Below the pieces are notes generated by a model. It was not told where the DNA came from and did no database searches. It worked only from the letters and a program-made list of their open reading frames with translations. DNA of 55,649 bases from contig BFEA01000019.1 of the NCBI GenBank assembly GCA_003427395.1, positions 4,604,208 to 4,659,856 of the forward strand. Direction: 5' to 3'. This DNA comes from Chara braunii. Taxonomy: Eukaryota > Plantae > Charophyceae. The translations under genes were made by a program, and so were the position numbers. Shown here piece by piece: positions 1 to 55,649 of this stretch. Numbering within the stretch: the stretch's first letter is position 1; each line of letters starts with the position of its first letter.

Positions 1-85
1 CAAAACAATATTCAAACAACATTCAAGACAACATTCAAAACAACATTCAAAGAACATTCAAACAACGTCCAAACGACATCCAAGG
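1..85. repeat. Short tandem repeat, ~12-13 bp unit (ACAACATTCAA-like)
   Basis: About 6 degenerate copies of (a)caacattcaa visible at the window start. Confidence 0.7.
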
Positions 86-297
86 ACTGTTAGACTAGCG
101 ACAATCGTCGTCTATTTAGTGGGAAAAATTAATTCGCCCTGCAGCGGACACTCGTCAGTCAAACCCAGTCTCCTTCCTTCTATCAGGAAGTAACTATTTA
201 CCTAAGCACATGAGAGAGATCAACCCCATCTCAGTCGAGCCACCTGTCCTCGAAAGTCTCAATTGGGTAGCCTTGAAGGAAAGTTTTCCTTACAGTT

Positions 298-789
298 ATG
301 TCAAAAATTGACGGATTCAAGCGCGAAGATCTGTCAATCTTCGTCGCTCTCACAAAATTTGCAGAAGGTGCAGTCAACGACCTGCGGATATACTTGAAGA
401 AAGGGAATGAGACGCATCCACACTTTGACACAGTTTGGGTGGCAGCAGCTAGGTTCGTGCAATGGAAAGCTGAGAGACTCCAATGGGACTCGAAGCTGGT
501 CTACAGCTTTGGCCTCAAGCTTTTCACGGACTATCCCAAGCCCCCACTTCCTTACTATCTTATTGACGGCTCTTGTTGGGGTGACTTGGTGGATCTAGCC
601 AAAAGGTACATCTCCCCTGCAGCGATTGATTATGAGGCAGTGACTGAACCATCCAAGTTTGAGCATCTCAGACGAGAGATCTTCTCACGGTCGTACCTTC
701 CTACTTTATGGGAGAATTTTTGTGTTATGGTTGATTTTCGTGTCAAGGGGCTTGGCTGGAAATGCTCGGAACTTGCAGGGTTCAGATGA
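298..789 (+). CDS. Hypothetical 163-aa ORF, possibly a terminal exon or TE-associated ORF
   Basis: Uninterrupted ORF with globular, aromatic-rich composition, preceded by acceptor-like ttttccttacag (ends 295); no recognised domain. Confidence 0.35.
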   Translation: MSKIDGFKREDLSIFVALTKFAEGAVNDLRIYLKKGNETHPHFDTVWVAAARFVQWKAERLQWDSKLVYSFGLKLFTDYPKPPLPYYLIDGSCWGDLVDLAKRYISPAAIDYEAVTEPSKFEHLRREIFSRSYLPTLWENFCVMVDFRVKGLGWKCSELAGFR

Positions 790-1360
790 CTCTACATCCA
801 GAGACCACATCCTCAGAGAGTACAGAGACATGGCATGAAGCACAAGAGACATACAACAAAATGAGAGATTGAGAGTGTGACCCAAAGGGATGAGTGAGGA
901 CGCAAGACTAGTGTTAGCCATGCTCTCTTCCTTGTGTATTTTCTGATACTATTATGAGTTCTCATTCTTCCCTCATTTAACTTTGTCTTTTCTCGAGTCA
1001 TTTAGTCTTGCTTCCTGCATTGTCATTGCTGATGATTGCATTTCTCTGATGATTCTGTCATAGTTCTCAAAATTAGTAAATAAACAAAATTGATGCATGT
1101 ATGACATATCAGAATTTTATGACTATCATCTACATGAATCTTGTTGTTCCAAATCAAAATAAAAGATTTCTAAGACCGGGGACCGTTGAAGACCGCAATT
1201 GAAGGGTCTCACTCGAAGTCGGACGCACACAACAGAAAGGGATTTTCTTTATTTAATTTACTTTATTTATTGCAAACATCATCCAAAACCCTGCGTGATA
1301 GCCTATTGGCTTTCTGGTCGCCTGAAGAGGCCCGACTAGAAAAAAATGTGACAGCGAACA

Positions 1361-1397
1361 TGTGTGTGTGTGTATGTGTGTGCGCGCGCACGCGCGC

Positions 1398-1428
<31 letters not shown>

Positions 1429-1435
1429 CACGCGC

Positions 1436-1499
<64 letters not shown>

Positions 1500-1508
1500 C
1501 TGTGTGTT
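1361..1508. repeat. (TG)n microsatellite with (CG)-rich interruptions
   Basis: Directly visible. Confidence 0.95.
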
Positions 1509-1865
1509 TTTGGGGGGGTGCGGGGGGGGGGGGGGGCCGCGACCCCCCCCCACCAATCAATTAATTAAAAAAAAAAAAAAAAAAAAAAAACCTAGGTTTT
1601 TTTTTTTTCAACCTTCTTCAACCAAACCCCCCCCCCCCTCCCCCCCTCCCGAATTTTTTTTTTTTTTAATTTTTTTTCTTTGTGAGGGGGTGGGGAGGGG
1701 TTTGCGCAACCCCAATCCACTTCTGAAAACCCCGCCCCTCCCCCCTACTGGCCACCACGCGGTCGCGGCCTCGGCCGCAGCCATGGCCGCCTACGACCTC
1801 CTCCGTGGGAGATTCATAGCCATCAAGAGTGTGATGGGCCGGTTATTTCGGATATTCATTCTGTC

Positions 1866-4800
1866 TCATTTTTTTTTAAATAACGATAACACCCCTTGCC
1901 CCACCAATTCCCCCAAATCCCCACAGTCCCAAACCGCCTTATAAATTTGCATTAGGTCGCCACTCAGGAGGGGCCATATGACCTTCCAAAACTCCTTGTG
2001 GAAGCCATCTAAGCTTGGGGTTTTCTCTTCCTCCATTTGCGTGAGTGCCATCTAGATTTCCTCTTTGGTGACCTGGCGGTTTGAGCGGTCTTTCTGTGTC
2101 GAGGAGAGACGGCTTTCCATTGGGTGCACCAACTCTCTTAGTCGATCGTCCACTTGCCGTTGGGGGGTGTGGGAGGAAAAAAAGTCTTTGTAAAAGGATA
2201 TAGCAATCCTTACACAATGAGTTGTGGTAGTGGCCAATTTGTCGATCACGGGGCCTAGGAAGGCCTCGATAGTAGTACTGTGGGCTCTTAGTGAAGTCAG
2301 ACAGAAGAAATGAGAGTCCATGATGCCTTCGGTAACCCATTTTGCTAATTTGCCTTGAATCCTAATGCCTTGTCATCTGTGTTGTGCGAGTTGTAGGAAT
2401 TGGTCCTTCGATCTTTGAATATTATCCGGGATGTGATCGCTAGAGTTGTCTTGGTTAACCAGGTTGTGAAGTCGTCTATGAATGTCTATTTCATGCGCAT
2501 GACGTCTGTCTGCCAGCAGTTTCGAATAGTCCTTATATTTTTTGGCTAGGAAGAATATTCCTTTAGTGCACCATCGCACCTCGGAGTCAAAAGTGTGTCT
2601 TTCGTTCCGCCAAAATTCCCATACATCGTGAATGTATGTGTGGAAAGTTTTGTCCTTGAGTAAGGATGTATTGAACTTGTAATATCCAGACCCCTGATCT
2701 GACCGCTTGCGAAAGGAGAAGATAGTTTCACGTCAGCAATGGTCCATGCCGGAGTGGGGCCTCTGTGGAAAGGTAGTAGAAAGTTGTAGAGCATTTTGAA
2801 TCTCCTGAGAAAGTAGGATCAAATTTATACACGATTTCGAGTGTCTTGCCTGGTCATTGGTGTGAAGACATGTATAGGTGTTCTCTGTCGGATGGAGGTA
2901 TCTATACACATCTACCACGCCCAGGGCTCCACAAAGGTTAGCCATTGCTCTTTCGTCCTCTTCCACATAACTTGGACAAGGGTTCCGGGGCCCCAACCTG
3001 TCCATCCATTTGTCGACGTAGCTTTGAAGTCACCGACGATAACCAGTGGGACTCCTTGTGGTGCGAGATTCTGAAGGTGGGTGAAAAAGTGTGCCCTTTC
3101 CGTTGCTGTGTTAGGGGCATATATGCAAAAAAATACAGATTAACTCCAGCTCCAACATCCCAAGGATCGACACCCACCTCCCCTGTTCTTCATCCGCCAC
3201 CCAATTTACCATCTCTAACCAAGACCCCTGTGAGACCCAAATTGCCACCCCTGCCGACCCTGTTGTCACCGCGTGCACCTTGTAGACCTGGTGTGGCCAA
3301 CCTGTTTTATGGGCCCGGTGGTGTTCAGGTTTATCCATGAGGTGGGTTTCCTGAACGCAGATGACATCAGGCCACGTCCATTCCTCCCACTCCCCTCGGC
3401 TGATCCCAAATAGCCTGTCTTTTCGAGGAGTTGAAGGAGGTCAATCCATTTCCATTAAGAGTCCTTAGATCTAGGACTGCATTTCGGAGACAACTCTTCC
3501 ACTACGGGTTCTTGCAATACAATGTGTCAATATCATCCATCGATTTAACCTTTTCCAATCGCACCCTGATTCTAGTCTCTTATGCATGGCCAGGCGGACC
3601 AGTCGATCGTGCACAGCAGCCCGTTCCAGAGAACCCTCAATAAGCAAGTGTGTAGGTCCTCCTCCGACCCGAAGGAGTTGGCTTTTACCTGATGGAGGTG
3701 GAGCTCCATCAGGGCTCCATGATTAAACCACTTCAAGTTGGAGTCTTTGTCATCCTCAAACTGGACATACAGATCTGTGGTAGCTACCCTTATTGAGCCC
3801 TCGAATTGGGGGAGAGTTGCGAGGATTCTGGCTGGGTAGTGGTGACAAAGAAAGTGTCCCTCAGGCCAGGTAGGGACCAGATGTTGTAGAAGCCCCAACC
3901 TGGCAGCGTAACCCCCCCCTTGAACTGGGGAGAGTCCGATCTCCATCCTGTCTCCCGCTTGCGTCAGTGGGATAACTGCCACCCCCTCTTTCTGCAATAG
4001 GGTTTTTTTGTATGGGTCCACTTCCACCATTTGCCTGAGTTTTTTATGGCACGGTTGACCGGGGTTGGGATCGACCTGCACCATCATTTGGTTCACCCCT
4101 GGTCCTTCCGGGGATGGCTGTTGTTGCGCTTGGGGGTGGAACTGCAGGGCTGTGAGATGGCGGATCTGTTGGAAAATCTCCGGCTAGGTTATATGCGGGG
4201 GGGGGCGCCTTTTAGGGCCTTTCGAAGGGTCGGGCTCTTGTCTAACATGGCAAACAATTGAGCATAGGTACAGTCCCAAAAGTCCTGGGAGACACCCGGA
4301 TGTTGGGCTTGAAAGCCGTCTACCAGCCAATCAGCAATTATTTCGAGTTTCTGTTAAGTGTCCATGTCGGCTGGAGGTGCTCCCGTATCCTCTTGATGGT
4401 CAATGCCCATCGTTGCCACATGGGGGAGGAGGGGGGCTGAGGGTTCCTCAATCTCCATAGGTTGCAGGCTGAAAGCCCCCTCGAGGTGGTCCACCGTATC
4501 GACTTTTCTCTGGGCCTTGTGCTTTTTTCCCTCTGAGATGGGTACCTGTTGTTCCTTGTTCCCCCTAGTTTCCTTCCCTTTCCTTTCCCGATTCTCAGCG
4601 TTGTCTTTCCCCCCGGGCAGCTCCGCAGACGTGGCGGGCTGATTCTGCTGGCCGTCCTCGCTCGGTTGTTCGCTGGTGGGCTTAGCGGCCAGGTGGTTCC
4701 CTGTTGCCTGTTCCCCCCTTGCCGGTACCTGGAAGTGTGCCGCAGAAGTTTTGAATAATCATTGCAGTAGCTCCCCCAATTGTATGCGGTTTGGCAGACG

Positions 4801-5990
4801 TTGTTCATTTTTTTTTCTTCTTCTTAAACAACCCGAACGGTTGTTGGGGGTGCTGATAGGAGCAGACACCACCAGCACCTTCAGGGAGTCTCCATCTATT
4901 GGTGGGGAGCAGCACCTGCTGGAAATCGGGCCCAGCGTCCCTGTAATGTAAAATGTGATGAATGACCTTGTTCTGGAATGTCCTTCACCTGCAAACTGTT
5001 CTCCAGGCCTCCCCTTACCTGTGTATGCGCCTGGGTCCAAATTCCGTTGGGGCCTCTGCATGCAAAGTTTGCAGGCCTGACATGATCCAATCCGAAATTT
5101 GCAGTATTGAGGCATTTGGGCTCTATAAAAGCTCGAGGCTCGTTGGATTGCCCCTCCCTTTTACACACAACTCTAGTACGCCCCCATAGGGATCCCTCAG
5201 ACCAGTGGTTGACTGCTGGTGTTTGGAGGATTGTACATGGGTTCCTTTTCCGTTTTGTTCCCCCCGCGGGGCCTGCTGTCCCTCATGGTCCCGACCCCCC
5301 ACCATCGCCACCCCTCCTCCATCAGATCCCCCTGATTCAATGTCAATCAGGGCGAACCTGTTCCTTCCTGCACCCTGCTCCTTTCTCCCTTCTTTGGTCC
5401 AGGTCTGTGAGCCTCCCTGTTGGCCTTTTGGCGGAGTTTTTGGGCTCATCTGGCTCCCCTGATCCATCAGGCAGTCTTCTGGGGCCGGGCCTAATTTCCT
5501 CCTCTCCGGTTTGCCCTGTTCCATCCTCCCGCCCATCGTGGACCGTACGGGGGCGGGTTCGTGTGGTTGTAAATGGGATTCCACCGTCTTTGGGGGCATC
5601 CAAGTGGGTGGAGGTTTGGTGTCCAAGTTGGGATCCCCCGCCCTATCCCACACCCAGCCAATGGTTTCCCTTCTCTCGTCTGCCTTCTCAGCATAGACCC
5701 ACCCTTCATGCCCTGGCTCTACTGTACGCCAACGTGTGCTCCTAAAGGGATTTTGAATTAGACGCCCTGTTGCCCTGACTTGGTTGACGGGGTGGTGGGG
5801 GCAAGCCGAGACGGTATATAGGTGTCCATAGGCTTGACACTTGAAACACCATGGACATAGCTTGTGAGCCATGTGTATCTTGAAGTCTTTTTTCCCAACC
5901 CGGAAGGCGATTATATCATCAATGGAGAACGGCCATCCTTCAGGGAGGTCTATCGCCAACATACCAGAAACATAGTTTGGATACATTCAT
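1866..5990 (-). mobile_element. Degenerate L1/Tx1 LINE: ORF1, APE endonuclease and start of RT region; 3' part lost
   Basis: ORF1 knuckle WCFKCQAYGH (5123-5986 ORF); ORF1 C-terminal domain 3572-4096; APE start LDLRTLNGNGL near 3480, ICVQETH-like motif, GVPLVIVGDFKA, GMDH; pre-RT KTPSLDGFHKEFW...GQGVLSL at 1866-2051; many stops and frameshifts. Confidence 0.9.
4808..4943 (-). ncRNA. LINE 3'-terminal structured RNA module (type A), copy 1, with poly(A), inserted in ORF1 of another LINE
   Basis: Reverse complement reads agggacgctgggcccgatttccagcaggtgctgctccccaccaatagatggag, then a hairpin with loop tgctcctatca and an A-rich tail (T-run from 4808). Confidence 0.75.
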
Positions 5991-6659
5991 AATCAGGGTG
6001 TGTTGTGTTTGGGTGAAGGCTGTACGCTGCAGCTCAAATCATTGCTATAGCAGAAAAGAAGGGGGCAGCACAATGGTATAGCAAGGCCTGCAAACAAGCA
6101 TCAGGCACTAGGTCCAAGGTCTTAGTTTGCACACAAGCCTGGCGTTTTGGGCCCACAGTTTTGACCACTGGGTTAAGGTGCCTCCTGCCAATGTCAGGTC
6201 CTCTAGCTCAGCTTTCAGTTCATTTCAATGAGAAAAAGAAAGAAAACTGTGCACCTAGGGACCAAAGGCGACTAGCATACCGTCTTCACCTGAATAGAAC
6301 GCCTGGTCATTATCGCTGTAACTAGACTGGAAGTTGGTCCCAAATACAGCAATAATGACCATGCATTCTATTTTGCTGAAGTTAGTGGGTCACAAAGATG
6401 TCCCCCTATCCATACTTGGCAGTCAGAAAGAAATCAAGAGCTGTGAATCCCCTTCCCCTCGGAAGTTTGAATGTCAGAGTGAATGGTCTGGCCACTGACC
6501 TATATCACCTTTGTTCTCCTACGGAAGGCAAAAAAATGGGCAGCAGCCTTGAGATATATTCACTGGTGAGTGGGCCCAGGTACCTGACCTCGTATGAGCC
6601 AAAAGCTGACATTTTGCTGACATGGGAAGAATCCTTTTAGGATGGGGTCCAGGTGGAAA

Positions 6660-6808
6660 CACATACTAAATTTGTTACTAGTTGTGGCACATACTAAATT
6701 TGTTACTAGTTGTGGCGATAAGAGCATCCCCCCCCTAACAGATCAGTTAGTGACTCCATTCTATTGGTGGGGAGTGGCACCTGCTGGAAACCGGGTCCAG
6801 CGTCCCTG
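6660..6808 (-). ncRNA. Type A 3' module, copy 2, ending in a 28-bp tandem duplication
   Basis: Core at 6753-6807; loop atgctcttatc; cacatactaaatttgttactagttgtgg repeated at 6660-6687 and 6688-6715. Confidence 0.75.
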
Positions 6809-7053
6809 AGCATACAATAATGTCATACAGATCGAGAGTGGAAAGCTTCCAAACCAAGCTGTACTAGCCCCCATGAAAGAACATAGTGAAATGGACATTG
6901 GAACCGTCTTAGGGTCTGCAGCCCTGAGGGGCCCAGGCTGCACTAGCGGTAGCGACCCGACGCTAGCGGATTGGTGAGACCCGGTTCCCCCGGCTCGACT
7001 GGCGACTGGGGAGGGAAGCTCCTTGGACGCTGGGCCTGTGCGTGCGCCCAGCA

Positions 7054-7105
7054 CACGTGCGTGGCTCCTTGATTGGCCACGTGGCGTTGGCTGTTGGTGA
7101 CGTGG
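7054..7105. promoter_or_regulatory. Cluster of G-box/ABRE-like ACGT elements plus a reverse CCAAT upstream of ATG 7162
   Basis: CACGTG 7054-7059, CCACGTGG 7077-7084, TGACGTGG 7098-7105, GATTGG near 7071. Confidence 0.35.
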
Positions 7106-7161
7106 CTGTCCGAGACGCGCGGGCAGGGGTACCGCCAGCTGAGAGAGAGACGACGACAAAC

Positions 7162-7818
7162 ATGGCGGCGCAGCTTTTCGGGAATGTGATGGAGTTGGTG
7201 GGGATTGCAATATGGAGTTTCTACGTGGAAGACGGCGTCTCGTATGCTGAGGATGGTGGGCAAGTTGACGAAGACGTGGTCGGCTACTATGCTAACATTT
7301 GTGCAGGGTGTGTGGACTGGGAAGTAGATAGTGAGATGGACCGTGAAGGGGATGTAGGGGACAGGGATGAACATGAGGGGGGGCCTGGAGGATGGTGCGA
7401 GAACCTGATGGCGCTTTCTTTGCAGGGCGACACCGAGACTGCCGACGCCGTCACTCATCTGCAGCAGGGTGATGGAGACCAGGCGGATGAGTGGGAGGTG
7501 GAGCAGGGGTTCTTGGCAGAGGCGGTGGTTGTGATGGAGGAGAGGCAGGGGATCGGGGAGATTGGCGTGAAGGGTGGGAAGGTTGACGACATTAACAACA
7601 TCAGCAACGACGACGAGCAGCAAATGGCCGAAATGGGCGAGATGGGCGAGGAGGATGATGACAACAACAACGATGGGGTCGCTCATCTGCAGCAAGGTGA
7701 TGGAGACCAGGCGGATGAGTGGGAGGCGGTGCAGGGGTTCAAGATAGAGGCGGCGGATGTGGTGGAGGAAATCCTGGGAATGGGCGAGATCGGCGAGAAG
7801 GGTTGGAAGGTGGACATC

Positions 7819-7882
<64 letters not shown>

Positions 7883-7895
7883 AAAACAAAAACAA

Positions 7896-7937
<42 letters not shown>

Positions 7938-8361
7938 CGACAGCAACGATAACAACTTCGACAACGATGGCGAGCAGCCTATGGGCGAAATGGGCGGGAC
8001 AGGAGTGAAGGGTGGTGGCAATAACAATAACATCACTGATAACAACAACGATGAGGAGGAGGGATTGGGCAAAATGGGCGACGAGGGTGTGAAGGACGAC
8101 AACAACAGCAATAACAACGGCGATAACATCCACAACGATAACGAAAACAACAACAACAAAAACAACAACAACAACAGCAACAGCAACAAGAACAACAACA
8201 ACCACGACGACAGCGGCAACGACAGTCACAGGAGCAGCGGGGCAGAGAGGGCCTGCCGTGCATCCAAGCTCCTGATGAGCATCATGGGGAAGATGTCGCA
8301 ATCAGCGCAGTCGGGGGGAGTAGTAGCTCGTTGGGGTTGGCGAAGTGGGGTTTGTGGTTGA
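7162..8361 (+). CDS. Hypothetical acidic, Asn-rich low-complexity protein
   Basis: Open frame from aaacATGG; internal ~228-bp in-frame duplication (starts 7450 and 7678); (AAC)n tracts. The opposite strand is also open, so coding status is weak. Confidence 0.3.
7818..8205. repeat. (AAC)n trinucleotide microsatellite tracts
   Basis: Directly visible. Confidence 0.9.
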
Positions 8362-8690
8362 AGGTGCGACTTACTATTCCCCCCCCTCCCCCCCTCCTAT
8401 TCGGTGATTTCCTATGCTGATTCGTGTCTTCTCTCCTGGCATCGGGTAGGGATTGGATAGATGATCTCCCTGCGTTAATTAGGGTTGATCACCTCTTATC
8501 TCTCAATCCCTCAACTCTTAATCAGGAAAGGATTGCTGACAATTATGTTTTGACTTTTGACTTTGATAGTGAGTATAGGTGCGATATGACAACTATTCAC
8601 ACCATTGTATGCGGGATATATGCCTCATGGGTTCGTTTTCTGGCTTGATTGATAGCATTGGGCTTGATGTCTCATTTACTATGGTGCTGT

Positions 8691-9394
8691 GCTAAGGGGT
8701 TTTCCATTCAGGGGATATGTAGAGATCGATGAATGATTACAGACAGATTGGATGTTGTCTCACATGGATTTTGCACACATATAGACAGTCTCTGACTGTA
8801 GGACATAACTACACCACTGTATAGGGACGCTGGACCCGATTTCCAGTGCACATAATTACACATAGTTACACACCACTGAATAGGGACGCTGGACCCGATC
8901 ACCAGTGGACACACATCACATCATCGTATTACACGTCACATCATGGTTAGGGTTCCGTTTGATTGATAAGACATACATAGGGCGTTGGTGATATCAACAC
9001 ATCTCTGCATAGGGGGCTGGACTTGATTTCCAGCAGATATATTCACATCATTGTACAGGACGCAGGACCCGATTTCCAGAAGATACATTCACATCATCGT
9101 ACAGGGACGCTGGACCCGATTTCCAGCAGGTGTAGCTCCCCACCAATAGATGGAGCCTTTGAAGTCGGGACCTACTTACCGAGGATGCTCTTATCACCTC
9201 GCTAAGTAGGTTCCCATATACGAAGTTTCAAAAAACAAAACAAACTGGACCCGGTGTCCAGCAGGTGACGCTCCCCACCAATAGATTGGAGCCATCTATA
9301 AACTGGGGCTTGCTATTGGAGGATGCTCGTATCACCTCCAATAGCATGTTGCCACAAATGTTTCAAAAAAAAAGAAGAAAAAAAAAAAGGGAAA
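8691..9394 (+). mobile_element. Non-coding SINE-like composite retroposon: tandem hairpin-1 units plus two type A modules, each with an A-tail
   Basis: Partial units at ~8822, 8881, 9009, 9057; full module 9103-9244; second module 9245-9388; candidate TSD actatggtgctgt (8678-8690) / actagggtgctgt (9395-9407). Confidence 0.6.
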
Positions 9395-9919
9395 ACTAGG
9401 GTGCTGTCACGGTTTGAGTTTGACAATGCGTTTCAGTCACGATTTCACGAATGTTGTGCCAAACCGAGGAAAATCGTGAATGTGTACAGCCCAGCTTGAG
9501 GGTCGGGTGGGATGTTGTATTCGAGGGATGCCTGAAGTGGATTAAGAACTGAAATCGTGACTGCGCCTTAGTTACCCCGAAATTGTAAGACTCCAGACGA
9601 TGTGCATAACCTGAGTCCCCCTTGTAACATGAACTGCCAGCGATGGGTGACAGAACTGGGGATACAGTTGTCTGGTCCTCTCGAATAAGATCAGTAGTGA
9701 GGAGAAGTCTGGAATACTCTATATGAAGAATCAGGCAAAGAGGTTATCCTTCCGTTTGGGGAAGCAATCAATGCCTCTTGTGTTCCCTTGATAGATACTG
9801 TAATACTCCATGAAGAAGAGGGTCAACATGTCAATCCTTCCTTTGGGGGAAGTAACCAATGCCTCTTGCCGTTCTTTTTTTTTGGGGGGGGGGGCAACGG
9901 CTCCTGGGTCACACCCAGC

Positions 9920-9920
<1 letters not shown>

Positions 9921-9951
<31 letters not shown>

Positions 9952-12900
9952 GCCTGTGCAAAACCTCTATCCCAGTCGTGGTAAGAGAACCACTGGGATT
10001 GAGGCTTTGTCTGGTGGGCCGCTCCATCTATTGGTGGGGAGCCTCACTTGCTGGAAACCGGGTCCAGCGTCCCTTAGATACATCTTAAAGTAGTTTCTCT
10101 TTTTCGCCATTGAGCCTGACACCACAGTGCTGGAAACCGGGTCCAGCGTCCCATGTCCGGATTATAACATCCCTTCCTAACCTGAGGTGTGGTCGGGTGG
10201 AGGGGGGGGGCCACCGGGGGGCACCGGTGGAGACTCCCTCCGAAACCCAGCCCCTACCCACCATCTACTGTCCTCGCGGTGCAGGTAAAATGAGAAGGTA
10301 AAATGAGAAGTAAAAAGAACCGGAAAGGACTAAGAAATCTTGCAGGAATATGAATATGAATAGTCTGGAGAGGCTGAAATAAGACTGACATCGACTGCAG
10401 TAAGACTGGAGGAAGGCTGAACAATACTGAACAAAAAAACTGAAACTGAAACTGAACAAACTCATAAGACTGAAGGAAGACTGAACAAGACTGATCAAGC
10501 TCATGACTCAGGTGGCACTTCCTCCAAGGACAAGGGGTGGGGGGTCTGCAAAATCCTGGGCGGGCTGTAACGGGTCTCCCTGATCTACCTTAGTCCATTC
10601 GTGAAAAAACAACCGATAATCTCTTTCAATCTCTACTGGGTGTTCCTCTTGCAGATCTCTCTCCAATTGCTGATCCCCGGCCCACTTTACCTCCGCCACC
10701 CATCCCCCCCTTTCCCCTCCCAACCAGTCCTTGCCAAAGCGGGAGATGATTCGGTTAATATCTCCCCGGGTATGCATTTGATCGAGTTTGTCTTTTGCCG
10801 CCCTCCACTGGGCCGTGAGTTCGTGCTGTACTAATAGCCGTAAGTGTTCCGTGGCCTCTCCATCCTCCACCTTTGCTCCTTCCACCTCTAGGGTGCATCT
10901 CCTCCACCATATGACCCATAGGACAGCGCGTCTTCCTAGGTGAAACATATTCTCCTCAAATGTGTTCCCTTGGATCTGGGGGTAGTACCCCAAGAGTATG
11001 CCCTTCCAGTCCCATGGCCACAACGCTGCCAGAACAATGTGCCGCCAAATCCTATCCCAGCTTCTCCACCATAAACCGCCGCCGGGCACAGGAGGAAGAT
11101 GTGTTCTATTGTCTCAGCACGCTTCTGCCCGGGGAAGCACTGGAGACATCTGTGGCACCACGGTAATGCTCGTCCCTGCTGTTCTAGGCGTGTCTGCTCT
11201 ATTAGCCAATCGTTGATGGGCAGGCATCGATGTTCTATTTGCCACTGCAAGGCAGAGATTTTTGTCGGTCTCTTTCCATAGTGAGCGAACCATCTAATGG
11301 GTTTGAGCAACCTTCACTCTATATTGAGGTGGCGTTACCATCTGTCTTCTATTAACTCTCGCAGTCTACGTTTGGGCCGGAGCATTCGGTAAGCCGATTT
11401 AGATTTTAGATTGACTAGTGTTAATGTCTTTGCCTTCCCCCTATGGATCCTAGCTTCCTGAGACCATCTCCATTCCTCGGGGTCGAAAGGGAGATCTTCG
11501 ATGGGGGTTGTTGGTCGGTATGCCCTCCATCCTCTTCCATCATCAAGTACTCCAATGCCATATACATCCTTTTTCTCTGTCCATATAAAGCGTTGTTGAT
11601 TCCACTGTAATCTGTCATCCTTCTGGATAGAGAAGATTTCGATCAGCACTTGTGTTGGATGGATGAGGTGCACGCGCCCCACTTGCTTATCATGCTTGGG
11701 CAGCCCTACCCAGTCCCCTTCTTTTAGGCAAGGGCCTTTTTGGAGGGTGATGTACCAATGAAGGGGGAAGCTTTCGATGAGTTCTTCCAGGGCTGGTTCT
11801 GTGAAGTGATAGTACCACAGCCATGTGCACATTCTTCTTGTGTTTTTCCAGCACCTTGCCTCCGTGTCCAAAAGGTCCCCTACCCTCCGGACCCCGTGTT
11901 TCACCCAAGCCTTCCATGGGGAGTCCGAGTTACACCTCACGTGGCGCAGTGAGTCCGTGATCAGTCGATTTCCAAACAAGGGTTGTCTGAAGATTTCCTC
12001 CCACCTGTCTGGTGTCTGTCGGTCTGGGGGGGGGGAGCTTCCTCGTATGCAGGAGGCGCAACCATTGTTTATCTGTAGGATCCCCATTCCGATATTTCCT
12101 AAGTAGCTTTCAATATCTCTCTTCGAGCCATACCAGGGGTCAGTTTGAGGCGGAACTTCTGGGGTCAGGGCTGCAATTTGCGCTAGGGCTAAAGGAACCC
12201 ATGGAGAGGTTGATGAGAAGATAATATGTTGGAGCCAGCGAACCGTGAGGGCCTGGAACTGTGTGGTCGGGTCCACAATCCCCAACCCTCGTCTGGCCTT
12301 AGGCTGAATCACCGATTTCCATGCTACTCGGCTGATGGCGTGGGGGTTGTTACTGTCCCCTCTCCATAGGAAGGCCGCCAACTGCTGCTTCAGTGTTTTG
12401 AGCCCTCCATTGCTCATGGGCCATAGAATAGCCTTATACCAAAGTGTACCGAGTACTACATTGTTAATTACCAGAGTCCGCCCAAAAATGGAGGTGTGTT
12501 TGTTGTTCCAACTTTGTAGCTTGGCCTGTGTCGGTCGTGTCAGTCATTCATCATTGGTCATTGGTTCACCCGTAGCCGTAACTAGAGCCCCAAGAATCCT
12601 AAGAGGCTCTTCTGGGGTGAGTCAGGTGACTCGCGGGTTTTCGGTGGCCTTCCCCCTTGGTGGTGTAACCACCATCCTACGGTCTTTTGTCCCCAGTTCA
12701 CGGTCATGTTTGACATTTTCCAGAAACGGCTCATAAGATTCTGGATTTCTTCCATATTGGAGTCCGTTGCCTCCACCATTATAGTGAGGTCGTCTGCAAA
12801 AAGAGAACAGATAGGTATTGTCTCCTCTGGGATATCGGTAATCCTGATCCGTGTAAGATCTTTATTGTGTCTCAGGTTGGCCGACAGTGCCTCCATTATG

Positions 12901-13480
12901 ACCAAGAAGAGATAGGGGGCAATGGGGTCCCCTTGTCTCACTGACCGCTGGAGTTCAAATGGGGGTGCCACCAAACCACTGACTTGCACGCAGGTGGTGG
13001 CATTTTCGTGGAGAATTCTCACCCAACGGCGAAAAGCGGAACCAAAGTTCATTTTTTCTAAATATTTGTCAAGAAAGTTCCAATTGATGTGGTCATAGGC
13101 CTTCTCGAAGTCAATAAATATAATCGCTGCATTTGACCGATTTCTTTGTGCCAGTTGGACCACATCGTTAATCAGCAAGATATTTTCTTGTATATTCTTG
13201 CTGGCCATGAACCCTGTTTGGGCCGGATGTATGATATCTTCCAAGACAGCCGCCGTGCGATTTGCTAGCGCTTTCGAAAGCATTTTGTAAACTACTGTCA
13301 AGAGCGTGATGGGTTTATCATTTCTGATGTTCATTTTGTCCTTTTTTTTTATAGTAGTGTCAGTATGCCCTTTCCCACTGTTTCCCCCATTTCCCCGGCT
13401 TCCCATACCTCCTGGTAATAGTCCCATAAATCCCCCAGCGTTTGTATAGGCAACTTTAGCAGTTTTGAAACAGGGCAAAA
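9921..13480 (-). mobile_element. 5'-truncated L1/Tx1 LINE: RT, C-terminal region, 3'UTR with type A module, poly(A)
   Basis: RT motifs KPITLL, IDFEKAYD, SVRQGDPIAPYLF, SLFADD (12582-13478); zf-RVT LQWQIEHRCLP...CxxC...ETIEHIFLLCP; module 10021-10074; T-run 9921-9948. Confidence 0.95.
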
Positions 13481-13886
13481 AAAAACACCTCTAAATCTGC
13501 ATTCGTGCCACTTCAAGAAAATGGTCACAGTTTCAACCCCCCGCTGGCGCCACTTTGTCTTTTCTTGCCTATTTCAAACTTAAACGGTGACTCAGGAGCA
13601 GTTTCCCTTTTTTTTTTTTTTTTAAGCTTAGGGTGTTATAAGGGCCAAGTACCAAACCCGCGGTGATTATTTATTTTTATTTTTTTTAAACAAAAGGGGC
13701 CCAATGCCCAAGGCTGATATTAATTTTGAGAATATTGAGGCCGGGTCCACACAGTCTACCCGGAGAAGTCCACTAGAGCCTGTATCATGCCTCTTCACCC
13801 TTAATAGGGCGCCAAAAAGTCGTCTCATCCTAGCACATATATCCTCAGATACCTACACGTCTCATTCATATCCATACCATGATCTG

Positions 13887-14632
13887 CAGCGTTGTCATGC
13901 GGGGATCCCTGGGGCCCAAGCCGGGGCAGGGGTTTCACCCCCGGACCCCCGCCCCGGGGCNNNNNNNNNNNNNNNNNNNNNNNNNNNNNNNNNNNNNNNN
14001 NNNNNNNNNNNNNNNNNNNNNNNNNNNNNNNNNNNNNNNNNNNNNNNNNNNNNNNNNNNNNNNNNNNNNNNNNNNNNNNNNNNNNNNNNNNNNNNNNNNN
14101 NNNNNNNNNNNNNNNNNNNNNNNNNNNNNNNNNNNNNNNNNNNNNNNNNNNNNNNNNNNNNNNNNNNNNNNNNNNNNNNNNNNNNNNNNNNNNNNNNNNN
14201 NNNNNNNNNNNNNNNNNNNNNNNNNNNNNNNNNNNNNNNNNNNNNNNNNNNNNNNNNNNNNNNNNNNNNNNNNNNNNNNNNNNNNNNNNNNNNNNNNNNN
14301 NNNNNNNNNNNNNNNNNNNNNNNNNNNNNNNNNNNNNNNNNNNNNNNNNNNNNNNNNNNNNNNNNNNNNNNNNNNNNNNNNNNNNNNNNNNNNNNNNNNN
14401 NNNNNNNNNNNNNNNNNNNNNNNNNNNNNNNNNNNNNNNNNNNNNNNNNNNNNNNNNNNNNNNNNNNNNNNNNNNNNNNNNNNNNNNNNNNNNNNNNNNN
14501 NNNNNNNNNNNNNNNNNNNNNNNNNNNNNNNNNNNNNNNNNNNNNNNNNNNNNNNNNNNNNNNNNGCCAGGGTTGCGGGTGCCCACCCCCGAACCCCCAC
14601 CGGGGCCCCGGGGTCGGGGCTCGACAACCCTG
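13887..14632 (+). mobile_element. hAT DNA transposon copy (interior is an assembly gap)
   Basis: Ends CAGCGTTGTCATG / CTCGACAACCCTG; perfect 8-bp TSD ATGATCTG at 13879-13886 and 14633-14640; GC-rich subterminal CGGGG repeats. Confidence 0.9.
13961..14565. other. Assembly gap (N)
   Basis: N-run. Confidence 1.
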
Positions 14633-17600
14633 ATGATCTGGGAACCATACAAAGATTCGACAAGGGAAAAGGATCCGGGAATTCTGCTAGAGGTCGTGGT
14701 GGGATTGTTGAGTCGACTTCAATCTAGTTGCTAAAAGATAGGCGATGGTCCCCTTGAAATTCCTCCTCGTCCCTTACTTGTCCTCCTTCCCACTTCACCT
14801 ACCCCATTCTCCCTCCCTGATCCCCTCCAGCGAGCTATGATTAAACAACTGGATGTGATGCCAAATCTTCTTCTTGGATGTGATATATTGTATTTTTTCT
14901 TTGACTTTCTCCCATAGAGATAAAATATCAGTTTGAATTGGTTGTTTAATGGTTTCTGTGAACTTCGGCCCATCCACTTGTGCACCTTCCATCTCGTGAG
15001 TATATCGTCTTATCCATATTCCCCGCAATATTGCCCTTCTACCAATAATGAATAAATTTCTTGTGAATTCATCTATATGTTCTGGGTTCCATGACTCAAG
15101 GAGTAACGCTTTTCACTTTCATGGCCAGGTATGAGAACCCAATTGTCGCCAAAACCATACTGCTCCTGGGCATTGGAGGAAGATATGTTCAATGGTTTAT
15201 GGAATGAACCTCTTTTAAGCAAGGAAGTGTTCAGTTTGTGGAACCCAGGCCCTTGATCTGGCCTTTTCCTCATCGTTAGTACTATGCCACATGTCTTGTG
15301 GTCAAGCCCCGGGTGCGGGCTACAAAGGAGTATTAGCGACCATTGTATAGCGCCCTCGAGATCATTAGATAGCAGGATAAGGTCTATTCTAGATTTAGAG
15401 AGGCGTGTCAAGTCGCTATCGCGGATGCATGTGAATGCTCTTGATTAAGGGTGCAGGCGTTGGAATGTATCAAAGACAGAAAGAGCCTCGCAGAGATCTG
15501 CTAACATCTGCTCATCTTCTAATGCCGCGAAAGAGGGGGATTCCTGGGGATTCCATCTATCATGACTTTTATCGGGTGTTGCATTAAAATCTCTGGCGAT
15601 TATTAAGGGTATACCTTCCGGGACTTGCTTTCCCGTCGTCCCCAAGAATTCTCGTCTATCGCTTACTGAGTTTAGTGAATAGATGCAGAGGACACATAGC
15701 AATTTTAATTCCAACATTCCCAAGACAAAAGCTCATCACCCTTCCACTTCGTCCACAGCCCAGTGAATCGGTTGAAATCTAGAATCCGGGGGTATCCAGA
15801 TTGCAACTCCAGTTGAGCCTGGTTTAGGAGCGTGAGCTCTGATGGCAGTTTGAGGCCAGATCAGCTTATGGGCCCTATTATGCTCTGGGGTGTTTTGTAG
15901 GTGAGTTTTCTGTATACAAATTACATCCGGCCACTGCCTACCTCCTATCCCCCTGAGTTGATCCCAAATGGCTTGGTGTTTCTCTGGTTTACTTGATGCC
16001 AGGCCATTAACGTTGATGGAGCGTAGGTTGAGGTCGGCAGCCTCCACGCATTTCTTCCATGCCGGGTTCCTGTAGTATAGTGTATCTAGATCCTCCATTA
16101 CTTTAAGGTTCGTTTCCCGGTTTCACAGTGGAACCCCGGTTTCATAGTGGATGTCATTGTCTGACGTCCCATGTGTCTGAATGTAAAACTTTTTTTCGCA
16201 CAATGTGACATAGGCATTTACATATATCGTCCTCGGGCCAATACTCACTAGCTTTTATCTTAGCGCAGTGTAGACCCAAGAGAGCGTTGTGGCTGTACTA
16301 GCCCAGGTTGGCGGATTTGTTGGATTCGAAAAGTAGGTAGAGGTAATTCCTAGCCATCTGCTCGTTGCACGCCCCAAACCTCGCCCCAAACCTCATGCCT
16401 GCTCTGGCCCCCGGAGTGTAGTGTTTGGGGATGAAGTCGGACATTTGGTTGGTAAAGGCTATATCCCATTACCTCCGATCTCCTCTGTGAGGCGCAAAGT
16501 CCCAGCCGTGTAACGTCACTCCCCTATATACCCCCACCGGGGAGAGGCCTAACTCCCATTTTCCATCCACCTTTCTGAGGGGGACTACCAAGACTCCGCT
16601 TAGTTTAGATAGAGGTAGCTCAAAGAGGCCCCGTTCTATGAGCTGCCTCAACTTAAGTCTGCGTGAAGTCATTCCTTCCTCGGTTGCTTCCCCTCCCTTG
16701 GCCTCCGGGACGTGCACCTTCTGCGCTGGATGATGAGCTACCGGAGGATGAAACCTGCTCTGGGCCACGGCCAGTACCCGCTGGAAGGCCTCTACCCATG
16801 TGAAGTGGGGGGGAGGGCCGGATGTTAATGCGGTCGTCAACGATGGACTGTTGTTCAGGAGCCCTACCAGATCGACATAAGTGTTGTCCCAATATTCTTC
16901 CCCCTCATATGGCCAGTCTGACTGGAGGTGCTTAAGTATCCAGTCGGCCACCACTTGGATTTTCTGATCTAGATCCATCTCTTGTGGGGGGACGTCCGGG
17001 TCAGCTGGATCTTGGCTGGAATCTTCCATTTCCAAATCCGGGGGCGGGAAGGATGTATCCACTTCCATCTGTTGTGCCCCAAAGGCGTCAGAGCAGAAGT
17101 CAGGGGGGAGTGGTCTCACTTCCTCTTGTTCGGATTGTTGCTGTTGCTGTTTTTGTTCTGGCTGACCAGCTTTGGGTTGGGACCGTTGTTATTCTTGTTC
17201 CAGCTGATTGGACCCTTGCTTACCACAGTCATAAATCCAGTTCTCTAATTTTGAAACAAAAGCTCCTAATTCTCATATTTCATATTCTCATCATATAAAT
17301 TCTTAATGTATTTTCTACAAAGTAATCCCTTCAAGAAATTTTCGTTACCTTTATATTAAATAATTACACAACCTCGATTTCTAGTTTGTCATCATAGTTA
17401 AAATTGCAATTCTCTAATTTCCTAAATGGTAACCCTTAAAAATTACAATTCCGGATTTTTTCTGATTAATATTCTGAATTCATAATCGGAAATTCATTTT
17501 GGACATCTTAATTAGAAATTTCAAAAACATTCCAATGTGTTTTTTTTTTAAAAATGTTGTGATTCCTAAGTCCTAAATCTCGTCAATTCTCTAGGGTTGT

Positions 17601-17640
17601 TTTGGCAAGATGGTTTGTTTTTCAACATTTGACCTATTTC

Positions 17641-18650
17641 TTTTCGTCAGAGTTTCATTAGAATTTTGAACAGGGGCCCCATGGGATGGTCAAGTGGAAC
17701 ATCTTGTAGGGTCTTGGGGGATTTGTTTTGAAGTAGGGGGCAAAAGGCATCAAATGTTCTTCGCAAGGACGGAGAGGGGATGGAATCGGGTTTTCTAACG
17801 GGTACCGGCTAGGGGGAGCTCTTATCAGATGAGATTGGCATTGGGTAGTTTAGGTTGTCCAATGGTACCGGCCGATGAGAGTGAGCCTTGGCGCAATTGA
17901 CATTTGTTTCACCCCTTTGAGGACGGAGACTGAAATTCTTGTGGGGGCAAGGAATTTCAGGGTGATGATGGTGCCCACCCTTTGTTGAGATGAGGTTCTC
18001 TGGACTCTTTACGAGGACGGAGTTTGGGAGGACGAATGAGGTTCTTCCTTTCGATGATGGAGGCAAGATTGTTCAGGTTCTTTGTTTCTGGGGTTGCTTG
18101 TTTTCCTGAATTTGTCCTTTTCTCGTCAGAGTTTCGTCAGGGTCTTAACAAGGGCCCCATGGGATAGTCAAGTGAAGTATCTTGTAGGGTTTTGTGGGAT
18201 TTGTTTTGAAGTAGGGGGAAGGGGCATGGAATGATTATTTACAAGGACGGAGAGGGGGATGGAATAGGGCTGCTTGATGGGTACCGGCTAGGGGGAGCTT
18301 TTATCAGATGTGATTAGCGTTGGGTAGTTTAGGTTGTCCGATGGGTACCGACTAATGAGGGCGAGCTTTGGCGCGATTCCGTTGGGTAACGCTAGTTCAC
18401 CCCTTTGAGGACGGAGACTGGAGTTTTTGTGGGGGCAAGGAACTTCGGGGTGATGATGGTGCTCACCCCCTGCTGAGAAGCGGTCCTCTGAAATTCTTTA
18501 CGAGGACGGAGTTAGGAAGGACATATGAGACTGGGATGGAGGGAGTTGGGTTGGATGCGATTGGCGCAAAGTATCTTGATGGGTAACGGTCACTTGCTAC
18601 TAACTTCATCTGGAACAACTTGAGGTTTTTCCTTTCGATGATGGAGGCAT
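17641..18650. repeat. ~480-bp diverged tandem duplication upstream of the deleted LINE
   Basis: tcgtcagagtttc...ggccccatgggat...ggtaccggctagggggagct...ttcctttcgatgatggaggca recurs at 17641-18066 and 18121-18650. Confidence 0.85.
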
Positions 18651-18779
18651 GATCTTTTGTGTTGACTATTCAAGGGGTTGCATGTTTCCATATTTTCCAA
18701 ATTTTACCTATCATCAAAGGGCATCCCTACTCAATTAATCCCTTGGTTTCGGGGACAATCAATGTTGGGGGTTAGCGAG

Positions 18780-18885
18780 GTAAGGGAGGGCAAAGTCAGG
18801 AGTGGGGTGTGCGTAAGCGAGGGGAGAGTTAGGAGTGGGGTGCATGTAAGCGAGGGGAGAGTCAGGAGTGGGGCGCGGGTAAGCG
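18780..18885. repeat. 30-bp minisatellite running into a gap
   Basis: gtaagcgaggggagagt(c/t)aggagtgggg repeated about 3.5 times, then N-run 18886-19015. Confidence 0.85.
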
Positions 18886-19019
18886 NNNNNNNNNNNNNNN
18901 NNNNNNNNNNNNNNNNNNNNNNNNNNNNNNNNNNNNNNNNNNNNNNNNNNNNNNNNNNNNNNNNNNNNNNNNNNNNNNNNNNNNNNNNNNNNNNNNNNNN
19001 NNNNNNNNNNNNNNNAAAA

Positions 19020-19970
19020 ACAAAATGCGTTGGCATGTGAGAAAATTGGAAGTGCCATCTCGGTACTCTGTCCCATTGTCTTTCTGTTGAGAACCAGGGT
19101 CGCCACTGAACGTTGTTACAATCGTCCAGGAAGCACAACCTCCTGTTTTTGTCTGTCCAAGTGACTGAAGAAGATTTGGGTGATGAGAAAACACCGGGGC
19201 TGGATTCCTTCACCAAGGAATTCTGTGCGGTTTTGGGACCTATTGGGTGAAGACCTTATGGAATACATACGGGCGGTGTAGAAGGAGGGATCCTTGGGAG
19301 TCATGATGGGACAAGGAGTAACTACCTTTCTGTACAAAAAAGGGGATAAGGAAGACATACGAAACTATAGGCCCATCACTCTCCTTCCTGTCCCTCTTCA
19401 ACATAATATTGGCCGAGGCCGATCTATGAAAGATTTGTACCCAATGGCTGAACACTGGCCTAAAGTTCATTTTAGTAATGCACATATCAAGGAAATCCCA
19501 GTCAACATAATCATAGGCCTTAACGTTTTCAAAGTCGATCAAAAGGACAGCAACTTGGAGTTTATGTTGTCTGAGATATTTGATGGTCTCGTTGACCAAC
19601 AAGACATTATCCTGGATTCATGCCCAATTGCAATATCCAGGATAATGTCTTGTTGGTCAACGAGACCATCAAATATGCCAGACAACATAAACTCCAAGCT
19701 GCTGTACTTTTCATCGACTTTGAAGGCCTATGATCATGTTGACTGGGATTTCCTTGATATATGCATTACTAAAATGAACTTTGGGTCAGTGTTCAGCCAT
19801 GGGTACAAAGATCTTTCATAGATCGGCCTCGACAAATATTATGTTGAACGGCCACCTGGCTGCCCCGTTCCCCCTTAAGACGTCGGTGCGACAAGGGGAT
19901 CACATAGGACCCCTCCTCTTCATTATTATCATGAAGACTCTCGCATCACTCATTAGAACGCACTCACAGA
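19020..19970 (+). mobile_element. LINE RT fragment, 5' part, containing a fold-back inversion; continues at 30454
   Basis: GQGVTTFLYKKGDKEDIRNYRPITLL; KAYDHVDWDFLD; SVRQGDHIGPLLFII. Confidence 0.9.
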
Positions 19971-21634
19971 CAGGGTTGTCGAACCTCGGCCCCGGGACCT
20001 CGGCGAGGTTCTGGGGGTCCCGGGGTGAGCACCCGGAACCCTAGTGCGGGTAGGGAAAAATAAAAAAATTAAAAAAAATGGGGGGTGCGCACCGCCGTCA
20101 TGCAGCCCTTGACATTTTCTGGTTGATGAAGAAAATGCCCCAACATCGGGTCCCCGCCGGGGCCGCGGACCCCCCTTGGCGGGTGCGGGGTTGCCCCAGC
20201 GCAGGGGCGGGGACAGGTAGGTGGGCGGCGGTGCCAAGGTTGCTGAGCCGGTGCAGCAGGGGGCGGAGGTAAGTTGCAGGGCATCATCGACGCGGGGCCC
20301 CGGGGCCCCGGGGTCGCGGGGGTCATCAATCGCCGGGGCCGGGGGTATTCGATGGGGCGCTCTGGTGGGGTCCCGCCTGGGGTTGATGGCGGGCGCGGGT
20401 CAGGGTGGGGTCGGGGTGCGGGGTTCGGGGGCGGTGGCGGGGTGCGGTGTCGAGGCGAAATGCGGGATGGGGGGTCGGGGACACTGGGCGGGATGCGGGG
20501 GTTGGGCCCGAGGTCATGGCTGTGGGGCCGGGGAGACAGGGCGGGGTGTGGGGGTTGGGGCCGGGGTGTCGGGCGTGGGGCCGGGGTGTTGGGGCGAGGT
20601 GACGGGGCGGGGTTGCGGGTTGTGGGCCGGGGACGTGGAGGGTGGCCCGGATAGCCAGGATGGAGCCCATGCGGGGTAACAACACCATGGGTTGGTGAAG
20701 CGGGAGCACTGCAGTCTGCAGGCCCTGCAGGGCCTTGGCCCCTAGGGGTGGAGGGCCCTGGGGCACTGCAGTCTGCAGGGCCTGCAGCCTCCAGAGCCCC
20801 GGCCCCTGGGATAGGGCCCAGTGGCTCAGTGGCTCACCAAAGTAAGAAGTGAAGACCGCCGTGGTTGGCGGCACTACTTCACGTTGCGCGAGTAGGGTAG
20901 CAGTCTAGTAGACTACTCATAGTGCCGTGGTACGGGGTAGTTGGTGAAGTTGGTGTTGTGGTGTCGAGGCAAATTCCCTGACAAGGGTATTTGTCAGGGT
21001 ATTTCTCGGGGTTTTTCAACATCGAACGTTGTCCGACTCTTTCGTTGGATAAAAGGACCTGATGAGATTGACGTCTGCCAAAACATTATTCAGACTAAGC
21101 CTATAACCGAGAGACTAAAAATTTTCTGAACTTTCGATCAAGCTCCTGCGTGACATGGTCGGGAGAGCTCCCACCACTTTGCAAAGAGGCGGGAGCCGAT
21201 GCGCTCGACAGCGGGGCTCGGGGTACTGCAAGTTTCTGCAACCGATGTACACCGTATGTTGAGGTCTTTTTTTAATTATTATTCATGCTCATCATAATCG
21301 ACTACTAAACATTGCGCTCCATCCACCATTGATTAAAAAAAAAAAAAAAAGTAAACATTGCACTAATATAAAAAAATAATTATTCGCAAGAAATAAGATG
21401 CAGTATTATGTCAGAGCAGTCAAACTGCCAGTGTGTGCACGATAATGGAGGTTTATACAACACTCCACCTGACACAAGTTACACAACAAACGTTTCCAAA
21501 TGCAGTATACAATAATACATTGCATGATTGCGCTGAATGCGCAGATATACAAATAACAAACAATCGCAAGAGACCAGAAACAAGGTAAAAATATTGCATT
21601 GAACATATGCACAATTCTTATGAATTTGGTTGTC

Positions 21635-22337
21635 TGTCGGTTTTCACCAACACTCACACATAGACAATCTCACGCACGCCCATACATGCATAAGAAGAAG
21701 GGGAGAGGAGACAGAGTACACACTACACACAGACAAAGTAAGCAACGGAAACCACTATGCACATGTGTGGACATAACACTGGGTGTTTCTCACTCTCTAA
21801 CAGTACTCCCAAGAGTCCCAACAACCAATCACAAGAAAACACCTGCGAGGATAACAAAAGAACAGTCAAAGATTGAACCGATCTGAACCAATATCGTTAC
21901 ATAGTCCCAAGTTTCTCTCAACTCTAGTGACCTAATTCTATTAATACTAATTTAATAGAGTAGCCTAGACCTGGACACACTGGACCGACCGGCAACCGGT
22001 ACCGTTTCAGTTTTGGCCTCTATGGCCTCTACCTGCCCGACTATAGGCTCTCACGCTACGGGCCTAGGCCATAGGGCCTCCGGTCCTGGTGATAGCCTTG
22101 GCCTGCTATTCGCAGTGCAGCCTAGGGGAACTATGGGCCCGTAATTCTGAGAAATTACTGATATGTCCCTTACGACTTTCCCTCAGTATTGAACTCTCGG
22201 TTAGTCCCTGACCCAAACAAAATTATGAATCTAACCCTCGCTGAGTCTTTGTTACTATACAGCCTCGCAGTTAGGTCTCGACTGTAAAAATCAGCAAGTC
22301 ATTGTACAACATCAAACCGTGTGGCCAGCCTAAAACC

Positions 22338-22341
<4 letters not shown>
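21635..22341. mobile_element. Probable solo LTR nested in the hAT element
   Basis: Termini TGTCGGTTTT / AAAACCAACA (TG...CA, 9/10 inverted match); non-coding; no clean 5-bp TSD, only gtc shared. Confidence 0.45.

Positions 22342-22342
<1 letters not shown>

Positions 22343-22407
<65 letters not shown>
22343..22407. repeat. (TC)n microsatellite
   Basis: Directly visible. Confidence 0.95.
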
Positions 22408-22411
<4 letters not shown>

Positions 22412-24989
22412 CTCACTTTCCTCGTCCGAATGATGAACCATGTGTCTCTTGAAGAGTGACCTCCATTTTGCGCAGCAACTGCTGCATCCGAGCTCGCCGA
22501 TCAATGAGTGCAGGAATCGTCATCGACGGTGTGCCCTGCGGCCCCTGCCCATGTGGCCCGAGTCGTGTCCTCCGTCTGACCCGTCGCCCTCCTCCACCAT
22601 CTCCGTCTGCTGCCTGTACTTTAGGTACGTAATCGGAGTCCCCCGCATCATCAGTGCCTCTGGTCTCTCCAGGGGCGACATCTGTGTTGTCGTCGTGGAC
22701 GATAAGTACACTGTCACGTCTCTTCTCACCTGGCATTGTACCCCCTGCACCCTCCCTGCCGACGAGCTCCGCCATCGCTGCAGTCCTCCCTCCAACATCC
22801 AATGCATCGCTCTCGGGTGCAATCTCCCCGTCCTCGAGATCGGCAGGGCCGGGTCGCCTCAGATGGGAACGCATATGCGGTGACAAATGTGATGCCTTCC
22901 TGGCCGCGGCCTTCTTCCTCGTCCGAGAAAGACTCGCCTTCACGGCCCTCGTCGCTTGGACATCCGGTGTCGTCGTCAGCAAAGTGCTCCCATGCCGGGC
23001 CTCGTACTCTATCATGGTGGTGTGGCGAGCACCATCGACAGTCCCAGTGGATCGTATCCCCATAAACGGTGCTGCTGACCTGCAAACAATCCCGACTCCC
23101 TGCTCCTCCACCCCCCTGCCAGTGGTCCCGCTGGTATAGAATGCCACATTCGGCAAAATAGTAGCTCTGTCGCGTGGTGCTATCGCGGATGACCCCGCCA
23201 CAGGCTGTTGTGTCACGTTCGTGGTGTCCGTGGCGGGGACGCCCGCAACTGCGCCGGCGGCCGCGCCGATGGGCTGAGGCTCTGAATGTGACGGCGGACA
23301 TGGAGGTCCTACTACTCCGTCGACTGCATGGCATGCAGCAAAGCCACCATCCTCCGCGCCACCCAATGAATGCGCTCCATCAAAAGAATCAGACAAACTA
23401 GGTTGTGCAATGCTGCGGTGAGCATCGTGGCAGTGTCGCATCGTCGTCTCGACCAAACCAAGTTCGACCTCGTGCGGTCTGCCCACACGAAAAACAGTGG
23501 GCATGGCAGACGTCGTTGGTAGGGTTATCGTATCGCCTCGAAACTCATCAAAGTAGACAGGTCCTCGCTCTATGCCGAAAACCTGATGTGGGCAAGGAGG
23601 TGACACGTGCGGTAAACCAGGAGATATCAAAGTAGACAAGTCTGGGAGAGAGATGAGTGTCGAGTCCATGACCAATAACTCGCTAGTACCCTGAAGACTG
23701 TCGATGGGGCATGCGAGCCCGATATGGCCTGCGACGCTCTGCTTAGGTGCGGGAGTGTGTGAGACCTCTCCTTCCGGGTGCTCGACGCCTAGACACACAA
23801 CAACAATTTTCTCCATCAATGCAGTTGGTGGCCACGATGCCGTGTCATCTGCATCCGTTCCCTTTGTCGCTGATTACTACGTAGCAACCTCCTCCCTGGT
23901 GACGTCAGACTGAACTCCATGAAGGTTGCGAGGTGGGGGCATGCTCTCTTGCTCTGCCGCTGTTGTGTGCATACTCTTCGTATCATTTTGTGCAGGACCG
24001 CTCCCATAATCCTGCTCAATCTGCTCCTCGCGGGCGTCATCACTGAAAGAGTCCTTAGAAACTGGAATCTGCTCAGTTGCTGGGACTCGTGGTCATGGAA
24101 TGGCAGAATCCCCACCGCGACGTCTGCGCATACGAAAAGCGATAGTGTCTCGTTCCCTTGGTCCACGTCTCAAGCGCTTCAGGGCAATGCCCTGAAGAAG
24201 TTATAGACAGTCATCTTCCCCTCCATCTCCATCGTCATCCGAGGTTGCACGGTGGTCGACGTCAATGGCAGTTGTCCGTGTCTTCACGTGTCAAGCCCAC
24301 CGCGCCTGTCCCTGCATGATTGTCACCGTCACCATGACCGTCGCCCCCTGCCCCGTCATTGTCGTCCACTCTGTCACCATCTTCATGTCTCGATCCCCCT
24401 ACACCGGTCCCTGCCCCATTGTCACTCTCATCACGATAATCTCCCGCTGCCTCGTCAGCCCCTCTGTCACCATCTCCATGTGTCGAGCGGGGCCGTGACC
24501 GATCTCCTCCATCACCACGATCATCGCCTCTGGCGCCATCGTCGTCGTCTTTGTTCGGGTGGCGGTCTTCAAGATCGTTGTCGGCGTCCGATGCAAGCCC
24601 ACCAGTTCCAAAGAAATCCTCATCGTCACTGGACGAGCTCTCATACAAAAGGTTTCCCTCGTCCCAACGCTGTCGAGGCTTGCGTACAAGCCCGTCCTCC
24701 GGCAGTCGACGACTCCCGATAGACCTCCTCCCGCCAGCACCTCCACACCCGCCTTGTCCACGACTTTCATGACGGCCACCCCCATGACCGCCGCTACAAC
24801 ACCTCCTCCTGTGAGACACCCGCAATCGACGCGTGGGTCCCATGTGGGACACGACGTGCATCCTCTCTCTCGCATGCATCAACTCCTCCTGCATCACCGT
24901 CGTATGGGCTCCTCGGCCTGAGACAGGCTGTTGGTCGGTGGGCAACTCGTTCTCCAGCTGTTGCCAGTAGTGCACCCAGCTCCCGTACG

Positions 24990-27200
24990 GATGCGACCTG
25001 TCATTGGGAGCATCGCCCGAAGTAGCATGTTGGTCAAGAAGTCGAAGGTTCTAGTGGCATCGCACGAGCTTCTCGGCCCGTGTCACCTCCAACCTGTTAC
25101 GAGATTTGGAGTGGATGAAGCTCCTACAGGACCAAGCACTCTCGCAAGGTGATGTCGTCGCCCAGACACGTAGTATCCTGCCGGCGAAGAAGACCGTATG
25201 AGGGAACCTCTTCTCCTTCGACTCCCAAAAACTGGTTGGATGGTTATAGCTCCGCGCTGCTCGGTCCATGACCACGTCGTGGAATGGTGGCTCCGTGACA
25301 TGAAACTTGTCGATGGCAGTGAGGACCTCCTTGTGCTGGTCTGAGCTCTCTGGGTACCCGAACTGAATCAGAGCAGCTTTCCAACCCTGGTGCATATCGT
25401 CGTCGTCTGGCAGCGTGCGATCTCGAAACTTTGGATCCAACATCATGGCAGCCACATGAGTCGGTGACTTGAACATGGTTCGGCGTCTGTCAAAGACCTC
25501 AACTACTGCATCCTGCTCCGTGTCAAAAGCAGCACATGCAGAGAAACAGCGTACGATCATCTCGTCATACCGACGCAAAATCTTTCCAATCTGCCTCGTG
25601 TCGTTGTCCACCATCTGCAACATGTCCATGATGGGATCCAACAACTTGCGCACCGCTTTCATATCCTCCCACCACAGAGAATAACCGACACATGTTGTGA
25701 CCTCCGCGGCGTCATATCGAATCTTCTTCGTCGACCAAATAGTGTCCTTCCACGATCATCGATGACCACTTGCATAAGATGCGCTTGTAGCTGAAGAAGT
25801 CGCCGCATCATAATGAAATGCATGCCAAAGCGAGTCTCGACGGAAAGGAATGGTGCCATCGACATGAAAGCTTGCAAAACTCGCAGGGTTTCGGGGTGGG
25901 CGCTCCGGGAACCCTTGGCGGGATAATCACTGTCAACATGCGTTTGAAGCTCTCAAGCTTCACGCAGTTGAACGACAAGTCGATCTCAAGAATGAATCGC
26001 ATGATCTGCAGGTGCCATGCGTGCTCCAAAGGGTTATTGTAATATGAGCTTACCGCTTGTTGCTTGAAACTACCCCTCCCTCATGCAAGGGCGCAGCAAC
26101 TTCGCGAATCCCACACGCCACCGCTGGTCGCAGGTGATGCGGCAGAACCCGGACTTGGAGTTGCAATATTATGCAAATTTTGCAAAGGATCCAATGTCTC
26201 AAAAGCACCGTGCTGCAAGGTCCGTGCGTTCACGGGTGCAGGCGTGGGTGACGAATCTGAAACCTGAACGGGGTCGTCGGGCGGGATAGTGCCCGCCCCC
26301 AAAGGAATCGCTACAACGGCCTCTCGAACAGGTGTTGAAGGGAAGTCAGGTGTAGGACCTCGTGTTTGTGAAGGAGGGGGTGGTAACCACAGATAAGCAA
26401 CGGATTGATGCCCCGTTGTGGTTGGTCCTGCCACGGGCAGACCTGCGGCTGCACGTGAAACTCTTGCAATCCTATCTCTTGTTGTCAGTGAACAGCGGGG
26501 CGAGGCCAACTGATCTGCCTGCGTCCTTCCCCCATCCTAGACCCTCAACGAAAGCACGAGTTTCATGCTCACCGAACTGCACAGGTCCCCCGACACCCGA
26601 AAGTAGCACGGGACCCTGCGCAGCAGGCTGCGCTGCTGCCGACAGTGTGACACCCGCATCACGTGCACACCAACCAGAAACCGCTCCAGCAACGGGTGCA
26701 GGAATCATGGCCTCCGGGGGCGGGGGCGGACGGCGGGGGCGGCTGAACGGCGTCCTCAGGAAAACGAATAGGTGGCCACTGAAAAGAGGGATGACCGGGA
26801 GGGAGAGACTGCAAAGCCTGCACGACTGAAGCCAGTTGTGCAGGACACTTCGACATATCCATCGACCAAATAGCATGTCATACCGTCAGAGTCCCCACGA
26901 GGTATCTGTAGCCCTCGCCACGAAAAAAGTGCTCCTTTGCATCGCGAGCACCCCCACAAATAGAATGGCCACATAACCTGCACATACAGCGACGTTTGTT
27001 CTTTCTCCCGAGCGCAGTGGATCCATCTAAATAATGACCACGAGCGACAAAATGCGAAACAGGATCAACCCTCAAAGGGCAGTCAAATGTCTTCATGTTG
27101 TGACCTTTCTTACTACAGTCCGACTTCTTCCCCGTTGCCAATGAGAAATTTGCGGGGCCCTTCCAAGTGTTGCCGCGTGGGTCAGACATGGTGCGCACCC
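24990..27200 (-). pseudogene. hAT transposase pseudogene with the catalytic mid-region deleted
   Basis: BED-finger-like CRLCGHSICGG...KEHF (~26930-26990); RFILEIDLSFNCVKLESFKRML; ETRFG motif; HVAAMMLDP; C-terminal dimerisation motif RILRVWATTSPCESAWS...IHSKSRNRL...AEKLV. Confidence 0.9.
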
Positions 27201-27419
27201 CGAAGAAAATGTAAGTAAGGGTAAACTGAAACAAAGAGCGGCAACGTTGGCAATGTACAACTGCACTGAAGAACTGATTAATCACCCTGAAAAAGATGGA
27301 CCATTACCAGAAGGTCAACAACAACCATATTGATAAACATGAGAAGGAACAAATATAAAGAAAATGAAAAATTGAAATGAGGACAACATACAAATAGATT
27401 TTTGGTCTGCATTTGCAAA

Positions 27420-27992
27420 TGTTGACCTATCCCCCCCCCTCCCCTCCACCATTACACGTTCACCCCTTCGCCCCCAAGCCCCCACTGCATTGTCGTTCAT
27501 GGCGGTGCACCCGTCTTCAACAAAGAAAAAAAAAAAAAAAAAACGTACAACAGGCCTTCGTTACCGCATTTCAATTTTCAACAACCTACCCCCTTCCTCA
27601 CCCTACCCTCCCTGAACCATAGACCCCTTTCCCCCCAACCTCCATTGCATTGTCGCTTATGGCTGTTCACCCGTCTAGAAGAAAAAATAAAATAAAATAA
27701 AATAAAATCAGACCCTACGACAGACCTTTGTTACCGCATTTCAATTTTAAACAACCATCCGTCCCCCCCCCACACGTTGACCCCTTTCCCCCAAACCCCT
27801 ACTACATTGCCGCTCATGGCGGTTCACCCTTCTTAAAGAAAGATTTAAGTAAAAAAAAGAAAAACAGACCCTACGACGGACCTTTGTTACCGCATTTCAA
27901 TTTTCAACAACCATCCGCCCCCCCCCCCCACACGTTGACACCCCCCTTCCCCCAAACCCCCCCCCAATTCCCCCCCCTCGCGGGTCCCCCCC

Positions 27993-28024
<32 letters not shown>

Positions 28025-28660
28025 TGCCCCCACCCTCGGCTTCCTTTCCCCCTTTTCCATAACCCCCCCCCCCCCCCCCCCCCGCCTCTCGTTGACCCCT
28101 TTACCCCCTAACCCCCACTGCATTGCCGCTCATGGCGGTTCACCATTCTTAAAGAAAGAAAAAAAAATAAAAAGAACAGACCCTACGACGGGCCTTTGTT
28201 ACCGCATTTCAATTTTCAACAACCATCCGCCCCCCCCCGCCACACGTTGACCCCTTTCCCCCAAACCCCCCTTCCCTTCCCACTCATGGCGGGTCCCCCT
28301 TCTTGAAGGGGAAAAAAAAAAAAAAAAAAAACCCGTATGACGGCCCTTTATTACTGCATGTCAATTTTCAACAACCATTTCCCCCCCCCCAACACGTTGA
28401 CCCCTTTCCCCCAAACCCCCATTGCATTGCCGCTCACCCTGCGACGGACCTTTGTTACCACATTTCAATTTTCAACAACCATCCGCCCCCCCCGCCACAC
28501 GTTGACCACTTTCCCCCCAACCCCCACTGCATTGCCGCTCATGGCGGTTCACCATTCTTAAGGAAAGAAAAAAAGAAAAAAAAACAGACCCTACAACGGA
28601 TCTTTGTTACCGCATTTCAATTTTCTACAACCATCCCCCCCCACACCGTGCCCCTTTATA
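27420..28660. repeat. Tandem array of ~150-165 bp units upstream of the transposase
   Basis: gaccctacgacggacctttgttaccgcatttcaattttcaacaacc...gccgctcatggcggttcacc...A-run repeated about 8 times. Confidence 0.9.
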
Positions 28661-29789
28661 AAGGGGTCGTAATGGAGAAAAAAAAAGCAAAAACAGCATG
28701 AGCTAGAGTTCATGACCGTTGAGGTGAGTTGCACTTACCTCAATGCAAAGGGTCAAGTGGCTCAAAAATTCAGAATAGACCGCTGCAAAGCTCCGGCTTG
28801 CAAAAGCAATGGGATGCCTTGATGCCTCCATTGCCTTCAACCCCACACTATTTTCTAAGTTTGTGGGGCAGTCACTCCATGCACAACGACTGACAGAATA
28901 TTATGGGACACACAACACATGTTGTGTGCCGTGCTGTACTGTGTGTCGTCAAAGGACAAAACAACAAAATGCAACAGTTTGTGTCATTTGCATCTTTTTT
29001 TTTTTTTCTTTTTTTTTCTCCCCCTCACAGTTCAGAATTTCTTTCACTTTTTTTTTTTTTTTACTTGGGGAGGTGTACATGTGTGTCGTGCTGTACTGTG
29101 TGTTTTCCCGCATTCATTACATGGGGCAGTGTACCGGGGCCAGCAGGCTAGTTGTGTGGATTGGGGAACTTGGGGCTGTCGGGTGTAGGGCACGGAGTCA
29201 CGGAGTGCGTGTTGAGGCAGTGTTGCGTGCGTAGCGGTGGGGCGGGGGCCTTGGGGCTGCTGGGTGCTGGGTGCTGGGGTTCCAGGGTGGTTGGAGAGGT
29301 TGGGGCCGCTTGGTGTCTAGAGCGGAGTGCATATTGCGTTATGCGGGCCAGGGGTCAGCGCTGCGGGGTGCGGGTCGCTGTACTGGGGTCGGGTTGTTAG
29401 GTCGGGGTCCCCCGCCGGGGTGCGGGGCCGTGGGGGCGGGGTCTTGTTGCGGGGTCGAGGTGGCAGGGCCGGGGGTACCGGTTGCGAGGCGGGGGTCGGG
29501 GTTGCGGGGGCGAGTGAAGGTGGTGGAATCTGGCGGGGGTCTGTGGGCAGGGGTCCGGTAGCGGGGCCACGGGGTTGCGGGGTGCAAACTGCGGGGGTCG
29601 GGCCGAGGGGTCGCTCGCGGTGCGGCGGTCGGGGGGCGGGGGTCGAGCTGCGGGGGTGGGGGGTCGTGCAGCGGGGCCGCGGGGTTGCGAGCGGGGTCGG
29701 TCGTTCGGGTGCGGGGTTGTGGTGGCAGTGGCGGGGTTGCGGTGCCGGGGTGGGGGAGAGAAGGTTAACAACAGTCATATTTTTCATCA

Positions 29790-30185
29790 CCACTTTAGGA
29801 CACCCTTCACCACTTTCGGATGCAGCCTGCCTAAACAGGTGGTTTTCAGGGTCTTCGGACCTTTCACCACTTCAGCACCATTCAGGTCTGAAAATCCCGA
29901 ATGGTCTTGAAGTGGTGAAAGCTCCGAGGACCCTGAAAAACACATGTTTAGGCAGGATGCATCCTCAAGTGGTGAAGGGTGTTTTCATGGTCTTCGGACC
30001 TTTCACCACTTCAGGACCATTCAGGATTTTCAGACTGCCCAAAACTCTCACTTGACCACTTCAGGACACCCTTTTCCACTTCAGGATGCAGCCTGCCTAA
30101 ACAGGTGGTTTTCAAGGTCATCGGACCTTTCACCACTTCAGGACCATTCAGGATTTTCATACTGCCAAAAACTCTCATTTCATAA
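29790..30185. repeat. Subterminal direct and inverted repeat block (caccacttcagg units)
   Basis: Inverted arms 29801-29886 and 29897-29982, followed by direct copies. Confidence 0.85.
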
Positions 30186-30453
30186 TTTTCATTCCTAAAT
30201 TTTCAGCTATCCGATAACGGCTTGTGGGGTGGGGATGCAAGCGGGGTCGCGGTGCCGGGGTTGCAGTGAGGGGGCGGTTGTGCGAGGCCGGTGGCGGGGC
30301 TGCGGGGCGCGGGGCGGGGTGCCTGGGGCTGGGCGGCGGCGGGGTAGTTCGACGGGGGCGGGAGTGGGTGGTCCCCGTCATAGGGGTCCGGAGGCCTAAT
30401 GCTCACACCGACTAAGCCCCCGGGGATCCCCGCTCGACAACACTGCCCACAGA

Positions 30454-31025
30454 TACAATGAGTGTTCATTCTAGAGTTGCCAAAGCATCTTGTCCCGGTC
30501 ACATCACTGTTTGCAGATGACCTCACTGTGCTTATCAGGGCGGATGATCAAAGTCTTCAAACTCTGACACAAGTCATCCACCTGTTCTCCCTGGCAGCAG
30601 ATATGAAGGTTAACTGGGGAACAAAAACGGAGGGGTGGTGGATGCACCCGCAAAATGCAGGGCCGCGGCCGCAGCCGCTTATTTCATGGGCACAAAAAGA
30701 CACAACAATTATAATTTTGGATATCAAACTGATAACACTTGGCCCCCCGCCGGACCATGGAGACATCTTGGTGAACCTGGCAGTGGACAAACTAGGCAAA
30801 TGGGCCAGCCTGCACACCCTCGTAGTAGGGCGTACGCTGGCCATCAATAAAGTTGTCCTCGTCGCGATTTGGTACAAACTGGCTGTATGGCCCCTGGACC
30901 AAAAATAGTATGCAAGGCTCAGAAAGACCCTTATGACCTATCTGTTGAAAAACAGCGATGAACCCCAAGGCTGCCTGAACTGGGTTAAATGAGACATACT
31001 CACACAACCAAGAAGGAAGGGAGGA
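30454..31025 (+). mobile_element. LINE RT fragment, 3' continuation of 19020-19970
   Basis: VTSLFADDLTVLI...MKVNWGTKT...GRTLAINKVVL. Confidence 0.9.
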
Positions 31026-31026
31026 C

Positions 31027-34000
31027 TTTTTTTTCTTCTTCTAAGAACACCCTCTGCCACAGATAGGAGTGATGATATAGGCATGCACTCCTATCTACCC
31101 TTAAGGGTGGCTCCAGTCTTTTGGTGGGGAGCATCACCTGCTGGAAAGCGGGTCCAGCGTCTCCATTGAATAAAAAAGAGTCATTATACATAAAGCATGA
31201 ATGGGGGCAGTGACGCCTCTTCAATCGTTACTAGACCGCGAGATCAGTTTAAGACAACAAGCTACCCTGCCCTTCAGAAAAAGTGTAAGCAATTAACAAT
31301 CACTCCTCTTCTCCACCAAACCATTGCAAATCAACCATAAAAAGTTGTGAAGGAGGAAAGGGATCTGCAAAACAATTTGGAGACCTAAGGGAATATCCTG
31401 GCTGCAGCGCGAACTAGTCGCAAAAGCTGAGATGGAAGATCGTCTTGAGAGATTCCTCCATCTCTTCCCCACTTGGCCACTCCACCTTTCCCAGACCCTT
31501 CCCTTGAGTTCCCCCCAAGCAGTTCAAGACAAAATTTTGAATTGTTTCTTGTATATCCTTCTTTTGATGCAATTTCAGAAGTCTGGTCTTAGTTTTTTCC
31601 CATTGTGCTCTGATCTCAGTCTGAATAAATTGAACAATTATCTCAGAGATTTTCTCCCCTTCCAAGGCTACGTTATCTCTTGCTAGGACACAATGTTTGT
31701 ACCAAAGGGCCCATAATACCGCCTTTCTGCCTATAGTAAACAAATTACGCTGAAACTTAGAAAGTCCGAAGTCTATAGGTTCCCAATAGCCCAGCAAGAT
31801 AGCGCACCATTCCCACGACCAATCTATCACAGGCAGACTCCTCTAAGTGTTATCCCACCGTCGCCATAATAGGGCCACATTCGGACACTTCATAAAAATG
31901 TGTTCAATAGTTTCACAAATTTTTCTACTAGGGAAAGTCGTATGACAAGACTTACACCATGGGGAAGCTAAACCCCATTGTTATAGACTTGAATGATCAA
32001 TGAGTCAGTCATTTGTCGGCAAACACCGGTGAATAATCTACCATTGAAGGGAAACAAATTTAGCGCGTCTTTGTTTTAAGCTGTTAAATAATTTCATATT
32101 TTTAACAATATTACTGTCAGTATTCAAGTGTCTAGACCACCGTTCTTGCACAATCGCAGCTACATTCACCCTTGGTCTGAGAAGACGATATGCCGCCTTA
32201 ACCATCATGGATTGTAGAGTTCTTGATTTTTCAGTTTTACTAGTCTTCCAGACCCACTCATCCGAGGTCTAGGGGCAGATCTGGAATATGATATGAGGAT
32301 GGTACGCTCTCTAGTTTTTCGTTGAAGAGTAGTACAACACACGAATCCTGTAAAGGTCCCGAAATGAGAAAAAATTTACCTGATTATTTTGGGATGGGTG
32401 TAAGAAAAGTTTTTTAGTCACCTAACAAATACTCACAAGAAAATCTTTAGTCATCTTACAAATACTCACAATAGCCCCTTTTGGGTGAATGTGAACGATC
32501 TGACCCACCTCCCACTGTTCTGAATCAGTTCCTACTACTCAATCTCCCTCTTTGAAGAAGATGTCTTTCCTTAGCGTTCTAACCCAAGCTAAGGGAATGA
32601 AGAAGATGATCTGCTCTAAATTGTAGGAAAGTTGGTGGACTTACCTGAACCTACCTCTTAATTGCTCTGTTGTTAATCAGTTCCTGTTTTAAGTGTCCCA
32701 TATATTTTTGATCCTTAACACTCCTCTTTTAACCCACATGGACCATGGAGGATCGAAACTTTTGAAAACTACATCATTCTGATTAGAGATTCATCTGTTG
32801 TCAAAGAGGGGTTGCCTGAGGACCTCCTCATAATGTGAGGGGAAAGGTCTATTGGTTAGAGGTAAATTGCGCCATGTTTTCAATAAAGATACCCTTAAGT
32901 TATCCAACAATAAATATATTATAGTTGCTTCCCTCAAACCCTCTTCTCTAGACTGTGCCTTTGCCCTTGGAATGCTCCAAAATAAATCTTCAACCAATGT
33001 AAGAGGGTGAATATCCTCTGTGGTTTGTGGCACCAATCTACGAATTTGTTACATAGTCATAGGTTGCCAGGGCTTATCATTAGATAAAATCAGTTCCTTT
33101 AACCATTGGAGTGCTAGCGACTGACATTGCAGGGACAGATCAAGAAGTCATAATCCGCCTCTGAGGTTGGGCTGGATAAGGGAAAGTCATGCCTCTCTAG
33201 GGATAACATTTTCTAACTCATGGTTGCATCTCCATAAAAATGTTGCCACTTGTTTTTGTAGTCTCTTTATGCTTGACTTAGTGATCGCCCATAAGGCGGA
33301 TTTGTACCATATGGATGCTAAGACTATATTGTTAATAATCAATGCTCCTTCAATCGAAGAAGTTTGTTGATTTTTTCATTGATTCATTTTTTTAATCGCT
33401 AGACGAGAAATTCAATCGTCATTCGATATCGGTTTGCCTTATGCCATAACAGAGACCCCCAACAACCTCAAAAAAGCTTCTAATGGAAGTCACTTCACTC
33501 TCGGATATTTTAGGGGACGCACTCCATTTTAATGAATCCACCACCCATGTGTCTTATTTCCTCAATTGATCATCATATCCGACGAAACCGAGAAACGGTC
33601 CGTTAATGCCTTAATCTCTTCCATATTGGAGGTCGAGGTCTCCATGAGTGTAGTAAGATCATCCGCAAACATAGAAGCAATTGGGATTGCATCGTCAGGA
33701 ATCCCTGAGCTCTGAAGTCATTTAAGATTATGATTTGCCCTAAGATTTGCTCCAAATGCTTCCATGATTATTACAAACAAAAATGGGGTTAACGGATCCC
33801 CTTGCCTTACCAATCGTTCAAGGCGAAACGGTGGTGAGAGAAAACCATTTATATGAATCCTCGTAGAAGCATTTGTATGCAAAATCCTCATCCATTTACG
33901 CAAATTTGTTCCAAAATTCATTTTATTAAGACATGCATCCAAAAATCTCCAGTGTACATGATCATTAGGTCTTTTCAAAGTCTATGAACACTATTGTCGC

Positions 34001-35838
34001 GTTTTGATTAGACTGACAAGAGAGTTTGACCATTTCATTGATTAGGAGAAATATTATGCTGGTTATATCTTCCCTTTATAAACCCAGTCTGAGAGAGATG
34101 TATAATGTTCGTCATTACATGAATGAGACAATTAACGAAGGCCTTGGATAACATCTTGTATATCACTGGTAGAAGAGTTATCGACCTATTATTTCTAATG
34201 TTTATTTTATCTCCTTTCTTATACAAAAGTGTGAGGATAACTTCACCCACTAATTCCCCCATCAAACCTGATTCTTGAACTGATTCAAAATATTTCATCA
34301 GGTGTGAAGAGAAGGTCGTCCACATGGTTTTCCAAAATTCCTTAGCGAGATCGTTTATCCCAGCGGTTTTGTTTTTATCCATTTGTAGCAAAGCTGTCCA
34401 AATTTTTTCTTTGTTAAGGGACGCTCCAGTTCTTTGAGTTGCTCTTCTGTGAGAGTTTGGGTCAAAGGGACTAGAAATCGTCTTATTGCTTTATCATCCT
34501 CCTATTGTTTTGTAGGATCCTTTGAGGAAGTAAAGAGCCCTTTGTAAAAGTCGTATGCTATTTTTAGACTACCAGGAAAAGAATAAGATAGTGAAGCCCT
34601 AGGTACTGTTGGATCAACCAAGGCGTCTATGCATGTACGTCTAGACCTTTTGCGTGCTAATGCAAAAAATGATGCATTCATTTGCCCTTCAGTCAAAAAC
34701 TTAGAAAATTTACTTCTGATTGTATACCCTCGCCAACGATGTTGAGCAAACGTTAAAAGTTGGTTCTTGAGAGCCTGAATATCCATCGTTTGAAGATCTT
34801 CGTCAATATTTTCTTGATACTCGTAATTAAGGATTTGTTCTTGAATGCTTATTTCTTGTTGATATCTATTTTAAGCCTGAAGTTTAGAGTATTCATTACA
34901 TTGTTTTGCCAGGAATGCTAAACCATTATTAAACCATGATATCAAAAAACTTTGTTGGGTTTTAGTTAAGTGTCAGTACTCTTATACGCTCTTTATGTAC
35001 TAGCTAAATTTCATACATGCTAAAAGGGATGTGTTGAGTTTATGAAAACATTTTTCTTTAATAGTTTTTTTTTTTTTAATTTAACAGCACCGCGCACATC
35101 TTATGATCCGCCCCTGGCCACAGACTCTGGGGAAAATCGATGCCCAAACTAATGCATAATCCAGATCATCCGACATCAAAATCAGATCTATTCACGATCT
35201 GGATTGATGTGGGGTGTCACTATTCCTTATACAGGTAAACAGTTTCTTGCGGAAAGATACGATGGTATGTGTCAAAAATATCTTCCTCCTCACACAGATT
35301 GTGAATGATGTTCTCATCTTCTTCTATGTATGAAGGGCAATGAGAGAGAATCCTCCACCAATCTAACCATCTATCCGGGGTTGCGTTGAAATCTCCAGCC
35401 ATAATTATTGGAATCCCGCTCGGAATTTGGGTCTTTATCGTTTGAAAGAAATTACCCCTCTCATGAATCTCATTAGGGTCATAGATGTTAATTACACATA
35501 TGATCTTCAATTCTAATTTAACCAACGCAGAAACCCATCTTCCGTGCTTCTTATCCACCGCCCAATGTACTAACTCAACCCTTGAATCAGGAGGGACCCA
35601 TATGACTACCCCTCCTGAGCCACTTCTCGGTGCCGGAAAGTATATTTTTTGAAAAGACCATACAATATTATGTATAAGCGTATGAGCTGGGGAAGAAGTG
35701 AGATGGGTTTCCTGGATACAAATTAGGTCTGGTCATGAACGACTTCCGACTCCTTTCAATTGTTCCGTTATAGCTTTCCTTTTTCCGGAGTCTGCGGTAG
35801 CTAAACCGTTTACATTAAGCGATCTGAGAGCAAAAAGT
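31027..35838 (-). mobile_element. Degenerate L1/Tx1 LINE: whole ORF2, type A 3' module, poly(A); no ORF1
   Basis: APE start LRSLNVNGLA near 35830; IMAGDFNA; RT LVRQGDPLTPFLF and SMFADD; ETIEHIF; module 31109-31164; T-run 31027-31040; numerous stops. Confidence 0.92.
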
Positions 35839-35899
35839 CAAAAATGACATACAGAGACCTCATAGGTGGGTTCCTTTAGCTCATGGGTATGAAGGGTGG

Positions 35900-38800
35900 G
35901 TGTATAGCGATGAACTAAATCAATCAGAACAGCCAATAGGATGGTTTTGGGAGGGGAGGAGTGATGCGAGAAAACCCCCTCGGCCGCCTGCAGATTGGAC
36001 TCCTTCTCTGATTCCTCCACCTCATCACCACCAACAACAGCGAAGAGGAGGAGGTGGGGGCAGAGAGGGATATCAACAACTACACTATTCTCAGGATTGT
36101 TCTTCTTCACAACAGAAAAAGGTACAGGAGAAGTCTCCGATGCATTTGAAGCAAAAAAAAGGAGCAAGAACTGCCAATTAAGACTCACACTGAACAGGAA
36201 ACTGATTTGAATAAGAATCAAGCTGATAACAACTCACAACAACTCTCAGAATAGAGAAGTGAAGGTTCAAGGTCCATCGGCGCTAATCCTATCAGTTATC
36301 TGCCGAGAATAAATCGGTACCAAGAATCAGAATGGAGGGTAGTTACGAAGAAAGGACAAAATAAGATAAAAGAAAACACAGAGCCTCATTCTTCGTTGCA
36401 TGACAAAATGAAAAATGAGCATTCAGAGCAACCAATGTTACCTGCAGAAGAAACACTATTATCTGCAGAGGAAAACGTTTCCCAGCCTGTGGACGTTGAC
36501 CCTCTAAAAATGGCAATGACTGCTGATCCCATGGAAGTAGAGAATACTCATACTAAAATTCCTGAACTATCTCCTACAATCAATAGTAGCAAGGAAAGGG
36601 GGGGAACCTGCACTCATAACTTACCAAATTGGGAGAATGGATGATAATGAATCTGCAAAAAAAGTTCCCAGATGGGAGTAATGAAGATTGGCTGCAAATT
36701 CAAAACCATCTGATGCTTGTGATCGTAAACAGTGAAAGTCGGCTCTGCAGTACGGTCTTCCCCAAGGTTTGAATTAGACCAGCACGTGCCATAGGCTACT
36801 CACTGTAGTAACAAAAAAAAAATTTCCCCAACTTATGAATAATGGCATACCGCAGATTTCGTCAACACATGAGACACGATAAACATATATTTTGGTAAGC
36901 CAGAACAAACCAAAACTGAGTAGCCTGAGAAAACTCAAGGCTCTAGCAAGGAAACATACGATAGTAAAGACAAAAAAAAAAGTGGGAGGAAAGTTGATTT
37001 TCGATAAACATCAGAAAGCATATCACTCAGTCTCACGTCTGTTACTTCGTAACAGACTCCCATACCTAGCCCTTACCCCTTGCAAAGCCAAATCCAAATT
37101 CAAACTGTATAACCAGACCAAGGGCAGGATGAAACTCTCAAAACATAAAGGAAAAAAAAACAAAAAAAAAAAAACAAATCAGGAAACTGCTAAATCAAGG
37201 CAGCCCCCAGACATTATTCTCCGGAAATTGGAACAGCAGATATGTGCCAATGACGGAAAGGTCATTCAGAAATCACAAACTGTTGAGGTACATTTCGGGT
37301 CAATAACAGAGGAAAGTACACTGACTCAAAATGATCCTACAACACTCCAAAGAGGTCGAACAACAAACAGACTCACACATGATGCACAGTCACGCACGGT
37401 CGAGTCAGTGATACTGCAAGAAAACAACTGAACAATTACTGCAGTTCCACTGAACGCTGTGGCAGTGAAATCGCAGGAGGATGTACTGTTTCTGAGCTCC
37501 TCAGGAGTTGTCTTGCAATCTGCTGAAAACAACCTGGTTCTAGCAGCATCAGACACACTGCTTTTCCAACATACAACAGATGAGTTAAAGCCAAAAATTG
37601 AAATTAGTGAAGGGATTACACTGGAAGAGGGGCAGGGGAGTATCACACAAAAAAAAAGAAAGGGGAGTAGAATACAGTCCCGAGAAAGAGAAAATGAGAT
37701 CTCACTCCTCGAAGAAGACAGCCCCCCCAAGCTACCCCCTTGTGTATTGAATACACAAGGAGTAAAAGAAATAGTATCGGAAATAACAGGAGAAAGGAAG
37801 TTTTTGCTCCTGTCAGGACAATCCACAAAAATACCACTTCAGTTTCCAGACAAGGAAGTGACTCAACAGAAGGAGGAACAAAAGAGGGAGGAGGAAAGTA
37901 AAAGACCCAAGGAAATAGAGGAACAAGATCTAAGATTAATGGTAGCAACCCCAAACAACAAAAGACTGAAACTCAAACAATGGATGGCTCAAGGAGAAGG
38001 GGATCTCCCTCCATTGAAAACAGGAGTGGTCTTTTTGCCTGTCAGGAGCAAAGGGGGATATTGGCAAGTTGGTCTGTCAGAACCACAAGGAGTTGCACAC
38101 GGAGAAGTAACGGTGCAAGGAACCAAGCCTCAATTTTTGTCTCTGGTAGCTCTTACAGGGGGAATGGCAGGAGAATCCTGGATTAAACTGGAACTATTAA
38201 AATTCATTAAAAAAAAATTCCCACCAGGGGCTATGGCTATCCTTTCATTAACAACTGAAGAACAGAGGGTGGCAGAGAGAGACGTGTACCTCAAGTATGA
38301 AGGGGCAAAACAAAATGAATTGAAATGGTTTGAACAGGAAACTTTAAAAGACATTCAAATCCTCAAAATCAAGGAAGGCCTGTTCTGGTCAGAAGAAGAC
38401 GTGGGGACCCTCCTAGCCAAAGTGCTAAAGCACGGCATTATGGAAAAGGGAGGGGTACTGGATATAAGTCAGTGGAAGAACCTCTAGACGAATTTTCTTA
38501 AGACCATTCTGAAAGCTTACTAAAAGTATTTATGAAAAGGAATTAAAATTATTGATGCCTTGTACAACAAAGATAAATAATGAAAATTGCTTAGGCGGCA
38601 AGTGGACTTAGACGTCAAAACTTTAAATGTGAATGGTCTAGCCTCTGCCAAATTAAGCAAAAGACAAACGATCTTTGAACAGTTAAAAGGTATTGATGGT
38701 AAATAATGATCAGACGTAATATGTATCCAGGAAACCCACTTGATGAATACAGAAATGCACAACTACCTACACAAACAGATACGGCCTTACCATTCCTATA

Positions 38801-41800
38801 CAGCCCATGCCATCACACCAGGGAGCTCTGGGGTAGCTATTTGGATCCCCCCCCAATCCAGGGCGCAAATTGCTTATTCAATAACAGATCTGGAACATGG
38901 CAGGTGGGTATATGTGTTAACCATGTTGGAACTAGAGATTGTGGGAATCCTCTGCGTATATGGGCCTAATGAGGGTGGAGAAAGACATAGGTTTTTTTTA
39001 AATATTTTTCCACATCTCCCTACAGGCGTTCCTCTAATCATAATTGGTGATTTTAACACTGCCCCAGATCCCCAACTTGATAGATGGCGCCCACCCTCCC
39101 CATGTCCATCATACATGACATTGGATGAAACGATAATTACAAACCTATGTCAATCTTTTAATCTATTTGATTCTTATAGAAGATTGAATCCAACAAACAC
39201 GACTTTCTTTTGCTTCAGAAAAGGTAATACAAATCATAAATCCAAATAAAGAATAGATCTGATCCTAGTGGCTGAAGAATTACAAGAAGCCCTCCAGCTG
39301 GCAAACATTTTTCCGAAAAGCCCTTCCCCTGGATTAGATCATGCTATGTGTGTTGTAATTTTTTCATTTAGGAAGAAACCAGATCAAAGGAAAGGATTTA
39401 TCATCTCAATACATCCCTTCGAAAGATGGATAGTTTTCGTAATTACCTTCGAGACATTTGAAATTTTTGGAGTGATCAGAGGGATCACCTCAGAGATGAC
39501 ATTAAATGGTTCAACAACGGCCTACATTTTTTAGGCCGTAAATGCAATGAATATTTTAAACTATTGGCAAGACAAAGGCATATGAATGAAACCAATCTTC
39601 AAAATAGAATTAATGAGCTACAAAAAAAAGAGATAGACTCCCAAGATCAAGAGATCATAGAATCAATAGCTGAAGAACTCCAATGTCTGGAAAACCAACT
39701 TTTAACTCAAATAGAAGGCAGATGGCAAGGATTAAGAATCATGGGCAAACTCAAAATTCAGAATATGGAAGGTTCAATAGATGCACGGTTCTTTGCTATG
39801 GCTAGAGCCAGAACAGGAAGAACCATCATTGAGGCTTTACAAGACCCAACAGACCCTAATAAGGACCTCGTCACCTTAACGGCAACATGCTCAAAAGTAG
39901 CCAGAGATTTTTTAAAAACACTTTTACATCACAAAACAGTCATATCCCTAAAGAACAACATATTTTAGAAATGAAGGAATTCCTTCTACCTCTAAACACA
40001 AGCTTAACAGAGGAACAAAAAGAAATGATGGAAAAACCACTTGACGAGGATGAAGTATGGAAAACCCTCTTACTAATGGAAGAAGACAAATCCCCAGGCA
40101 TTGATGGTTTCCCAAAGGAATTTTGGGAATCAACATGGGAATTTATGTTTCAAGATCTAATGGATTATTACCAAGCTGTTTGGGAATCGGGAGAGATGGG
40201 AGAGTTTGTTGGGCAAGGAGTGCTCACCCTACTTATAAGAAAGGAGACAAGGCTAATATAAGAAACTATCGTCCAATTACTCTTCTAACAGTAGTATATA
40301 AACTCATAGTTAAATCACTAACAGATCGTATGTCCAAAATAATCCCAGAAATCATTCACCCATCCAAAACAGGATTCATAACTGGTAGAAACATACAGGA
40401 TAATATCCTTCTAGTAAATAAACTTCTTAAAATATTTCGTCGGTCCAAACACAATGCAGCCTTAATCTTCATTGATTTTGAAAAGGCATACAACCATGTA
40501 GACTGTTTTTTTTTAGACAAATGTTTGGAAAATATGAATTTTTGTCCAAATTTCAGGAGATGGGTGAGAATCTTGCATAAAAATGCCATCACAAGGGTGA
40601 TGGTCAATAATAATGTGGTTCCACCTATCCCATTAGAAAGATCAGTACAACAAGGTGACCCATTGACACCCATTCTTTTTGTCATTATAATGGAAGCTCT
40701 TGCGGTAAATTTGAGATATCACAAAGATATTTGTCGCATACAGATCACGAGCATTCCGGAAGATGCCATTCCAATTTGCTCTCTTTTTGCTGATGACCTT
40801 TCTCTTATGGTTGATGCTACAAATGAAAATATGGAAGAAATTCGGAAATTGATGGACAAATTTTACCGCCTATCAGATATGAAAGTCAATTGGGGCAGTA
40901 AAACAACGGGATGGTTGGATACATCACCAAGGTGGGAGACCTCCAGAGTTACCAAAGATAAAGTGGTTACCACTGAATACTCCTACCAGATTGCTTGGGA
41001 TTTCCTTATCAGCGGTAGGTAAACCAAAAAACCATAATGAATGGATTTCCCAACCTGCTCAGGCAAAAATGGAATTGTGGAAAAATAAACATACTTCTGT
41101 TTTTGGGCGAACAATGATTATTAACAATGTTATCCTGACATCCATGTGGTATAAGTCTGGTATTTGGACTATGGATAGAGATTCCCTCAAAATCCTTCAA
41201 CGTCAGCTGATAGTCTTTTTATGGAGAGGCAATCATGAGTATAACAATGTTATCAATAGGGTAGCATGACAATCAATTATTTAACCAAAAGCGAGAGGAG
41301 GACTGGGGATTCTTGACCCCCTCATCCAGACGAAAGCACTTTCTATCCAATGGTTTCAACGCTTGCTATTCAATCCCCAGACTCCATGGGCACCTTTGGC
41401 CTTGGAACAAATCAAGCGGTTAGCACCCCCAACGACTGAGGGAGTTGACCCCTTGACATGGTTGGAAAATAGATCCTGAACTATTCCAAGAGGGAAATCA
41501 AATCCAGTAACATTGACAGGATCAAATAGGCAGGCAGTCAGACAAGACTTGAAGAATAATCCATTTTGGGTTAGTATGCTAAAGACATGGAGACAACTTC
41601 CTCTAACAGACAAACTTTCTCCAAAAAGGTGGGAGGAAGTGTGTCAACAGCCTTTATTTGACAATAGATGGATTAAAGACTCACAGGGGTATGTTTTCCA
41701 CTGTATGCACTCACCCTGGAAATGATGGATTAATAATGGCATTATGAGGATAAAAGACATATGGGATAAAAAAACAAATGAATGGATTGGTCCATCTAAA

Positions 41801-43365
41801 CTAAAAAGAAGACTAAGATACTGTCACCATTCGAAGAAAGCCCTAGAAAGCATTATAGATCTTATTCCACTTGAATGAATTCGAATACTGAGAAAAGGTC
41901 CCAAACTAATGATAAAAGACTGGGTAGCACTCAAGTCACACTCTCAGCAGATTGGCAGAGTTAGTGAGCAAGCCCAAAATGGAAGCTTTCTCTTAAAAAT
42001 GTTTTCTCTTTCTTCTACCAATGTAGTTCTTCAGAAGGAGCAAGAGGAAACCAGATGGGTCCAGGATCAGAAGATTTACAGGATAAGGGTAATCAAAACT
42101 AAAGATTTTTTGGTAGCCTTTAAACCAAAGTGTCCTATCCCTGGCTTCCCTTTGACCCCGAAAATTGGGTATGGAGTACAAATACAAGGGTAGAAAGAAA
42201 TAATAGATCATTCAAGAGAAACATCCAATCGCTAAAAGTCAAATCTGCCTATCGAATACTACGACCAAAAACCAATCTGAAAGACAAAGTCCTTACTAGA
42301 TGGATGAAACACCTAAATATAAGCAAGGAAGAACTGAGGTCTGTTAGATGGTTTAAAACAGCCAAAAACAAACCTGCCAAAATAGCTTCCCTACAATGGC
42401 AAATTGAACATAGGTGTCTCCCAACCAATGATTGGCTCATTGATAGATCCTCTTTAGAACAGAAAGGACAAGCATCAAGATCGTGTAAGCTTTGTAAATC
42501 AGTCTTTCTGAGCAAAAAAATTCCAGAAACTATAGAGCATATCTTTATGCAATGTCCTGGTTCCATCTGGATATGGAGGTGGTGGGACCGTATATGGTCA
42601 CAGATAGTTCCACAAGCCCCCTGGCCATGGGGGTGGAAAGAGATCCTACTAGAAACATGATCCCCTGAGATAGAAGAAGTGAAAAATAATGAAGGATTTG
42701 TGGAAAATCTATTTCGTATGGGAAGAAAAGCGGTAATGTGGGCTATTTGGATGAGGAGGTGCACATATGAATGGGAAGGTGCTAGGTTAGATAGCCCGGA
42801 CTTTACAGAGACTATCAAACAACAAATTCAAACATACATCTTATCAAAATGGGATCAAATAAAGAAAAAAGTTCATTTTCTTTCAAACAAGTCAGAAATT
42901 CAAACTCATTTTTGAAAATTCAGTTGTAAATGGCTGGGCGGAAACCAGGGAAGACGAATTGGGAATGTCACATGGAATAGGGCAAGGGAGGATGATAATG
43001 CTGCATTCAACAGAGACTACAAAGTGATATTTGAAGATTGGACTACTGTTGATCCCTCAATACCCTTGCAACCACTAGCAGAATTCCCAGATCCTTTCCC
43101 CCCACCTGCATCAACCCTCGTTCCTATCTTTTGGTATGGATTATAGAGTAAGGCATGGCTAATTTTAATAGGTCATTTTGGCGTTCTAAAAGAAGGATGA
43201 AGAGGTGATGCTTTTCTCAAAGGAAAAGGACGCTGTGCCCGGTTCTCAGAAAATTTTCGTTGTGGCCACTCCGGGCAGAATGTGAGGACCCCGGCCTTAA
43301 TCTTCATATTGGTAATATCAGCCCTGGGCACTGGGCCCTTTTTTCAAAAAAAAAAAAAAAAAAAA
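35900..43365 (+). mobile_element. Near full-length decayed L1/Tx1 LINE: ORF1 3' part, APE, RT, zf-RVT, type B 3'UTR, poly(A)
   Basis: ORF1 C-terminus ends 38487; VKTLNVNGLA and CIQETH; IIGDFN; RT NYRPITLL, DFEKAY, QGDPL, LFADD (40123-41022); HRCLP/ETIEHIF; A-run 43346-43365. Confidence 0.95.
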
Positions 43366-43765
43366 GTCTGAACCCCTAAGCCCTCGAGATGCAGAACTCT
43401 GAACCCTGTGCTCCCACAGACTTCCTTGCGGAGAATCTGAGATGTTGCCCAACCCATCTATACACCATCAGCACGTACCATCCTTGCTCATATCCCTCCT
43501 CCCTTTTTAGTAGTCTGAACCCCTAAGCCCTCGAGACGCAGAACGTTGAACCGTGTGCGCCCACAGACTTCATTGTGTTGAATCTGAGACGTTGCGCATC
43601 CCTTCTATACACCTTCAGCACTTACCATCCCTGCTTATATCCCGCCTCCCTCTTTAGTAGTCTGAATCCCTATGCCCTCGAGAAGCAGAACTCTGAACCC
43701 TGTGCGCCCACATACCTCATTGTGGTGGATCTGAGATGTTGCCCATCCATTCTATACACTTTTTG
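43365..43765. repeat. ~147-bp tandem repeat, about 2.7 copies
   Basis: agtctgaacccctaagccctcgaga... at 43365, 43511 and 43659; partial inverted copy at 49623-49684. Confidence 0.9.
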
Positions 43766-44074
43766 TGTTGATGGGGCAGAACCATTGATCTGTGAGTCAC
43801 CTGTGTCTGTAGAGTGTCTGACAATCCTTTGAACATGCTTGGACTTCTTTATGCTTCGATTGTCTCTTTGATACTGTACGTGGCTGCCCTCCAAAGTCTT
43901 CATTGGTTTTTACTGAGCAAGTCGATAGTCTACAGTCCCCGGACTTGTAGCTGCTCCCCCTTCCATTGTTGTCGTCCTTAGCACGTCATTGTTCCCTTCA
44001 CATATTTTTCCATCCTGTCTGTGGGTTGGGAGTGAGGCTCTATGGGGCAGGCATGGGGCTGGGAGGTTGGGAGT

Positions 44075-45775
44075 TCATGGGGGGGACAATGAGTGAGAGG
44101 GGGGGGTTGCTACAAGGATGGAGTTAGTCGGAAGATATGGGACTTGATAATCAGTAAGGGGCTTTCGTTGCCACGTACGCTCTGAGTTTCTCCATGGTCT
44201 CCACAGAATGTCCAGACTCGCATTCAGTTCACTGAACTTCCTATAGGGATCCTGCCAAATTTTTTGAATGTAAGAGTCGTGAATGTCGTGTTTGGCCTGA
44301 GGTTCATTCTCATTGCAGTATCCATTTGTCATATTTTTCCACGCTTCCAAGGTGCGGGATCTGATCACCTCCTCTATTGAATGTTGGGCTTGCTCCAGCC
44401 CGAACTGATAGTCTTTCTTTTCAAAGGAGCACCTTGCTCGCCAAGCCAGCATTAGGATGTGCAGCCGTGTGTTATGAGAATAGGTTAGCTGCGAAGGGAG
44501 ACTAGCGGGTTAGCAAGTATTGATTCTTACCGAGCAAAAGGAGGCCCAGATCCCGTGGGATGTGAAATGTTGTCAACGAGTGAAAGGCGGCGTCCCACCA
44601 TCACCGCAGTTGGGTAACCATCGGGCACGCTAGGAGACAGTGTTCGAACGTTGCTCTGGTGGGTGGGGACGCTCTGCGGCAGAACGAGCAAATGGGGGAC
44701 AACTGGCCTTTCTGTTCCAAGTCTGGTCTTGACACCAACCGGTCCGGTGTTGGGAGACATCGGTATAGGATTTGCCCACTGCAGCGACCGGAGGTTTGTG
44801 GGCATAATCTTTGCGCATGTAGACCATGACAGGTTGTGCAGCAGGGTCGTGTCGATAGGTGAGTCCCAGGCCGATCGGTCAACTATGATTTGGGTGGTGG
44901 GTACCTCTGGGATTGAAGCTCTGTAACCACTCTTCACAGAGTAGTCCCAGACATGCATCCGTTTCTCCCTAGGCCATTCCCACTCCTCCGGATCGAAGGG
45001 CAAAGCCGCAATCGGTATGGAGGGCTCATAGACAAAAAGACCGTCTTTCGGCTCCCCCAACACTCGTACGAGCATCAGGTCGGACTGGATATGGTCGCAG
45101 TCAAGGTCAACATTGCATGTAAGTTTGGACATTCTTGCCCCCCAAACGCTGGGGTTCGTGGGCTTCGAGAGTGCAGGTCCCCGGGTGGTGTTTGTGCACT
45201 ATGTAGATTACGTGTGGTTGGGGTAGATCAAAATATTTGACCACCCAGTCTCCCTGTAGGATGGTCGGGCCTTTCTTTAGGGTCAGTTGTCAGGCCAGCG
45301 GCATGGCTTCCTTTAGGATGTGCAGCTTATCCTCCATCTTTTGAACGTACTTTATGCTCTTTTGGAGCCGGTCTGCGGTTGTCCAGTTCCCTGTGCGAAC
45401 ATCCCAGAGACTTCTTATCGTATATATACCCCTTTTGACCCGGGAGAGCCATGGGGAGTTTGATGTCAACGGGAAGGGATTACCAGAGTCATCCACAATG
45501 TGGGGGTCGCCAAATAAAGGTTGCCTTCATATATCATGCCACCTATAGAGGGGACATTTTTGTTTTGGACCCACTTGTCTCCAAAGTCTGATCATGTTCG
45601 GCCACATCGGGTCCCTGACAATGTTTTGCTTGGTGGCCTGCACCACTGTGTCCACTTGAGTTTGTTGGGGAGTGGAAGGGACGGTCCAATGGGCATTTGT
45701 CAGCCATTGGAAGGGGTGTATCTGGTTCATGGCTGTTGTTTCCGGTGCCAGGTTTTTTACCTGTATGCAGGCTAG
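44075..45775 (-). mobile_element. LINE ORF2 3' region (post-RT, zf-RVT) of a more distant subfamily
   Basis: QPLFG-like motif, GDWV segment, LPFDPEEWEW, YRCLPT...CSFC...ATFEHCLLACP. Confidence 0.85.
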
Positions 45776-45779
45776 TGGC

Positions 45780-46394
45780 GCTCAAGGGATGTCATTACCA
45801 GTAAGGAATCTGATACTCCCTCAACGACTATCTTCTCGAGAAGGACTGGCCTTCTTCCCATCACCAACACCTCAAGAAACCGGTAAAAGACAGAAATTGA
45901 GACAGATATTGGAGAAGGGGCAAGGGCAAAAATCTCAGGTTCCGAAAGGTAACTTGATTATTCTGGTGAGAAAAAAGGGGGGCTGGTGGGAGATAGGGCT
46001 CTCACCAGTGGGTCAGGATCAATATGGGGGTGTTACCTTGAGGGGTTGGTTTACATACATGGAGTATCACAGTGCTGGGGATAAGGTTTTCAAGAGGGAT
46101 TTGCATGATTTCCTAGCGAAACACTACGATCCTGGTCCACAAGCAACTCTTACCGAAATTGGAGAGAAAGCACATATGGTGAAGAGGGATACCTTTGTTC
46201 GTTTTGAAGAACACAAGGAGGCAGGCCTCAAGTGGTACTCTCATACAACCTTGCTCAGTTTACAGAATCTCAAGATCAAAGTCAATACAGTTTGGTCTGT
46301 GTCAGACGTGATGGCATTTTTGTGTTTCATTTTGCGTAGGGGTATCCTCAAGTCGAATTCTGACCTAGACAGTGGTAATTGGATCCGACTTTAG
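45780..46394 (+). pseudogene. Inverted segment encoding the LINE ORF1 C-terminal domain
   Basis: KRQKLRQ...WEIGLSP...LKWY...IKVNTVWS is homologous to 3572-4096, 16150-16670 and 37957-38487. Confidence 0.8.
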
Positions 46395-46449
46395 GCGATT
46401 GAGGGAGGGGTAAGAGGACAAGTTGGTTTGTTGTAATGGAAGCACTACA

Positions 46450-48200
46450 CACATTCTATGGAAAAAATCCTTCATGGCGTCGTGGATATGCATATTCCAC
46501 ACTGAGATGACCGTATGCCTTGCACTTAAAACACCATGGCCGAAATTTGTGGGCCGTATGGATGTGATGGACTTTTCCTCCCATTCTGAAGGGGATGATA
46601 TTGTCCAGAGTAAAGAGTTGATCCTTCGGAAGATCAAGGGTCATCATCAAGTAGTCATCTCGTTTGACAACATGTGTGGGCAATGGATTAATGAAATCCA
46701 CTATCTTATATTGCTGCCCAAAATCATGGATGAACGCTGCCTGGACTTCTATTGGGATGTGCCTCAGTTCTACCCAATAGAAGTCCCTCATTAATTGATC
46801 TCTTTTCTCCTCCGGTCCCATTTTTTTTGGCAGCCAAGGGTAAATTCGGACATCAGACCCCTCCCATCTCAGCTTCTTTCAACTATCCATTTGTTGTTTA
46901 TCTTTCTCAAATAGACTGATGACTGTGAAGACTGTTGGTGAAACTGGCTGAATTAAAAAAAAATCAAAACAGTTTTCGGTTCATCTTTCATTGATTCTAA
47001 TCTCTTACATATCCACCTTGTTTTATCATTCATGGACCTTACCGCACTATTATCGTAAAAAATCCAGTTGCTCGCATGTTTGGTGTACATCTCATCTCGT
47101 TTAGCCAGTTTGTCTGTTGGGTACGCCTTCATCAAGGTTTTTCTTCCCCCTTGATCAGTAACAACTTGCTCCGATGCCTGTAGGAATAAGGATAAAAAAT
47201 ACGCTCTGACGGAGGAAAGATTCCTCATTGGGATTCTGAGTACATCTCCTTGTGAGGCAGATGGGTCGATGGATGCTCTGATGATGTTCAGAGTCTTGTC
47301 ACTCATTGTTTCCCTCACTCTCTGTGCCCATGTAGGCTGCGTGGTTTTGACCGTCTTTGGAGAAGGGGAGGGGGATGGACCAATCATGTTGGAAGAGGAA
47401 GGGGCCGACAAAGAAGGGACCGCATCAGATTGAGAGATATCTTGAGTTTTCATTGACTTATGCATGTTCCTTCGTTCTACTTCTATTAATATTTCCTCCT
47501 CCATAATCATGTTTCCTTGAGTATCGGAGATGATTTTTTCACTTATTTCCTCCATTAAAGAATTTTGCGACATTTGAGGACCTTGAGGCTTCTGAATGGA
47601 GGGGGAAATCTCAACCATGTTTTGCTGATTCTGTGATGATTCGTTATCTCCAATCTGCAAAGTACTTGTATCTGAGGGTGCTCCTTTCTGAGGCCTGTGA
47701 TCAGACTGTGAGAAACCGTGGACAAAAGACTGCATTATATTCATATTATTATTCACTGAGATGCTTTGAAGTTTTTCGCCTTTCTGTTTCGAATCCTGTT
47801 TTGTCATTGTTTTGCTCGCCCATACTATCCTCTGCACCGACCCCCCCTCCTGACTCTGAGTACCCTTTTGTCTCTTGTCACAGATTCCCGTTTCAATCCC
47901 TTGTGAGTCCTGACTTGCCCCCAGGCGTGTGTATGGAGCCATACCTAAGTGACGTATCAGGGAATGCCTCATCGCTCTTTGGTAAAAAATGAGAGATTCT
48001 GGGCCTTTCGCCCTCTTACAGTTGAGCTTCATCTTTTCTAGGGTCTCTTCCCTTCTTCTGTCTCTGAAAATTACTCCAATTACTTCTTTAATATTAATCA
48101 GAATTTTCAATTTTATTTTAATCAAGTCAATAATTAATAACTTGGGCGGAAACCAGGTGGCGATACTCTGTAGTAGGAAGTCAAAAGGAATTGGGAGCAA
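46450..48200 (-). pseudogene. LINE ORF1 N-terminal and central part (disordered region, RRM/DUF4283-like, CCHC knuckle)
   Basis: PTWAQRV motif; YWVELRHIP (plant L1 ORF1 WVxLxxIP); HKFRPWCFKCKAYGH, homologous to 5123-5986. Confidence 0.8.
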
Positions 48201-49730
48201 ACGATGACGACATACCTCCCGTTTGAGTACTCCAACTTTTGTCGATGAGGAAAATTACCTCTTCTTTCAACACTGGTGCTGTCCAGTACTCTTGACTGAG
48301 AGCAGTGATTTATATCTCCTTCCACAATCGATCTTCCTTTTTTATCGCCGTCTTCCTCCTTTTCCTTATCATTCCTCCCTCCTCCCTCCTCCTCTCACAC
48401 TCTTGCCATTTGCGTTCGAATACTATTTCTCTTCCCACCTTCTTACCTCTTCCAATCCTCTTGCTCTATCGCCGTTTTTTCACCGATCCTTGCTGTCTAT
48501 CCGTTCCCCCACCTGCTCTCCCCTTCTTCTCGCTTCTTTCTCGTTTACTTGTGCTTGATTTCCGCCTCGGTAGGTTGATGGTCACGAAAGAGGTTTCTTC
48601 TTCCGCAGCTGGAATACCTTTTACTCTTTCTTCCTGCCCTATTCATCCACTCTTCTCATCTTTCCTCTTTTAGTAAGACTATCAGTTGACCTCATCTGAC
48701 TACTATTAGTATTCCTCTATTTCAGTAATGACCTGCCAGGTAAGCCAACTTTCTAACCCTACCACAGTGAATGAAGGTCAGCAATGCTATATTTTTTTGT
48801 GACAACCCAATAGGAGAAAAAAACGTAATCTCTCCCTATTGATATCTTAGACTAACTGTGAATAATGGAAATAAACACGAAACTATACCAGTCTAGTGGT
48901 ACTGCCGTTAGGGCAATACCGTTTTTTGATGCAACCTATGAACTACTTTTCACTTCCTAAGACTCACAACTTGACTTCAGAGGATCTATCTTCCTTTGAT
49001 TTCATTTGATGTGGTTCACAATCAATGTGCAAAGGTTAAAAAGGTGTAACCAATCCTACAATAGCTATATCTTCTCACTTTTGTAAAAAACTGTTGCGGT
49101 CAACGACATGCCATTGTTGATATCTGGATCAAACATCAGCAACTATACCTTCCTTCCTTTGCTTTAATTATGTAACCTTTGTGAAGAAACACCTTGTTGA
49201 TGACTGAGCTGTGTCACTGTGTTGCTAATTCCTTATCTCCTCAATCCGCAGCTTCGTACGCACACTTTGCCCACAAAGGGACCCGTCTCCGCTTGATTCC
49301 ATATGCGTTGACACAAAGTCAATGCACGAAGGCCAATCACCGTGCTCAATACAACGACAACTATGGATTCTTTTCTGCGGGATCAAGGATAGGATATTCC
49401 GAACAGGATGCGACCTATCCACTATTCCGAACAGGCTGCATTCTATCCTTCAGTCCTTCTTCCGAGATCTAGCGTGTAGCCACGTCAGCCTGTGACATGG
49501 CGACGCTAAGTGTCTCTGCTTACGGCGCGCGTGTGCTAAGCGCCAGCTGGTCAGAAGCTCTCATCGGGCGTTTGAGAATCTCAAAATTTGTAAGTGGGTT
49601 CAAACCCCAGCTACTAGGCATCGGCTTAGGGGTTCAGACTACTAAACAGGGAGGCGGAATATAACCAAGGATGGTATGAGCTGATATGTACAATCAAAGT
49701 TGCGCCTGCCACAATCGTAAAATAAATAAA

Positions 49731-50030
49731 TTAATTAAAAAAAAAAGAGAAGATTTGGGTGAGATCGCATTTTCTCGCCGGGTCCGGTTCCCTTCGGAGC
49801 ATGGATTGTAGTTCCTTCCATGCTCCTTCAGTCTTTGCTGTGCTTGTTTCAATCAAGGAGGTTCTGGCTTGCATGAATTCAAATGTGTGTTGTTGTCTTT
49901 CATGAGTGCAGCGCATTCTCCACGCTGCCATGAGAACTGCTAGTCTTGGTTCAATGATGTGTAATCCCTGCTGGTGTTTTAGTGATTCTTTGTATAACTG
50001 TCTGTCTCCCTACTGGAGTCGATTAATCAT
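49731..50030 (-). mobile_element. Short LINE ORF2 C-terminal fragment
   Basis: MAAWRMRCTHERQQ...AWKEL resembles MLAWRARCSFEKK...AWKNM at 44075-44452. Confidence 0.6.
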
Positions 50031-50349
50031 GCCTCGTGTTGCTTCCTTCTGCTCGTTGCCTGGCCAGGACTTCTGTTAAGCAGAGTTGTCGTGTTTCCCA
50101 GGGGGATGAGGGAGGGGGGGATGTGCTAGGAGAGGCCGTGTTTGGCAGGGGGGGCGGAAGGCGATGGGTGGACAGTGGGGATAGCTGGGGAGGAGAAGGG
50201 GGGGAGGTTGCGGGTGGGGTTGTGTCTGGTAGCGGAGGTGGGTGGTGGGGGGTGGGTGGAGGGGAAGCTAGGGGGAGGGGAGGAGGGGAAAGGGGAGCAG
50301 GATTTAGTCTCTTGTCTGGCAGCAGCCCAGCCTAGCAGCCTCTCTGGTT

Positions 50350-50740
50350 GCTCCAATCTATTGGTGGGAAGCTGCACCTACTGGAGCTCAGGTCCAACAT
50401 CCCTGTGTATACATCTTAGTTGTTGAAAGAATGCATAAAGCACAGAAATGCAGAAATGTAGAAAAAATAGCAGCTACAGTGCTACACCTGGTGGGTTGGG
50501 ATTTGAGACTGACTGACTAAATGACCAAGTCAAACCAACGAAGACCGTCCCAAACACTGGTTGCAGACAAAATGTAGGCATACTACAGGCAGATGAGAGA
50601 CAGATGGAAGAAACAGCAGACTCCAGGGACAGAGAAGTCTGAAGAGATTGAGGGAATATGGCCCGCTTATTTCGGACACAGCTGCAACCGACACAGGAGC
50701 TGGGCATCCTTTCCTCTCTAAAAACATCCAAAAACCTCTT
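50350..50740 (-). mobile_element. Inverted LINE 3'UTR fragment with type A module core (50350-50404)
   Basis: Reverse complement agggatgttggacctgagctccagtaggtgcagcttcccaccaatagattggagc; flanking UTR has the same (gact)-rich style as 10300-10500. Confidence 0.65.
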
Positions 50741-50749
50741 AAAACCTCT

Positions 50750-52659
50750 GCTTTCCAAGGATTGAAGAACTTGTACCGTACCGGAGAGAACTGGTAAGGG
50801 CTCAAAATGAGCGTCATAGAGAATGGAGACCACCGGCGGACCTTTCTCCCTGGTACTGCCGTAGAAAATCTCCCAATAGACCCGTTGGAATGGATCTGGT
50901 ACCCAAACACACGATATAACCCAAGTCACCCCAAACCTAAAATGTTGTACAGTCTCACGGTGAAGGCAACATATAAAATCATCAAAACTAAGCAGTGCCT
51001 CAAAGACACAGTGATCGATAGATGGCAGAGGCACCTTAATGTGGAAAGACACCTTCTCACACCGATTCGATGGTTCAGGAATACCAAGTACAGACCTGTA
51101 AAAATCCCATCCTTACAGTGACAAATCTTGCATCGGTGTCTACCCACCAACGACTGGCTGATCGATCATTCGTCTTTAGAGCAACAAGGTCGCGCGCAAC
51201 CCCTGGTGCTCTCGTTGCCTTTTGGGATTCTCGTCCAAAAAGAGACCAGAGACAATAGAACATATATTCCCGCAATGCCCGTCAGCAGTCATGACTTGGC
51301 GATGGTGGGATAGGGTGTGGCAACAAATGGTCCCAGGGCATCCATGGCCGTGGGAATGGCGGGCCATCCTCATGGGGCACTACCCACCCTTTCAAGATAA
51401 CACCTTTGTGACACACATGTTTCATATGTCACGTAGAACGATCTTGTGGATCCTGTAGTGGCAACGTTGTGTCCTTGCTTTAGACAAGGTGCGGATTGAA
51501 GGGGAAGAGAGGTTGGAGCAACTCAAAACACATTTCCAACTGGAACTCTCGCACAGGTGGAGGACCGCTAAGCAATCACTGGATATCCTCCATAGAGTCA
51601 GAGACATTCGTGAAAGATTAGTACAGTTTTCCAGGGATTGGCTGGGCGGGAATCGGGAGGGGTGGGTAGCGGAGGTTTGCTGGACAGGAGACTGGGATAG
51701 GGATGATGGCAGGGAGGACCGACATGGAGAGAAGGCAGTCCCAAGGAACTACCACCTCAGATTTAAGGAGTGGTTGTCGATAGACTCAAGCATCCCCATG
51801 AGACCGGCAGAGGATTTTCAAGACCCCTTCCCTCCACACCAGGGATCTCTCGAAATATGCTTGTAACCCCCTGCCCATTGTTACCCATTTTCTAGACTCT
51901 ACCCTTTTTCGTCTGAGCAGCGTTCGTGCTTTGTAGGGAGACAAGGGAGGGAGTGAGAGTAAGTGAGGAAGAGATTGAGAGGAAAAGCTGGTGTTTTGTT
52001 AGTTCGGGAGGGACCCCCCCGTTTCCCAACCACCATCTTTCCTTCCCAACCTGCTTTAGTTCAGTCCTTTTTCAGTCTGTCTAACCTTTCCTGTCTGGCC
52101 TTGCCGCCTGTTTTTTCTGTTTCTTAGTTTTGGTTTTGGGTTGTAGTCAAACTTTAGTTAGATTTTATCATTCCAGTCTCAATCTGTTTTCTTTTGGCCA
52201 GGCTGCTCTAAAATTCGCTGCCAGTGTGACATTCGGGTAGGACCGACGGAGGTTAGTGTTGAAAGGCAGGTGTCCTGGTGGGATGGCAGGGAGACGGTAG
52301 GGATAGCCACTGGTGCCCCCCGGTGGCCCCTCCCGGTACCTTGACCAGGCACGAGGTTGGAGAAGGAGACGAGGACCATCAGCTCTTGGTTCCAGGTTTC
52401 GGGTCATCCTCACACCTGCTCAGTCAATCCTCTGGTTCCCAGAGCAATCAATGCTGGCAGGCATCCTCTAGCCACCATCCAGTTTTTTTCTATGCATCAT
52501 TCTGTATCAATTTCTGTATGGGACGCTGAACCCATTTTCCAGCAGGTGATGCTCCCCACCAATAGATGGAGCCTCTCCACAGGTGCTAGCAATGTCTGCA
52601 CTAAACAGCATCGCTAGCACTGGTGGGTCTGTTTAAAAAAGAAAAAGCAAAAAAAAAAA
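50750..52659 (+). mobile_element. 5'-truncated LINE: ORF2 C-terminus, 3'UTR, type A module, poly(A)
   Basis: LPIDPLEWIW, HRCLPTNDWL, ETIEHIFPQCP, DWLGGNREGWVAEV; module 52520-52620; A-tail 52635-52659. Confidence 0.9.
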
Positions 52660-52924
52660 CCTTGAAGNNNNNNNNNNNNNNNNNNNNNNNNNNNNNNNNN
52701 NNNNNNNNNNNNNNNNNNNNNNNNNNNNNNNNNNNNNNNNNNNNNNNNNNNNNNNNNNNNNNNNNNNNNNNNNNNNNNNNNNNNNNNNNNNNNNNNNNNN
52801 NNNNNNNNNNNNNNGGTAGCCTCTCCAATCTCTTAGGGTGAGAACCCACTGCTTGGCGTTGCTTGGCGCCAGGAAAACATCCGCCAGCCCAAAATTGTAG
52901 CCGACGGGAATGGGCAAGCGAAAA

Positions 52925-53200
52925 GGGACTCCACCGCCATAGCAATTTGCGGGACTTCCCAAGGTTTTTGTTACCCGATCAGGAAGACTTGCCTTTTCGG
53001 GCAAGTTTGCCTCCGGCTTTTCAGCACACCAACCAATCCCCGTGCTTCCTTTCCACACAGGATGGGTAAATCTAGAGGGCCTCTAGATTAACCCATCCCG
53101 TGCAGAAAGGAAGCACGGGGATTGTTTGGTGTGCTCAAAAAGTGGAGGTAGGCAGAGTGGAAACAAAAATGTTTGCGATTGCCGCCAGCAGTGGAGTCCC
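52925..53200. repeat. Long fold-back inverted repeat centred near 53079
   Basis: cacaccaaccaatccccgtgcttcctttc...tctagag ggc ctctaga...gaaaggaagcacggggattgtttggtgtg; degenerate outer arms gggactccac / gtggagtccc. Confidence 0.85.
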
Positions 53201-53289
53201 AAAAAATGTATTCCAAAGGCTTGGCGCTGTCCAGTGGGGTCCCTCCCTTACCCAGTTAGTCCCGACTCTGGTTCCTAATACTCCCTCGC

Positions 53290-53480
53290 CACCATACCAC
53301 TTTATATCTACCATCGAGAGGGCGGGTGGGGGGAAGAGGTCAGGGAAGTCTGATAGTTGTCTCAGTGGGATGGTAGGGTCAATCTGTGTCCAGTCATGAA
53401 AGTGAAGGTGGTAATCCCAAATCATCTCCCCCTGTTCACATCTTAATCCTTCTCCTCGGACTGACCTCGTCATAGACTTC
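53290..53480 (-). mobile_element. LINE ORF2 extreme C-terminal fragment
   Basis: DYHLHFHDWTQIDPTIPLRQLSDFPDLFPPP matches the family C-terminal motif. Confidence 0.75.
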
Positions 53481-53681
53481 TCAGGAAAACACCATGGACT
53501 GAGGCCTAGTGGAGCAGCACAGGATTACTAACGTTCAAGGCCTCACTTCGTTTCTAAATAACTCAAGGGGCGGTAGGATGTTCGTCTACCCCCCAGTACA
53601 GAGCCGGTGGTGGAGCAGTGGAAACTCACCTCTCACCACAAGTGGTCATTATGTCCATATACAGCGAAATCTCTATACACT

Positions 53682-53813
53682 GTTGGAGCCGATTCCCAGC
53701 AAGTGTTACTCCCCACCAATAGATGGAGCCTCTGATAAGGGGGCAACTTTAGGAGGATGCTCTTATCACCTCCTTAAGTTATGCCACCCACACTAAGTTG
53801 TCGGAAAAAAAGG

Positions 53814-53829
<16 letters not shown>
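53682..53829 (+). ncRNA. Type A 3' module, copy 9, with A-tail followed by (TA)n
   Basis: gttggagccgattcccagcaagtgttactccccaccaatagatggagcc...aggaggatgctcttatcacctcct...aaaa; (TA)n at 53829-53872. Confidence 0.75.
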
Positions 53830-53877
<48 letters not shown>

Positions 53878-53974
53878 CTTTTTTGTTTTTGAAATGACTA
53901 CGCTGGAGTGCAGTGTTGAGTTTTGAATTGGGCAATAAGTAATGCACGCACAAAAACTCTGCCGAGACAAGTCA

Positions 53975-54400
53975 CAACCTTTTTATGGAGAGGGAACCAT
54001 GAACAAGCTAAGGTAATCCCTAAAGTGGTTTGGCGTTCTCTAATTCAATCCAAGACAGAGGAGGTAGGCCGGGAGGGAGTCCTATAGGATTAGGGGGCCT
54101 CTACCACATAGCAGAGTGCTGCAGGTGACTCTCATATGTCTGTAATCCAACCTCTACAACAACCTCGACTTTTTGAGAAAAAAAAAAGAAAAAAAAGTCA
54201 GAGGAGGTGTAGGGATTCTCGATCCAAAGCTTGAATACCAAGCTCTTGTGGTTCAGTGGGTAAAGGAACTACTTCTATCCATGGATAAACCCTGGCAGGC
54301 CATGGCATTAGAACAGATTCGCAGGCTTGCCCCTGTATCGATTGAGGACACATCCGCTCACATGGGTAGAGGATCGTTTCTGGTCCATCCCCCGGGCTCA
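53975..54400 (+). mobile_element. LINE post-RT fragment interrupted by a short poly(A) retro-insertion (54066-54194)
   Basis: FLWRGNH...KVVWRSLIQSK | RGGVGILDP...; TSD aagacagaggaggt (54052-54065) / aagtcagaggaggt (54195-54208). Confidence 0.8.
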
Positions 54401-54698
54401 GGTGCATGCAAGCACAAGGGACGATCGGGGAAGGGCTAGGAGTGACGTTACCCTGGATAATTAGTGGGTATCTCCATTGAAAATATGGTATCATCTACCT
54501 TTCCCAAAAATACGCACCCTTCCCCAATCGATATGAGGAGATCCTTCGCTAGCCACTTTTTGGTAACAGATGGAAGGCGGAAGAGGGATGGTGAGGGGAG
54601 AAGATGAGGAGGAGAAGATGGGAAAGCAGTGAACGGAAAAAGGGAGGGGATGAAGGTGGGAGTGTGAAATGTTCGGTGCAAACAACAAAAAAAAAACG

Positions 54699-54703
<5 letters not shown>

Positions 54704-54737
<34 letters not shown>
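54704..54737. repeat. (GA)n microsatellite
   Basis: Directly visible. Confidence 0.95.
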
Positions 54738-54739
<2 letters not shown>

Positions 54740-55578
54740 CTGAATGGCAAAATTGAAATATGGGTCAAATTGCGGCCGCAATCTATTTCGCAGTTGGAAT
54801 GATTTTTTAAAATTTATAGAGCGTATTTTTTGGAAAGATCACAACAAAATCTACAAGGACTCCAATTTTCAGGTTTTTTCACGCATTCTTCTAAGCGCAA
54901 AAACTCATTGAATTTGGAGTATTTTTTTTTAGTTGGCCCAGGCATGGCTGAGTGGCAAAAATGAAAAATGTGTTGAATCAGCGCGACGATTATTTCGCAG
55001 TCTAATTGGTTTTTTTTAAATGTTCTATTATTATTTCAGGAAAGAGCACGACCTCATCTATGGATTCTCAAAATTTCAGATTTTTGTGCATGTTTGTTCG
55101 AGCACAGAAAATCGCCAAAGTTGCCTCTTGCAAAACGCTTATTTCGTTGTGCCTGACCTCCCTGTTTTGAGAAGACGGGGCTCAATGCCTGGGCCTGAGG
55201 ACCCTTTTGCACTTCACATGCCCTCACTTCTTTTTGGGGTCCGCTTCTACCCGGGGTTCGGTCCAACGCCCCCCACTTCTTTTTGGGGTCCACTTCCACC
55301 TGACGACCGGTCCTTCCATTTTCCAAAAGTACCGGTTCTAGCATAGCTAACTGTAGGTAGTCCGCAGTTTTGCCAAGAACCGGTCCCCAAATTTTTTTGC
55401 CCCCTATGAACCCACTTTGCGTCCTGGTCGCCCGCCGTAAAAAATGCGACACCTTGACACAGACGTGGAAGCACACTATACCGCAGCCTAAGGGCTGCGA
55501 ACACGATTCGAATTGTCTACCGCGTGGGCGAGGGGAACGCAGCCCTAATGTAGCCAAATCAATGAGAATAAGAGCTAA

Positions 55579-55581
<3 letters not shown>

Positions 55582-55642
<61 letters not shown>
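55582..55642. repeat. (GA)n microsatellite
   Basis: Directly visible. Confidence 0.95.
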
Positions 55643-55648
<6 letters not shown>

Positions 55649-55649
55649 T

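Follow-up and report, generated by a model that had tools for sequence, protein, structure and literature searches.

The 55,649-nt stretch of DNA analysed here (the window) comes from the genome of Chara braunii, with which the protein relatives and the retrieved contigs agree. It is a nest of broken LINEs, in which ORF1 lies upstream of an ORF2 that carries an APE endonuclease, a reverse transcriptase (RT) and a C-terminal CCHC region. Pfam matches in the window ORFs are to RVT_1 and Exo_endo_phos, with zf-RVT found in related elements, and the pieces map in order. Among solved structures, the window RT is nearest to human L1 ORF2p, with an E value of 3e-26 as against 1e-16 for R2. By the domain order of ORF2, the affinity of the RT and the poly(A) end, the host elements are L1-clade LINEs, as had been claimed from the sequence. 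The coding region of LINE A is interrupted by a nested LINE end and by an assembly gap. The end of ORF1 holds a domain conserved in four divergent LINEs (37957-38487, 16181-16669, 3590-3923 and 45885-46394), for which Pfam gave no match. Two long inverted repeats also occur in the window, as do two tandem arrays, one of 157 nt with A-tails and the other of 147 nt, which follows element C (together at 27454-28657, 43365-43759, 19397-19848 and 53010-53148).

The LINE ends share a short core, consisting of a 5' unit 1, a single A and a 3' unit 2 (Table 1). The original prediction had located nine cores, and all were recovered by nhmmer at the same coordinates and on the same strands (E 5e-21 to 8e-16). 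Seven of them are followed by an A-tail 62-75 nt past the core, those at 6753 and 50350 being tailless, and three lie in the 3' UTR of an ORF2, namely in elements A (ORF2 ending at 10508), B (ending at ~31.3 kb) and D (ending at 51866); both points had been predicted. Unit 1 also occurs on its own, in five additional window copies and one decayed copy. Insertion sites of the window copies are varied, and the short insertion at 4808-4968 has a likely 8-nt target duplication with one mismatch. Just upstream of the copy at 53682-53827 (+) is an inverted ORF2 end (53318-53416, -), an arrangement resembling L1 twin-priming inversions.

Table 1. Features of the focal copy and of the other LINE ends (window positions, unless a locus outside the window is named by its L number)
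Feature	Position	Strand	Remarks
Focal core module	9103-9157	+	unit 1 + A + unit 2
Unit 1, focal copy	9104-9127	+	6-bp stem 9109-9114/9122-9127
Possible second stem in focal unit 1	GGG 9104-9106 with loop CCC 9115-9117	+	9118-9119 free; would give an H-type pseudoknot
Unit 2, focal copy, predicted H-type pseudoknot	9129-9156	+	stem 1 9129-9132/9141-9144
Unit 2, focal copy, stem 2 and loops	9135-9139/9152-9156	+	free loop 9133-9134; conserved loop 3 AAUAGAU 9145-9151
Downstream long hairpin, focal copy	9167-9214	+	1-nt bulge, 7-nt CUCUUAU apical loop; z -4.65; stem family-specific
Decayed A-tail, focal copy	9230-9244	+	
Ladder of four additional unit 1 copies	8823-9082	+	at 8823, 8882, 9010, 9056
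Second copy, begins within unit 1	9245-9389	+	own hairpin ~9304-9354, A-tail 9365-9389
LINE A 3' end	9921-10153	-	extra unit 1 10129-10153, core 10021-10074, hairpin, A-tail 9921-9948
LINE A coding region, broken	10508-17119	-	ORF1 piece, APE endonuclease, RT 12582-13478, C-terminal CCHC region
Short insertion in ORF1 of another LINE	4808-4968	-	~26 nt, core 4890-4942, hairpin, A-tail
Core copy, hairpin and tail lost	6753-6807	-	compensated pair in stem 2
LINE B 3' end	31027-31164	-	core 31109-31164, hairpin, A-tail; ORF2 pieces 31.3-35.8 kb
Decayed core copy, no hairpin or tail	50350-50404	-	
LINE D 3' end	52519-52658	+	core 52519-52573, hairpin, A-tail; ORF2 end 50.8-51.9 kb
Core copy without GGG	53682-53827	+	hairpin and A-tail present
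LINE C 3' end	43228-43366	+	decayed unit 1, then a different tail module replacing unit 2
Second conserved tail	43260-43366 (+); 13670-13770 (-); L004 34367; L011 16672		
CAAU-rich UTR hairpin module	52419-52448 (+); L003 8799; L004 11821		

When genomic contigs are aligned with the focal copy, 12,917 of them (which is not a copy number) cover 9102-9157, with a sharp drop on both sides, and this stack sets the borders of the 54-nt core. Eight LINE ends, when compared, agree at 89% of core positions. The surrounding UTRs had been described as largely unalignable, and the 55 nt upstream are indeed 48% identical, as against 44% in shuffled sequence. Outside the window, the sample comprised thirteen full copies from other Chara loci, plus three more at L012. 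Throughout, the core is found at the 3' end of the LINE, on the LINE's own strand and 6-90 nt ahead of the A-tail, which is the 3'-terminal, sense-strand position originally proposed. The core of L006 is that element's own tail, since a sister element has the UTR in common up to the start of the core, where a gap follows. The assembly contains mate-pair junction adapter at L006 ~6890-6925 (with a duplication) and at L012 ~11245-11285, both being assembly artefacts. A further UTR module, 70-100 nt upstream of the core, forms a hairpin with a CAAU-rich internal loop and a rewritten inner stem.

Unit 2 had been predicted to form two crossing stems, GGTG/CACC and GCTCC/GGAGC, and the loops between them are of 2, 1 and 7-8 nt. 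Within the window the sole compensated pair of the pseudoknot is the one already pointed out in the copy at 6753, and mismatches occur in stem 1 at 10021 and 53682 and in stem 2 at 4890 and 53682. The G-U wobbles that had been offered as further evidence are present, but they lend the pairing little weight, since any C-to-T change in a G-C pair yields one. The strong covariation stems from loci outside the window, where compensated versions of both stems are found. A search anchored on loop 3 alone gave 14 matches as against 0.5 expected and led to L009, a distant LINE in which one pair is swapped in each stem, loop 3 is unchanged and the A-tail follows directly. At L012, two pairs of stem 1 are swapped in one of the versions present. 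Stem 1 is thereby represented by GGUG/CACC, CAUG/CAUG and CUG/CAG, and stem 2 by GCUCC/GGAGC, GCCCC/GGGGC and ACUCC/GGAGU, while the loop AAUAGA, which is the most conserved stretch, stays the same in copies with altered stems. The comparative evidence thus gives good support to an H-type pseudoknot whose crossing stems are maintained by compensatory change, the independent events being few and affecting both stems. Among the variant positions listed, those that vary frequently in DNA contigs and RNA reads are 9118-9119 and 9133-9134, which are predicted loops. Nested folding programs cannot represent the knots, and a crude energy estimate, which does not separate the two folds, makes a nested alternative equally stable in the focal copy; of 20 copies, only 3 allow this alternative to continue across the free dinucleotide. 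The L009 LINE (13693-13751) ends ~0.9 kb upstream of an 18S rRNA gene, and it may target the rDNA spacer.

For unit 1, the 5' hairpin of the original prediction holds as regards its 6-bp stem, the inner pair of which covaries (A-U in 17 copies and G-C in 5, a result reached in 3 of 500 shuffles, with kinship ignored). The unit may instead be a second pseudoknot. The GGG before the stem and the loop CCC hardly vary, and their geometry is that of a second H-type knot; they are paired in 94% of cases, but never with changes on both sides, and a crude model credits the pairing with ~0 kcal/mol. From its invariance, such a second knot is plausible. At most LINE ends unit 1 stands alone in two to five copies upstream, with its pairing kept, and it also precedes the different tail of element C, from which we conclude that it is a module in its own right.

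The downstream hairpin had been described as having stems that are rewritten yet still paired, and all six of the stems quoted are present. It folds in seven window copies, with z from -3.1 to -5.8, and does not fold in the two tailless ones. Its apex recurs, with one bulged base, 2-3 pairs and a 7-nt loop near CUCUUAY, above a stem that is rewritten. Four tails (L008, L009, L011 and L012) have no such hairpin, and in them the A-tail begins 6-18 nt after the core; one of these belongs to a relative of element B, which itself has the hairpin. The hairpin is a strong but dispensable part of the tail.

The core-bearing LINE families have RTs that are 52-67% identical, the RT of L006 being only ~20-30% identical. 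The RT tree was built from 12 elements without a Tx1 reference, broken ORF2 pieces being read with X at the breaks, and the short RT piece of L006 and the RT-less elements were placed by pairwise identity outside the tree. The canonical core is found on RT clades I and II, the clade-II element being ~20-30% identical, and immediately ahead of the core the clade-II elements have in common a long stretch of UTR that looks structured (L006 13000-13240 and L006 5400-5600, the latter on the minus strand). A second conserved tail, CCGGG ... GUGAGG ... CCCGG-CCUC, is possibly pseudoknotted and replaces unit 2 in RT clades I and III, being common to the clade-I element C and a clade-III element. Tail type is therefore discordant with the 12-element RT tree, in a sample that is small, and tail swaps are possible. 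A third recurring tail, CCUCUACAAC, stands ~12-20 nt before the A-run at window 54151 (+) and in six places in L003, L004, L008 and L011; in L003 it comes after a decayed core, further downstream. Short, non-coding carriers of the core also exist. Rfam and ARAGORN found no tRNA or 7SL head on them, and they may be truncated LINEs rather than non-autonomous SINEs.

As to the range of the core, protein searches found close relatives in Chara only, and the motif is absent from L005 and L007, the two LINE contigs sampled from outside the species. Exact-pattern scans gave no match in viral contigs (two patterns) or in bacterial and archaeal genomes. In metagenomes the same kind of scan matched two contigs only, both from the BFBZ01 set, which was presumably deposited with the Chara project. 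The Rfam scan foreseen in the original prediction gave no match for the core at the gathering score (window and four loci) or at E 10 (8780-10200), and the papers searched contain no pseudoknot in the tails of L1 or of Chara LINEs. The kind of element, a structured LINE 3' tail, is known; its pseudoknotted, modular and RT-clade-crossing form appears to be undescribed in Rfam and in the papers searched.

The core is also expressed. Two oligo-dT libraries (poly(A) RNA) contain ~300 and ~450 core reads per million, and ~80% of the core reads run in the sense direction, if the library is of the dUTP type, as is assumed. One transcript accounts for ~45% of core reads (window 9104-9156, RNA runs X5 and X7), and its source could be either an active element or a host gene whose mRNA uses the module. 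Read starts and ends do not pile up at the module, and most reads cross both borders; in fragmented oligo-dT libraries this is a weak test, and hence a weak argument against efficient cleavage or an exonuclease stop.

We read the module as an RNA element that acts in cis at the 3' end of the L1-type LINEs of Chara; it is conserved, sense-oriented and transcribed. By analogy with known LINE tails, its likeliest single function is as a template handle for ORF2p, in line with the stringent RT recognition of the original prediction, to which we would assign a probability of about 0.45. In such a mechanism, unit 2 would fold as a compact H-type pseudoknot with its A-rich loop packed on stem 1, and unit 1 would form either a hairpin or another knot. 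In the tails that have it, the long hairpin would loop out the spacer and so bring the knot near to the A-tail. ORF2p would then grip the surface of the knot and place the poly(A) end on the nicked target for target-primed reverse transcription, in the manner of the pseudoknot-hinge-stem of vertebrate R2. RNAs bearing the module would be copied preferentially, and this would account for the conservation of the core and for the very short copies that contain little else. Position, conservation and precedent favour such a handle. It is strained by the fact that tail type does not track the RT tree and by the lack of the hairpin in several tails, and a single RT grip leaves both the unit 1 ladders and an upstream UGUA unaccounted for. 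A simple handle is further weakened because stringent L2 proteins recognise family-specific loops (PMC4176376), yet the Chara core is nearly invariant.

Other functions can be proposed, and these and the handle are not mutually exclusive. The module could be a structured 3'-end-formation signal read by the host, with UGUA as a CFIm-type or far-upstream element, and AAUAGA in the knot loop as a near-upstream element; by folding away the spacer, the hairpin would give cleavage its normal distance. UGUA does occur no more than 16 nt upstream of the core in 13 of 19 copies, as against 1.8 in shuffles, and in all three L012 copies (16 of 22 in total), although the copies are related and the count is therefore not independent. 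That AAUAGA is kept while both stems change is in line with such a signal, but an A-rich loop 3 is expected in H-type knots from structure alone. From AAUAGA to the tail is 18-30 nt in the copies with no hairpin; where there is one, the distance is 74-101 nt raw and 16-40 nt folded, near the 13-30 nt window of plants (PMC1868727), although an RT handle would likewise give a fixed spacing. A host reader would account for a core common to several RT clades, but AAUAGA is missing from the alternative tail, and an AAUAAA-type element is not found in most streptophyte algae (PMC1868727). On balance we regard a host-read signal as unlikely, though as the chief rival of the handle, and it is likewise unlikely that a host-read, pseudoknot-embedded 3'-end signal is swapped as a cassette among unrelated LINE clades. 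If the host does read the module, it would be a structured poly(A) signal of a new kind, and host transcripts could end at its many copies in the genome; the papers searched describe no poly(A) signal, in retrotransposons or in plants, that depends on tertiary structure.

The remaining readings are less probable. Compact pseudoknots in viral RNAs block exonucleases or slow deadenylation, and similar protection in Chara would be an intrinsic property for which co-evolution with the RT is unnecessary; two window copies begin less than 30 nt from the 5' edge of the core. Rfam gave no xrRNA or ENE match, and the reads that pass both borders with no pile-up count weakly against protection, which we judge improbable. 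There is a similarly small chance that the units serve as a series of docking sites, for ORF1p or for a host protein aiding export, translation or RNP assembly, by analogy with the row of pseudoknots upstream of the tobamovirus 3' end: the multiple paired copies of unit 1, present even before the alternative tail, would suit such loading, but unit 2 is single and fixed in position. That the similarity is non-structural, due to a short repeat of recent spread or to a motif at the DNA level, with chance pairing, could be argued from the invariance of most positions, which are hence silent on pairing, and from the equal stability of the nested fold in the focal copy. This is very improbable given double compensations in both stems and in unrelated families, free positions that fall in loops, the limited extent of the alternative fold among copies, and a fixed place in LINE UTRs which sister elements share up to the core. 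LINEs often carry ribozymes, and the size of a double pseudoknot and the high conservation would be compatible with self-cleavage. However, Rfam has no ribozyme match, hammerhead included, even at E 10, the order of strands fits neither HDV-like, twister nor pistol folds by inspection, reads span both borders with no pile-up of ends, and the LINE ribozymes known to us are all at the 5' end, so that a self-cleaving ribozyme is very unlikely indeed.

Small H-type knots, such as luteoviral frameshift knots, the preQ1-I aptamer and the upstream knots of tobamoviruses, have stem and loop sizes of 4/2/5/1/7, an A-rich loop 3 and a tandem arrangement. Unit 2 matches these knots in size, and differs from them in lying in a retrotransposon 3' UTR rather than in a coding or leader context, with no Rfam match. 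An echo of tymovirus tRNA-like 3' structures had been suggested, and a hairpin followed by a pseudoknot is indeed common to both; the likeness goes no further, as the Chara module has no cloverleaf, no terminal CCA and no terminal knot (it lies 6-90 nt inside the end), and neither Rfam nor ARAGORN finds a tRNA-like match in it.

Closer parallels are found among LINE tails. The apex of the Chara hairpin, with its bulge, 2-3 bp, conserved loop and rewritten stem, resembles that of stringent L2 and maize L1 tails (PMC1636434, PMC3472496). The L2 tails UnaL2, ZfL2-1 and ZfL2-2 likewise have a bulged stem-loop near the 3' end, but they belong to the L2 clade, end in short repeats, are recognised by family-specific loops and have no pseudoknot (PMC1636434, PMC4176376). 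Stringent L1-clade tails are known in green plants from maize (LINE1-1_ZM/ZmSINE2-3) and Chlamydomonas (L1-1_CR/SINEX-3_CR) (PMC3472496). They share with Chara the L1 clade, the green lineage, a poly(A) end and ~45-80 conserved 3' nucleotides over divergent bodies, as well as a hairpin with a compensated stem and a conserved, UCU-containing loop (PMC3472496). They differ in being single hairpins, each in one lineage, with no pseudoknot reported (PMC3472496), whereas the Chara core crosses RT clades and can dispense with its hairpin. It has been proposed, as an open question, that ancestral L1 chose its template by 3' structure and that this requirement was afterwards loosened to poly(A) alone (PMC3472496), a proposal that rests on two examples. 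In Chara, which stands near the base of the land plants, the module is small and present in very many copies, compensatory variants occur naturally, and so do swaps of tails from one RT clade to another, so that the question becomes directly testable there.

The nearest architectural counterpart is vertebrate A-clade R2, in which a pseudoknot-hinge-stem in the 3' UTR is bound by the RT protein, pairing being required (PMC11601368). In both systems a pseudoknot, a short linker, a stem-loop and a short tail stand at the 3' end of a non-LTR element, and the stems diverge while the architecture is kept; R2 differs in its restriction-like endonuclease, its knot-contacting zinc fingers and the lack of a poly(A) tail (PMC11601368). 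Chara for its part has an APE-type L1 host, one or at most two knots, unit 1 in ladders and a hairpin that is optional, with no relation to R2 in sequence. If ORF2p reads the module, it would be the L1 counterpart of the R2 pseudoknot, and possibly a selective template tag for RT-based gene insertion.
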